A stretch of 64,000 nt of DNA from positions 8,754,962 through 8,818,961 of the forward strand of contig NC_134034.1 of the NCBI RefSeq assembly GCF_964204645.1. The letters run 5' to 3'. The translations under genes and the position numbers were made by a program. Position 1 is the stretch's first letter. The number at the start of each line of letters is the position of its first letter. This document shows positions 1-64,000 of this stretch, in pieces. Origin of the DNA: Tubulanus polymorphus (lineage: Eukaryota > Animalia > Nemertea). A model generated the notes under the pieces. That model made no database searches, was not told the origin of the DNA, and saw only the letters and a program-made list of their open reading frames with translations.

Positions 1-153
1 CTCATAGTGTCATGAGTGTATTACCACATTTCGATCGAACTTTGGCTTTTCCTGTAATAAAGATACTTGTAGATTCTGTGACTTGAAGAACATGCTTATA
101 TGGTCAATCATGAAATATAATGCATTTACAAGCCTGCTTCATATGTATTTTAG

Positions 154-2259
154 TTGCATTTTCCATGAAACTCCTTGAAAAACTTGGTGAAAGTATGCCG
201 TTAGATCGACCACGAATAAACAAATTGATGGAGAAGACATTTGAGGCGAGAAGAAAAGAAATCATGAAATCTGGTGACATAGACGCTGTAATTGGAAAAT
301 ACAAATTTTTCAACTTCATGCAATATGTAAGTCATCAAGAAACCTAATCTCTAACCAATCATCTTCATCTTATGCTCATGATTCCAACCCTGATTCCACA
401 ATTGTAGTATCCCTTTTAGCCCACTTGGGACTTTAGTCCCAGCGGGCTATTGCGTTCACTTTTCGTCCGTCGTCCGTCCATAGACGGAATCCAGTTATTT
501 TGAGAAGTTTTGAAGACGCTTGAATGGATTTTCTTGATCTTTAGGTTATACATGTATCTACCCTAGATACATCTTTGAAAACGCTTTAAACAATTATCTT
601 GATCTTTCACATATGTTTGTTTCCCCCTATGATGCATCAGTATGAGAAAAATTGGGTCAATCGGACCCAAGATGGCCGTCGTGTGATCTTTTTTGTGCCC
701 AAAAGGTCATTTTTGCCCTCAATTCCAAGACCTGTAGCTTCCAAATAGTTAGTCTTGATATTTAATAAATAGTGTCACTGTTGTAGTATTCATCTCACGT
801 GGAATTGGTGTTACCCAGGTTTTCGCCACCAGGGGAGTTGAATTTTGAATTATATACAATTTGCCTATTTCACGCTTGTTCCACAGTTAAGGTTAAATCT
901 TTCTTGGCCCTCTAAAATCAGCTAAAAATAACTTTCAAATACGCAGCAAATACGTACACACGGTTGGCCATTAAAAAAAAACTTTGAAACAAATACTATT
1001 TCCCAAGTGGGCACTGTGACCCTGGACACCTGGTTAAGCATTCGTCTATTAGTTTGATATCCTGTAAATTTTTGCCTTCAGATTATGCATGACTTCAAAA
1101 TGCTAAATTTAACAGAAAGAGAATGCTTTCATAAGCGTTTCTTAGAGATGACTACGCAGTGCTCCTTGATGTTTAACATCGAACAGCAATTAACGGTAAA
1201 TTATATTAGATTTTGTTTATTAGCTCCAATATGGCCTGAAAGCTTAAGGGGTGAAATAAATCCTTTCCCTTCCTTAAGTTTTAATGGCAGAGTTAGTAAA
1301 AATTTTCTTTAAGTTTTTATTAAATTAATTTCATTTCATTTAAGATATCGATAATGGTTATATCGAATAAAGCGGCAGAGCTTCCAACCTTTACTGACTA
1401 CCACTAATCACTGAAAACATCTTGAGTGACCAAAAACTTATGTTCTCAGTATCTGATTTGATATTTTTTCAGAACATCGAAACCATCAGTCTGATACAGC
1501 GAATAGAAGATCAGCTTGGTTATGGTAGTACTAGTTCTTCTATTTACAGTCAGATAAAGGTTAGCTATCCATATATCTGAATGCATGTAAGAATAACTGG
1601 AGAATCCAGTGAAAATAGCAAATTCAGTTAAATACATGCCATTGGAAAGACATTTAAGATTTTACCCAATTCAAATGAGATACATTGAAAGGCTTTTTCA
1701 CTGTGCAACTGAGCATATATTCATACAATTCATGCATTCAAGCATTATCCGTTCTCCAATTTCTACGAAGCCGAATTTTGAAAAAGGGCCTCATTATGTT
1801 GAGCGGGAAGTGTATTTTGACAAATATAACCCACAGATTGCATTATTTATGAAAAAGCGACAGGCTGGCCATAGTGCCCCATGGGGCTCTTGTTTCTATG
1901 TTCTCCCAGATCAAATGATACATGTCATCACTTTGTAATCCAGACTTTTAACCTTTCATTCCTAGGCTGCTGATGTAAAGAATCCTTTGAAGTTCCCAAG
2001 GATTGTGTACTTGGAAAACAACCACAATTTGGAGTTCTTCATTCAAACCGCGGAACGTATGATTGAGTGCACAGAACATAACACTAGTGGCGCTTTGCAT
2101 GATCTCTTCGGATTTTATTATGTATTTGACATTAACTATCCGCGACAGTTCGCACCAATTTTGAATTTTCTACAAGTTGCATTGTTGAATGCGAAGATTG
2201 AAACGAAGAAGCAGCCAAAACTTGTGAAATTTCTTGCTGCATACTTTTCCAAAAATTGA
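154..2259 (+). CDS. 3' exons of a spliced SAMD3-like transposon accessory protein (exons ~154-326, 1082-1195, 1473-1559, 1966-2259)
   Basis: GT-AG bounded exons join in frame. Contains KTFEARRKEI..V..KYKF and the C-terminal LFGFYYVFDINYP...LNFLQ motif recognisable from SAMD3-like/EnSpm accessory ORFs. Confidence 0.6.
414..760 (+). mobile_element. Non-autonomous Helentron/HINE-like element fragment in an intron
   Basis: TTTTAG start, GCCC...GGGC hairpin, GTCC microsatellite. 500-745 is homologous (inverted) to ~30655-31000. Confidence 0.6.
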
Positions 2260-2749
2260 AATTGGCGTGATAGACTATCAATCTATAGAAATCGTTTAAG
2301 AATATAAAATATTTTGTAACAGGTTATATAGGTTGGCATATATATAAATATCAGGTAAATTTTAATTCAGGTGAATTCAATACAGATGTAGTCTTAACTT
2401 ATTTTAGACTGAAAGTTTCTACAAGCTCCTAATACTGGGAAAACTAACAGAAATTAATTTTTCCCTGGATTTAGCTATTTTTTCATTATGTTTTGACACC
2501 AGAAGTCAGATAGATTGCCCATTTGTATACCTGATACTTGTATATATACATAATATGTAGCCATTTTCAAGAGAAATTTTAAAGAGATTTCAGGGTGAGT
2601 TTCTCAGTATAGTAATTAAAAAGATTTTTTTAAATTCAATATTTACTCTCTTTATTATTATCTCTTTGAAACTGGTTACCTTTAACTGGAATCATTTTGA
2701 AAAACATTCAAAAAATTGAATTTTTTCAATTTATGATGATTGCTTTTTA

Positions 2750-2825
2750 TGTTTGAGTTTAAGGGGCTTTTTTCTGTTCGAGTTTAAGGGGCTTTTTATG
2801 ATACATGTTTGAGTTTAAGGGGCTG
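2750..2825. repeat. Three imperfect tandem copies of TGTTYGAGTTTAAGGGGCT
   Basis: Directly visible. Confidence 0.8.
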
Positions 2826-3812
2826 TCACAAAATGTACAGAGGTAGTACCACTCTAAAAGTGTTACTAGGAATTGCCTATTACAGCTCTACAACTTTTGG
2901 AGTACAGCGATATTTGTTTGGTATCTTGCAAGTTTTCAGATTTGGTATGTGTCCGGTATGAACATTGTCAAATGCAGTAACCGTGAAAAAGTTGGTACCA
3001 TCTGGCATCTTTTACTAAATGGACCTTGATCACTTGTTGAGCTGATATTAGCTTTACACTTTCTAATTTAATTCTAAGTAACATTTTTTTATTTTATGAG
3101 ATTTCACTTCTAAGTATTGAAGTGAACTAAGTAAGAATTTTCTCATTTTGGTTATTTCGTCAGGCACATTCCTTGGACTATCATGATTTATCCTGATAGA
3201 TTTAGTTTATACAGTTATATACTAACGTGGTATTTTGTTAATTACAGTATTTGAATACAGAGAGGTATTAAAAAGTATTAAATCTTTTCGATCTCCACGA
3301 GAGATACACGTATACCCGGTCTCGGTTTAATGTTTTTGTTACGATAAAGCAATTGTTATATTGTTTTAATCAAACACAATGTGTTTAAAATTTAATAAAG
3401 TGTTTGTATCTTTTCTGATATCTTGTATTATGTGTATGGTTGATTCTTTTCTGCTTTGGAGGAAAATCATTTGATCCCACTGCTGTATTCCAGGAAAAGT
3501 CTAGGTTTGTTCTTCATGTGTTCTGAAAGTGGTCGATTCCTGTTCTGGATTTGTTCAGACCTAGAAGTGTTCCCGAAATATGTTCTGAAAAATCTGTTCA
3601 ATAGAAGTGTTCTTGATGTCATACAAATGTTCTCTCGTGTTCTAAATCTGGTGTTCTGGAGAAAAAGTGTTCTAAAATGTGTCCCATTTTATGTGTTCTA
3701 TTTTCGCGTTCTACGCGTTCCAAATATGTTTGTTGTTTTTAGAGTGTAGACTCGTTCAGAATTTGTATAAGACGATTAAGACTATTATTTGAATTTTAGT
3801 GACTTAGCAAAG

Positions 3813-4988
3813 ATGAGTACTCAATCAGTTAACGTGGATGGTGATCCGAGAGGTAGACCTTCGACTAGGAGTAACGCTCGTAGACAACCCCGAAGTCTTA
3901 GCGACGAGGCGTCGAAATCTCGAAGAGACGGGAATCTAACCCATCGTCAGCCCTTAGACGGAGAGACGACGGTCGTAGGAGATTCCCCAACCGTGACAGA
4001 AGTGGTGACCGCGCCTAATGCACTCGAGAAAGGCTCACAGGCTTTAGAGACGACAGCGCTTCCTCGTAGGGTTAGCTCCGGAGATCAGAATTTCATTTAT
4101 GCCGACCGTTTTGAGTCCAATGTCGAAACGAGTGATCGTCTTGACCGAGCTCCGTCGGGATCAAACTTTGGTTTCGAGAGTCAGCGCCTCACTCAAGACC
4201 GTAACCTGGCATGTAGAATCAAACCCGAAACCTTTGACGGCAATGGTCCCTGGCGAGATTATATCCAAGTTTTTGAGACAGTAGCACGTATCAACCGCTG
4301 GGACGATGGATCCAAGGCGGATTTTCTATTCGCACACCCTAGAGGTCCCGCCCGTCAATTAGCTTGCACTTTGTCGCATCAAAGTCGGCTTGATTATGGC
4401 GAGTTAGTCGGTATACTCGACTCGAGATTTGGTTCCGGCCATCAATCTGAACTCTTCTTAGCTGAAATTAAGAGTAGAAGGCGTAAGAGGACGGAAACCC
4501 TGAGAGAGCTGGGGCAAGAACTACTTTCCCTTGCCGTAAGGGCATATCCCGATTTAGACCCGTTTCAGCGAGACCGTTTAGTCCGAACACATTTTATAGA
4601 CGCGATCGAAGATAGAGAGCTGCGTATGCAATTGTACCAGAGTCATTGTAAATCGCTCGACGAGTTAGTCCGTCTAGCCGTAGAGTTAGAGGGGTTTAAG
4701 AGATTAGAGGAGGATAGAGAACGTGGATCTCATGGGTTCGTGAGAGCAACAAAAGTAGGAGAGAGCGACCAAATTGAGGCATTGAGATCTCAGGTGACTG
4801 AGTTGACGACAATGGTCAAGCAGTTAGTAGGCCTACAATCCCAACAGAGCGTTCGTCGAGATAATCATTCTATCATCTGTTACAGTTGTGGTCAAACAGG
4901 CCATATCTCTAGAAACTGCCGAGAAGGACCGAGACGGGGAAACGGGCGACCCCTGGCTCAAAGAGAGTCAAGCCAGAGGAGAGATTAA
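3813..4988 (+). CDS. gag: Gypsy Gag polyprotein
   Basis: Capsid motif KPETFDG..W..Y...FE..A..N.W and CCHC knuckle CYSCGQTGHISRNC. First ATG at 3813 within ORF 3789-4988. Confidence 0.95.
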   Translation: MSTQSVNVDGDPRGRPSTRSNARRQPRSLSDEASKSRRDGNLTHRQPLDGETTVVGDSPTVTEVVTAPNALEKGSQALETTALPRRVSSGDQNFIYADRFESNVETSDRLDRAPSGSNFGFESQRLTQDRNLACRIKPETFDGNGPWRDYIQVFETVARINRWDDGSKADFLFAHPRGPARQLACTLSHQSRLDYGELVGILDSRFGSGHQSELFLAEIKSRRRKRTETLRELGQELLSLAVRAYPDLDPFQRDRLVRTHFIDAIEDRELRMQLYQSHCKSLDELVRLAVELEGFKRLEEDRERGSHGFVRATKVGESDQIEALRSQVTELTTMVKQLVGLQSQQSVRRDNHSIICYSCGQTGHISRNCREGPRRGNGRPLAQRESSQRRD

Positions 4989-5001
4989 AAACCAAACTCT
5001 C
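4937..5001 (+). promoter_or_regulatory. -1 programmed ribosomal frameshift signal (G GGA AAC plus predicted H-type pseudoknot)
   Basis: Heptamer 4937-4943 is in X XXY YYZ phase with gag, and the -1 frame is open into pol. Stem 1 is CTGGCT/AGCCAG; stem 2 is GAGAGT (4963-4968)/ACTCTC (4996-5001). Confidence 0.8.
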
Positions 5002-5014
5002 ATCGCCAACCCTC

Positions 5015-8000
5015 TTGAATGAACGAGTTACTGTAAGCGCGATCAGCAACACGGTATCCAGCATAATCATCAGCGGAAAAATCGACAATGTACAAACCAA
5101 ATTTTTAATCGATACTGGTGCATGTGTTTCAGTTCTGAGTGAAGACGTGTTCGAGAAATTACACCCAGCATCGCAGGAGAATCTAGAAGAATCGAATTTA
5201 CAGCTATACAGTATCAATAATTCCCCTCTGAAAACATACGGTAAACTTGAGGTCGGAGTCGAGATTTTCGGCGAGGTCATGCCCTGGTCGTTCGCGGTAG
5301 CTGATATCGAAGATGAAGCCGTCTTAGGTTTAGATTTTCTTTCACACTACGACTGCCAGATTCACCCGGCCAGGCAAAGTATCACGTGTCATGGTGAGCA
5401 AATCATCTACGGAAAGAAATGTCAGCTAGATAAGAACAATACTCACGTCAGAAGCCGTCAGCGAGTCGTTATCCCCCCTTTTAGCGAAAAAGTGCTGGAA
5501 GGAACGACTGATGTACAACACCACTCCGGGAAGTGGGCTATGATAGAACCGTCTGAGTTTAGCCACAAACATCGATTTCTGACAGCGAGAAGTCTCGTCG
5601 ACACCGAAAAAATATGGTTACCCACCAGAGTTTTAAATCCTACACCACACAAGATTACGGTTTACAAGGGGACGACTCTTGGCTATTTGAGACCCGCATC
5701 TAGAGTAGAATCCAGTAATGTGAGAGCCACGCATACTCCCAGCCCTCCAAGCGGAGAGACTCCCGAATTTTTTAGAGATCTCGTCCAGAGAAGCACGAAA
5801 GACTTACAGCCAGACGAAGCATCTCAGGTCGAAAAGTTAATTTTAGAGTATCGAGACATCTTTGCTCGGTCCGACGCAGATTTAGGGGTAGCCCCGGGAA
5901 TTACGCACGATATACACACAGGGGATGCTAAGCCGGTTAGACAGAAGGCTCGACGCTTACCACCGGCAAGACAAGAGGTAGCCAGTCACCTAGTCAAAGA
6001 GATGCTAGATCGCGGGGTGGTTGAACCGTCAACTTCACCGTGGGCTAGTCCGATAGTTCTTGTGTCGAAGAAGGACGGGGGGATTAGATTTTGTGTAGAT
6101 TATCGGCGGGTGAATGACGTCACTATGAAAGATGCTTATCCCCTACCTAGAATTGATGACTCTATCCGTTCCCTTTCTGGCTCTCGATATTTTTGTACTA
6201 TGGATCTCGCATCTGGTTATTGGCAGGTCGAGCTGTCCGAATCTGCAAGAGAGAAATCCGCGTTTGTCATGAGAGATGGTCTATTTCAATTTCGCAAGAT
6301 GCCTTTTGGGTTGTGCAATAGTGGCGCGACGTTCGAAAGACTCATGGAACAGGTTCTCTGTGGCCTGCAGTATGAGATTTGCTTAGTCTATTTAGATGAT
6401 ATCATAGTATTCGGAAAGAATTTTGAAGAGACTTTGGGCAATCTACACCAAGTATTCGAAAGGCTTAGAAGGTTCGATCTAAAACTCAAACCCAAGAAGT
6501 GCCACTTCTTTGAGAAATCGGTTGCGTTTTTAGGACATGTAGTCTCAGAGGATGGCGTATCGTGCGACCCAGGTAAAATCGAATCAATTAAGACTTGGCC
6601 TGTACCTCGATGTCAAACTGACGTAAGATCATTTTTGGGTTTAGCATCTTACTACCGGAGTTTTTGCCGAGATTTCGCATCGACGGCGAAACCACTCCAC
6701 CGATTAACCGAGAAGGGAAGGAAATTTGAATGGTCTGGAGAATGTCAGTCCGCTTTTGAGGAATTGAAGGACGCGCTCATGACAGCGCCCATACTGGCAT
6801 ATCCACTCCCGGATACCCAGTTTATCTTAGATACCGACGCTAGTGGGGTAGGCTTGGGGGCTGTTTTGTCACAAGTACACGATGGGGCTGAGAAAGTGAT
6901 CGCCTATGGCAGTCGCACCTTGTCAAAGCAAGAACGAAATTATTGCGTCACGAGACGGGAGTTATTGGCAGTGGTCACATACGTCAAGCATTTCAGACAT
7001 TATTTGTTAGGGAGAGAGTTTCTGCTCCGCACCGACCACGGTTCGCTACGCTGGCTCATGTCTTTTAAAGACCCAGAGGGACAGACGGCCCGGTGGATTA
7101 CACTTTTGTCAGAATACAACTTCAAGGTTCAACATCGTCCCGGCCGTCTTCACACTAACGCAGATGCTTTGAGTCGCAGGGAATGTCAACATTGCTTGAG
7201 GGCTTCTGAGAGGTATGAAACAATCGAGAGTCCATGCAGCCACATCAAGCGGGTGAGAGCTATCAGAGACTGTTCCACTGAATTATTGTGCGCGCCAAAA
7301 TGGTCGCCAACAGAACTAGGCCAAGCACAAGCAAGCGACCCTGATTTGAGATGGATTGTAGAGCGATATAAGTCCCAAGATCGACCAAGCTGGCAGGATG
7401 TCGTAAGTGAGGGCGCTACCAGCAAATTTCTAGCAACCCGGTGGGAACAATTAAAATTGGTCGAGGGCGTACTGTATATCACCAAGGAAAGAGAAGGGTT
7501 AGAACCGTCTGCGTTGTTAGTTTTGCCTAAAACTTACCGTCACGAAGTATTCATCGAGATTCATGCCTCTAGAACCGCCGGACACTTTGGCTACAAGAAA
7601 ACTCTCACTAGCATTCACCAAAGATATTTCTGGCCCGAAATTCGGGATGATGTCAAGCTCTGGTGTGCGACTTGTTACCTATGTGCCACCAGGAAGAGTC
7701 CACCTAGAAGTAATAAAGCAAAACTTAAAGACTATCGCGTTGGCCTACCTATGGAAAGAATAGCTTTAGATATTTTGGGGCCCCTACCCGAAACGAAAGC
7801 CGGGAACACAGTAATTTTAGTCGTCTCCGATTATTTTACTCGTTGGGTGGAGGCCTACCCTCTACCAAATCAGGAAGCCAAGACTATAGCAGCAACACTC
7901 GTCCGAGAATTCATAAGTAGATTTGGTGTAGCGAGACAATTTCACTCTGATCAAGGGTCTAATTTCCAGTCAAAATTGATGACCGAAATTTGCGGCATGC

Positions 8001-8722
8001 TAGAAATGCGTAAGACTAGAACTACCGCCTATCACCCGCAGTCCGATGGATTAGTTGAGCGATACAATCGCACCCTGTTGAATGGGCTCGCCATGGTTGT
8101 GAATAAAAACCAGGACGACTGGGACGAGCAGCTACCATTTTTAACGATGGCGTACCGAGCGTCAACACATGATTCAACTGGATTTTCTCCAAACTATTTA
8201 ATGCTAGGCCGGGATATAAACTTACCTATAGATATTCTCTCGGGAACTCCCCATCCTTCGATACAGCTCCCAGTTGAGACGTACGCAACGGAACTGAAGG
8301 AACGCCTTACTTTCGCTTTTTCTCACACCCGAAAGAACTTAGCGCTTCGTGCTAGAAGAAATAAAAGACATTATGATACTCGTAGTCACGGAACGAATTA
8401 CAAAGTCGGGGAACGGGTATGGCTTTTCCGACCTGTCACGCCTGGCATGAAGTCATCAAAGCTGGCCTGTCATTGGGTAGGCCCATGTGAGATTTTCAAG
8501 ATAATAAACGACGTAGTATATACTATAGCGCTTCCTAATTCGAACAAGCGTATGACCGTGCATTTCGACCGACTGAAACCCTACCTTGAGCCAACCGCAA
8601 CTGACCTGAGGACTCCTGACTATCCAGAGAAATACTCAGACGAAATCAAAAGCGACGATTTTAGAACCACTTTTTTCGGGCGTACATCGAGACCACCTGA
8701 TAGATATGGCGACTGGTGCTAG
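5015..8722 (+). CDS. pol: Gypsy Pol (protease, RT, RNase H, integrase), intact, in -1 frame to gag
   Basis: LIDTGA protease; YLDD RT; TDAS...RELLA...TDH RNase H; HHCC zinc finger, DDE core and GPY/F-like integrase. 1235 aa uninterrupted. Confidence 0.98.
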   Translation: MNERVTVSAISNTVSSIIISGKIDNVQTKFLIDTGACVSVLSEDVFEKLHPASQENLEESNLQLYSINNSPLKTYGKLEVGVEIFGEVMPWSFAVADIEDEAVLGLDFLSHYDCQIHPARQSITCHGEQIIYGKKCQLDKNNTHVRSRQRVVIPPFSEKVLEGTTDVQHHSGKWAMIEPSEFSHKHRFLTARSLVDTEKIWLPTRVLNPTPHKITVYKGTTLGYLRPASRVESSNVRATHTPSPPSGETPEFFRDLVQRSTKDLQPDEASQVEKLILEYRDIFARSDADLGVAPGITHDIHTGDAKPVRQKARRLPPARQEVASHLVKEMLDRGVVEPSTSPWASPIVLVSKKDGGIRFCVDYRRVNDVTMKDAYPLPRIDDSIRSLSGSRYFCTMDLASGYWQVELSESAREKSAFVMRDGLFQFRKMPFGLCNSGATFERLMEQVLCGLQYEICLVYLDDIIVFGKNFEETLGNLHQVFERLRRFDLKLKPKKCHFFEKSVAFLGHVVSEDGVSCDPGKIESIKTWPVPRCQTDVRSFLGLASYYRSFCRDFASTAKPLHRLTEKGRKFEWSGECQSAFEELKDALMTAPILAYPLPDTQFILDTDASGVGLGAVLSQVHDGAEKVIAYGSRTLSKQERNYCVTRRELLAVVTYVKHFRHYLLGREFLLRTDHGSLRWLMSFKDPEGQTARWITLLSEYNFKVQHRPGRLHTNADALSRRECQHCLRASERYETIESPCSHIKRVRAIRDCSTELLCAPKWSPTELGQAQASDPDLRWIVERYKSQDRPSWQDVVSEGATSKFLATRWEQLKLVEGVLYITKEREGLEPSALLVLPKTYRHEVFIEIHASRTAGHFGYKKTLTSIHQRYFWPEIRDDVKLWCATCYLCATRKSPPRSNKAKLKDYRVGLPMERIALDILGPLPETKAGNTVILVVSDYFTRWVEAYPLPNQEAKTIAATLVREFISRFGVARQFHSDQGSNFQSKLMTEICGMLEMRKTRTTAYHPQSDGLVERYNRTLLNGLAMVVNKNQDDWDEQLPFLTMAYRASTHDSTGFSPNYLMLGRDINLPIDILSGTPHPSIQLPVETYATELKERLTFAFSHTRKNLALRARRNKRHYDTRSHGTNYKVGERVWLFRPVTPGMKSSKLACHWVGPCEIFKIINDVVYTIALPNSNKRMTVHFDRLKPYLEPTATDLRTPDYPEKYSDEIKSDDFRTTFFGRTSRPPDRYGDWC

Positions 8723-8781
8723 TCCAGATGTCATCTGCCATCGTAATTTTCATGTTTTTTTTTTATCCTTCTATTTTATAG

Positions 8782-10003
8782 GGATAAAACGACCAAGGTT
8801 AAGTGTATTTATTGTGCGCGTAGAGTCGACAAGGAAAACGTTCACGCGCATAATAGGTATTGCGAAGGCCGGACCCGCGAGGGGAAAGTCTTCGAGTGTG
8901 AAAAGTGCGGTAAACAGTTCGCTACCAAACTGAAGGCCCGTGGGCACGTAAAGTACCATGATGAGAGGGTGCGTATCCTCGAGGTCGCGGAAGATTCATG
9001 GGACCGAGACCCGCCTGCACATGTCCTATCCGCGTCAAACGTTACCTCTACTGTGAGCGCGGTGTCCGCCAAAAGAAAATTTCGACGTGACGAGCAGCGG
9101 CGTAAGCGCGCAGAAGAATCGAAAGCGAGATTGGATCGACAGCGGGAGCGAGAAGTGATCGACGAGACGGCAGAGCAGTTAGCGGCTCAAATCAATAAGA
9201 TATTAGAAGAAGATGAGCCGGTCACTGGCGACGCTCGAACGGTCCACTTTGGTACGCCATCCCATACCGCTACTTCAACTAGAGAACAAGAGATGGACGT
9301 CACTCCCGTCAGCTGTCAATCGGAAGGGAGATCGGCTTCCGACGTCGTCACCCGAATCATGAAAGAGATGTCGGGCACCATAGATGAGGTTTATCCGCCT
9401 TCGATCGTCACAGAGAAATTCCCAGCCGCCATCAGCGATGATCTGCCGACTTCTGCAGGCGATAAATTACCAACCGTCGTCGAGAGCCTGCCAATCGAGC
9501 CGCCTACTACTGCTATGAAGACACCAGTAATTCAGTCTCCGACTTCCGTCGTCAAGTTGTCAACGGAGTCGCTGCCAGCAGTTGCGCAAGAATCCTCGTC
9601 CGAGCCGTCAGTCGAGATAGAAAAAGATAAGTCGAAGCTGGAAGATGTCATAGTCGACGAGTCATCAGAGAGTTGCCAGGCCAACGACGCGGGTTCAGCA
9701 TTGTGCGAACAAATGGTCCTGCTACACAGTCATCCTGTTCCTGGTCGCAATGCGTATAAATATTTCGGTTCTCCATGCGACAGAGCAGTATGCAACCAGT
9801 GCGTTGTCGAATCCTTGAGGTTCAAGATTCGGTGGCCGACTCCAGAGTTCGTTCGACATGTGGAGGTGACGCGACCTACGGCATTCGGGATGCTACACAG
9901 CCACCCTACCGCGGCCGGAGATGTAGAAATCTATGGGTTCAGCAACGAACCAGTAACATGCGCGTTGTGTCTGATCGACCAGAAGGTGTTTGGCATCGTA
10001 TGA
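8782..10003 (+). CDS. Gypsy ORF3, probably spliced: two N-terminal zinc fingers, coiled coil, two C-terminal HSHP...CxxC repeats
   Basis: The frame of ORF 8969-10003 stays open back to a strong acceptor (poly-T...TATTTTATAG/8782). The extension reads CIYC..HAHNRYC and FECEKCGKQFATKLKARGHVKYH. Confidence 0.7.
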
Positions 10004-10040
10004 GACTCTAATCCGATTTTCGCTATTTATCGCCTCCGCC

Positions 10041-10069
10041 GGGAGAGGTCGGAGGCTGGGAGGGGGTGT
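10041..10069 (+). promoter_or_regulatory. Polypurine tract
   Basis: GGGAGAGG...GGGAGGGGG immediately before the TGT LTR start at 10070. Confidence 0.75.
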
Positions 10070-10315
10070 TGTGGCGAAAATGGACCCTGTTTCTCTTTAA
10101 CACCTCTAGGCTCTGGTTCATTTTTGTTTCAGCACCTCATCCTTTCCTCCGATATCTCCGGGTGGGGCGATTTTATTTGTATATCGAGAACATAAAGTAT
10201 ATTTAAGATGTAAGAGATTGATCCTTCCTATCTCGCCTTCGGGTTGGATAAGATCATCTTATCCAACCCGAAGGAAACAAATTAATTATTCGCGTTAACT
10301 TACGTACGATCGTCT

Positions 10316-10398
10316 GGCCGAGTTTGATTTTCGGCCGAGTTTGATTTTCGGCCGAGTTTGATTTTTCGGCCGAGTTTGACTTTTCGGCCGAGTTTGAT
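10316..10398. repeat. Five tandem 17-18 bp units GGCCGAGTTTGATTTT(T)C in the LTR
   Basis: Directly visible. Confidence 0.9.
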
Positions 10399-11232
10399 GT
10401 CGCCGTTTATGACTATCTTCTAGTTAAACTTTTATCGGCCGACTGAGAGCGTCACCGATCAAAATATTTCGTCGAGCAAGCTTGTGTACATATTCGTTAT
10501 CTACCCGCCGGGTGCTTCGATTTTTTAGATTATTTACTTGCCGACTTGATTCGCTCTCGGTCGGGCGATTTAAATGTAAATAAATGTATATATATATATA
10601 ACATAATCCGAGCGATGATTTGAGATCGTCGTTAGCACCTTTCGAGTCTCGTACTGTACGCCCGAATGAGACATGCATTTTTGACGCGACCACGACGCGA
10701 GACTTTTTCGAGACGCGCCGCGAACTAAGAGACTTTAAAGATATGCTGTTAATTTTATTGACTTAGTGACATTAAATTTGAGAGTCCACGGACTCTTATC
10801 TTATGACGATTTATATAAGTCTTATATCTTCGTCTTTTCTGAACGAGGAGAGGAGTTCCGCCGCTATTTTTCATAATGGTGCGGTTTCTGACATTTTCTC
10901 AATTTCCGGAATCATTTAGAAATTTCCGGAAAAATCTAAGGAGGGGTCTTACAATTTAAACAAATAATTCCAGAATTTTCCGGAAAATTCTAGAAATCTC
11001 ATTATCGCAGGGGGGTCAAATGGAATTCCGAAAAAAAATAAATTCCGGATTTTTCTGGAAATTTCCGGAAATCTCATTCCAAAAATCGTGTACAGTGAAT
11101 AATGTTATAAGGATTTTGATCCGTTACCACGGAAATTAACTAATTTATTTAGGGAACAGTCATTTGTTGCGTAGTAACACAACGACTTTTATCATCGAAC
11201 ATAAAAAGCTGATCCCATTCAATCATTTCAAC

Positions 11233-14200
11233 ATGGAATCTAGATTAGCTTATTTAAATAAATGTTGGGAGAAAGAAATACGCTGGAATGTTTTCCCAAC
11301 GAAGCTGGAAGAGGTAAGTAAACTTTAGCCAACCATATCAAATACTTAAGGCCTGCATTTAGCAACAGAATTAATTCGTAATTCATGCACCTTTTCCATA
11401 ACATATGCTATTTCCTTGCATCGTATGGATATTTAGCTCAATGGCTATGTATGCCGCACTATTGTCTACATTATGCAGTTGGAATAGGTCTATTTAATGA
11501 ATATGTAGTGGAAGTCGTTAACCATTTCACCGTTTGAAATGACGTAAATGTGTCCCTGTAGAGGCCTCTTATTTGTCTGTTGATACCAACACAGAGTCCG
11601 CCTGTATTACCCGTCGCGTCAAAGAGATTACCATTATTTCATACAAAATTGTTCTTCGGTTTTCTAGTTAGGCTAAGCCTATTTCATAACAACAATAATT
11701 TAAATCGCGGAAATAGTCATCATTAATATCGTCAACATGGTTGGCCTATAGATCTAAGGCTAGGTCTAGGCCTAATTATTGATTAGATTTTTTAGTCAGT
11801 AGACTTCCTAACAGCCCTGGTAACCTATAATTTTTCTCAAAACCATGCCCTGCATGACTCAAAAACACCCCGCTCCAGGAATTTGAAAATTTAACCCTTG
11901 TCATTGAATAGCTAGGATATCATTTACAAGAAATTGAGCAATAAATTTCTAGGGTATAAATCATAAAAAAATACATTTCTTCCATATTCAAGTCAATGAA
12001 TATTTAACCTTTTTCTCGTGAATTTAGGAATGCGGTTGAGCCCTAGGCCTAACCTCTGAACAAAGTATAACAGTATTAGAATAATATTTTATGAAGTTCA
12101 TTTCATTATAGGCCTAGGCCTATAACAAAAAGTAATTCTAAAAAAATGATTCTATTTTATTTTGTTGCAGGGTTGTAAATTTCTTGCAGATAAGATGAAC
12201 GTACCCGATTCGTCAGTACTTTTTGGGTTATTAGGCATATCATCATATATATGTAGTAACGCGATCGTCAAAGTTTCAAACACCATGTGGGAAGAACCGG
12301 CTATCAACTGGCTTGCCGTTTGCACCCCGACTGGGTCAGGGAAGTCAACAGTGTATAGGCTGATGAGTAAAGTACTAAAAATGATCAAAAACAAGGTGGA
12401 AGAGTCAAAACCAGACGTTAAATCTGTTATCTGGACATTAGACGATCAAAGTTTTGAAAAAATGGGCGCCTTGATGGCCGAAAACAACGGAAAAGCATTT
12501 GCCCTACAAGATGAATTAACAAATTTCTTAACGCAAATAAACATATACAGCGGAAGCAAGGGATTGTTAGAAACAAACGAATTTTCAAGAATATTACAAA
12601 TGTATAACGGTAATTCCTGGACAAGGAAAACGGGTAAGGTCATTTCTGGATTCATCCAAATAATTTAGGCCTATTCACTGCAGGTTCAATTCAATAAATA
12701 AGATAAACCATATAAAAGTTAAATCATACTTGTGTCCGGACCAGTCCAGATCGCGGCAACAAGTCAATAGTCGTCACCTCTCAGTGTCCAGGCCAGGGAA
12801 GCTGCCACCTATTAAAGTCATTGAACATAATCAAAACACATGAGCCCACTAGTAACCATTTGTCTATTGATATACAAAATTTACTAACAACAAGAACATT
12901 GGCTACGCCAATTTTGTAGACACCCACCGGTTGTATTGTTAGAAATTCTCATTTTTAACATAAACATGCTCAACATAAAAGATAATAATGCCGGTATCTA
13001 TTTTACAGTTGGTGAAAAAGCTAATTTTACAATGGAAACCACCGGCCTATCGATATTTAGGATGACACAGCCAAGTACGGCATATTCATTAATAACGGAG
13101 AAGCAAAATATTGACAAAGGTCTCACATCAAGATTTCTTTGGTTATTTCCTAAGCCGAAATTCAACACATTCGAAGATTTAAAGTGTACGGACGATGATA
13201 CCGGAGATGTCTTCATTGAGCGTTTATGTAAGTAAATAGATAGTTGCCGGTTTTATGAAATGTTGCTATGAGACGGGAAACGGGTCAGTTTAATGTTCTG
13301 ATTCGTGACTGATGTTGGTCACTTGTTCATCATCGCACAAAACGTGTTTTGGAGCGGAATATCGTGAATTGCTAAATCGTTGAAATAGTTCAATTAGTTT
13401 TCATTATATTTTTTGAAAATTCTAAATTAACTCTTTACTTGGAAGTGTATTTTTACGTATTGAAAGTAAAAAATTTGTTTTTTATTAAGATCATTATATG
13501 TTTTTATTCTAGTCCTAAAAAGTACCTCCTATATTTTTCAAATTTTTGATTTATAAATGTTTCACTAAATGTAGGCGAGGCATTCAGTAAACAAGTACTG
13601 CACAACGGTGACAATGATGTGACCTTGTACAGAATAGACACAGATACAGATAACGAAGTTTCGGACATTTATGATAAATTTCAACAAAAATTGAAATCGA
13701 ATTGTTTGGCCAACAACCTGCTAAGTGGTGAGTTTAAATCTAATAAATTATATTATAGTTATATTTTAGTAGCGAGGAGTACTTTCAAGTCTTCAGGTAT
13801 TTCCAGCTGTTGAAAACAAAGAAAATAACAAATTCACCTACTTGCAAATGATAATGTCATAGCAAATTAATCAGCAAGTGTTCTATACGATTTGAATATT
13901 GATCATACTTTACGGTTTAACATATTACCACAAAATCATTAAAGAAAAATTAATTTGATATTGCTTTCATATTAACAGCGCTTTACTCAAAAGGCAAGGG
14001 ACAGGTACTTCGTCTTTGCCCAGCGATACAACTACTATTCAACATCTTCTATGACGGTGATGATGAACAGCTTGATCACGAGAGGAACACAATCAGATCA
14101 GAAGTGATCAGGGCTTCGGTAGAAATTGTTTCGCTATGCATTGACCATGTCGCGACTGTGGTGGGAATGGAAAATGATTCGCCGCCAGTCTTAATCCCGG

Positions 14201-15565
14201 ATGGTAAGATACGTTACTTAGATAAACGCAATAACAGTTCCTCACAAGTCACCTTGGACTTTTCTGAGTGATGTAACATTATGTCGACGATGCACTCGGG
14301 ACTACTCCACATGGACGGTCAAAAAATTTAAGACGTAGGCTACATCAAACCCTGGCTGTAGAAAAGGTACCTCGTCCTAATCGATAGAACTATTGACACT
14401 AACTTGCCTTATTGAGAATATGCTTATCCCGGGCAATCGGTCAATCGGATCCTGTAACAGTGTCCTGAACTTAAATCACGTTTGGCGTATACTGGCCTTC
14501 ATTCCGGAGTAGATTTTGTGTAATTGAAGAAGCGTAGTAGGTTGTACAAATTGAAGCTTCATTATTAAAAATGACTGTAAAACATACGATGGTAAATGAT
14601 TATCAATTATGAAAACGCACGTATTTGTTGTTTTTTTAAACTACTAGATTAATGGTAAAAGTGTAACTTTCACTAATAGATTATCAACCGGTAGAATAAT
14701 GTAAAATATGTTATATTTGTACAGGTATATAGGTATACAGGCTAGCCTTATCGGCTTTTGAATAAAAGCAAAAATTAATTTCGACAGTCATCCTAATATA
14801 ATGTCTTGATAAAAATAATTATGTTAGAATAATTATGTTTACGCGGAATTCCACGGTACCGCAACATAAAATGGGAGCTATAGGCCTACATGATAACTAG
14901 AGGGATATAAAGATGTGCATTTCCCGAGAAAAACCACTATTTTTCATTTTTGGTCTCATAATAGAAAGATTATAAGATTTTTAGATTGAGTTTTCCGGGA
15001 AAATCCAGATTTTGTTTTTGTGCTTTTCATTTGTACACGCATCGACTATTTCGTATACGTCAAACAATTATCTAAATATTGTTTTACTAAAGGTATCACC
15101 GAAACGAACCAACGACTCATGAAAATTGTCATATTAAATCAAGGGAGAGAGGTATTCATGAGTGCGATGCAAAAGAAGTCGGCATTCAAAGTAAATGGGG
15201 GGAAGAATAAGATTAAAGAAATATTCCAAATGCTTGAGAACCGAAATGCCGGCACCATAAACATTGCTACTGATAAGGTAGGCATTTTAAACAATTCTTA
15301 GTTCTAGGCAAAAAATATTCTTTCAGTTTGTCGCGTGATATACAAACACAATATATTTGTATACATGGGTCCATTAAAATATTTATGACCCTTTCATTCC
15401 TCTCTGTGCATATATATTGATATACAATTATGATTGATCTCTTTTCAGATAAGTTTTCTCAAAACTGAAAACATAGAAGATGAGATGTTAACTTCGTTGA
15501 AAGTGACAAGATCAGAGTTTGTTAACAGCTTGTCAGCATCAAAAGTGCCTTTGGAACAACAGTAA
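11233..15565 (+). CDS. Seven-exon DUF3987/YfjI-like P-loop NTPase, ~480 aa (exons 11233-11313, 12171-12633, 13009-13227, 13575-13727, 13979-14203, 15093-15277, 15449-15565)
   Basis: All junctions are GT-AG and phase-compatible, giving 1443 nt with no stop. Walker A PTGSGKS, Walker B ALQDE, LQMYNG..W.R.T, TQP, GLTSRFL and SK.KGQVLRL motifs match the DUF3987 pattern. Winged-helix-like C-terminus is inferred. Confidence 0.8.
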
Positions 15566-16198
15566 GTGTATCTGTTTATATATTTGCCCATCCGAATATA
15601 ATTACCGGTACACATTAGAATTTAAACTGAAGTAACTTATCCACTTACCATTTCTTGAAAATATCTCAAAAGTATATCCTTATTTACATCGTAACATTAC
15701 AATGGGAATATATATATTTTCATTGGAGCTATGATTTAAGTTTATATTCACATCTATTTTCGTGTCAACTACATCTTTAATCCCAGAGAAGACGTTTGAA
15801 ATTGGTTTTAGCGGGATTAGCTTTGTAACCCCCCCCCCCCCCCCCCTATTAGACAGTTTACAGTTCAATATTTCAGAAACTATAAGGAAATACTATATTC
15901 GGAAAAAGTAATGCCGGGTATTAACTCCTTCATTAATGTTGGGCTGAAATGAGACAAACATCAGCTAAAATAACCTATAATGAGCAAATCTCATTGCTGT
16001 GATTACAACATAACATAACATGTTACTAGTTCTGTATAATACAACATTTTTCTATCAAATTTCATGTCTCAAGCTTCAATAAAACGACCATTGGAATATG
16101 TAGCCAAAAGCTTTGAAAAATCTCCTCGTTTATACTAATATCTTTATCAGTTTAGAAAAGTAATAAACATACGGTGTGAAGCGCGTTTTACACATGTT

Positions 16199-19100
16199 TT
16201 ATACAAGTTTTAATCTTTTTTCAAGTCTCTCGTTAAAGTCATTATTAATCAAGTTGAAAAATAATTTCCTTTTATTCCTGGTCATGTATCTAGTTGCCGC
16301 TTTGTATCGATTCAATCGAACGAAACCCTGTTCGCAACTTTCTGTATTCGTGCCGGCGATATCTTGAAATGCATCTAAATTAGGATGGTATTTACATTGA
16401 GGCCCATCGAGAGGCATGCATGTAGGCTTCGTGTGTTTCACAACATGGAAAATATCCACCAAAAACTTGGTGTTCTCCAACAATTCGGATGCTTCAACAA
16501 CACCGTCTTTGGCTAGTCGGCACAAAAATGGATGCAACTCACAGCAACGATCATAACCGACGTATCTCAAGTAATCTTTATATCCATTTCTCACATATGT
16601 TTCATGTAAGAAAAGGAAAGCCTGTGTTATACTTTCATGCGAAAACATCTCAACCATTCTGACGACGATTCCACAAGGTTTTATCGCAGCAAACATACCG
16701 GCAGTAGTAGAGTAAAACTTATTCAATTTCTGTACTCTATCTTTGCATCCTAATTCAGCGACGGATTCATCCACAAGTAACATATTTCGCGCACGTTTAA
16801 CATCGTGTACATAATCTGTAAACAATATCGATTTCGTTACTATATGAATCGCAACGAAAGAAATAAAACCCTGTTTACAGGGTCAGAATCATTGTTTAAA
16901 GTAAATCCCTGACATTGACCATAACCATACTGGGGGTATAGTTAAACGTAGGGTCAGAGAGGGTCATAGGATCATAGGGTTGTTGTGTCAGGGAAGGTAA
17001 TAGGGTTATATTGTCAATAGCGTTGGAGCATAAGAGAGGGTTCTTGTGTTCGAGAGTGTCACATGTTCAGTATCATTACATGGTCAGTGAAGTCATAGGA
17101 TTAGTATTGTCATTAGAGGGTTACTAGAGGACTGAAATATTAAATATGTTCTTAGGTTGTATTGAATTAACCTTGAATTTATATTTATATACATGCAAAC
17201 ATTTAAATATATTCTTTAATAGTAACAGATTGTAATTAAAAATATAAATCAAAAACATCTTGAATTGTCGCTGACCCTATGAGTATAAACCTAGCGTTAA
17301 TTTTCATGTACCTTTGAGATATAATGGAATCCGCGTCTGTCTTTCAGGTCGTTTTGTATGGTCGTCTTTATTGGGTTTGTCTGTCAGCTTTTTCTCTTCC
17401 ATTGGTCTATGTTCGTTACAGAACCTATTGATATTAAGTAACTTTAAATTAACAGGTATACGTTTTGCTGATGTTTTCAATGATAGGGCAACCTAAATGT
17501 ACGAGCATGTTATAGCCTACGCCCGTAAATAAACTATCATCGAGAATTCATCGTAAGAGTTGAAGTGATCAGAGCTGACACCTACCTTGACGAGGGTTTG
17601 TGTTTCCCGCCATAAGAAGGGTCATTCTGACATGTTATGATTGTTCTGATTGAGTTTGTATCGTCAAAATGTACTTGGCTATCCGCTGCACACATTGCCC
17701 GATGAAGCTTTTCATTGCCATCGATAGTGACGTACCCCTCCCTACACCCCTTCGTTTCGCACACATGTTTAATCCACTTTCGTTCTTTTTCTTCAAATAC
17801 CTTTAATATAACGAGTACCGGACTGCTAAGCTTATTTTAAAATTAGATCGCAAAGAATCGCGTTATTGTCTGCGATTCTATATAAACAAAGCAACGAACT
17901 ATTTATTTCCCATTATATTAGAGGAGTGGTGTTTGGGGGTTAGGCTTTAGAGCGTTAGGTTTCATATGGTTAGGGTTTACGGGGTTAGGGGTTTAGTTTT
18001 TAAAGGGTTAAATTTTATAGATTTAGGTTTTAAAGGGTTTGGGTTTAGAGTGTTCAGGGGTTTAGTGTTTAGGTTTTAGGGGTTTAGGGGTTAGGGTTTA
18101 GGGGGTTAGGGTTTAGTGTTTAGAGGGTTAGGGTTAAGAGGGTTAGGGTTTAGGGGGTTTAGTGTTCAAAGGGTTAGAGAGAAATTAGAGGGTTCAGGGT
18201 TTAGAGAGTTAGAGGGTTAGGGTTTAGTGGTTTTTAGGGTTTAGGGTTTACGGGGTTAGGGTTTAGGGGGCTAGGGTTTAGGGGGTTAGGGTTTAGTGTT
18301 TAGAGGGTTAGGGTTTAGTGTTAAGAGGGTTAGTGTTCAGAGGGTTAGTGTTTAGAGGGTTAAGGTTTAGTGTTTAAAGGGTTAGGGTTTACGGGGTTAG
18401 GTTTTAGAGGGTTAGGGTTTAGGGGGCTAGGGTTTAGTGTTAAGAGGGTTAGGGTTTAGTGTTCAGAGGGTAAGTGTTTAGAGGGTTAGGGTTTAGTGTT
18501 TAGAGGTTTAGGTTTAAGAGGGTTAGGGTTTTGGGGGCTAGGATTTAGTGTTTAGAGGGTTAGGGTTGAATGATTAGAGGGTTAGGGTTTAGTGTTTAGA
18601 GGTTTAGGTTTTAGAGGGTTAGGTTTTAGGGGGCTAGGGTTTAGTGTTTAAAGGGTTAGGTTTTAGTGATTAGAGGGTTAGGGTTTAGTGTTTAGAGGTT
18701 TAGTGTTTATAGGGTTTAGAGGGTTAGGGTTTACGGGGTTAGGTTTTAGAGGGTTAGGGTTTAGGGTTTACGGGGTTAGGGGGTTAGGGTTAGGGTTTAG
18801 TGATTAGAGGGTTAGGGTTTAGGGGGCTAGGGCTTAGGGGGCTAGGGTTTAGTGTTCAGGGATTAGAGAGTTAGATTTTAGCGGATTTTAGTGTTCAGAG
18901 GGTTAGGGTTTAGGGGGTTAGGGTTTAGTGTTTAGCGGGTTAGGTTTCAATGGGGGTTTAGGGATAAGGTTTTAGAGAGAATTTAGAGGGTTTAGTGTTT
19001 ATAGGGTTAGGTTTTAGAGGGTTTAGGGTTTACAGGGTTAGGTTTTAGAGGTTTAGGGTTTACGGGATTAGGGGTTTAGGTTTTAGAGGGTTAGGTTTTA

Positions 19101-21055
19101 GGGGGCTAGGGTTTAGTGTTTAGAGGGTTAGGGTTTAGTGATTAGAGGGTTAGGGTTTAGTGTTTAGAGGTTTAGGTTTTAGAGGGTTAGGGTTTAGAGG
19201 CTAGGGTTTAGTGTTTAGAGGGTTAGGGTTTAGTGATTAGAGGGTTAGGGTTTAGGGGTTTAGGTTTTAGATGGTTAGGGTTTAGTGTTTAGCGGGTTAG
19301 GTTTCAATGGGGGTTTAGGGATAAGGTTTTAGAGAGAATTTAGAGGGTTCAGTGTTTATAGGGTTAGGTTTTAGAGGGTTTAGGGTTTCCGGGGTTAGGT
19401 TTTAGAGGGTTAGGGTTTAGGGTTTACGGGGTTAGGGGTTTAGGTTTTAGAGGGTTAGGGTTTAGGGGCCTAAGGTTTAGGGGACTAGGGTTTAGTGTTA
19501 AGAGGGTTAGGGTTTAGTGTTTAGAGGTTTAGGTTTTAGAGGGTTAGGGTTTAGGGGGCTAGGGTTTAGTGTTTAGAGGGTTAGGGTTGAGTGATTAGAG
19601 GGTTAAGGTTTAGGGGTAAGTGTGTAGGGGGTTAGTGTTTAGTGTTTAGAGGGTAGGGGTTTACGTGGTTAAGTGCTTAGGGTTCAGTGTTTATAGGGTT
19701 AGGTTTTAGAGGTTTAGTATTTAGAGGGTTAGGGTTTAGTGTTTATAGGGTTAGGTTTTAGAGGGTTTGGGTTTAGGGTTTACGGGGTTAGGTTTTAGAG
19801 GGTTAGGGTTTAGGGGGCTAGGGCTTAGGGGGCTAGGGTTTAGTGTTCAGGGATTAGAGAGTTAGATTTTAGCGGGTTTTAGTGTTCAGAGGGTTAGGGT
19901 TTAGGGGGTTAGGGTTTAGTGTTTAGCGGGTTAGGTTTCAATGGGGGTTTAGGGATAAGGTTTTAGAGAGAATTTAGAGGGTTTAGTGTTTAGAGAGTTA
20001 CGGTTAGGTTTATTTTGGTGGGTGTTTATGCTTGAGAGTACCATAGCTTATTAGGTTAGGGTTTAGATGGTTAGAATCCTAGTTCGTTCATGTTATGTGG
20101 GTTTCTTATAAGTATATGTAATGTTAACATGGACTCAATGTGAAATGTAGCATGATATCAGTAGCCTATATCTTTCTTGTCAACATTGAGGAACAATTTT
20201 CAAAGACTCACCGGCCACGCTTGTTTGCAAATTGCATCTAAATCGATGTGTCCATTCTTTAAGTATTTGAAATTTGATATTGGCGTCTTCAGGTTTGGGT
20301 AGTTCAGTTTTGATTCCCTAGTTATTCTGTACAAAAACCACGCTTCTTCGAGTCTGAGTTCATTCAGGTACCAATTTATCGAATCATCTTGACCATCACT
20401 TGTAGGAGTACGCGAAAAGACCGATGAACAGTGCAGTCTTGTTTTGTTCGCATTTTCGTGTTCTTCGTTGTAGGCGTCCGCGAGCGCTTTGAAAGAGGCC
20501 CCGAAATGATTTATCGAGACGGAAACATGTTCAAGATAATCAATTGAAAACGCGGTTTGAGATGTTGATAGAAAATAGGTTTCGTTTGGATTTTCATAAT
20601 CCAGAAAACGAAGCCGCTATGTGAACTCCGGTTTTCGTAAATACATGTGGAAAAGACGGTTCATTTCTCAAAGTTATTTTTCGATCGCAAAACAAACACA
20701 TCTGTAACGGCGGCATTAGCACGATTGGTTTAAATCCATCTCTTCTGGATGACACAGTCCCATAAATTATATCTTTGTGAATAGTCTCCATCCTAAGTAT
20801 ATCCGGATATTGTTGACTAATGACCCCATAAAGATCACGGCAGCACATTTCATTTTTTTCGAATGTCCTAACAGATGAAAAGCGACTACTGTTTGCTACC
20901 ATTATATACGTTCTATTCGTCTCATCGTTTGAAATGTCCTCAGAAGCTCCAAGATATGTACAAAAATGCTTCCATCGATTTGGCATACATTTAGGGAAAA
21001 GCTCTGATGCTTTCAAAAAAGAACACAGTTCTCCGAGACGTAAATAAAACGCCAT
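16199..21055 (-). pseudogene. Spliced KDZ (Kyakuja/Dileera/Zisupton-like) transposase with CxC5/CxC6-like domains (exons 21055-20212, 17800-17586, 17424-17312, 16815-16199); frameshift/deletion near 20597
   Basis: Motifs TIDGNEK..R..C, C...FC..H, G.FAAIKPCG, ES, GYDRCC, LVDIFH..KH...C and NTESCEQ.F..LN. Exon phases are compatible. Exon 1 switches frame after AASFSG and resumes YENPNETYFLSTSQTAF...SF.ALADAYN. Confidence 0.8.
17925..20075 (+). repeat. ~2.1-kb degenerate telomere-like (TTAGGG/TTTAGGG/TTAGAGGG/TTTAGTG) minisatellite inside transposase intron 1
   Basis: Directly visible, with longer internal blocks repeated (e.g. TTTCAATGGGGGTTTAGGGATAAGG three times). Confidence 0.95.
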
Positions 21056-21109
21056 TTTATCAATTTATATTCACACAAAACGGTAAAACTTTGTTATGGT
21101 ATCCAGGTG

Positions 21110-21910
21110 ACCATTTATTCTGGAACGATCCGGAAATTTCTGGAAAAGCAATTCTAATTTATTCTGGAACGATCCGGAAATTCTGGAAAAATAATTCTGA
21201 TTTTTCCGGAATTCCGCGGTACCCCCCCCCCTCCGTGCCGATCAGCTTTCTGGATAGATCCGGAAATTTCTGGAAAAGCAATTCTAATTTATTCTGGAAC
21301 GATCCGGAAATTTCTGGAAAAATAATTCTGATTTTTCCGGAATTCCGCGGTACCCCCCCCCCCTCCGTGCCGGTCAGCTTTCTGGATAGATCCGGAAATT
21401 TCTGGAAAAGCAATTCTAATTTATTCTGGAACGATCCGGAAATTTCTGGAAAAATAATTCTGATTTTTCCGGAATTCCGCGGTACCCCCCCCCCCCTCCG
21501 TGCCGGTCAGCTTTCTGGATAGATCCGGAAATTTCTGGAAAAGCAATTCTAATTTATTCTGGAACGATCCGGAAATTTCTGGAAAAATAATTCTGATTTT
21601 TCCGGAATTCCGCGGTACCCCCCCCCCCGAGACGTAAATAAAACGCCATTTTATCAATTTATATTCACACAAAACGGTAAAACTTTGTTATGGTATCCAG
21701 GTGACCATTTATTCTGGAACAATCCGGAAATTTCTGGAAAAGCAATTCTAATTTATTCTGGAACGATCCGGAGATTTCTGGAAAAATAATTCCGATTTTC
21801 CGGAATTCCGCGGCATCCCCTCCTCCGTGCCGTTACGAGATCAGCTTTCTGGATAGATCCGGAAATTTCTGGAAAAGCAATTCTAATTTATTCTGGAACG
21901 ATCCGGAAAT
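21110..21910. repeat. Subterminal tandem array (~132-bp unit rich in TTCCGGAA/TTCTGGAA), including a duplication of the transposase start region
   Basis: Unit recurs at ~21229, 21361 and 21494. 21034-21230 is repeated at ~21627-21830. Confidence 0.9.
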
Positions 21911-22654
21911 AGTCAGAAAAAACGATAGTAAAGTATGAAAAATGTCAGAAACCGCACCAATCTCCTATTTTTCACCTCAGTGCCAATCTATTATTATTCG
22001 TCTTTATGAGAGGACCAGTTCGATCAGGGACGTGTCAGCAGTAGTAAGATGGAGACCATCAATCGAGGATCCGAACCCGCAGTCCTTTATTGACTGATGG
22101 CCTTCATCCGGGGGTAGTCATGACAGAGTGTCATACGTAGAGAACGGTAGATGTTGGAGAGAACTAGGTTCGAACCCGAGCGAAATCCTGGCCAGGTAGT
22201 CGCCTACTTGGATGCTGAGCCCTGATCATGGAATGAGAAGGATGAATATTTATTTGACGATAATTTAGATAAGAATTTATATCTTTTCCCTGAGGAGGAA
22301 TTACTTCCCCCAATATTTTCGTATCACCCGATTATATTGTTTCAGGGCGAACCCTAGTAGCAAACGCCTATTTTACTTATCCAACCCTATAAAGAAACAC
22401 GCTACCCAGGAGAGAAACGCTACACCATCTTAACGCTCTCGTCGCTGTAATAGTATGTCTATCTATTAATTGATGAGACCTGTTTTTCTGGGATATTTTG
22501 CTTACTTTTTGGGGAACATACCTCATTTATGTCTTAACAGAATGCCAAAAATCGCGGACAACAACTGAATATCCGATATATTTCCAGTTCTGTACCAATT
22601 AGATGGATTGGCAAAAAGACTCCTTAAGTCCAGTTGAATGAGAGAGAAAATCCT

Positions 22655-22797
22655 CCATTTTGTCAAATTTCTTGGATTTGAACATTGTTACCATGCCAAC
22701 GCCACCCTGATTTAGTTGTTGAGACCCCACAAGAAAAATAACTTCATTTCGTAGGCATGGTGACAATGTAAAAATTCAAGAAATTTCACAAAATGGT
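22655..22797. repeat. Imperfect inverted repeat (small hairpin/MITE-like)
   Basis: CCATTTTGTCAAATTTCTTGGATTTGAACATTGTTACCATGCC pairs with GGCATGGTGACAATGTAAAAATTCAAGAAATTTCACAAAATGG. Confidence 0.65.
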
Positions 22798-22989
22798 ATA
22801 GTATATCTTCTGTGCTATTTCCGTAATCTTACTCCGAGATGTCATTTCTGCTGACCATGAAAATCGCCTGTATTCAGTATCACTCCTTTTTCGAACGAAC
22901 ACGCGGTCGTTTCATCTCCTTATTGACGTCGCCTCTGAATTTCGACTCTTCGAGTTCGCGTCAACGACATTTTGAATTTGGCGCGCAGT

Positions 22990-23300
22990 CGTTGATTAAC
23001 GACAACGCTCGTCGTTAACTATTTGACGCTCCGTCGTATAATTCTTATCGTTGATTGAAGACAACGCTCGTCGTTAACTATATTTGACGCTCCGTCGTAT
23101 AATTCTTATCGTTGATTAACGACAACGCTCGTCGTTAACTATTTGACGCTCCGTCGTATAATTCTTATCGTTGATTGAAGACAACGCTCGTCGTTAACTA
23201 TATTTGACGCTCCGTCGTATAATTCTTATCGTTAATTAACGACAACGCTCGTCGTTAACTATTTGACGCTCCGTCGTAAACATCTTAATCGTTGATTAGC
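22990..23300. repeat. Tandem repeat, ~5 copies alternating 59/61 bp (120-bp dimer)
   Basis: Unit CGTTGATTAACGACAACGCTCGTCGTTAACTATTTGACGCTCCGTCGTATAATTCTTAT. Confidence 0.9.
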
Positions 23301-24394
23301 TTCAATGCTCGTTTACTTAGACCCAAGTTATATTAGATACACGCCGGAGTCCGCCGCGCCACCGCTTCTATTTGACGTTCGGTCGTCTCTTTTGTATGCT
23401 ACCGTACATTGATTGTACCAAGGCTTTGCAAGCCATCAAGGGAACATTCTTTTTATATATCGAAATGTAAATTTTTGGAATGGAATTTTTCATGTGGACG
23501 TGATGTCTCCTTGGCATCAAGAACGATGAACTTTGTATTATAAGAAAATATATATATTTAATAATTCGTACTACATTCCAATCAAACTTCGAATCTTGCG
23601 TTTATTTTATTCGCCGGCACTGGAAGGAAGGACGAGGATTTCTGTTGTTTTCCTACTGCATTTCATCCATTTAGTTTTACGTGAGGATCGTTCCCCTATT
23701 GACCGTCGCTACGGACAACACTTATGCATACGACTAGTTTGACAGATCTGGCATGAGTCGCAATTAGCTCCTGAGATGACGGGGGAAAGCCATGTGCGAG
23801 AGGGCACTTGGAATGGGGGTAGCCATATCCGCCGAGTAATCAACACTGTGAGTTTCGTCCGAGGAAAGCCCCTAAAGCGGATTACTCTGAGGAGAGCGGG
23901 TTGGGGGGATTGTATTGGCCACACAGATTAAGGCTACGTGGAGTAGCGAGGCGACTGTTTGGAGGAGAGCGTACTGCTTGAGCACCCTTTTTAGCGACAT
24001 TTTTCAATAGAGGAACAAATTCTACATATTTTATACCATTTACTTTCCTGGGGAAGACAAGAGTCTCCTTGCCGTATTCACTACCCGAGTGCGGTCGACC
24101 CAGGCGGACCCGTGTAGCGAGCGCCCCGGCAGAGCAGAGTGACTACAACCACGCTACCTATGGACAACTGCAGTCACTACCAGAATTACTATTTTATATG
24201 TTTACACTACAACCGCTACAGTATTGACATTTGAATTTTCCTGCTGAAAATTAATTAATTCGAATCTGGCAGAAAATAATTTCCCGATTGATGCGTTTCA
24301 ACGAGTCTTCCATTTTTCTCCGTAATTAAAAAATTCGTAGTAATCTTCTTGTCCTTTTGTTTTCGAATGGTGCTAATTTGTAAAATTAAATTTT

Positions 24395-25785
24395 CAGGGT
24401 TCGTACACCTCCTGGAATTCCTGGAATTTGAGCAAAATCAATTCCAGGACCTTGAATTCCTGGAAATTCAGGGTTTTTAAGGGCTTTTCCTGGAAAACTC
24501 ATGGAATTTCAGGATCTTGGTCAACTGAATATTTTCTAGTTGTTTTCAATGGTCAGTCCATTTTCAAAGAATGGTCTTGTACAGGTATCGTTTGTGAAGT
24601 GTCTATACAATTTAAGTGTATAGAGCATTTGACTCGTGCCTTCTTAATTAGGCAATTAGTGGTCATCATTATTCCTTTATGTAGGACGTAAAGTTTGAAA
24701 GAATAAAGGTAATGTGTAATTTAGATAATGACAGACTGTAAAACTATGTCTTCAAGTCTAGGGCTATTACTGTTGAATTGAACAAATTAAGTCGAACAAG
24801 CTTAAATAGATAAAATGATTGAACACCACATCATTATCGTTTGCTGTGCCAGCGTGTGTTCACTGATGTTAGTCATTCGCTACGAAAATTCTAAGAGTTT
24901 ACAAAATCTGAACGACTCTTACGATGCCTGGGGGAAAGTGCATGTTCCAGGATGAATGGATTTCTGCCGATGAATTCAAGGACTGGCTTTGCAAGGATAT
25001 TAAATGTCGATACCGTGCATTTTGTTCGCTATGTGATAATACAATCGATATTGGAAAGATGCGCAAAGCGGCACCGAAGAGCCATATGAAAGGGAAGAAA
25101 CATATATCTGCTGTGAAAAAATTCAAGGAGAGTGTTTCAAACACAATTGCAATAACACAGTTTTTCTCTGGACGTAAAGAAAAACAATCTGCCAGTTATG
25201 AATCTACAACTGCAACTACTGGTAGACCAACTTCAACTGTTTTACCGACTATCGAAAGCGCCGTCATGAAAACAGATGTATTGAAATCGGAACTTCTGTG
25301 GACTATGAAAGCGATGTCATCGCATTACTCGTATCATTCATGTGAGAATCTGAAGCCAGTTTTACGTGCTATGTTCCCCGATAGCAAAATAGCTGCTGGG
25401 TTTAGCTGTGGTGAAAAAAGGCAATGTACTTAACTGTTTATGGCTTGGCTCCTTGCTTCAAGTCACTGTTATTAAAAAATGTTGCTAGCCAAGACAACTC
25501 TGTATTATTGTTCGATGAAAGTTTAAATCGCGAGAATCAAAAAAGCAACTTGACATGTTCGTGCGATACTGGGACCATGGCAAAATTGTTTCCCGATATT
25601 ATGGTTCAGAGTTCATGGGTCATGCTGATTCATCTATGCTCGTGGATCACTTCTCTGACTGTGTAAAAGATCTGTGCTTCAGTCGACTGTTACAGATTTC
25701 TATGGATGGCCCCAATGTAAATTGGGTATTTCATAGAAAATTTCAAGATAAACTTTTTACTGACTGTGGAAATAAACTGTGTAAT
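24395..25785 (+). mobile_element. 5' part of a hAT-superfamily transposon (3'-truncated)
   Basis: Begins CAGGGTTCGTAC with repeated (T)CCTGGAA subterminal motifs, followed by a transposase fragment. Confidence 0.75.
24924..25785 (+). pseudogene. Frameshifted, truncated hAT-like transposase
   Basis: BED-like finger W...AFC..C..........H....KH; MFPDS.IA; YGLAP; FDESLN; VRYWD; SMDGPNVN. Spread over three frames. Confidence 0.85.
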
Positions 25786-26306
25786 ATCATAGTCCTGCGA
25801 TCAACGGTTCTCCTTGAATCGCGTTCACAAGCTCATGCGGACGGACGAACGGACGGACGGACGGAAGCGGATACCAAGTCCCCCGCTCGCGGCCCATGCC
25901 GCGCGGGGGACAAAAAGAGTCATAATCGCAGCATCGTACAGGACACATCGTTTTCTTTTCGTTATTCGTCTTTCGTATCAAATTCAATCCTAAGGATATC
26001 GTGGTGGTGGACAATCGCCCCCACAAGAAGCGCGGTTACCCAGTGCCACTTGCGACCCATGCGGATAATCACCGAATCCTCGCTTCTCTCAGTGGCCCTG
26101 CCAGTAATCCCATTTTATTACGCATTCAAATCAATGAGAAAATTAGATCTGAAGTAATTGTTTCTGCCTACTTCCCGTCTGTGTTACTAAATACACGATT
26201 GTAAATCATATTGAAGCAGAATATGTATATTGACACATAACCCATAAATTGCATCATTCATAAAATGCAAATATCTAAGGCTGGTCGTAAAGCCCCCTGG
26301 GGCTAA
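25786..26306. mobile_element. Helentron/HINE-like fragments
   Basis: (GGAC)n microsatellite plus a GTCCCC...GGGGAC hairpin ending AAAAA at ~25916. 26190-26305 is homologous (inverted) to 30038-30155. Confidence 0.55.
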
Positions 26307-26460
26307 CGTTGATATATACATAAATTTAGAATTTATAAAATGATCATTCCAATCAAAGTCTCAACTATGATTTCTATGAACTTTGTACTTTTGATCATGT
26401 CTTACCTATCAAAAAATTGTAAGCTGTTACTAACAGTCAGTGGGAATGTTATGTAGTGTA

Positions 26461-26582
26461 AGTAATAGGGAATATGTTGTTTCATACCAAAGGTCGAAAG
26501 GTCGAAAAATAAATTCTCGCACACTCGAATTTATTTTTCGACCTTTCAACCTTTGATACGAAACAACATATTCCCTATTACT
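26461..26582. repeat. ~120-bp near-perfect palindrome at the left edge of the Polinton-like region
   Basis: AGTAATAGGGAATATGTTGTTTC...GAAACAACATATTCCCTATTACT, arms ~56 bp. Confidence 0.9.
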
Positions 26583-26639
26583 CTTAAATTATTTATATAT
26601 ATGAATGAAAAACTTCTAAAATCAATTTTAATAAAAAAA

Positions 26640-27007
26640 TTGGTATTAAAATTGAGAGTAGTAAACAAGTACACAGTGAGAATAACAAATCATTTCTAGA
26701 TAGAATAAAAGATATCACAAATGCTAAATCAGTAGATTATAAATTTAAGAAGTTAACAGAATTAACAATTCATAAGAAATATTTAATTACAAATATTGAT
26801 ACAGTTACTAACAAATATGGAGATAAATTAGTTATTCACTTAGAATATGAAGGATTAAAAGGAAATAAATATAAATTCAGAACATATTTACCAGATAGAT
26901 TTCATAGATTATCAAGTGAAGATTTCGAAGAATTATGTTCTGGTGATTTCTATTTCATATATAAAGGTAAGAATGAAAAAGGGCACCATGAAATAGATTT
27001 CGAATAA
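26640..27007 (+). pseudogene. Small Polinton-associated protein (possible OB-fold ssDNA-binding), start codon apparently lost
   Basis: Open frame not in the ORF track: ...FKKLTEL..HKKYLIT....NKYGDKLVIHL....RTYLPDRF...YKGK...IDFE*. The fold is an inference. Confidence 0.5.
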
Positions 27008-27045
27008 CTTCTAAAATCAATTTTAATAAAAAATTGGATATCAAA

Positions 27046-30000
27046 ATGGAAGCAAATAAGTACTACTGTTCAACATGTAAAATAGATATAGATAAATCTC
27101 AAAAAGCAAGACATAATAAAACTAAAACACATTTAGAGAATAAATTGAAATTAGAATATAAAGATGATATATTAGAAACTAAATTAGATGAATTAAAGAA
27201 TGAAAAAGAAACATACAAATGTGACACATGTAATCAATCATTCAGTAACAAAAGATATTATAAAGAACATTTAAAATCTAAAAGTCATATTAGAAATATG
27301 AATAATGATATCTTAGGTGAAGATTATTTTGATAACGATAATGAGAAGAAACAGAAGACAATTAAAAGAATAAAAAATAAAATAAACAATAAAAGGCCAT
27401 ACATGGAAGATGTAAGAGATTACATTAATTCATTAGATAATAAAAAAGAAATAGAAATAACCGAAGCATTTAAAAGCGATATTGTACCAGCTGCTATTGA
27501 ATTTAAATTTCATAAAGGTAAAACATTAGAAGAAAATAAAAAACATTTAGAAAATATGAAAAGTATTATAAAAATAATTACTGGTGTTGAATACCCTAAG
27601 ATTAGTATATCAGTTAAAGTAAAATTTTTAAAATCTATTAACAACATATAGATGATAAATTAGATAAATGTTATAATGAAATAAAAAGTAAAATAGAAGA
27701 AAAATATTTTGAAGGATCTGGTTTAATATTCGATGAAATAATATTTATGACTTTACATGTTTATAACACAAAATATACTAAGTTAACTAAATCAAAACCA
27801 ATAGATGAAAATAATTTATCATATTATAAAGATGATAATATAAATGGATCAAGTTATATCAAATTACCATTTAAAACTAATGCTGTTTTAAATGTACAAA
27901 ATTTTGATGATAAATGTTTTCTATGGACAATTATAAGTTCTTTACATCCAACATAAGATATTACACATAGTTTTAGATTAACAAATTATAAACCATTTGA
28001 AAATAATTATAAGATAGATAATTATCCTGTTAGAATTAAAAATATCCCAAAAATAGAAAGAGATAATAATTTAAAGATAAATGTATTTGATTTTATCAAA
28101 TTACCAAGAAAAAAAAGGTAACAATATAAAACATTAAAAGAAAAAGAATCGACTTATTTTTCAAATCAGAAAATGATTATACTCGTAAAATATATCTATG
28201 TAGAAAATGTTTACATAAATTCAGTAATGAAAGTGCATTATTAAATCATAAACAATTATGTGAAAATCATGATTATTGTAAAATAGTTTTACCAAATGAA
28301 AAATATAAGATATTAGAATTCAAAAAAATATGATTACAAGAATAAAGTGCCATATGTAATACATGGAGATTTTGAATCATTAAATAAGGAATTAACTGAT
28401 CAAGATAGAAAAGAAATATATCATAAAAGAAAGAAATTAAATTCTGAAAATGATGTAATTGATTATTCAGATCCTCTAATAACAAATACTATTAAAAAAA
28501 TTCATCAAAGAGCTGCAGCTTTTGGATTATATATTAAATCTGATTATCCAGAACTAATTAAAAAAAAATATTATCATTATAGAAATGAAAATGTTATCAA
28601 TCTTTTTTGTGACTTATTAATTGAATATGAAATAAAATTTAATAAATTGTTAAATAAAAATAAAGAAATAATTATGACAGAAGAAGATAAAGAAGAATTT
28701 GAGTTTGCAGATAAATTTTACTATTGTGAAAAGATATTTAATTTTAAAGATAAAAAAGTTAGAGACCATGATCATTTGAATGGAAAGTTTAGAGGTGCAG
28801 CGCATGAGAATTGTAACTTACATGCTAAGAAAATCAATTTTGTTCCTGTAATATTTCATAATCAATCAGGGTATGATGCTAATTTATTTATCAAACAGCT
28901 ATGTCATAAAATAGAAGAAATCATTGATGAAATAGAGAGAGTAAATTCAAATAGATCAAAAGATAAAATACCAACATATAAATTTAAAATGTAAGCTAAA
29001 ACATCTGAGAATTATATATCTTTCCAATTTGGGTGTCTAAGATTTATAGATTCATATAGATTTTTAAGTAGTTCATTAGATAATTTATCAAAATCATTAG
29101 TTGATGATGAATTAAAAATATTGAAACAACATTATCCAAATAATGATGATTTTCAATTAATGAGATATAAAGGAGCAATTTCATATTCATTTTATAAATC
29201 ACATAATGATTTCAATATAACTGAATTATTAAAAGAACAATTCTATGATGAATTAAAAAATGAATATGTTAAAGATGAAGTCTATAATAGAACAGTGAAT
29301 ATTTGGAATCACTTCGGAATGAAAAATCATGGACAATTAGTAGATTTATATCTAAATTCAGATGTATTATTATTAACTGATATATTTGAAAGGTTTAGAG
29401 ATGTAAATCTAAAATATTTTAATATTGATCCATGTCATTGTTATTCGAGCCCAGGATTGGCTCGGATGGTGGTTTAAAATTTACAGATATAAGAATGGAT
29501 TTGTTAACAAATATAGATCAATTATCATTATTTGAAAAATCAATAAGAGGAGGACTTTCGGGTGTTTTAGGTGATAGATATTTCAATGTAAATGATAACC
29601 CTGGATATAAGTTATTATATATAGATGCAAATAATCTATATGGTTGGGCAGTGATGGAACCACAGCCTTATGGAGTATTTGAAATAAGTGAAGTTTTACA
29701 GTATGAAAATAATGATAAATTTGATTGGAAGAAAATAATTCTAGATATTTCGGATGATTCAGACACTGGTAACTTTTTTGTTGTAGATTTAGAATATCCT
29801 GAAGATTAGAATCTAGAAATTAGATAATATCCTGAAAATTTAAATGTAAAAATCTAGCATACTGTCCCGAACATAAAACTGTTATTCACGAAGAATTATC
29901 AAATTATCAAAAAAGAATTAAACCTGAAAATCATATTCATACAGAAAAGTTAATGGTAACTCAGGAAGATAAATATAATTATGTAGTACATTATAGAATG

Positions 30001-33000
30001 AAGTTTTATTTGAATCAAGGAATGGTTCTAAAAAAAGAGCCCCAAGGGGCACAATGGCTTGCTGTCAGATTTGCTTTTTATAAATGATGTAATCTGTGGG
30101 TTATATTTATCAATATACACCCTCTGCTCAATGTCATTTACATAGTACAATCGTGTGTTAACACAGACAGCAGGAGCGAATGTAATATAGAAATACTAAG
30201 TTATTGTATTGTTCAACGCCCCTGGTGGCCATATACAAAAACCAATGAGCTTGAAACTCACCTCAATCATAGAACATGTCATGAGCTACAACTTTCCAAT
30301 TGATTGTGGTAGCAAAATATGCATAGGTACGAATGTAATATAGAAATACTAAGTTATTGTATTGTTCAACGCCCCCTGGTGGCCATAAACAAAAACCAAT
30401 GAGCTTGAAACTCACCTCAATCATAGAACATGTCATGAGCTACAACTTTCCAATTAATTATGGTAGCAAAATATGCTTAAGTATCAAAATGATGTGGCAA
30501 AACTTTTTTTCCACCTATGAATGAGTACTGATGACCCCAAGATGGCCGCCAATTGCGTCATAATTGCCTGGTCAAAAATACCCTCTCGGATATAAAAGAT
30601 CCTTTTCCAAAGAATACCCATTACAAATTGCAATGAAAAATGGCACATCATTAGAAAGCTACAGGACTCAGAATTCAGGCCAAAATTAACATTTTTGGGA
30701 ACAAAAAAGGTCACAGGACGGCCATCTTGAGTCCGATCGACCCAATTTTTCTCATGCCGATGGGCCCTTGGGGGATACAAATATATACGAATGATCAAGG
30801 TTATTGATAAAAGTGTCTTCAAAATTTCCCTCGAAAACTTCTAAAATGTGTAAAAAGTGCTGATTATGGCGAACAACAATGGCTGCCAGTCGGCCATCTT
30901 GAATCTGACAGGGCCAGTTTTTGGCCTGAAGATGTGTCTAGGGTAGATACACGTATAAACCAAATATCAAGACATTACCTTGAAGCGTCTTCAAAACTTT
31001 GGAACTCTCATGAACTATCTAGATGGTTATCTCTCGACTCAATAGCTTCAAGACCCATCTCAAAACAACTTTGTTCCATGCAGCATACCATTAACTCTCG
31101 GAAAGCGAATTGGATTTAACATTTTTTGGCAGAATAAAATTTGATTGAATTTGCAATTCGAGCACATGGCTAATTAGCATATCAAGTTCATACACTCGAT
31201 TTGGGAAAAGAAATTTTTTGCGAACCTTGCGCAATTGTCAAGGATGAATTTTCTGTAGAGCAAATAAAAATTCCTCCCAAACACCAAATCAGCTAAAGAT
31301 TTCATAGAAATCGATCTTGAAATACGATTTTAAATCTTAAAATAAAACCCGGAAGTAAAACAATAGACGATACCGCGGGTTCACGTGAACACCTGATTTT
31401 TGTAAACGAAATGTTGGTTGTGACAAAATTGTTCAGACGGTTTTAGGTGGTAATAAGTACGGAAACGTAACGACCATGGTCGACTTATTCGATGAAATCA
31501 GGCCTATGTGATATCCAAATTTTGACTTTTTTATTCTCCAGAAATAACAAATTTTGGTGGTACGAATAGTGCAATCACAGCGCCGACGGCGACAGAGCCG
31601 TGTCAGAGATCGGCGGAGTGAAAATTGCGGAGGTGGACGAACACGAAGAAGTAGGCTATTGAGCTACTTGAATCGCGAAAATTCCTGGCGCGGCCCCGAC
31701 GCTTTTCGTTGATTAAGTGTAGTACAAATATCAAGCAATGGGCTTTCACAATCTACCGCCGGTGTTTACCGGATTTCAATATCACTCCAAAATTCAAAGA
31801 AACCTCGAAATATCGAACCGCAACACTTTCGGTAGATATCCGCAGCTGCCCAACCGGGAAACTTATTTGTTGATAGCATCGATAGGATCCATCATCTTCT
31901 CCCGTCAAGGGATTCGAACCCACTAAGCTAAAGCCGTGCCAGAATCGGGTCGGGCCAATCACAGCGCTTGTAACAAACCACATTAGGCTTCTGTGGAATT
32001 TCCCAGTAAATGGGCCAATCAGCGAACACGTAGCGAACGCGGAAGTATTGTCGCGTGTTGATACATGACGTCATGCGCAAAAGCGCCAGTAATGAAATCA
32101 CGATAATTCACGTGAACAGCTGCTGATATTTTTAGATAAACCAATCACAGGGAAGACACAACATCCTGATTGGCTGATAAAAATTGAAATTTTCCCGATT
32201 TTATTTTCGTGAAAAATGCAGAAAACATTTTTATGAAAGCCTATTTCAAAATTCTGCTCGCTACGATTCCGAGAATGGATTACGCTTAAATACGTGATTT
32301 GTTCGAATATGCCTTCACTTGGCAAGCAAAAGAACCTTTTGTGTGGAAACCATGTCATTTAAATTCGCTCCATTTGTATAGTAATAGGCTCAGCCTACGG
32401 CTGGCCTAACAAGTACATAGATATATTTCATTCAGTCAATCTAAATGGTTAGAAAAATATATAGATTTTAACACCAAACAGAGAACTAAAGCTAAAACTG
32501 ATTTTGAGAAAGATTTCTTCAAGTTAATGAATAATGCATTCTATGGTAAGACTTGTAAAAATATTAGAAATAGAAATGATATTGAGTTAGTTAGTAATGG
32601 TAAAAGAATTAGACATTTACAAACATATCCTAAGTTTATAGGTAACAGAATATTTGATAAAAATTTAGCTGCAGTTAAAATGAGAACTTCTATGAAATTT
32701 AATGAACCAATTTATGTTGGAGCATCAGTTTTAGAAATATCAAAATTATTAATGTATGAATTTTACTAAACGTATTACAACCTCATTTTGGAGAAAGGCA
32801 TATAGAAATCTTATATTTTGATACCGACAGTTACATATTAAAGATAAAAACTAATAACATAACAGATGATTTAAAAACATTAAAACATCATTTCGACTTT
32901 AGTAATTATCCTAAAGATTATGAATTGTTTAGCAATGATAATAAAAAGGTGCCCGGTAAATTCAAAGATGAATTAGGAGATGAAGAAATGATAGAATTTT

Positions 33001-33353
33001 TAGGTATTCGATCTAAAATGTATAGTTACAAAACTAAAACTCATGAATCTAAAAAGTTAAAAGGAATTACCAAAAGCGTTGTTGAAAAGAATATTCATTT
33101 TAAAGATTACATCAATTGTATATTTAATGAAGAAGTTAGAAAACATAAGATGAAATGTTTAAGATCTGAGTACCACGAAATGTTTATTGAAGAAATTGAA
33201 AAGGTTAGTCTAAATCCATTTGACGATAAAAGATATATTCTGGATGATGGCATACACACAGTTGCTTATGGTTGCAATTTAGAAGAAAACTTAAAGTTCA
33301 AAAGAGAAGAAACAAAAGAGAATGAGATTTTAAAAAGAATTCCAGCATGTTAA
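27046..33353 (+). pseudogene. polB: Protein-primed family B DNA polymerase with N-terminal C2H2 fingers and an endonuclease VII-like insert; fragmented and interrupted at ~30036-32410
   Basis: DFES, RDHDHLNGKFRGAAH..CNL, FHN.SGYD, YL.SDV, YIDANNLYG, KLMNNAFYGK, YFDTDS, K.KGI and DDKRY motifs in order. Confidence 0.93.
30036..32410 (-). mobile_element. ~2.4-kb Helentron/HINE-like non-autonomous insertion in pPolB
   Basis: PolB reads GMVLKK before and VHRYISFSQSKWL after. Inserted in an A-run. Terminal hairpins GAGCCCCAAGGGGC and AGGCTCAGCCTACGGCTGGCCT. Internal ~153-bp tandem duplication (30178-30476). Homology to 500-745 and 26190-26305. Confidence 0.75.
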
Positions 33354-33381
33354 TCAATTTTAATAAAAATATAAATTATAA

Positions 33382-34110
33382 ATGGAAAGTACACAAGCAC
33401 AAACTATCAATATAAACAATAATACTGGGGTTATTAATATTTACTACAAGAAATGTTATAAGTGTAAAATAAATAAATCATTAGCAGAATATTATAAAGA
33501 TAAATATTCTAAAGGTGGTAAACTTGTAGTAAACTATATAGTAAACAATATCGAGCAAATAATCCAGAAAAAAAGCAAAGAAATGAATAAAGAATGGAGA
33601 GAAAATCACCCGGATTATATAAAAGAATATATGAGAAAATGGTTGGAAAATAATATAGAGAATAAAAATAATTATCAAAATGAAAGGTATAAAACAGATT
33701 TTAATTACAAAATGAGAAAATGTTTAAGTTCTAGATTAACACAATTATTCAGTGAAGATAAACACTCAGTTACACTAACAAATTTGTTAGATTGTTCAGA
33801 TGAATTCTTAAAATCATGGATTATATATCAGTTTAATGATGAAATGAATATTAATAATTATGGCGAATATTTCCAAATAGATCATGTGTTGCCGATTTCT
33901 AAATTTAACATGAATGATGAACACAATAAAAAACTAATTTGGAATTGGAAAAATTTAAGGCCTAAAGAAAAGAAAGAAAATTAGATTAAATTTAACAAAC
34001 TAGATTTACAATTATATTTGGATCAATTAGATAAAGCAAAGAAATTCATTGAATTATGGAACAATGATCCAAATAATGAACAATACGTTGAGCCTTTGAT
34101 AAGTGGTTAA
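33382..34110 (+). pseudogene. HNH endonuclease of NCLDV/Polinton type
   Basis: CYKC...K....Y N-terminus, LLDCS...L..WI, NYG..FQIDHVLP.S.F, WNWKNLRP....EN. Stop at 33984 with apparent continuation. Confidence 0.8.
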
Positions 34111-34471
34111 AGAATAGTTTACAGGAATTTAATATCGAGAATCCGAAATGACTTATCTGGACAGTTATTTTAACTGCTCCTATAGATAGACAAAAGTAGT
34201 GAGATTTTAAATAGAATTCAAATAAAATATATCAAAAATTACATATCTTCAACCAGCCATTATTTCTATTTTAATTATTTTCAAAATCTAATATTTTCTT
34301 TTCAAAAAGAGATTAAATAGATTTTGATAAGACTTGAATCAAAATTCTTTAACTTTAACTAAGCTAGTCAATTTAGTATTAACCTAAAGAGTTACTAGTA
34401 TTAACCTGAAGAGTTATCAGTTTCATTTGAAGAATACTTATAATATTTTTTTCGCTTTTTTGCTAAAATAA

Positions 34472-35403
34472 ATGTCAAAGAAATCTGATATTGAAAAGAC
34501 CATTGAGGATTTGGGCATTACTAGCAATAATGATACAGTTTCTTATTGTATTCAAAATGATGATATTGATTATGAATACTATTTAACATGTAAGCACCAT
34601 CTAGACTATTGATTGCTGGTGGAAAATCTAAGGAATTCTTAAATAGAATTATAACTTTTCAAGAATTAGATAACATGAAACCAGATAAAGTAATAAAACA
34701 TTTCAAAATACATGAAGAAGCTAGATTAGCTAGAATAAACGACTCGATAAGTGATGGTATTATAAAATGTTATTGCAAGTTATGTAACCGGATAATACCA
34801 ATTGATGATGAAGATAAATTATATAGCGATTTAAAAAATGATTATTTAGTTATGACAGAATTACAGAAATGGGTTGGATACGCTTCATTCCAATTAGGTG
34901 GAATAATGACATTGATCTCTACTGGAGTTATAACTTTTTTCCTAACATTAAACCTATCGTATGTAAAGATAAAAATAAATCAGAAGATATTGAATCAGAA
35001 CAAAAATTAATTAAAATAAATGAGTGATGATGTTGAGAAGAAGCCTAGATCTGAGAAACAAATTAAATGGGCAAGGGAATTGGGTAAAAGATCTTCTGAG
35101 TTTAAAAGCTAAGAAAAAGAAATTAACTGACATAAGAAAAAGAAATTAGCTGACATAAATGAATCACAGAAACTATCTGTTATTGATTCGAATGATAATC
35201 CATCTGATTCTTCTCATGCTGGAAGTAATAATCAATTATATATTACAATTGGATTAGTAACAGTTATCATATTTTCTGGTGTAATATATAAATATAAATC
35301 CAAATCTATTGATAATGATTCCGATGATAAACCTATTATACCAGAAAATAAGTCAAATGATGAAGTCATTGAAAATAAACCAAGATTATTATTAATGGAT
35401 TAA
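34472..35403 (+). pseudogene. Two small Polinton-type ORFs (the second has a single TM segment), disrupted
   Basis: TAAATG starts at 34472 and 35020. Hydrophobic stretch YITIGLVTVIIFSGVIY. Internal stops. Confidence 0.45.
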
Positions 35404-35409
35404 AATAAG

Positions 35410-36440
35410 ATGAAAAAAGAACAATATTTAAGAGATTTATGTTATAACCCAGAGAGTGAAGTATCATATTCTAGTGTTTCAGAATTATGGGATAAAATTA
35501 AATCTGATAAAGAAAATATAAAATATAGTGACTTAAGATTATGGTTACAAAATCAACCCACATCAAATCCATAAGAAAATGGATAAAAATTATTTATCAA
35601 GAAAAGTTATGGTTTCATTTATTGATCAACAATGGCAAGCAGATTTAATTGACATGAAGAACTTAGAGGATTACAACAAAGGATATTTCTGGATACTGAA
35701 TGTTATAGATATATTTAGTAGATACGCATGGAGTATTCCAATCAAAAATAAAACTGGTATAGAAGTAACAAATGCTTTTAAATCAATATTTAAAGAATCT
35801 ATGCCAGGGACAATTTGATGAAGGTAAGGAATTTTATAATAAACATTTTAAAAAACTTTTATCTGATAACGATGTAGATTATTTTTCAACGCACTCAGAT
35901 AAAAAACCATCTATTATAGAATGATTTAATAAGACATTGGAAACTAAAATGTGGAAATATTTTACTGCAAATGAAACATTCTATAAATTCTACGTTCTAT
36001 AAATATGAAACCTATACAAGCTAGAAAAGAAGATAATTCAGAAATAGTTTGGAATAATCTATATGGAGCATTTGTTACACATGATTTTGGAGAACCAAAA
36101 TTTGAAATAGGATAGCATGTAAGAATGTCTAAATATCGAAAAACATTTTACAAAGGTTATATTCCATATCTTCCTGAAGAAATATTCAAGATTAAAAAAA
36201 ATGATATTAACTAAACCATTTGTTTATAAATTAGTAGATCTAAAAGATGAAGAAATATTAGGTTATTTTTATGAACAAGAATTATCACTCGTACCAGATG
36301 AAATAGAATACAAAATAGAAAAAGTATTGAAAAGAAAAACGTTGCGTGGTAAGAAATATTCTTTGGTGAAATATAAAGGGTATGATGACAAATTTAATGA
36401 ATGGATTTTATCTAGTAAAATAAAAAGAATAAATAAATAA
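35410..36440 (+). pseudogene. Polinton retroviral-like (rve) integrase with C-terminal chromodomain, degraded
   Basis: QWQADLIDM, ID.FSRYAW, D.GKEFYN, IE.FN.TL, FY.QEL and IEKVLK......LVKYKGY...FN.WI. Confidence 0.92.
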
Positions 36441-36468
36441 AGATTTATTTATATTTGAAACACATAAT

Positions 36469-36782
36469 ATGTTAGTTACTGGAGTAACCAACTGTGGTAA
36501 AACACATTTTGTATTAGATTTATTAGAAACTATTTATAAGAATCATTTTGATAATATTATATTATTCTGTCCTACTTATGAAATGAATAAAACATATAAT
36601 AGAGTTATAGTTAAGATTTATTATATTAGATCCTAAAACAGTTAAAAGAAAATCTAGATAATTGGAAGAAAATCAAATTATACCTTCTGACTTACACGAT
36701 GAATATATGAATAAATTAAAAAGCAATAAAGGTTCAAAATTATTACTGAGGCTTCAATTTCCTTATAATATGAATTAATAAA
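36469..36782 (+). pseudogene. Packaging ATPase (A32-like) remnant with internal deletion
   Basis: MLVTGVTNCGKTHFVLDLL...FDNIIIFCPT: Walker A region typical of Polinton ATPases. Confidence 0.75.
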
Positions 36783-37090
36783 ATAAAATCATAATTTAAG
36801 CATTTATGTATTGTGTATTAAATACGTATTAGATACCTTAATACCTAACACCCCCTTTTTAAAAATAACTGTTTATATATGTATGTACTAGACGTATGAG
36901 TAAGAAACCAAGATTCTTGCCAAGAAAGTAAGAAAGTAAGAATCTTGGTTTCTTACTCGTACCTCTCGTACATAGATATATAAATACCTTATTTTATAAA
37001 AATTATTAATATAAATTTTTAAATGAAATATATAATAATGAATAAATTATGTATCAAAACTATGTTTATAATTTATGTTTACACAGGGGT

Positions 37091-37248
<158 letters not shown>

Positions 37249-37499
37249 TTACAATAATTAAAAATATAAATTATTAAATGAAATATATAAAAATAAATAA
37301 ATTATATGTTTTCACTCAATAAAAATAAAAATAGATTATGTTATAACTATTTTTATACTTAGATTAATAAATTACATTTTTAATTTAAAAAAAACTAATT
37401 TATATATGTATGTACTAGACGTACAATTAAGAAAGTAAGAAAGTAAGAACTCTTGCATTCTTGGATTCTTACTCGTACGTCTCGTACATAAATATCATA

Positions 37500-38646
37500 A
37501 ATAGTTTTACAATAATTATTCTAATTTTGTTTCTAATAAATTTATAAAGTCATCTTTGTTTATATATAATTCACTGATATCTGTAGATATATTTATTAAT
37601 TTTAGTTGAACCATCAGATTATGATAATTAGTATGTACCTTACCTTCTTCTCTTAATTTTTCAAAGTATTCATCAAAATAGAAATCAAAATGATATCCAA
37701 AATTTTTTTTGTTAGATAACTTAAATCAATTTTTCTCGAATCCGATAATTTATATATTTGTTTAGGATTATTTTCTGCATAACATAATAATTTATCAAAT
37801 AACATCTTATAGAATATATAATATTGTTTAGTTTTAGGATCAAAATATTTGATATATTTCTTTGGGTTATTTTACAATGGTATCATACTCACATTTTTAT
37901 AAACATTAATTAGATGTAATTTTGATTTATAATGAGTAATTTCATCAACAGGTACAATTTTCTTATTACAATATTGACACGTTTTATTTCTTTCTATTTC
38001 TTCTAGTTTCTTTTCATGTTCTTCTAACTCCCTTTCTTTTTCTATATGCGCCTGAGATTTTTTATGCTTAGAAAAATTACTTTTAGAAATATCTAAATTA
38101 CAAACATTACAATGTTTTTTAGTATCATCAATTGTTTCATTATCATTAGTTTCGATTGTATCAACATTATCTGTTATATTATCTATGGTATCATTAGTTT
38201 CAATTGTATTAACATTATCTATGATATTATCATTCTTTTCTTTTTCTACATGTTTCTTTGATTTCTTATGTGATGCCCAATTTTTATTTGATATATATTT
38301 CTTACATACGTCACAATATTTTTCAATTGTCTTTTTGGTTTTGATATCAGGTTCAATCTTATCATTATTCGATGTAGAAGGTATAATATCTATATTTTCA
38401 TTATTATTAGATGTAGATTCAATATTATCTTCTCATTTAAGTTTCAATATTCTTATCTTCTATTTTAGATTCAATATTATCTTCTTTTTTAGGTTCAATA
38501 TTATCATCATCTATTTTACTTATTCTATATTTGAATTGATTAAAGTATTCTCCAAAATACTTACTATATTCCTCATAAGGTATTATATGATATATATCTG
38601 ATATCATTTCACTTGGACTTTGTATTTCATATATTCCTCCTTCCAT
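37500..38646 (-). pseudogene. Polinton-associated protein with repeated C2H2/U1-type fingers, disrupted
   Basis: Minus strand reads YCDVCKKYI..KNWASHKKSKKH, HCNVCNLDI...NFSKHKKSQAH and CQYCNK....ITHYKSKLH. Confidence 0.65.
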
Positions 38647-38678
38647 TTATTATAGAATTTTTTATCAAAACTAAACTT

Positions 38679-38910
38679 TTAATACACAACACTATTCAAT
38701 TGAGAATTTATGATATTTAATTGCGCGTCAGATATCATATAAATGTGCATTTTGAAATTTAAGCTCCCTTTTTTCTTTTTCATGAATAATTGTATTCCAT
38801 CTTTAGTGTTCTGTAGTTTTTTACCAGAACCATATAACAAGTTATCTTCAGTTGTTCTAAAATCTAACCATAATGCATATTTATTACCAGTATAATAATC
38901 AATTTGATTA
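38679..38910 (-). pseudogene. C-terminal fragment of Polinton/adintovirus major capsid protein
   Basis: KYALWLDFRTTEDN.L.GSG..LQNTKDGIQL...MHIYMISDAQLNI resembles the conserved capsid C-terminus. Upstream part replaced by unrelated sequence. Confidence 0.7.
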
Positions 38911-41900
38911 ATCAAGTTTCTTGCCCTAACTACTGGCAGGGGCAAGAAAGACCCGTCAAAAATTGATATGGGCTTCAAACCCGTAGCAAATTATCATCTT
39001 GACCTACGGGTAAGTATTTTGCACTGGTCAGAGTAGATGATTTTACATTTCCTTGCCAAATATTGAATAGCCCGGCACTGGCCGGCAAGACGGCGGGAAA
39101 CCATATCTTTGGCGAGAAACCCACCATTCTGGAGGTCATAGGACTCCGCAGAATCAAACTTTCTCAGATTGCCCAAGGCCAATTGGCAGGGGTGACTAGG
39201 AAACCATAGAGGAATAGCATGTCCTGTTAGCCATATAAAGGAGTTAGGAACCAAATGGCCTGGGCAGACATCTGTGTTTTCTTGCCATTAAAGGCCAGAC
39301 GGCGGAATGGCAACTACAACTTATCCATGTAGACCTGCCAGTATGAGCAGACCTCCTGCCGTTAGTGGCAGGAAGGACTGTAGGCAAATGGCATGTCCAA
39401 AGACAGCATGGGCGGGAGGACCACCCATAGAAAATGACTCATGAGAACCTCCTGGAGCAAAGAAATTTAGGATACCTTCACTGGGAACCTAAGGCCAATG
39501 GTATAGGCTACCTATCATTCTGGCGAGAGTATGAAATTAAGTAACTAGTCTGAATACCAGTCATTCTTACAGTGATTTCCCCTAAAGAGTTGGGAACAAC
39601 GGCTAGATACTAGACTAACCATTCACTAATGAGAGTAAGGCATTGAAATAGGATACCGTCACTGGGAACCTAGCGCCAGGGGCATTCTTTTCAGTAATAT
39701 CGCTCACAGTTTCCTAACTAGGATGTTATACTATCATAAAATACTAGTATAGAATGGCATGCACGTAACACTTCATACATAACCAAAACACTGTCTACAT
39801 AACCAAAACAAATGTCTTACCTTGGATGGGAAATTTCCCATCTAGATACCATAATGGCGCTCTGATTTGTGCGTGCTCGTTCGATGCAACAGCACAGAGA
39901 GCTAACTAGCAGGACTAAACTAGCAGGACTGGATCTCTTCCCGGACACTACTGTCGCCCGTACTGATAGTTCAGTCTTAAGACAAGTTGCGGGTAATACC
40001 CATATCCAAACGGCTAGAGATGAAGAAGGTCATCGTGCGATGATTCTGCTTGGACTCCACTGACTCCTCGAATGGCAGCTCATCCTGGCCTTGAAATGTC
40101 CCCGTATGATGACTCTTGGGGATGATAAATTTTGGTTTTAGAATTGTCACCAAGGGCGGACCCTGATGATGGACTATTAGGGATGAGATCAGTCTCAGGA
40201 GACTCATATGCGGAGTCTCCTACTCACATGGAATGTGTGGACAGAGGGCAAGGACCCCTTTTAACGACAATGCATGTAGTAATATAGTAATGTACTTTAT
40301 AACACCCTTTTCACTGATCACAGTGTTCCAACAACGGCGTTTTCCATTTATTTGGATAGATCCCCGAGCATATAACTCATGTATCCATGTATCGGTCAAC
40401 ATTCCTTCGTAAAGTGTGGGTGGACGTAACAAATATGTCCATATAGGCCGGCCGGACGCATCTAAGTGCTCACATTATTACATAGGCCCGTATAAGTTCG
40501 ACAGAAGATTTACAGGGAATCCCAGTCCCTAACATGAAACCCTGAGTGAATAGGCCTAAAAGAAATTGGAAAGGGTTTTGGAGGTCATACTATGGGCAGT
40601 CTTGTTTAGTTAGTGGACAGGTTAAAGAAGAGTTTAGGAAGTAGGAACAGTGGGTGTTGAATGTCGATTCAGCTCCGGCTTTACGTACTTGGACCGGTGA
40701 TAATCTTTATCTGGTCAAGGGGACGATGCGCCACCGAAGATCCATATTTTAGAAATTCGGACAGATCGACCAAGGAGAAGCTTTTGTTTTGACAGTTTTC
40801 TTGCTTTTAATTGATTCAGGAGTTGGAAACTCGCAGCAACAGAGGTTTTCCATTGCCTATGCAACGAGGAATGGATGCGGCTTTCTTCCATGACTGTTGG
40901 TTACACCCTTCGGCCCAGATGATGAACCTAACATAAGTTCCCATTGATTCTAGAAACAGATGTCGCAATCACACCAATCATAATCTTTATTGACTCTGAT
41001 TTCGATTGTCTCACCTAGGTCGGGGACATTATAAGGTGTCGAGGCAGTGCTTGACCCCAGCGGTGCAGTTACTAGTGTACACTAGGCGTGCGGGAATGTA
41101 TACCCTCAGCACTGGAGTTGAAGTCCGGTTACACCGTCAAACTGTGGAATCGTCTGACAAAGGTGAGTTCACGCGAACTTCGGATATCAAAACGACTCGG
41201 TTTGAGCCCTGTGGGTCGGGAGTATTCTTTTATAATATACTCCTACACCAAGACGGGTCAATATGTCGGAGGTTAATGAGGATCCCTGTAGACCAAATAG
41301 TTAGGGAACAGTTTTTTCCGACATGAATCTCGGGCTCAGTTGAAACTGGTCACACAAGTATTTTCATCCCACATTTCAGGGACGGTCTGCTCCATCGACA
41401 GATGACTTGCAGATTTTGATAGGGCAAGGAATTACACAGAGCGTTATTAGAATCGCAGTCTGTAGGCCTATGAGCTTCAATTGTTAGGTCTATCCTAAAG
41501 TAATTCGGTCTGGGCGAACTGGACAAGCAATGTGGTTTGTGATAAAAGTAATTATATTAATAGTGATAAGTGTTTTACATAGCACTAAATCCAGTTTTTA
41601 AAACTCTACAGAGCGTTTCACATATTGTAGCATCATGCTTTTCAATGACAGGGAAGTTAGAAGCCACTTCTTTTGAATGTTTTTTTTTCTTCTGGTAACA
41701 TTGGTTATCTATTCCGTTCACTAGGTTTTGGCGTTGCAGTTACGTCAAATCTCACAATTTCCCGAATTTCCTAAAACTTCGATTTCAAATTTGCAATCCG
41801 ACATTAGCTTATCCCAAAAATTCTACATTTTTTGCAGGCGTCAAATAATCTATTAAAATTTAATTTTCTTGTATTGGAACTGCCGTCATAGCTTTAAGAA

Positions 41901-44341
41901 CAACTAGTAAATATTCTCGACCACATCCTTCTTGTAGATAGGGTTGGATGATTTTGTGTACCTTCAATTTCCATAGAAACAATTACCTTCATACTAATAC
42001 TAATCTATTCGGTCCGGTATTTTCATGAATCAGGACCGTGAAATTTCTGCCACATGGTTTTCTCATGCAGTTACCGCCTGCAAAGAAAAGGGCAGTACCT
42101 TTTCAGTTGTCAGGGGCATTCACTCGATTATATTTGTATGCTAACACATCCCTTGCAACCAGATTCGATCTTTTTCTCGTATAGGATATGCGAAACGACA
42201 TGCACTCCTCTGTAGATAATGTGAAAGTTCTTTCTCTCTCGTTATTATTTCTTCCAGCACTGTCATAACCGGCAACATCACCATTAACTTTGCTGACCCC
42301 TCGCTGGTATTAGCTTCACTCTCAATTTTCTCGTGACTGCCAACGTCGCCAATATTACAAAACCTTAACTGCTGACACCATCACCATCGGTTTTGCTAAT
42401 ATCCTCCCCATATATGGTGGTTACAACATTTTGGGATACTTCCAACTGTCAATATGGTGACGGTTTGCTTATTGAAAACCACGATTTTTGAAATTGCTAT
42501 TATTGGTTAGGAAACGGGATTGTTTTAACTGTCGTATTTGAAGAAAGCTAAAGCCGAACAAAATGGAGAATTCGAAGTATAGACGAGACATGTATGTTGA
42601 AGTTCATTATGTACAATCTATTTCTAACCGCCCAAAGGAATAGGGCAAAGGTTGATAAACAAGCACTGTTTTTACTCCATAAGACACCAATCAAAATTCA
42701 ACTTACAGAGTGCGATGTAAAGAGAAAGGTGTGTACTTAATAAGGTCTACCCCAGTGAAAGTCATTCTAACTAAAACTTGCGTATTGTCAAGCGGTAGTG
42801 GTGTATAACGCAGTAATATTGATTGAGCCATAATTTGCTGGAGTTATCTGCTCGAATTGGATTTTATTACATCGGAACCGTGAGGTAAACAAACCGAAGC
42901 GACCTATCCCGTTTTCGCAGATGTGTGGTGTAAGTATACCGGATAATTGCATGATGTGGTTTCAAATTCTAAATTTTCGAGGGGTATGAACAAAGAAAAT
43001 AAGCGACAACTGCATATCATATTCGAGCAGCTGATTATCCTCTCACAGATAGACGCGTGCGTGAACTGTACAAATATCCTAAACCACCGAGAATTTTATG
43101 AAAACGATTGCGCTGCATTTAGTAGTTACGTATTATGAAACAGGTAAGAAGCGCTGCATGTTAATATATAAAAAATCTATGAGTAAATGTTCATCTCAAT
43201 CTTATACAAATTGACTGACGAAGAGATAGCAAATGTTATGCCAGTCTTAACCAATATCATTGATAGTGCTCCAACATCTACACATTTTCATTCGATAAAT
43301 ATAGTGATCCATATGTAACATCTCTTTTCAGATTGAAGATTGGCGCAACACAAAATCACCTTAACATTAAAAATGAATGGTACGTTTATTCAAACTCTGT
43401 GAATCCATTATTCGTCTAATGCTTTGGTCGACTCACTACAGGTCGAAACCAGTAACCCGCCTTAGCCAATATACTCAGAAAAATGTCTGTACCCGCTGTT
43501 CTTCGTATCATAGAACTATGTAGCCCTACGGTCCCATTCTATGCATTAGATCGGCGTAGTCCCGGGCAAATATATTTTTTTAAGAATTTTATCTGCTCTC
43601 GCCTAGTAAACTCGATTCACAGCCCGACTTAATGTGTCAATTATTTTCATTTATATAAAAACATTTCAGATTATTGGTTTAAATGTGCCATGCTAGTATA
43701 CACCCTATTAGCCACCACATATGCCGAAGTTTATGCAGATGAAGGAGTGGATGATCATAAGTTACATCATCAGGCAAAACGAAGCTGCAAATTTGGTGAT
43801 GTGATTGAGTGTTCCTAAAATTTATTATTCTGAAATAGAATATTCTGTGGCCTTAGTTTTCATTTTCAATATACAATGTGAATAGGCTTATACAGACACC
43901 GATATTTGTTTGTCACTGTGGCTAAGGAACATTTCAAACGTGACCTAGCACATCCGTCAAAAGGTTTTATAGTGTTCAAATTGTTACAGACGCTCTGAAA
44001 AGAGATTCAGATAAATACCAGTCGACTAGCGAACTGGTTCCCGGTACCCGGTTTGAATGGGACGTTTAAATTTATAAAACATCTCTATTGAGCAAACGAC
44101 AGGTCTGTTGTATATTTTCGGACGTTTTCAATACCAGGGGATTCGTTTATATTGAAACTTAAGTATTGAATCGATTAAAGAACCTTCATTACCGGTAAAG
44201 GTAAGTCGAATATGCCCTTGTTCCCGGTTCGAAACTGATATTCTGAATCGGTAGCTGAATCGGGAACCAATTCCTGGATCGAAACAGATATTCAGAATAA
44301 GTAGTAGAACCGGGAAGCAGGAACCAGTAGCCAGCTCCACT

Positions 44342-47300
44342 CTGCCCTAGCATGATAAAAGGCAGTAACTCAATTTTTGGGGAAATTTATTTTTTCAACT
44401 TTTCTGAAGTAAAAGAATGTGCGCAATCACCTGGTCAAGTCCGTTTTTTTATATATAGTTCGGTTTGTGAGATATAGAGGGCGCTATTTGAAAAAAAACC
44501 CTGTAAAGCGAGATAAAAAGCAGCATCTCTGGACAAGTATACATCAATCTCGGAACAAACAACAGTAACTCAAAGATACTGCCTTTCAACATAGTGTAGT
44601 TACGAGTTGCTGCTGTTCATAATAATCAATAACAGAGATACTGTTATTTAAGTCACCAGCCTATAAAGTTACTGCTTTTTAAAATATCGCGCCGCGAAGT
44701 TACTTTCTTTTAAAATACCTGCAATCAAAGTTACTGCTTTTCTACATACCAGGAACCTCGAGTCACTTCTTTTTCATACTACTCTAATTTTCTGCATGTG
44801 CTGCCATCTATTGAGTGATAGTAATACCACGCTTGACACTTTTCTTAAATGATCTTAAAATCAAACTTGTTCGCTACTGAGTTAGGAATATATTCAATGA
44901 AAATCAAGTTGCACAATTCAAATGATTAGTTAATGTCAATTTATGAGATAACTTTCAGTCATGTTGGACGTTGAAGCTGGTATAGATATTCACCAAATAT
45001 ATAGGTTTCAGTAAGTCATATATTTAACTTTTTTAATGATGAAGATTATAATTGGTAATTACCATTTTTTGACGATCACTGTGACGTACTGCAATATGTC
45101 GTCCCGTGGAATGAAAATGCTACAATTGGCGCTAGGGAAAAGGTCTCCTGGTAAGTGTCATTCATTGTTTTGTAATCTGAAGTTGAGGGGTGTATATATT
45201 CATAGATACTGTCTAAATGTCGACTAGGTTTCATTTTATGGATCGATGAGCTTTAAAAAGATAAAGTTGGTTATTCTTTTATTGAAAAAAAACGAATGTC
45301 CAAAGTGAAGAAAGTACCTCCTTAGTAATAATTTCTGTACACTCATTATTCTCGGCGGTGTAAATTAAAACGATTACTCGCGAATAGATAAGATTGCTTA
45401 AAAAAGCCACCTTCGTTGAAACATCTGATATTTTAAATATTTTCGATTTCTTTTTGCCACTACTAAAACACGATGGGTTCTGAGAAAATAACTGCTGATG
45501 TTTAAAATATATTAACATTTTGTTTTTAGAGCGAAAACGGAGACGCTTAACGCCGACAATTCTAACGCTGCCGCCCATACCTGGACCTGTAGTCACCCAC
45601 GTTGATTTTGATGGAGATGTTCCTGTGGGTGAAGGGCTATTAGAATTAAGCACATTAAACACAACGATAGACATGAATTTTGTCAATCAGCTAAACGACG
45701 ATGACGTCAGTGATCCAAATATTGATTCAGAATTAGGTGACATAGCCCCCAATAGTTTTGAGAACCATATAGATGAAAATGTCACTGCTGATGGATATCA
45801 AATTGTGATGCGTGAACCAGCCGAAAATCATGCAGCTGATGAAATCATCACTGCTAGCGGACAGCATACTAAGATGGTTAATCTAACCGCTGAAAACAAC
45901 GTCGAACATCAAGATGAAGATAAAGAAAATCAACCAGAAAAATCGAAAAAAAGTATAAGTACAAAAAAGAAATGCGGACCCATGAAGGCAGAAGAAAGCG
46001 AGATTCTGCGAAGCATATATTAAAAGCTGGTTGCAACGTACAATGTAGAAGGATGTGCTGTGAAGTCATATCGGAGCAAAGACGTGAGGCAATCTGGGAG
46101 GAATATTGGTCTTTGGATAGTTATAATGACCGAAGGAAATTTATTTACAATTACGTTGGTCGCACAACAGTAGTTCGGAAAACAAACGGTGGTGATTCTA
46201 GGCGGAATTTCAGTTTCAGATATTCATTTCTCGCACAAGATGGGAATGAAGTCCCCGTTTGTAAAACATTTTTTCTGACAACGTTAGGCTATCACCCAAA
46301 AAATGATTCGATTGTTTTCAACATTATGAAGAATACACCTGTCACAAATATGTCACCTGCAAATGATAGACGTGGAACAACTCATAACATGAAAACTATC
46401 GACAAGAATATTATTAAAGACCATATTGAGGCATTCAATCCGTGTGTAAGCCACTATCGGCGGGAGCATGCGCCCAATCGGCGGTATCTACCGTCAGACA
46501 TTACAATAAAAACAATGCACCACGATTTCCTAGAAAAGCATCCTAATGGTTGTAGCTATACCACGTACCGACACCAAGTTTCAGAGATGGGTATTAGTTT
46601 TGCTAAGCTAGGAGAAGAGCAGTGCGAGCAGTGCCTCAAGCATGAAATCCACACTAAAGAGGACCACAACCTAGCAGAATGTTCAATTTGCAAAAATCAG
46701 GAAGCCCATGCAACCAGAGCAGAAACAGGAAGACGGCATTACAAACAAGACGCTGAATCTGGCCAGTTAAACGACACTATTATCCGTGCAGTAGATCTGC
46801 AAAAGGTGATCATGTTGCCCCGGATGCCAGGAATAAAGAGCGTACTCTTCACTAAAAGATTGGTATGTTATCATGAAACGTTTGCGACAGTTGGCAAAAA
46901 GAGTAACACATGTAACAAACGGCCCAATATTTCCATCATCTGGCATGAAGGAGTTGCTGGACGTGCAGCAGAAGAGGTTTCCTCTGCATTTTACAATGCC
47001 ATTTTGCAGGACAGCACGTACGAACACATCGTATTCTGGCTTGATAATTGTTCAAGCCAGAATAAGTGCTATTGCCTGTTTACAACAATGATAACATTAG
47101 TGAACTCAGAGCTCATCAAAGCAAAAGACATCACATTCAAATATTTCGAACCAGGCCACACTTTCATGGCTGCTGATAGTATACACGCTGGAGTAGAAGC
47201 CCAATATAAGAAGGTTCCAGGTGGAAACGTATTTAATTTTGATGATTTCCGTCATGTAATTTCTGATTCAAATGGTAGAACAATTGATGTGATTGAAATA

Positions 47301-48378
47301 ACAAATGACGACTTTCATGCCTGGACTGGGAACCAGTCGCTGGCAAAACTGGGTAAAGCTGGCCGCCCACTTCTTAAGGAAATAGTATCGTTGAAATTTT
47401 GCAGAGGTTCAGTCGAAATCCTCTTCAAAAGTAGCCATGATGAAAAAAGTTGGAAAACGTTTTCCTATCTGAAAAAGAATGTGTCCTTGGCAAATCTGCG
47501 AGTTCCAAATTTGATACGCAAACAACAACGTGGCTTGTTAACAGAGAAAAAGGCTGACATTGTGCGAAAATTGTGCCCCCTGATGCCAGAATCGAAACGT
47601 GCATTCTGGGAGAATATGCCTAACAGTGACAATGTTATCGATCTTATTAATGCTGAATAGATGGAGCTGAAAGAGCTTGATTAACTGTGGCTGAATATTT
47701 TCTTTAAATATACGGACAGTTGATTAATGAATTCGTTTATTCCTTTTCACTATATTGAAGATTGAGATTTTTGTTATTTGTTATAGTTCGAGTTCGGTTA
47801 AATTTTTCTGAATAAAAAGTTATCTTTTAAGTTTCAAGTAAAATTGTGAAACTTCTGTTTTCTGTAGTATTGAATGTTTATCATCAGTTTGTCCGCTATG
47901 CAAGCCTATTTTAAGATACGAGCCCACAGTGTTCTCGGTCCCGTTTGAATATCGGGATCCAAACACCACCTGTGTGGACTGAGGTTACTTCTCTTTAACT
48001 GAACACAAAGATGTTACTGCTTTTTATTATATTTCTCTTGAAGTTACTGGCATTTAACATTTTACAAATTGGAGTTGCTGCTTTTTATGCGGACACGTTT
48101 TTGGAATACTTCTTTTCTTATTATCAGGGACACGTAAAATATGACTCAATTTTCTGTCAAAAAGCAGTAACTGACAAAATATCAAATAATTCTGAGAAAA
48201 AATGAATTTTTTGCCATGAAAATATGCGTAACCGTGTTTTGGAATGAATTGATTGTAATGGTATGAGATTTGAAGAATTTATACTAACTGGATCGATGGG
48301 GGAATGCCGTGAATCTTAAATCGCGTTTTTCTCAAAACTTTAAAAATTAAGTTACTGCCTTTTATCATGCTAGGGCAG
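44342..48378 (+). mobile_element. Full-length Sola1 DNA transposon
   Basis: 29-bp perfect TIR CTGCCCTAGCATGATAAAAGGCAGTAACT. 4-bp TSD CACT (44338-44341, 48379-48382). Subterminal AGTTACTGC-type motifs. Confidence 0.92.
45096..47660 (+). CDS. Sola1 DDD transposase (exon 1 45096-45150; exon 2 45530-47660 with one frameshift near 45950-45970)
   Basis: VCKTFFL.TLG, SHYRR.HAP, DLQKV, W.EG.AGR, DNCSSQNK and GHTFM.ADS.H motifs. Phase-1 GT-AG intron. Confidence 0.88.
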
Positions 48379-48534
48379 CACTGGGGTATATATAAGAGGT
48401 ATCAAAAATATATTTTAACAAAATGTTAAAACACGGGAAGTTAGAAGATGAATGAAAAGAAGTAGTTTCTGTTTTTGTACAAGAATACAGTATGGAAAAA
48501 AGAGGAGTTGAAGAATACGTATCTCTCCCGATGG

Positions 48535-49485
48535 TTATTTGTCTAAATTTCTACACCACAATTTCGTACAGAAATATTCGCGAATTTCTCGTCCCAGCAA
48601 AAGATATATGTAGAAATTTACCACAAAGTTACACATTTGAAACTGCGCAAATATGTCATACAGAACATTCTTTTGTTCCGTTGAGACTGGTAAAAATGTA
48701 GTAATAGTAGTTGGAAGTGTAAATATTGCAAATGCGAGTGAAACTGTTACAAGCATTATTGTTGTACGCTTTGATTTTGTAGTTTTCTGATCAGACGAAA
48801 CCATTTTTGAACCTTTGAATAAATGAACTATTATAACGAAATTCGATATAATGATCAAAATCAACGGTAAAACATAAACATGGACAATAACTGTGATGAA
48901 CGAGTTTGTTTGATCAATTAATGTATGGTAACACCCGAAAAACTGGTCGGAAAAATGTATCGACGTTGTAGGTAGAAGAAATAAAATCAGTAAATTTACC
49001 GCAGTAATTATCAACATCACTAATCGAGCGAATCCCGGTGTACATATTAAACGAGATGTGAACGGGAGGAGAACAACTGCCACACGTTCTAAAGTTATAG
49101 CAATTATTAACCAAGAACTATTGCTAACTGCAAGTACCATTACGAATTCATATATTTGACAACGCATCGGTGTATTAATCATAAATATTGGTCCATCTTT
49201 AATGCGCAAAAGAACAAACTGTAAAACGGGCATCAGTGTAAAATTTATGTGGTATACAGAATCACAGACTGACAAAGCGATCAGATAGTTAGCGTAAGAT
49301 AAACTGCGGAATCTGCGACTTATCATAATCAAGAAAGTAGCTGAATTCCCGAAGGCTCCAAGCAGGAACAATACAGACAGAATGACTATTGACAACTTAC
49401 GGTAGCTTCCAGATCTGTTTGCGACGGACATGAGCACAATGTAACTGTTGTAAGTTCGAGCAATTTGCACCTGAGTAGAATTCAT
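48535..49485 (-). CDS. Intronless rhodopsin-family GPCR (FMRFamide/peptide-receptor-like or chemoreceptor-like), 316 aa
   Basis: Seven hydrophobic segments, GN in TM1, LSVCD in TM2, ITLERVAVV..P (DRY variant), F....LP in TM6, NF.VNFYIY in TM7. Confidence 0.92.
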   Translation of the reverse strand: MNSTQVQIARTYNSYIVLMSVANRSGSYRKLSIVILSVLFLLGAFGNSATFLIMISRRFRSLSYANYLIALSVCDSVYHINFTLMPVLQFVLLRIKDGPIFMINTPMRCQIYEFVMVLAVSNSSWLIIAITLERVAVVLLPFTSRLICTPGFARLVMLIITAVNLLILFLLPTTSIHFSDQFFGCYHTLIDQTNSFITVIVHVYVLPLILIIISNFVIIVHLFKGSKMVSSDQKTTKSKRTTIMLVTVSLAFAIFTLPTTITTFLPVSTEQKNVLYDIFAQFQMCNFVVNFYIYLLLGREIREYFCTKLWCRNLDK

Positions 49486-52017
49486 GATTCATGAGGATCA
49501 AATGGGAGTGTACTGACTGTACGGAAGTGTACTGACTAACTATATGTATTTGAGAATGTACTGGAACTGACCATGTTATCTTGCGTATTGGAAAATCAAT
49601 GTAACCTTAGTACAAAGAAATAATCAAAGCCTTTACTACAGCTACATTACATTTAATTGAAAATCTTTACTCAGAAATAAAACACAATGTACTCAGATTT
49701 TTGTATTTCATTTTCGTGAAATACAGAAATGTAACTAAATCAAAAGATCGATATTCTTTGTGCAATCGTCATTGTAAATGATGAAATATCTCAATCTTAA
49801 ACATCTGAATAAAAAAATGAATATACGTGGATAACAAAGGTCAAATATCACCAGTGCGTTCGTAATTCAACGACAAGGTATGTAGCTCCAGGAGTTCTCG
49901 AGGGCAGTTTTGCATTATATTCCTAAATTACTTACTTTTCTATTTTCCCTATTTAAAAGGTAAAACGTTCTATATCCTAAACCTATATTTATACCGAGGA
50001 CACCCAGGACGCAATTAAGATAAGTGTGCTAAGCACCCAGACTCTAATACGTAGTTTTAGACATTTTTAAGACATTCTCTCAACTACATCCCAGTTAACA
50101 CCAACCCAAGCACAGATCCGATTTTCGTGTACAAATCATGTGTGAAGAACACCAATATGCTATCAGTATATTATCTGCTTATACTATAGTCGCCAACGGG
50201 ATCTTTGAATTCCAGTCACAACACACAGAGTTCCTGTCTCCAAAATTACTTTTATTTAAGGATCTGATCTGGACGATCTTGATATTTCCAGCGGTCTCCC
50301 TTAGCTGTCTAAGAACCCCAGCATATATAATCAATTCCCGACCCAATCCATTTGCCACATTACCAAAACCCATTAACATAGTCGTTCCCTCAGCACTATA
50401 CCCATTAAAAATACCATTAAGAATCTGGATTAATTAGGAAATACCATTTAGCACTGGATTGATTGCGTATTGGTGAATATGAATATATTTATTTTGCGCT
50501 ATAATTACAAGTAATTGGTTTAGGTTCAATCCGAGTACGAAAAGTTTAACGCTCGAAGGTATGAATTATTAATCGCCAAAGTTTGAAAGTTTGATCTCGA
50601 ATGTAGGTTTGTTAAAAGATGGCAGCACTGCCAATGAATTGGGACCAATGAATTGTATAATGATGTATCTTTCTCTTTTGGACCTAAATGACAAACAATT
50701 TCATCTATATTGTTTATCAGTTTACTATTGCTGACACCCAGTGCACTAGTGGCTAATTTTGAACTATTTCTTTGCCATAATAGTTTATTATTAAATATAC
50801 CAATACAAGCATATACAGTATATACACTAGCAAAGCATCAATCCGACACTTTATGTACATTTTGGGTGACTTTTATATTCATCCTAGAACTACATTTAAA
50901 CAGAAATCCCCTATTCTTGCAAACTCCAAATTCTAGAAGGTTCCAAGTGTTTTATTTTTTTTGAGATGATCGAAACTTTGTTTTGTATTGGTTTCGTAGC
51001 TCTTTATACGATTTTATCGGAGAAGTCTAATCCATCATATGAGAATCTACGCAAAACGTATACTCGCTTACCGCAGCTTCGTGGTAGAATCTCAACATCT
51101 ACAGTTTTACAGTCATAATTATGTCATTTTCTCGTTTTATTGGTATCATTTATCGTTCTAGCCTACATGGTTAACTCCTTTATATCTTCAAGATTATAAT
51201 GGTATTAGTTTCCAAAAATATCTGATAATAATGACCGTATATCGCGCTGTCATCTATGGCCTGTAACAGCGATTTATTGTCTTGTTATTGCATTGCTAAT
51301 TTAGCTTATAAGTAATTTTTGAGGAATCAAAGGCATATAACAGTACATTCATGTACTGAAAAAATATAAGATACTTCGAACTTCAGTGCCCGGTGGCTCT
51401 TGGTGGTTTTTAGTTCGTTAATTTCGTTAAATTTTACTAGAACTGTCGATTTCGAACGATTTTCTTCTCATTCCGCCCCATAAGATCAATTTTTGAGGAA
51501 TACTTAATGTATAGAAAATTCAGTTTATTCCAAAATTATCCAGGGCAATGCAGCCTTTTCGAAAGAAAATCGAATGATTTAGATTTCGATCTTTTATTTC
51601 AATCATACTAATTTCCATTTCTCAAGCACGCGTGTGCGATCATTTAAAGGCTTAACGACTATTTATTTAGTTAAATCCTCCAAAAGTTTATGAGTTGAAA
51701 TATGAATGTAAGGGCGGTGGCAAAAAGTCAATTTCAAAATTTTTCATCATGTAAAATCGTAGAAAAAGCCTGTCCCGGGTTAGCGGATATAGTTGACGTG
51801 GTTTTGTTTGTATAGGCTCGAAGCCGTGAACGCTGATACGGCGAGTGTAGCGCACCCGTGCGGATTGTGTTTACAAACAGAATGGGGAGCATGCGCACTG
51901 CAAAAAAACAAGATGGCGGAAACTCTCTTGTGAAGAAAAATCTCGATGGCGGGCCTAGGCCAGGCACGCATCCAAAACATAAACTTACTGGACAGTAATA
52001 TCATCCCTCCCATTTAA

Positions 52018-52657
52018 AGGGCAAATGCCATCAAAATTGTACTTTCCGCGATTTCTTAACCAGAAGAAACATAATAGCGACCTAAGATGTGACTTATTGA
52101 AAAAAGGAGCACGAATTAGCCGTAATAGTTAGCGGAATAGTTATTAATTTATCCTTCACTCCGTGCGTATAGTTCATATTCAACCCGCGGGTGGCGCTAT
52201 TTATGATGTTAAGTATGACAATCAACACAAGCACATGTGCGCGCTAGTACGCGTAGCCTATGTATAATCGATAAAATAAACATCATTTGTTCACCGTATT
52301 CACTGACCTACAGTGCTACTCACTTATAAACGATTATCATGGCATATACAACGGTAGCAACACTTACAAAGGCAAGAGTTTATTTATTCAAATCACTCCT
52401 AAAACGATAAAATACCGCATGAAATGTCTAGTGAAATGACTGTAAGCGGCAAGCGTTTGTCAGAGATGACGTCAGAAACACGTACCAGCTAACATAAACA
52501 ATAACAGTGAGCACGTGCTGAAATTGCCGATTGAAAAATGATATTTCTCAGTAATGGCTGAACTTAAATTCAAACCAGTTCCATATTTGATATTTGTGAA
52601 TACATCACATTTGAAAATGAAATTTACACAATATTCTATTTTGATGGTATTTGCTCT
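52018..52657. mobile_element. Non-autonomous Kolobok-type MITE (640 bp)
   Basis: TTAA on both flanks. 20-bp TIR AGGGCAAATGCCATCAAAAT / ATTTTGATGGTATTTGCTCT with 2 mismatches. Confidence 0.8.
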
Positions 52658-52774
52658 TTAATCCACTGCTATATCATTCCACTAGCTTCAATAAAATTTC
52701 AACTCTGCAACAGAGGATCGAAAGGGGTAGATAAAAACCCACCTAAATTAAAGAATTAAAAAATCGAGAATTTA

Positions 52775-52850
52775 TTTATTCAAACAATCTTAGATCTAAA
52801 ATACACGACGTTTCGATCGCACCCCATAGATCATCGTCTGGGAGAGGGGC
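52775..52850 (-). other. Penelope-like terminal repeat remnant with degenerate minimal hammerhead motif
   Basis: Minus strand CAGACGA-T-GATC..loop..GATC-GAAAC-GTCG followed by AATAAA. Core deviates from CUGANGA. Confidence 0.45.
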
Positions 52851-54082
52851 ATAATAATAATAATACACGTAGGTTATAAATCAATTTTGAACAATAATTT
52901 TAGATTTTTGAATTGAAACTTAACTTTCAAACCCAGAAATGTGAACAAAATTCTATTAAATTTTAGTCACATATTTTATTTATTCCAAAACAGACGGTTG
53001 ATCATTCCATACCTTGTATGTATTAAAACACAATGTGCCGGTATCTTGTTTGAAGTGGTTAGTGAAACTAAGTGGTTAAGATATAACAGCAGAAAAGCTC
53101 TTCCATAGTTAGCCTAATATGTGCACAGCCTAAATTATGGTGATGTTTTTTTCTTTTTATGAATAACATGTCCCATCCGTTGAATTATTTAATCGATAAC
53201 GAATGCTCTGAGTAAAAACCTGAGTGTCACTGTTGCTATCGGACACACGTGAGCTCTTTGGTACCAGAATAAGGAGTGCCAAGCTCGGGACTGGGTGAAG
53301 TCCTGAAATGAATTATTCAGGTTGCATCTAAAACACTAAAATCAAAATCGGATCGAAAAAACCAAAGGGTGGTTAGAGGTATGTTCTTTAAGACAGACCC
53401 TCGTGAAAGGCACCGGAGTAAAATCATGTGTCGAGTGGAGATGATATCATTGTGTCAAAATATCTTCAAAATTGACAAAAATAGAATAGTTTGAAAATAA
53501 TGATTTTATATTAAAATCCGTTATAAAAAAAACTTCTATAGAATCAACGAAATGTAATTAAGAAGAATACTATGTTTATAATTTTATTCACGAAATTAGA
53601 AAAAGTTTTCCAAATTTGCTGTGAAACTCTTGTCGGCCAGATGTGTTCCTATCAAACAACCGACCGCAAGTCGAGTCGAGGTGGGATGTGGCCTACACTG
53701 AAAATCTCAAGTGCTGAAGTTTAACCACCGGTGCATCTGAATGTCGGCCGTAAATAAACTGAACGGAAAGGGCCTAGTTAGATAAAATTCTAGTCAAGTA
53801 CAGACGGGTACATATCGTGTGATACAGGCTCCATATATTTCATGTGCATTTGGAATTTAAAGGACTACTGAACACTATTCCAATATGCATCGTATTTTTC
53901 CACTATAATGTTGATTAAGTAACACATATTCCATATTGATTCCTAAAAACATTTACACGAAATTCTTTTAACGAAAAAAATAAACATTTGTTAGATCTCC
54001 GTTGTTTTGTTTACTCTGACCACGTGTAATGAGCAGGTCACGTGAGTAAACGTCAGCGCGAGAAGTTACTTTGTAAACAAAC

Positions 54083-54985
54083 ATGGCGGATACAATTAAC
54101 AACGTAAGCAACAGCGATGAAAGTTCAGAAGATTATTAGTCAGATAATAATTATATTGAAAAGGAAGACATCGAGTCGGGCAGTGAATTATCTGTGGAGA
54201 CTGTAAACGTGGCAGAACCAATTCTAGATCCATATCTATATGAGCCAGATGCATCCGACTCGGAAGAGGGCGACCGACCTGATGACAGGCCGGATAGACT
54301 GAATATATTAGACGTGGATCGCCAAGATGAATGGAAATAAATAACTATTTTAAAAAAAAACTATTCATAATAAGGCCAAATATTTTGTTCACGGCACTCC
54401 TAAGAAAAAGTATTGTCTAACTAACCATACACTTTTATTACAACGTGGTAGGCCTATTACTCACTGCTCACAATACGTAATTGTCATCGAACTCAACAAT
54501 AGTTGTTGTAGTACGTTACTCGAGCGAGGCGTAGCATACATCTTTGTGTTAGTTCCTTTCTAGGGATGTTTAACTTTCGATTTGCAGACTCAACATGGTA
54601 ATTCAAAATCATTTTCTCTTTCCTTGGTGTCATTGCTCTCATTGCCAGATATTGGACACTGAGCCAGAGTGTATCTGCTGCCATGAGGTTCCCGAGGTCA
54701 AAAATAAATTAGACCAGCTCAATGCAAGGACCAGGAGACGACCATTTCACTTGCATGACTGATACGCCATCATTTCAGTCAGTGTGTTTGGATGTTTCGG
54801 TGCTGGAAACAGCCTGGTATGGGTTTCGTTCGCAGTATGGCCGTAAAGCGTTTCAGGGTCCGTTACCATACAAATATAGGCACATTGCATATAGACAGTG
54901 TGTTCGATGGAGCTGGGGATTCTGCGGCAAAAACAAAAGAGTACTATTGCCTGCAGGATTCCGTCTACCTCCGTTGGAAAACTAA
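54083..54985 (+). pseudogene. Kolobok accessory protein with P2X7 intracellular (ballast)/nanor-like Cys-rich domain
   Basis: Acidic N-terminus with PYLYEP, then WCHCSHC.....ECICCHE, C.T....F..VCL and YRH.AYRQ.VRW.WG..G...RV.LP. Premature stop, frameshift and C-terminal deletion. Confidence 0.85.
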
Positions 54986-55680
54986 AACGCAAATTTTAGT
55001 TGCAATGTATAAAATATTTTATTAATTTACAAGAATAAATGATTTGTATATATTTTACATTAAAAAAGTTGTCAATCATGTCATCTTGAGCCGAGTAATA
55101 AGAAATTCAAATAACTACGATGATATTAACAGCAGTAAATAGTCAAGTGGTTATATTAATTGTCAACCATGTCACTTTCCAGAATTTCGCAAATCACTTC
55201 ATCAATAGATTCGGTGTTGACAGTTAGTTTTCGAAATTGCTTTTTAGGTTGAGTAGCGAGGGCAGTTGATTTTGATATTCCTTTGACCTTTTCGGTAACC
55301 CCCTTTGATGTATGGAATCTTGATGTATGGTAGATTACCGCTTCATCCTTAACTACCCTTTTGCGATCCGCGATCAATGTGGATGGTGCATTTATTTTAG
55401 AGGAATAATGCGGGCGTCTCTTTATGTTGTTAAAAACTTCTGCAAAGCATAACTTGACGTAATCTGAAAAAAATCTTTTTTATGAACCAGAGTAATTTTT
55501 AGTAAATAATATCACACTTTGTTAGCTTCAGCCTACCATAAGTGGCTGTTGTCAGAATTTTTCTTAAAACGTGACCATCTTTATACTTTGGATAGTGCAT
55601 CTGTCATCCGGTGTTGTCATATCGCGGAAAGACGGAATCGCAGAATTTTCGGAAAACGCGGAATTTCTTCATTTTTACTA

Positions 55681-56672
55681 TAAACGGGTTTTCCCACGGG
55701 GATACCCACTGTCGGACAGGGCACCGGACCCAGGTTTTCAACACCGGGAATTAGTATTTGATAATTTATTATATCGCCAGTCAACAACTTAACGATACTG
55801 TTCCAAATAATGGAGAACCTAGGCAATACGTGCTTTGCGAATTCAGTGATACAGAGTATCGCTGCATTAACTGAAGGAATACAAATCGATGGTACGTAAA
55901 CGTAGGATTTGTGATGACACCATGGGTCATTCTCAAGGACTCACTTCCGAGTTAAGATTTGACTCTGGATTCTGGATTTAAAACATTGGAAATGAATTGA
56001 TTCTAAGTAACTCAGAGTTAACTCACAACTGTGGAACTGGATCGATGTCAGACGAAAATAAATAGACATTATGTATATTTCATTCTGGCTTAGGATTGTT
56101 CATGCGTGTTGTATGTCTACATTGTTGTTATAAGCGAAGAATGTAGTTTATCTTTTAGAATTAAATGATATGAAAGATTATAAAATGGTTTCGTTTTTTT
56201 AATTTTTACTTTGTGACTGCTATAACATATATGTTCCTATGCTGATTATTTGGATCAAAAGAATCTTATTGGTACCGGAACTGGACGGCCGTAAAATTAT
56301 AATAGTTTCAAAGGAATTTGAACCGGTACTTGTTTGATCGTAGGATTTCATGTTTGCAACCATCTACAACTACGGTCCGACACCGAGAACGTGCTCAATA
56401 TTTATCTGATAATATTCGTTTCTGAAGTTCTCAAAAAGTCGATGAACTTCGATAACCGAAGTTTGCCTAGTAGAAATAGACATTAGGTGCCTGGTCTCTT
56501 TCACCTCACTTGATTCTGACTTCTTCTACAGGTGGCAGCCATTCAACTGTATCGTAATATAATAATTCCATATAAAATTGCCTGCAAATAATGGGATTCG
56601 AACCTAAGTCGTTGCATCGATCGGTCCGGTGCCCTGTCCGACAGTGGGTATCCCTGTGGGAAAACCCGTTTA
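55681..56672. mobile_element. ~1-kb TIR element (possibly Academ-like) with 3-bp TSD
   Basis: 50-bp TIR TAAACGGGTTTTCCCACGGGGATACCCACTGTCGGACAGGGCACCGGACC with 1 mismatch. CTA on both flanks. Confidence 0.8.
55810..55891 (+). pseudogene. Ubiquitin-specific protease (C19) Cys-box exon fragment
   Basis: Reads MENLGNTCFANSVIQSIAAL, followed by a G/GTACGT donor-like site. Confidence 0.65.
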
Positions 56673-56687
56673 CTATTCAAAGTAAAA

Positions 56688-57544
56688 GGTCGTCATTAGT
56701 TCCAAGACGAGTTTGTCGATGACGTCATTGGTAAATAATAACATAACCACGTGCGTGAGGAACAGACTTAAATACAAAGACTTTATTCAACCAATTCTGT
56801 GCGCCGAATTGTATGATCATAAACAAATTGCCGCAATCTTTTCCTTCGTTATCATCTTTCGATGATTCTTTGTTCAACATTATTCAAAAACGAATAACCA
56901 CTAGTTTGTAAATAAACAAAATGAATTATTTACTTGTGTAGAAGTAGTAATGTTCATTTTCTTGCAAGACTTATAATGATAAAATCAAATAACTCTTGCT
57001 AGTAGACTATTGATGTGTTTTTAGATACCCATTCAACAATAGCCGGAATCATAGAATAGTTCAAAGTTCTTCAATTCGTCTATATGTGATATGATATGTG
57101 AAACTGGGTCTACTGAAAATTCGAAACCCTGTCCTATTTCAGTAGTATGAACTAACTGATAGCTTATCATTAGAGATTTCAGAAAAAAAACAACATAAAA
57201 CACGAAACAAAACATTCTTTATTTTTCTTCTCGATTAAGCCTTCTCAGTAGAGTTCGATTCAGACCGACATGTCTTTTGCAATCCTTCACAGTAAAGAAT
57301 GGATTAAAAAACGATGTTTTAGATCAACTGCCAGTCCTTTCTAGTCCTGATCAGACTTTTTATCAGGTATTTACTATCAAGCCCGACTGAGCTAGGCCAC
57401 CGTCTGATGCTCTCTCTCAAGTCAAGTTGAAATAGACATTTCCAACTCCTCTAACAGATAAGAGCGCGTACCAGGACGCACGTGGTTATGTTATTATTTA
57501 TATATGACGTCATCGACAAACTCGTCTTGGAACTAATGACGACC
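56688..57544. mobile_element. Mutator/MULE-like MITE
   Basis: ~70-bp TIR GGTCGTCATTAGTTCCAAGACGAGTTTGTCGATGACGTCAT...; 9-bp TSD AAAGTAAAA (56679-56687, 57545-57553). Confidence 0.88.
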
Positions 57545-58813
57545 AAAGTAAAAATGAAGAAATTCTGCGTTTTTGGAAAATTCCGCGATTCCGTCTTTCC
57601 GCGATATGACAACTGTCATCGCTGATCACCAGTCTTCGTTTCAGCTTGAATTCGTTCAGAATTTTCGTTATAGTGAAGTATTGCTATACAGATCCTAATG
57701 GAATTTGAAATGAAGATAGAATGATAATGTACCAGGTAGAACAATGATGTGATTTTCTAAATTCATGCTTTTTCATGTATTTACATACCGACTGAGCATT
57801 CCGACGTAAGAGAAATGTATCATCTTAGGGGCAAAATGATTTAAAATATTATGAAAGCAATCGATACTGCTGGTTTGTCCGTAGCTAGACATATTGGATA
57901 TCTGATTTACTGACCGTGTGTTTGTTGCAAGATTCTCAAATTCAGATGCAACATTGGATCTTAAAAAATTGAAAGATCAATAAATCAAAACGAAAACAAT
58001 TATTTACACTTAATTATCTACCCGGGTAGCTATTAAATAGAGAATAGAAAAATATACCTGGATTTAACCATTTCTTTTTTTAGAATATGATGCGTGGAGA
58101 CAGTTCTCATGATTATTTTGAACATGCTGTATGCATGTCAGCCATTTCTGTTTTATTGTCTCGTGGTCTACTGATTCCGAGGATTGGGCACACCAGTACA
58201 AATGGACTTTGATATTGGGTATCCACTGTTTGATAACCTCCATGTCTTTTTGCTTTCCTAGGCGTTCGAGTTTTCTTGTGACCGCTTGACATATAAAATG
58301 ATAAACAAAATGTAGATCTTTGTGAACAAGCCTTAAAAACCCATTTACAAAATTGTGTAACTTGTGCACCTTTGACACAATGCCAAGTATCATAGTAATG
58401 TGGAATTTTCCAAGTGTTGTGTGCCCATTTTCTTACGGACAAATGCATATCAGTTACGAGAGCTGTGATTTTGAATTTCTTCAGTTTTTCTGCGCATCTT
58501 TTTAATTCTTCTAGTTCCATCGCATTTGATGATGTCAGTTCATTTGACTGAATTATATATTAAAAAAAACAAAATACCTAAAAAACGAATCCACATTCAT
58601 AAACCCTGAATAACTGCAAGGCATACTTACTTGGACTAACTCAGAAGTTATTATTTTATTGCTCTCCAGATTCATTATCGAGTATGAACAGTACTTTGCC
58701 GAGTGGCCAGGTGAGTCACAGCGTCCATCTCCTCCTATCAACAGTGGAGATGATTTGAGACTATCAAGCATAGACTCACGTTTCCTTTCCCAAACTTGTC
58801 GTATAGCGGCATT

Positions 58814-59688
58814 GGATGTATTTCGAATGAAAAATAAACTACATCTAAATCCTGAGTGACTCTATACTTTTCTATGATTGACCCTTATCTCCAATATTGC
58901 AATATGATTTGGGGTACAAATTCTGGAACTATTTTGAACCCACTTTTACTATTACAGAAGAGAGCTGTAAGATTAATTTCTCATTCAAATTACCTAGCAC
59001 ATACAGATCCCATATTCAAACGTTTAAAAATCTTGAAACTCCGCGATATTAATGACTTACAATTAGCTGTTTTCGTTTATAAATTTGCCAATTCCTTACT
59101 GCCTGCATCTTTCAACGGTTATTGGAGATCAAAATTCCAAATACACCGACGTAATACTAGGAAAAAGTTCGATTTAGAAATTGATAGATTCAAAACCCAA
59201 AAACGAAAATTTTCGGTCAAATTGTCTGCACCAATCCTCTGGAATAAGCTACCAAATTCGCTTAAAGAAAAACCTAGTATTAATTCGTTTCGTCTTAGCT
59301 ATAAAAAAACTGAAGTTTTCCTTATAAAGCTATTTTGTGAGCTGTTCAGATGCTCCAATTATTCCTAATTCATCTATTTCTGTGTGGTGTGTTATTATGA
59401 ACATGTGATCGAGTGTGTGAGGGGTGTGTGTGTTTCCGCGTGCATGTGTACGTCTGAGTGTGGTATGAATGTAAGGGGCCTTGCATACATAAGCATTCTT
59501 TTGCTTCTCCAAGACCCTGCCCTTTTATTACAACATGAATATCATCATGGACGTATAGACTAGACCTTAACACTAGTCTATGCGCCCATGATGACACTTA
59601 TATATAACAGTACCCTTGTATTCTTTTATATAACTTTGTATGTGTAATCGTGTTGTAATTCGAGGGAAAATAAAAGTTATTATTATTA
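58814..59688 (+). mobile_element. 5'-truncated CR1/L2-group LINE (C-terminal ORF2 58856-59368, 3' UTR, (TTA)n tail)
   Basis: LY.S.I.PYL.YC...WG...LQKRAVR.I...HT.P.FK.L.IL...WN.LP, AATAAA plus TTATTATTA tail. Splits a Kolobok transposase exon. Confidence 0.9.
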
Positions 59689-60829
59689 TGGTTATACACT
59701 GTTCGCGTTGAAAGGCACTGCATTTTTATGAAGCTGGATTAACAATGAATGTTTGAAATTATATATTGAAATGTATTTTTAAACAGTCGATGAAAATTAA
59801 GGCACAATTTGATGACAAGCATTGGTTTCAACTTACTTAAACAACCTGATCACCTTTGCTGTTAGGCTTCCTGTAAGTAGTATTCCAACACTCAATAATA
59901 TACTGGTAATGGGAATACCCTTGATGGATGGCTAACTCTTCCATGTGGTCCTGTGGTGGTAACACAGCTTACACTGGGTTCTAACTGTCAGACTGGTAGA
60001 AGACACACTCTTCGAGACAAAATAGTAATAGTAATAGTTAGGTCTCCATTTGAGAGTTTGGATCGCTGAAAAAAAAATTTTACATAATAATGATTAAATT
60101 TAATTCAATTTCTATAATCAACAAATGAAATATGAAATTAAAAGTATATTTTTAAATAATACTGATCAAATCTAATTCAATTTCTATAATCAACAAATGA
60201 AATATGAAATTAAAAGTACGTAGGCAACTGTTTTATTCATGATTTCGAATGGATGTAATTACCTTTACTAGATGTGTTAGGTTCAGTTTGAACAGCTACA
60301 GTTTCCCACATTTTATCAAGATCGCAATCACCATCAATTTCGAAGTCAATACTTTGAGGCTCTGGTTCAGCTACACTTGGCTGAGTCGCATCATTGACCA
60401 TCGCTAGCCTCCGTATTTTTTCAAAAGCTGAACGTCCTTTCTGCATCTTCGGACTCAAAAAATCTGCTTTCTCAGGCGAATCAACAGAATTCGACACAAC
60501 AGAATCATTGAGATGTAAAGTTGGTACAGAATCTTTCTTTAATCGAAGACTGAAGTGAAAAATGCATCATAATAGTCAGTTGTTTCCAAACTAATTACAA
60601 GTCGCCTGATTTTACACGACACACTTAGGCCCAGGTCACTCGAAAGTGAATTGAATACGATTTGTTTCAAAAGCTAGAATCAAGGTATCAGTTTATTTTA
60701 TGGGATTGTTGTTTTTAATATACAAACCTATTAGCAAAACCAGCATTGTACTCCATGTAATTGTCGAAGGTCTCCATTGTGGAATGTTTTCTACAGTAAC
60801 AGAGCACACTTGATGACGAAGGCTTCCAT

Positions 60830-61481
60830 CACAGGGGCTTGTAAACTGGCTTGGATTTTACTTCCGGGTTGTTGATAATCTCGCGAGAATGGCGCTAAAT
60901 TTAAACTGCAAATCAATTCAAAATATCACAGAAATACCTCTTGTTGATGTTGTTTATTTATCCACTATAGAGTTTCGATAAACAATTGGCTGTTAAGGAT
61001 CAGTATCAGCGGGCGCGACGCCTTACTATATTAAAATAACAAGGGATGAAACGGCTTCGCTTTTGCCTGTGACCGTATTGATGCGGCGGAAACCACTGCG
61101 CATGCGCGGCAACTTTCCGAGCGCTAGTGAGCTGTCAATCAAACTACACATTATAGAAGAATCAATTGAACTTGAACTGATCTTAACCTTTCGGAAAGTT
61201 GCCGCGCATGCGCAGTGGTTTCCGCCGCATCAATACGGTCATAGGCAAAAGCGAAGCCGTTTCATCCCTTGTTATTTTAATATAGTAAGGCGTCGCGCCC
61301 ACTGATACTGATCCTTAACAGCCAATTGTTTATCGAAACTCTATAGTGGATAAATAAACAACATCAACAAGAGGTATTTCTGTGATATTTTGAATTGATT
61401 TGCAGTTTAAATTTAGCGCCATTCTCGCGAGATTATCAACAACCCGGAAGTAAAATCCAAGCCAGTTTACAAGCCCCTGTG
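60830..61481. mobile_element. Fold-back MITE with 291-bp near-perfect arms (P-element-like termini)
   Basis: CACAGGGG...CCCCTGTG. Arms 60830-61120 and 61191-61481. TSD CTTCCAT (7 bp). Inserted in the THAP exon. Confidence 0.92.
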
Positions 61482-61948
61482 CTTCCATTGGTGGTATTGC
61501 CATTGTGCTCGCTTTGTACTCACAAAAGCAGTCCATACTCTAGCAATATTTGGATCACGCGGCCATTTGAATAACAAGGAATCTTAAGTGTACTACAATT
61601 GTAGTACACACAACGCCGTGGCATAGTTCAAAATCGTTTTAAAATCTTTTTATAACCACTTTATCTCCTGTTGTTATCGCTATCTGAACGAGGCTGATAA
61701 TACTTCCGGGTTCTCCACATCTCGCGCTGACGTCACCACAGGGGATTACCTGAGATTGCTGAGCATCGCGACTACGTATATTTTGGTTTGCCGTAGCGAT
61801 AAAAAACCTCTTAGAAGTATTCGAAATGAAAACAAATGTACCTAAGGTCATTAGATTATCATTTATTACATCTTAATGGATTGATTCAAGGGGAAAAAAC
61901 AAAATTGTTCAGTAGTCCTTTAAACAGAGCGCAAACGATCACGATGAT

Positions 61949-63999
61949 AGTGTTTCATGAGACCCGCAAATAACGTCAAGTTATTGATTTTTTATTTAAT
62001 ATGAATACATTTCGCTCCGAACCTAAGAATTATCTTGATCTTTTAACATACGTGATTGATAGAAATAACAAACGTTAGCTGCGAGTCTCGTTATGCTGGA
62101 GTCCATTATGAGTTTTCCGGTTTGCCCGGCTACCCGTACTGGCGGGGTAGTCTAGAGAGGCTAATGAAAACTCCGGTTTGCTGAACCACCCCTCTTTGCG
62201 GGGATGCGGTATGATGTTTGATGTGACAGTTTCAAGTGGTTAATGGCTGTTTCAAGTGCTTACAACGATGCTTATTACTTCGTGGTACATGGTGGTTTAA
62301 AAAAAGATTTCATAATAATACGCTCACCGCGTGGGCTTCGTAGTAAGACCACTGCCTGTGGCCTTCCCAAATTTTAATTGTCCTGTCCGATTTAGGTTTC
62401 ATCCAATTGAGAGACTGCCTTTTCCAGTTAGGGCATTTTTGGATCACGTCACTCCAGGAAATGACTTAACGCTTTTGGGCCCCTTCGTCGGTTCCACATG
62501 TTTCATTTGAGCTATAGACCACAATGGTGACACCATGATGGTCAGTAACTGACCAATTGAGATATCCCCGAGTCTGACCACTTGGCTTCGAATTTCGGAA
62601 ATTTATCATGTAATGTTTGTTTTCAAACCTCTAAGGAATCATCATTGCAAATTCATCACTGACCATCACTGACCACCAATGACCAATTCAAACTTCTCGA
62701 ATATGAAAACGTTATACCGCGTTATGGTGTCAAACTAGAAAGGATTCGCCATTGAAAATTCATAAATTGACCATCACTGACCACCACTGACCAATTGAAA
62801 CTTCTTGAAAGAACGATATACCGGTACCGCTTTTGGTGTGAAACTAGAAAGGATTCGCCATTAAAATTCATAAATTGACCATCACTGACCACCAGCGAAA
62901 CTTCTCAAATATCGTGCTCGAATTCGAAAGTGCTTGTCGTCGTATTGCTATTTCTAGAAACCAGCAGAAAGTTTTGCTACTGTTTTTGAATGGCGTTGAC
63001 ATGATGGAAATTTATTACCCATAAATGGGTTACACATCTGGATCACAGCACCTCACTTGCCGCAGTGCGTTATTTTCACTGCATAGTAATGCTAATACAT
63101 AAACTTTTTTACTACTTGACTCGAATCATCTGAACAGTACTGCGTTTGAAAACTCAACGAATAGAAAATATTTGCGGGATGCGCCTACAAATAAGTTATA
63201 ATAAGATTAATTAATCGATGCATGAAAAACAATTAAATCACAAGGTGACTAACACCCGTCTTTCAACCAATCTGCGCGATACCAATTAATTAAATCATTA
63301 AACGCATTGGGTTCCTAATATTTGAAATCATGTGATACAATAGTTGTTATTTAGACTTGGCCACTTTCATTTCAGAAAACCGCGTACTAGACCAGTGGTC
63401 ACCGAGGCATTAACCATTCCTTCAAGTTTTGAAAATTCGATGGTAACGCGGATTCTTCGCCTCTAAAAACTGTTTCGTTAATAGTTGTCTTTATATTAAA
63501 AGTGTTCATAGGAATTGAAATTTGGAGCGATATCAGTCACAGCTGTAACCCTTTTTCATTGTCAGTTCTTTTTTGGAATTCAAGTAGATTAGTGAAAATA
63601 TCAATGATGAAGTTCACTTATTATATCAAGTACCGTTTTTACTGTCGCATGCGAGTCGAAACAAAAAGATCTATCCAACTGCATATGTTCGGGTATAACC
63701 TGTGATATCCTTCAGTATGTTATGAATATCTTTAAAAATTTGTGTTCTAGTATAATACCCGAAGGTTTAACTATCGGACACATAAAAGATTCGCCATAAT
63801 CAAAGTTTTTAAGAAAATCTTTCTTCGAGAAAGAAAGATCTTTAAGAGAACGATTGGCGTCAAACTAATCCATAATGGACTGTTGTGAATTTATTGAATA
63901 ATCCACCTGAGAAATTTTGAGATTTCGAAGCGAAATAAAAGCGAATAAATCAAAAATGCATAAATAACTTGACGTTATTTGCGGGTCTCATGAAACACT
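61949..63999. mobile_element. ~2-kb non-autonomous TIR element reaching the window end
   Basis: 37-bp perfect inverted repeat AGTGTTTCATGAGACCCGCAAATAACGTCAAGTTATT at 61949-61985 and 63963-63999. TSD cannot be checked. Confidence 0.8.
62640..62910. repeat. ~108-bp tandem repeat (about 2.5 copies) with CTGACCA motifs
   Basis: TGACCATCACTGACCACCA...AAACTTCT...AAACTAGAAAGGATTCGCCATT recurs. Confidence 0.8.
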
Positions 64000-64000
64000 T

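Follow-up and report, generated by a model that had tools for sequence, protein, structure and literature searches.

Positions 10872–21964 of the window, the whole 64,000-nucleotide stretch of Tubulanus polymorphus DNA analyzed here, hold an 11,093-bp copy of a DNA transposon belonging to a young multi-copy cut-and-paste family in the KDZ (Kyakuja-Dileera-Zisupton) group. The features that mark KDZ membership were found together: the KDZ DDE domain (PF18758), a CxC cluster, terminal inverted repeats (TIRs) and an 8-bp target duplication. Opposite the transposase lies a DUF3987-family gene, the product of which models as an MCM-like AAA+ helicase, and two sister copies contain a large virus-like cargo within a telomere-like array. 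We regard this overall explanation (a KDZ-group transposon, a helicase partner and an array-docked cargo), its inferred steps included, as very probable. Five copies in the genome carry both the transposase and the DUF3987 genes, and short, non-autonomous 1.4-kb copies exist as well, without the DUF3987 gene.

The element is bounded by imperfect 26-bp TIRs, complementary at 23 of 26 positions, with the left terminus (10872–10897, plus strand) made up of CATAAT and a perfect 20-bp core, GGTGCGGTTTCTGACATTTT, and the right terminus (21939–21964, minus strand) of the core followed by AATCTC. Perfect inverted repetition extends over 21 nt (10877–10897 and 21939–21959), which bears out the perfect 20-bp TIRs of the initial annotation, and the 20-nt core has 24 matches in the genome at up to two mismatches versus 0 for the reversed control. 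The initial annotation had taken GG...CC as the ends of the element and the adjoining AAT as a 3-bp target duplication, and here it needs correction, as six further conserved bases lie on each side. Every well-preserved copy has CATAAT just ahead of the core (as CATAAC in the C1 copy), one degenerate C6 copy lacks the motif, and unrelated loci have identical CATAAT and AATCTC on the two sides of the core, which makes these 6 + 6 bases element sequence; copy-to-copy homology begins exactly at 10872. The true duplication is 8 bp long, CTATTTTT, present as LTR sequence at 10864–10871 and identically at 21965–21972. Such 8-bp duplications are perfect in five copy pairs: CTATTTTT in the window, ACCAATCT on C1, CAATAAAC on C2, AATAGTGT on C6 and GTATGTAT on C8. 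The C3 pair matches at 7 of 8 bases, the 160-kb C2 copy has no target duplication between its flanks, and an old C6 copy has degenerate ends.

The insertion lies, as first proposed, in an LTR, namely a 1.14-kb repeat downstream of a Ty3/gypsy gag-pol and hence its 3' LTR. The predicted empty LTR site with one CTATTTTT has 6 exact matches in the genome and 8 at up to three mismatches, and the joined window flanks align uninterrupted across the junction with 8 LTR copies. The empty site built with a single AAT, to which the interrupted LTR had been expected to reduce, has 0 matches, an outcome that the initial annotation itself had named as refuting its proposal. In favor of a class of transposon not yet described, distinct from Zisupton and marked by GG...CC ends and a 3-bp duplication of AAT, it could be said that AAT flanks the 20-bp core on both sides in the window; against the constancy of CATAAT and AATCTC at unrelated loci, by which AAT belongs to the element, and against the empty-site counts and the five perfect 8-bp pairs, the probability of such a class is negligible. 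The 8-bp duplication and the confirmed empty site thus identify a KDZ/Zisupton-type transposon and not a new 3-bp class, a point of relevance to repeat-library curation for the T. polymorphus genome. For Zisupton and the Cryptococcus KDZ elements, the published target duplication is likewise 8 bp (PMC12730594, PMC11343200). Of the first interpretation, the KDZ-type transposon with defined ends and a DUF3987 second gene stands, while the lack of a matching known family, which rested on the 3-bp duplication and the GG...CC ends, does not. EnSpm/CACTA and PIF/Harbinger were also considered and rejected on their 3-bp target duplication, with 8 bp seen and the AAT empty site absent.

Next to the termini lie the left subterminal repeats (10898–11090), which contain 4 TTCCGGAA motifs and have been kept throughout the family, down to the 1.4-kb copies, and the right subterminal repeats (21118–21938), composed of a 132-bp unit repeated 3.9 times plus shorter units and containing 5 motifs. 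The shared subterminal arrays reported initially are therefore real: all 9 occurrences of TTCCGGAA in the window, versus 1.14 expected, are subterminal in the element. The left TTCCGGAA repeats are probably transposase-binding sites. In the mechanism that we propose, the transposase would bind the subterminal repeats and then cut and paste the element, with staggered target cuts made 8 bp apart.

The transposase gene occupies the minus strand. Its KDZ catalytic-domain exon (16202–16882) matches PF18758 with an E value of 2e-11 (44.5 bits, cut-off 26.6) and recurs in 5 family copies. Further open frames of the gene, putative exon sequence, fall within 16899–17836: 16899–17066 and the Cys-rich 17585–17836, the latter giving a weak tblastn match beside the CxC5 exon of locus L061. 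Exon 1 (20203–21064), the region of the CxC5 zinc cluster, has its frame broken by an 83-bp deletion at ~20600, at which point all other copies hold 83 more bases. In the C3 sister copy, the frame is open across these 83 bases and intact exon 1 matches CxC5 (PF18718) with an E value of 1.8e-11; Pfam gave no CxC5 match on the window exon 1 pieces. Exon-by-exon Pfam searching gave no SWIM match on the transposase exons searched, and the contigs used for the gene-structure check contained no canonical splice joint on the minus strand of the window. With its CxC5 region put out of frame by the 83-bp deletion, the window copy is non-autonomous and could move only with transposase supplied by sister copies, and the term "complete" first given to it does not apply.

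On the plus strand, the DUF3987-family gene (11233–15562) comprises seven exons with an intact reading frame: 11233–11313, 12171–12633, 13009–13227, 13575–13727, 13979–14203, 15093–15277 and 15449–15529/15562, with an optional last exon (16067–16135) present in one RefSeq model. The exons were mapped by tblastn with the RefSeq paralogue P0003, GT..AG joints occur in contigs of run X4, and in a frame check the window translation is identical to P0003 at 467 of 469 amino acids. In Pfam searches, the window plus-strand exons match DUF3987 (PF13148) with an E value of 4.4e-11, which together with the PF18758 match on the minus strand upholds the pair of convergent spliced genes described initially. 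P0003 itself matches PF13148 with an E value of 9.5e-29 (101 bits versus a cut-off of 27), covering profile positions 5–362 of 364 in two stretches, and contains no PriCT domain by Pfam. The window translation contains Walker A and B motifs (TPTGSGKS and ALQDE), and residues G82 and K85 are nearly invariant across 48 homologues. An AF2 model of the DUF3987 protein (pLDDT 76) aligns with MCM AAA+ cores at Z 15.4 in VIA-align (rmsd 4.1 Å over 275 residues; the match at rank 50 has Z 4.9), with TnsC among the weaker structural matches at Z 5.8, and by predicted fold the protein thus models as an MCM-like AAA+ helicase. Helicase coding sequences differ between copies at 3–7 of 1407 bases, and because the copies are so alike, selection on the helicase is unmeasurable within the Tubulanus genome.

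Linkage of KDZ to DUF3987, proposed initially as something to look for elsewhere, does recur: in the other Tubulanus copies, in a second KDZ/DUF3987 pair of T. polymorphus on C4, and in Exaiptasia and ENA assemblies ERZ25072152 and ERZ26859011, where CxC5/KDZ lies head-to-head with DUF3987. The pair, with the CxC5 + KDZ transposase on the minus and the DUF3987 gene on the plus strand of the window, is convergent in Tubulanus and divergent in the other taxa, and it extends over at least two phyla and four data sets at a protein identity of only 30–45%. The pairing looks new, in that among the papers listed by a literature search (30 of the 136 with either term) none joins Zisupton and DUF3987; a curated Zisupton entry with such a second gene may exist in Repbase or Dfam. 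The DUF3987 gene could instead be a passenger, selfish or host-derived, that was captured repeatedly by KDZ and Merlin elements and plays no role in transposition, perhaps serving its own spread or defence. At 5 Tubulanus loci, a Merlin-type DDE gene indeed lies no more than ~1.3 kb from DUF3987, the orientation of DUF3987 relative to KDZ takes two different forms, short non-autonomous copies have spread without it, and the KDZ elements of fungi have extra ORFs of unrelated kinds as well as TET/JBP genes (PMC11343200, PMC12730594). Against this, the CxC5/KDZ pairing has been kept over the phyla, data sets and identities given above, which argues for long co-inheritance, and the helicase is intact and spliced where the transposase is already broken, though this carries little weight with copies so young; on balance we judge a passenger somewhat unlikely. 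Because the pairing recurs in cnidarian and other assemblies, we read the helicase as maintained, and it would then be an accessory factor of transposition and not a chance passenger. Its preferred role, by analogy, would be the unwinding or remodeling of DNA as a ring-shaped translocase, either at the ends of the transposon or at the excision or insertion gap. In bacteria, MuB, TnsC and IstB are AAA+ partners that play a comparable part beside transposases, and in the replication modules of prokaryotic mobile elements DUF3987 functions as a 5'-3' helicase. The Tubulanus element shares the layout of a DDE transposase plus an AAA+ ATPase with the MuB, Tn7/CAST TnsC and IS21 IstB systems. The resemblance is one of layout, with no sign of homology or of a target-selection function, the Tubulanus fold being far closer to MCM-type helicases than to TnsC. 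Eukaryotic cut-and-paste transposons are usually taken to require the transposase alone, and a helicase conserved with KDZ in nemertean and cnidarian genomes, and found also beside Merlin, would give eukaryotes a parallel to the bacterial systems that pair a transposase with an AAA+ protein.

Zisupton and KDZ transposons were reportedly described by Bohne et al. in 2012 and Iyer et al. in 2014, and are said to be listed in Repbase as 'Zisupton'. Known KDZ elements combine a KDZ DDE domain and an N-terminal CxC cluster with TIRs, 8-bp duplications, a multi-exon transposase, a size of ~6–11 kb and extra ORFs (PMC12730594, PMC9297572, PMC11343200). The Tubulanus element resembles them, Cryptococcus KDZ1–3 and KDZx1 included, in the KDZ DDE and CxC domains, TIRs, 8-bp duplication, multi-exon transposase gene, size and extra ORF, and differs in its cluster, which is CxC5 as opposed to CxC4 + SWIM in canonical Zisupton and CxC1 in Cryptococcus KDZ1. 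Its second gene encodes a DUF3987 MCM-like helicase, whereas fungal KDZ elements carry TET/JBP or domain-less ORFs. In prokaryotic mobile elements, DUF3987 domains are fused to archaeo-eukaryotic primases, and the bacterial PriCT-DUF3987 protein AgaPH, which forms oligomers, has proven 5'-3' helicase activity on DNA (PMC11724360, PMC5862659). The Tubulanus protein resembles AgaPH and the prokaryotic DUF3987 proteins in its full-length DUF3987 match and its Walker A and B motifs, but it is an animal protein with an intron-containing gene, has no PriCT by Pfam and no primase gene beside it in the 11-kb element, and is partnered with a DDE transposase where the prokaryotic domain is partnered with a primase-polymerase.

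A further feature that sets the Tubulanus element apart from known Zisupton/KDZ elements is a degenerate telomere-like G-rich array of TTAGGG and TTTAGGG variants, common to all family copies, which in the window spans 2 kb (17937–19935, plus strand) inside the transposase intron. Two giant copies on different chromosomes, C3:16020298–16180908 and C2:18032050–18193011 (~160.6 and 161.0 kb), have the same termini as the window element, and their homology ends exactly at these termini. Both contain a cargo of ~147 kb with dense intronless ORFs. One of these encodes a 2229-amino acid family B polymerase and two more form a primase/SF3-helicase-like pair; the cargo also has an envelope-like glycoprotein, for which the AF2 model is of low confidence (pLDDT 33). 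Among ~97 cargo ORF pieces, Pfam and PHROGs gave no match to capsid or packaging families, and profile searches of cargo proteins against PDB sequences returned no matches. The cargo sits in the telomere-like array, hence inside the transposase intron, with 1.86 kb of array sequence repeated in direct orientation on its two sides, and at both junctions Penelope-like element ends abut the array. The broken transposase, the 2-kb array and the two 160-kb sister copies were all absent from the initial annotation.

At C3 and C2, the cargo shows 0 differences in the 6.7 kb sampled, and the interior probe, the polymerase and the glycoprotein all match at 100% identity between the two loci. Over 1.67 kb of end sequence, the giant-copy backbones mismatch at 9 positions (~0.5% diverged), and each is as far from the other as from the 11-kb window copy (6025 versus 6020 bits over 3.4 kb). 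Divergent backbones around an identical cargo suggest separate cargo acquisitions, and fit these better than movement of a fused unit. The latter would make the 160-kb forms one Teratorn-like composite moved by the KDZ transposase, with the 11-kb copies as deletion derivatives, and it can account for the same unit at two loci with homology stopping at the termini, for the 7/8 duplication of the C3 copy and, by deletion between the direct array repeats, for loss of cargo. A recent joint move predicts equal identity of backbone and cargo, however, the C2 copy is without duplication, and the cargo sits within the transposase intron, so we hold a composite to be unlikely. An assembly artifact, in which a free or singly integrated array-sharing virus-like genome was threaded into two transposon copies, is very unlikely: it would agree with the identity of the cargo at both places over the 6.7 kb compared and with cargo-related sequences on the small unplaced contigs C23, C30 and C76, but the array, at 2–3 kb, is shorter than typical long reads, which should span it, and both junctions have specific sequence, with Penelope-like ends abutting the array. 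A broader reading, almost as likely as not, would be a KDZ/Zisupton family of marine invertebrates defined by a dedicated DUF3987 helicase, in which the array of the Tubulanus copies would be a docking site for a novel large DNA virus-like element, with relatives only in uncharacterized assemblies and two separate entries by array recombination. Entry of the 147-kb cargo would most likely have proceeded by homologous recombination of the array with a corresponding array carried by the entering DNA.

Marek's disease virus integrates into chromosomes by way of telomere repeats. Chromosomal integration of HHV-6 is telomere-repeat-mediated as well (PMC10175614). The cargo resembles both viruses in their integrated state, as a large DNA genome flanked by TTAGGG-like arrays, the recombination of which would give integration or excision, whereas their target is a chromosome end and the Tubulanus array a degenerate, interstitial sequence within a transposon. 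In medaka, Teratorn unites a piggyBac transposon and an alloherpesvirus in one fused element of ~180 kb (PMC5601938, PMC10175614). As in Teratorn, a cut-and-paste transposon here encloses a large DNA-virus-like gene set between its TIRs, in units of ~160 kb that occur at more than one locus; unlike Teratorn, the giant copies have a KDZ and not a piggyBac transposase, no herpesvirus hallmark such as capsid or terminase was recognized among the ~97 ORF pieces, and the cargo lies between duplicated array halves inside the transposase intron. With the 160-kb copies, an invertebrate offers a second natural example of a DNA transposon that houses a large DNA-virus-like genome, and the duplicated telomere-like array suggests the cargo's way in and a possible way out. 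If the docking reading is true, this would be the second transposon–virus partnership after Teratorn, mechanistically different from it and the first outside vertebrates.

The element occupies window positions 10872–21964 (11,093 bp), with imperfect 26-bp terminal inverted repeats (TIRs; 23/26) and an 8-bp target duplication. The perfect inverted repeats reported in the initial annotation are real, with 21-nt arms (10877–10897 and 21939–21959) being 100% complementary; the ends proposed there (GG..CC, with a 3-bp AAT duplication) are not. Searching the 268-Mb assembly with the 20-nt TIR core (GGTGCGGTTTCTGACATTTT) gave 24 matches at up to two mismatches, 12 of them exact, versus none for the reversed control. 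When the flanks of every repeat match were printed, CATAAT was found before the core and AATCTC after it in all well-preserved copies, which lie at unrelated loci in either orientation (a copy on contig C1 of the same assembly has CATAAC ahead of the core), and these six bases on either side are therefore element sequence, of which the AAT is a portion. Outside them lie perfect 8-bp direct repeats in five paired copies: CTATTTTT in the window copy (10864–10871 and 21965–21972), ACCAATCT in C1:8508614–8512220, CAATAAAC in C2:16474269–16484342, AATAGTGT in C6:11432206–11435597 and GTATGTAT in C8:11116150–11117541, and the repeats flanking a pair of ends on C3 match at 7/8. The empty site predicted from the window flanks, carrying a single CTATTTTT, has six exact genome matches and eight at up to three mismatches, whereas the predicted site with a single AAT has none. 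Furthermore, when the window flanks are joined, eight other loci align to them continuously through the junction, with 94–97% identity across as much as 1142 bp of a repeat unit. Constant termini, 8-bp repeats and empty site thus establish the element borders, and the constant flanks and the unmatched AAT site rule out a 3-bp duplication with GG..CC ends. Duplications of 8 bp have likewise been published for Zisupton and for mobile Cryptococcus KDZ elements (PMC12730594, PMC11343200). The element is a member of this known superfamily and not of a new 3-bp-duplication class, and two new features are worth following: its DUF3987 helicase partner and its virus-bearing sister copies. The shared subterminal arrays were also confirmed: the 64-kb window has nine TTCCGGAA motifs (1.14 expected by chance), every one of them subterminal in the element, four at 10904–11070 and five at 21204–21805; the transposase may bind these repeats.

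The target is, as had been noted, an LTR, namely the 3' LTR (10182–10871 and 21973–22424) of a Ty3/gypsy retrotransposon located at window 3789–10003. The interrupted 1.14-kb repeat unit stands after a gag-like ORF with a zinc knuckle (3789–4988) and a 1235-aa pol ORF (5015–8722) with protease, RT, RNase H and integrase in Ty3/gypsy order, and contig C17 has two copies of the unit at a distance of 8.7 kb from each other. A third ORF of the retrotransposon, of 344 aa, has no Pfam match. No 5' LTR was found within the 64-kb window, and the nearest further copy of the LTR lies 9.7 kb ahead of its start. Elsewhere in the window, the composition profile shows a strongly AT-rich stretch at 26000–38000 (GC 0.20–0.28).

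The transposase is encoded on the minus strand by open frames between about 21064 and 16202, of which the one at 16202–16882 contains the KDZ domain (Pfam, E 2e-11). Between exon 1 and the downstream transposase exons lies a 2-kb G-rich array of degenerate TTAGGG/TTTAGGG units (17937–19935), and this telomere-like array is therefore intronic. At window position 20600 every other copy has 83 extra bases; in the C3 copy the exon 1 frame is open through these bases (ECRHCVNKKLLYHPQYFTMNGMKDERYY), and the 263-aa exon matches CxC5 (PF18718, E 1.8e-11). In the window copy the 83-bp deletion results in a frameshift in exon 1, and Pfam finds no CxC5 match in its transposase frames, because of which this copy is not autonomous. 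The transposon, annotated as complete, thus has both ends and both genes but a broken transposase. The annotation of two spliced genes stands for the helicase; for the transposase no splice joints were obtained from the contigs of public runs, the one non-canonical joint in its region resembles a DNA variant, and a 2015 run (X5) yielded no sequence of the element.

The NTPase gene on the plus strand is of the DUF3987 type, as annotated, with Pfam matches in the frames at 12150–12665 (E 4.4e-11) and 12888–13232 (E 1e-4). Seven exons result when its RefSeq paralogue protein, P0003, is mapped onto the window, and contigs of public run X4 join helicase exons at GT..AG (13227/13575, 13726/13978, 14202/15092 and 15275/15447), so that some family member is transcribed and spliced. 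The joined exons of the window copy form an open frame identical to P0003 in 467/469 residues, and Tubulanus polymorphus XP_074641217.1 (RefSeq, 469 aa) shares 97% identity with the NTPase exon of the window. Profile and homology searches were performed with single window exons and with P0003, the latter covering nearly the whole DUF3987 profile (E 9.5e-29). The Walker A glycine and lysine are kept in an alignment of 48 homologues; the NTPase sequence profile returned P-loop noise and nothing else from the PDB. The AlphaFold model of P0003 (pLDDT 76) matches MCM AAA+ cores best in VIA-align (Z 15.4, rmsd 4.1 Å, 275 residues), followed by MCM8/9, BrxL, RavA, ComM, the SCCmec Cch helicase and SaPI primase-helicases, with Z at 4.9 by rank 50, and Foldseek ranks the same families with weak E-values (best 1.4e-3). 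The DUF3987 domain stands in for MCM, DnaB or RepA in mobile-element primase fusions (PMC5862659), and a bacterial PriCT-DUF3987 protein is a demonstrated oligomeric 5'-3' helicase and partner of a primase-polymerase (PMC11724360); unlike the latter, the Tubulanus protein has no PriCT domain in Pfam. The helicase might assist transposition, or help to handle DNA that has been excised or inserted.

The linkage of KDZ and DUF3987 genes, proposed for testing in other genomes, is indeed found there, in each case head to head. In Exaiptasia diaphana a 611-aa DUF3987 homologue and a 659-aa CxC5+KDZ gene are 3 kb apart, both genes being bracketed by a 63-nt inverted repeat beside which no target duplication was found. 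In ENA assembly ERZ25072152 the end of a CxC5 exon lies about 200 bp from a DUF3987 exon, with more transposase exons behind, and ERZ26859011 has two copies of the same CxC5/DUF3987 arrangement. At one locus each in ERZ25070786 and the coral Desmophyllum the helicase occurs without a transposase partner within 10 kb. Tubulanus itself has a second, distinct KDZ/DUF3987 pair on contig C4, and comparison of genome-wide matches revealed a Merlin-type DDE transposase (PF12762) within about 1.3 kb of DUF3987, head to head, at five loci (DUF3987/Merlin positions C10:9077281/9078675, C6:12034657/12033402, C4:11674071/11672409, C7:18147617/18149630 and C6:23004470/23002979); some of these DUF3987 frames are intronless and 467 aa long. 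The helicase is thus a recurring companion of two unrelated transposase superfamilies, KDZ and Merlin. The extra ORFs of KDZ elements in the published accounts compared are solely TET/JBP or domain-less (PMC11343200, PMC12730594), in contrast to the DUF3987 gene found here, and a literature search (Repbase and Dfam being outside its scope) gave no publication combining 'Zisupton' and 'DUF3987' among the matches listed.

Within Tubulanus, both genes are present in the window copy, in the 10-kb copy at C2:16474269–16484342, in a partial neighbour about 23 kb from it (~16497700–16507773) and in two giant copies, while copies of 1.4–3.6 kb retain the ends, the subterminal repeats, a portion of exon 1 and the array. 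The C2 copy and its neighbour have a flank in common, and the latter is therefore a local segmental duplication, not a second insertion; it carries an additional insertion of about 2.4 kb. The helicase coding sequences of the copies differ at 3–7 of 1407 bases, which points to a very young family and is too few for dN/dS among copies within the genome.

The giant copies came to light as lone element ends lying 160,610 bp apart at C3:16020298–16180908 (loci L039–L055), where they carry the 7/8 target repeat, and 160,961 bp apart at C2:18032050–18193011. Chance pairing of these ends was rejected: they bound two copies of about 160 kb, and homology between the C3 and C2 loci ends exactly at the element termini. 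The extremities of the C3 copy correspond to window 17559–21965 (right part) and 10872–19467 (left part), both ending in the telomere-like array, with about 147.5 kb of cargo between them. On either side of this cargo stands a directly repeated stretch of the array (1856 bp, 99.5% identical), and ends of Penelope-like elements adjoin the array at both junctions. Such a structure would be expected if a circular molecule with a matching array had recombined with the element's array through a single crossover, which would duplicate the homologous stretch directly; the reverse crossover between the duplicated arrays would restore the 11-kb element, and the array would in this way act as a recombination site. 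A 1.2-kb probe from the interior matches the genome at exactly two places, one on C3 and the other within the C2 pair, with 100% identity at each. With the C2 copy compared from 1.5 kb at each end plus search matches, the cargos show 0 differences in 6.7 kb, whereas the backbones have 9 mismatches in 1.67 kb of end sequence; the 3.4-kb gene region of the C3 copy scores 6025 bits against the C2 giant and 6020 against the window copy (self 6134). One transposition of a fused unit of element and cargo could account for both giant copies, but the backbones differ although the cargo does not, and we therefore consider it more likely, on these comparisons, that the same DNA entered two resident copies separately. 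Gene conversion may also explain identical cargo in differing backbones, and an assembly error may lie behind the giant copies.

About 74% of the cargo is covered by intronless open frames of at least 130 aa, the largest being 2229, 2087 and 1703 aa. The 2229-aa frame encodes a family B DNA polymerase with an exonuclease domain (E 8e-16; nearest solved relatives polymerase delta). An archaeo-eukaryotic primase of C962R type (L051:7013–7750, minus strand) is a weak match below the cut-off (E 7.6e-4) and shares its reading frame, with one stop codon between in the C3 copy, with a 746-aa SF3-helicase-like frame (L051:4772–7009, minus strand) having a YGPNWGKT loop (Walker A). A 913-aa envelope-like glycoprotein has a signal peptide, a conserved RKKR site and a C-terminal membrane anchor; its AF2 model (pLDDT 33) was too poor for a fold search. 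Other recognizable cargo proteins are two RING fingers, a bZIP protein, a galaxin-like protein and a tyrosine recombinase, and the Penelope-like retroelements (RT plus GIY-YIG) that adjoin the arrays at the junctions lie at L039:4807–5734, L053:4124–5964 and L054:471–2312 (99.7–99.9% identical). No capsid, portal, terminase or pif-type gene was found in Pfam (about 97 ORF pieces), PHROGs (60), PDB profile, protein-atlas or homologue searches, and a 'Major_capside' match (E 0.05) was discounted as weak. Capsid and packaging genes not being recognized, we call the cargo virus-like on the basis of its predicted replication module, envelope-type protein and gene density.

The polymerase, the glycoprotein and proteins of 1069 and 780 aa have relatives at 29–47% identity only on a JGI metagenome contig and the contigs of one SRA run, among which the divergent order of the 780-aa/glycoprotein gene pair is kept. 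In Tubulanus, small unplaced contigs carry a relative of the polymerase (C23:73458–76304, 32% identity, 2272-aa open frame) and of the glycoprotein (C30:66945–68786, 33%; C76:7918–9387, 23%), which may represent a second virus-like element, integrated or free. Homologues of the glycoprotein at 23–30% identity occur at about 47 loci genome-wide as intronless frames of 800–900 aa (e.g., C12:6852259, C7:8823812 and C4:11495430) and may belong, as envelope genes, to endogenous retroelements or Maverick-like elements. The C3 cargo also contains dispersed 0.4–1.3-kb repeats, 92–99.8% identical and one of them inverted (concatenated coordinates ~32126–33771, 57381–57987, 118561–119859 and 122500–123834), which may represent either host MITEs or regions of a large DNA virus that resemble origins or enhancers.

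Follow-up and report, generated by a model that had tools for sequence, protein, structure and literature searches.

Introduction

The usual description of a eukaryotic cut-and-paste transposon gives it one gene, or a transposase together with a DNA-binding helper, and a separately encoded AAA+ partner is a hallmark of prokaryotic elements such as Tn7, Mu and IS21. The DUF3987 proteins form an SF6 helicase family, which is related to MCM and carries a C-terminal wHTH (PMC4889955). One bacterial member, a PriCT-DUF3987 protein, is an oligomeric 5'-3' helicase that depends on Walker A and B, and it is the only DUF3987 protein for which helicase activity has been shown (PMC11724360). The Zisupton transposons generate 8-bp target-site duplications (TSDs) (PMC12730594). 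In the present study, we followed up a preliminary description of a DUF3987-like gene in 64,000 nucleotides of the nemertean Tubulanus polymorphus (assembly GCF_964204645.1, contig NC_134034.1, positions 8,754,962 to 8,818,961; hereafter the window). What has emerged is an intron-bearing, MCM-like helicase gene that is conserved beside a KDZ/Zisupton transposase across animal phyla.

Results

Gene structure

The gene lies on the forward strand. Exon 1 (11233-11313; 27 aa) opens with an ATG and closes at a GT donor; it was matched by the profile of the family alignment A1 (E 6.8e-10), and its peptide is conserved in the Oculina protein P0153 and in P0140. Exon 2 (12171-12633) holds Walker A (GSGKS) and Walker B (QDE) and matches Pfam DUF3987 at 4.8e-11, and exon 3 (13009-13227) holds a sensor-1-like TQP and an arginine-finger-like SRF motif and matches the same family at 4.5e-5. 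Exon 4 (13575-13727) was placed by its frame, its splice sites and A1 profile positions 260-323. Exon 5 (13979-14203) encodes lid helices with an invariant, sensor-2-like arginine in VLRL and gave a weak DUF3987 match, while exon 6 (15093-15277), the start of the C-terminal domain, was placed by frame, splice sites and A1 profile positions 426-488. In exon 7 (15449-15565), the stop codon at 15563-65 overlaps the consensus donor of intron 7 (CA/GTAAGT). The Pfam matches are colinear, exons 2, 3 and 5 covering profile positions 5-69, 192-235 and 314-362.

Each of the seven exons is open in frame and flanked by AG and GT, and the intron phases fit (0,1,1,1,1,0). The reading of a stop-free protein of 480 aa was borne out, as the spliced exons make 1443 nt in frame, that is 480 codons and a stop, with no stop at the split codons. 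The motifs named in the preliminary description (Walker A/B, TQP and SRF) are all present, the Walker motifs in exon 2 and the other two in exon 3. Its count of seven GT-AG exons stood in part: the junctions and phases hold, and identical junctions are found in the RefSeq proteins of two sister copies, P0001 (XP_074641217.1) and P0152 (XP_074645867.1), but the family gene has eight exons and encodes 503 aa. Exon 8 (16066-16138; 24 codons and a stop) follows exon 7 in the four other copies and matches the C-terminus of P0152. The exons of the window were searched singly, and all full-length work was carried out with P0001 and P0152, the database proteins of the sister copies.

Four sequence sets matching 10870-16400 (5,531 letters) were contigs that read through the introns without joints, and the gene sequence was absent from a run that was presumed, by guess, to be RNA. 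Judged from its sequence, the locus holds a real, spliced gene that encodes a member of the DUF3987 family.

Defects of the window copy and variation among copies

The acceptor of intron 7 (16064-16065, forward strand) is mutated in the window, being AT here and AG in the four other copies; the X1 contig also has G at 16065. Because this last acceptor is lost, the window copy stops within the retained intron 7, and exon 8 is probably not spliced in. Moreover, at position 13059 the window copy alone reads AGG (Arg), where every other copy reads GGG and the contigs of X1 and X2 also have G. The affected residue, G199, stands beside TQP and is invariant in A1. Having lost its last acceptor and gained an arginine in place of an invariant glycine, the helicase copy of the window itself is probably crippled, so that the term "intact" in the preliminary description was too generous. 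Copies C2a and C2b have a nonsense change of their own, TTG>TAG at the window-equivalent position 15531.

In total, 15 distinct differences were counted among the copies, 10 of them nonsynonymous (including 2 nonsense) and 5 synonymous, and exons and introns show alike identities. The comparison of dN/dS among copies, which had been proposed as a check, gave an about neutral result that is uninformative on function; since the differences are about neutral, the recent copies give no signal of selection.

The transposon and its copies

The gene lies within an element of 11,093 bp (10872-21964) with 21-nt terminal inverted repeats (TIRs) and an 8-bp TSD, CTATTTTT, present at 10864-10871 on the left and again at 21965-21972 on the right. 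The left terminus (10872-10897) holds a perfect TIR at 10877-10897, which in the repeat search was 100% complementary to 21939-21959 in the right terminus (21939-21964), and the terminus is common to all copies. On the left, subterminal repeats (10900-11090) that hold TTCCGGAAAT-type motifs have many inverted matches to the right array (21118-21867), in which TRF found a 132-bp unit in 3.9 copies (21118-21628; 98% matches). These subterminal repeats are possible transposase-binding sites.

The second gene, a KDZ transposase, is read from the reverse strand and is convergent (tail-to-tail) with the helicase gene. Its last exon (16199-16882) carries the catalytic KDZ domain (PF18758, 1.6e-11 and 2e-11; 44.5-44.8 bits against a cut-off of 26.6). 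A cysteine-rich exon (17585-17836, reverse strand) is homologous to a KDZ exon of the sea anemone Exaiptasia (L014:5305-5505) and to L027 and L029. The N-terminal exons (20203-21064, reverse strand; open frames 20597-21064 and 20203-20616) are 47% and 41% identical to the paralogue C4 and match L029 weakly. Between them lie about 2 kb of telomere-like repeats (17937-19935; TTAGGG/TTTAGGG variants found by TRF, GC skew 0.89), which sit in a large intron of the transposase gene and are present in the other copies too. No primase, polymerase or origin-binding gene was found in the 11.1-kb element, which has these two genes only.

Copies of the element, about 99% identical, stand at five genomic places; four of these have different flanks, and at least four of the insertions are independent. 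Homology among the copies starts at one common base in all (10871/2 in the window), and 8-bp TSDs were seen at two insertions, CTATTTTT in the window and GTTTATTG at copy C2a. The last KDZ exon is found at the same five places and in a 62% identical paralogue (C4), and the DUF3987 gene is carried by every KDZ copy of this element family. In every copy the helicase gene lies within the TIR/TSD boundaries, and its lineage is absent from the genome outside the element copies. This is a Zisupton/KDZ-type cut-and-paste transposon of two genes that has multiplied recently in Tubulanus polymorphus. Incidental capture, which the preliminary description had envisaged as a gene that has a single-copy syntenic host orthologue and occurs in one element copy only, does not agree with five copies and with KDZ linkage in other taxa.

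Near the C4 paralogue, only a fragment of the Walker-A exon and one sub-threshold Pfam match were found, and no DUF3987 neighbour stands beside the other KDZ families of this genome; the helicase is therefore not needed by all KDZ elements. A second kind of pair was found in the same genome (L026), where an IS1595/Merlin transposase and a DUF3987 ORF without introns stand side by side in a repeat of 4.7 kb.

Protein family and fold

The sister protein P0001, from a copy that is 99% identical, scored 101.1 bits against DUF3987 (PF13148; cut-off 27). PHROG 2373 ("DNA helicase") was matched at 2.7e-24, up to residue 433. The P-loop motifs GSGKS and ALQDE are both encoded by exon 2, and in an alignment of 8 sequences G82, K85, D141 and E142 are invariant, as is R317 of exon 5 in the family alignment. 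There the ATPase motifs are kept at about 22-30% identity.

The full-length AF2 model had a pLDDT of 70.6 and a pTM of 0.71. All the matches listed by Foldseek were MCM proteins, with E about 1e-4, and in the VIA comparison model residues 22-372 gave Z 16.6-18.3 against the MCM ATPase domain, with 266-289 aligned residues, rmsd 3.5-4 and identity of 9-15%. The proposed AlphaFold/Foldseek check thus returned MCM as the best match, with Z of about 18. On this model, residues ~22-372 are an MCM-type AAA+ ATPase core; it carries Walker A, Walker B, the sensor-1-like TQP, the arginine-finger-like SRF and the lid arginine. The ring helicase suggested in the preliminary description is supported by this predicted fold and by published work on DUF3987 (PMC4889955, PMC11724360).

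The MCM N-terminal OB/zinc domain is absent from the protein, and since the aligned core begins at residue ~22, there is no room for it. In the Pfam search, the MCM sequence family PF00493 was not matched at E<=0.1, and a sequence search of solved structures returned nothing below E 0.47. The protein is called MCM-like rather than MCM because it has neither the N-terminal OB/zinc domain nor a PF00493 match. Beyond residue 372, the C-terminal region, for which the preliminary description had proposed a probable winged helix, had a pLDDT of 30-57 in the full model and of 41.7 when folded alone, and the C-terminal domain had no Pfam match.

Homologues, linkage and introns in other genomes

An exhaustive HMMER search with exon 2 found 362 homologues (E<=1e-3) among 1.84 billion representative proteins; word-index protein searches with P0001 or A1 returned almost nothing. 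The ten homologue clusters that were looked up were animal RefSeq/GenBank proteins or ENA/JGI/Logan contigs, and none was named bacterial. One JGI contig (L015) was considered as mRNA and rejected, because a stop and a TTTTAG acceptor-like site stand just before its ORF, with AT-rich sequence upstream; the contig resembles genomic DNA of an intron-poor lineage.

In Exaiptasia, the neighbour of the homologue is a CxC5+KDZ gene, and in four ENA contigs (L029, L027, L028 and L017) exons homologous to KDZ stand upstream of the DUF3987 homologue. The contigs without joints, the neutral differences among the copies, the lone fragment near C4, the KDZ families lacking a DUF3987 neighbour and the poorly modelled C-terminal region count against our preferred explanation, and so do two further observations: the gene order is tail-to-tail in Tubulanus and head-to-head elsewhere, and at the Desmophyllum locus (L016) no KDZ was found within 10 kb. 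In Exaiptasia a 63-nt inverted pair (L014:25-87 and 19596-19658) encloses both genes, but it is not established as the element ends because the adjoining 8 bp differ.

Three introns, including both that flank exon 4, recur in the Exaiptasia homologue at the same positions and likewise in phase 1. The 3' boundary of exon 2 is common to L014 (Exaiptasia), L017, L027 and L028, and the exon 2/3 intron is present in three of four further KDZ-paired ENA genomes. A long residence in eukaryotes, which had been argued from the number of introns, is supported by these three introns of the same position and phase, by the exon 2/3 break in the further contigs, and by the exon 2 homologue search described above. 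Taking together the multi-copy, KDZ-carrying insertions, the KDZ linkage in Exaiptasia and four contigs, and the shared introns, the sequences identify the gene as a conserved transposon partner of long standing rather than the product of incidental capture.

Discussion

We consider it fairly probable that the MCM-like helicase, as a conserved partner of the KDZ transposon, acts on transposon DNA to aid the DDE transposase. The predicted protein would form an ATP-driven ring, because an arginine finger that acts in trans implies an oligomer. Such a ring may serve as a helicase or translocase on transposon DNA and so help the DDE transposase, either where DNA is to be opened or remodelled, at the ends or at the target, or in the repair synthesis that follows excision or integration. 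Since unrelated transposases (KDZ and Merlin) have the same kind of partner, this service is probably directed to the DNA rather than specific to a single transposase.

The AAA+ protein might also work without unwinding, as a regulator or target selector whose oligomer binds target DNA and activates or directs the transposase, like TnsC, MuB and IstB. The layout is the same, with an AAA+ gene beside a DDE transposase gene in one TIR-bounded element, and the partnership is kept across taxa. We regard this role as unlikely, as the structural matches listed were all MCM helicases and none was IstB/DnaC-, MuB- or TnsC-like, Pfam gave no match to IstB/MuB/TnsC-type families at E<=0.1, and the insertion sites show no obvious common target (CTATTTTT versus GTTTATTG); furthermore, the sole DUF3987 protein tested is a helicase (PMC11724360).

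A broader proposal, which we hold to be quite unlikely, is that in animals DDE transposons from two or more unrelated superfamilies (KDZ/Zisupton and Merlin) have each taken up an MCM-like ring helicase derived from phages or mobile elements, leading to replication-coupled transposition. The helicase might then drive unwinding for copy-out or for strand-displacement synthesis of the element. If true, a DDE transposon of eukaryotes would here be equipped with a replicative motor of its own.

A replicative helicase, with which the element would make copies of itself, by replication or in an extrachromosomal form after excision, using the primase and polymerase of the host, is improbable. The DUF3987 proteins of phages and bacterial mobile elements are known or predicted replicative helicases, usually near a primase (PMC4889955, PMC5862659, PMC11724360), and the core folds like the replicative MCM. 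The present element, however, has no primase, polymerase or origin-binding gene and its copy number is low (5 places), its TIRs and 8-bp TSD make a classic cut-and-paste structure, and the MCM N-terminal domain for double-hexamer loading is absent.

We give an equally small chance to a passenger gene without any role in transposition, whether a captured rider or a provider of some other service, for example against host silencing. Its linkage with KDZ has been kept in Nemertea, Cnidaria and four other lineages despite the changed gene order, its ATPase motifs are conserved at the low identity given above, and a second, unrelated type of transposase has a distant DUF3987 lineage as its partner; all this weighs more with us than the neutral evolution of the copies, the lack of the gene in some KDZ families here, and the cargo, such as TET/JBP, carried by fungal KDZ elements (PMC12730594). 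Finally, the view that the exons are a prediction artefact, made of frames open by chance, or belong to a single-copy host gene accidentally beside a transposon, is close to refuted: although the contigs over 10870-16400 show no spliced joints, the Pfam matches are colinear, the RefSeq junctions identical and introns common to a cnidarian, and the gene stands inside the TIR/TSD in every copy and nowhere else in the genome.

In the literature searched, which did not include Iyer et al. 2014 and Bohne et al. 2012, we found no description of a KDZ element with an MCM-like ATPase as cargo. The pairing with KDZ and the distant Merlin-paired relative in the same genome suggest that DNA transposition in animals involves an accessory function so far unrecognised, and they raise the question whether a ring helicase aids a DDE transposase, and at what step. 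There is also a consequence for the annotation of transposons, and for the counting of genes, in the genomes of marine invertebrates, because RefSeq labels these genes "uncharacterized protein LOC...".

Among the known systems, the bacterial and phage DUF3987 helicases (AgaPH PriCT-DUF3987; phage SF6, Kazlauskas et al. 2016) share the Pfam family and PHROG 2373 with the Tubulanus protein; all have Walker A/B, are borne by mobile elements and extend C-terminally past the AAA+ core. The Tubulanus gene, in contrast, is eukaryotic and has seven introns; PriCT and a neighbouring primase are lacking. It is paired with a DDE transposase, whereas they are paired with an integrase/primase module, and the sequence similarity is at profile level only. 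The MCM2-7 and archaeal MCM proteins (SF6 AAA+) have a like ATPase core fold (Z 18.3), and the model would place SRF at the arginine-finger and xQP at the sensor-1 position; but MCM is a set of six paralogues, while the Tubulanus gene is single and transposon-borne.

Tn7 (TnsC), Mu (MuB) and IS21 (IstB) likewise combine in each element a DDE transposase and a separately encoded, oligomeric AAA+ ATPase. These ATPases are regulators or target selectors and not helicases, and they belong to a different AAA+ clade, with no sequence match (Pfam, E<=0.1) and no place among the structural matches listed, so the resemblance is one of genetic arrangement only. Helitron and AcademH are, like the present element, eukaryotic DNA transposons with a helicase of their own. 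Helitron encodes Rep and a Pif1-like helicase, with an HUH nuclease instead of a DDE transposase, and the helicases of both belong to SF1/SF2 and are not known to be ring-forming AAA+/SF6 proteins.

Closer in their transposase are the Zisupton/KDZ elements, including the fungal TET/JBP carriers, which share the KDZ domain, TIRs, 8-bp TSD and a co-mobilised second gene; that of the TET/JBP carriers encodes a dioxygenase, whereas here it encodes an MCM-like ATPase and the host is an animal. The Merlin (IS1595-type) elements of the same genome are also two-gene units of a DDE transposase and a DUF3987 ATPase; they exist in multiple copies of about 99% identity. Their transposase superfamily is unrelated and the DUF3987 proteins are only 18% identical; in the Merlin copy examined, the intronless DUF3987 gene stands head-to-head with the transposase in the 4.7-kb unit.

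Results

The preliminary description had joined seven GT-AG exons without a stop into 480 aa, and frames, phases and split codons all fitted this model. The exons lie on the plus strand at 11233-11313 (with a GT donor), 12171-12633, 13009-13227, 13575-13727, 13979-14203 and 15093-15277 (each bounded by AG and GT) and 15449-15565 (AG acceptor, ending in a stop at 15563-65), and all have open frames. As rebuilt from the sequence, all introns are GT...AG with compatible phases (0,1,1,1,1,0), the codons interrupted by an intron, four in all, read V, C, A and G, and the exons sum to 1443 nt, that is 480 codons and a stop. When the exons were searched singly, Pfam DUF3987 (PF13148) matched exons 2, 3 and 5 at profile positions 5-69, 192-235 and 314-362, colinear along the profile. 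With exon 2 as the query, an exhaustive HMMER search gave 362 proteins at E<=1e-3; the top match was P0001 (RefSeq XP_074641217.1, Tubulanus polymorphus, annotated 'uncharacterized protein'), and its cluster also contains P0152 (XP_074645867.1) and one fragment. Full-length analyses were done on these database proteins, which come from sister copies of the element, and the window exons were searched one by one. The NCBI models of P0001 and P0152 have junctions identical to those proposed. In the run contigs aligned to the window gene, the introns were covered and no joints were seen. In the alignment, Tubulanus introns 2, 3 and 4 coincide by column with introns of the homologue P0134 (locus L014) of the sea anemone Exaiptasia, all three in phase 1 in both species, and by profile scan the exon 2/exon 3 break at profile position ~180 is common to L014, the ENA contigs L017, L027 and L028, and the window. 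The exon 1 peptide has conserved counterparts in P0153 (Oculina) and in P0140.

The family's gene has eight exons and 503 aa, because P0152 reads on into an eighth exon (window equivalent 16066-16138) and the acceptor at 16064-65 is AG in 4/4 other copies. The window copy has AT there, sequencing run X1 has G at 16065, and the window stop (15563-65) shares bases with a consensus donor (CA/GTAAGT). P0152 itself is only 495 aa because its model takes an alternative donor and drops eight conserved residues. The 480-aa product arises only when intron 7 is retained, and the window gene, described earlier as intact with seven exons, is in fact a copy with a lost acceptor and a private change at 13059, where it alone has Arg in place of a Gly that is invariant across the family alignment, two residues ahead of TQP. 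Exon 7 is cut short by an early stop codon in C2a and C2b, and a deletion affects exon 2 of a fifth copy. The dN/dS comparison among copies suggested earlier was carried out, and the differences (10 nonsynonymous, 5 synonymous) are those expected for transposon copies decaying neutrally.

The gene is carried by an element of 11,093 bp (10872-21964) with perfect 21-nt TIRs, subterminal repeats and an 8-bp TSD, CTATTTTT; in one sister copy the TSD, likewise of 8 bp, is GTTTATTG, and 8-bp TSDs are produced by Zisupton elements (PMC12730594). Besides the helicase gene, the element contains only a minus-strand KDZ transposase gene (~21055 to 16199), and the two genes are convergent. The large intron of the transposase gene holds ~2 kb of telomere-like repeats (17937-19935; TTAGGG/TTTAGGG variants, strong G skew), an array of variable length that occurs in the other element copies as well. 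There are five copies in the genome, with different flanks in four and with exons and introns alike ~99% identical, and the helicase gene is present in every one. C2a and C2b (G000:C2:16471500-16486000 and C2:16495000-16509500) are 23 kb apart, and since they have a common left flank and the same exon 7 stop, they are a segmental duplication and not two insertions. One C2 copy carries an insertion of ~2.4 kb in intron 2. Directly left of the window element, outside its TSD, is a Gypsy-type LTR retroelement (3789-10003). It encodes a gag zinc knuckle, a pol of 1235 aa with protease, RT, RNase H and integrase, and, as a third ORF, one of 344 aa.

PF13148 also matched at ~15 additional loci in the T. 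polymorphus genome. A second DUF3987 gene, an intronless 464-aa ORF (L026:2788-4182, plus strand), stands head-to-head with an IS1595/Merlin-type transposase ORF assigned by family match (L026:1468-2271, minus strand). Both are held in a 4.7-kb repeat (L026:708-5406, G000:C6:23002207-23006905) that recurs at C9:2124132, C4:11674071 and C7:18147617 with 99% identity between copies; the Merlin-linked and KDZ-linked proteins are only 18% identical. Other KDZ families, at C2:16360582, C8:2544095, C6:11058925, C12:8555215, C4:6656898, C11:10867420 and C4:13758800, have no nearby DUF3987 match, and the helicase partner is therefore lineage-specific within KDZ. A compact KDZ paralogue at G000:C4:17721851-17723882 (L018/L019), whose catalytic exon is 62% identical and which lacks the array of telomere-like repeats in an intron, has only a DUF3987-like Walker-A-exon fragment 5.6 kb upstream and a sub-threshold Pfam match 0.8 kb downstream.

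In Exaiptasia, a CxC5+KDZ gene adjoins the helicase homologue. In the ENA contigs L029, L027, L028 and L017, exons homologous to the Exaiptasia transposase, matching the Tubulanus transposase weakly, lie on the opposite strand upstream of a DUF3987-like gene; the Desmophyllum locus L016 shows no such transposase exons within 10 kb. The genes are tail-to-tail in Tubulanus, whereas elsewhere they are head-to-head, and the linkage persists despite this changed order. As it recurs in Exaiptasia and four ENA contigs, incidental capture in a single element copy, raised in the preliminary description, is contradicted. At the Exaiptasia locus (LJWW01000101.1), the KDZ and DUF3987 genes lie, together with a third gene, between the arms of a 63-nt inverted repeat pair (L014:25-87 and 19596-19658; 89% complementary, and accompanied by more inverted matches in colinear order). 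These arms may mark the termini of an element of 19.6 kb; the 8 bp adjoining the two repeats are not alike. In L028 (1-7339) and L027 (4050-8569), the KDZ-like exons and the DUF3987-like gene have transposase ORFs of piggyBac or Tc5/pogo type, or else an element with an RT, between them or alongside, which suggests nested insertions in old copies.

P0001 matched PF13148 with 101 bits and PHROG 2373 'DNA helicase' at 2.7e-24. Its AlphaFold2 model (54-sequence alignment; pLDDT 70.6, pTM 0.71) is confident for residues 1-370, and in Foldseek every match listed was an MCM helicase. By VIA-align, model residues 22-372 aligned to the MCM ATPase domain over 258-289 residues (Z 16.6-18.3). Since the model leaves no space for the MCM N-terminal domain and P0001 has no Pfam MCM match, the protein is MCM-like, yet not an MCM. 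The putative C-terminal winged helix had a pLDDT of ~30-57 within the complete model and of 41.7 as a separately folded domain, and gave no Pfam match. The motifs named earlier (Walker A/B, TQP and SRF) were borne out by the family alignment of eight sequences, in which the Walker A G/K, Walker B D/E, T and P of TQP and lid arginine are among the invariant residues; the SRF arginine is kept by most members and also by the distant paralogue that is linked to Merlin.

Discussion

The present study establishes what the protein is, with its fold and motifs, that it resides in a transposon and that its linkage to KDZ is conserved. The MCM-like protein may work as an ATP-driven ring helicase or translocase, which would assist the DDE transposase on DNA. 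We consider such a DNA-directed helper role probable, because two unrelated transposases have the same type of partner and the tested relative is a helicase: in bacteria, a PriCT-DUF3987 protein acts as an oligomeric helicase of 5'-3' polarity and requires Walker A/B (PMC11724360).

A target selector like TnsC, MuB or IstB seems unlikely, as the protein has no homology to them. A replicative role has precedent in prokaryotes, but the element bears the hallmarks of cut-and-paste and has neither a primase nor a polymerase, and we regard this role as improbable. Equally improbable is a pure passenger gene, against which the conserved linkage to KDZ argues. An artefact or a host gene is nearly excluded.

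DUF3987 has been placed in SF6, related to MCM and with a C-terminal wHTH (PMC4889955). In the literature searched, in which the founding KDZ/Zisupton papers were outside the scope, DUF3987 was described in prokaryotes or phages only, and neither the work on KDZ/Zisupton and helicases nor that on MCM-like helicases and transposons contained this pairing. Compared with these known systems, what appears to be new here is a Zisupton/KDZ transposon that carries a predicted MCM-like helicase as its second gene.
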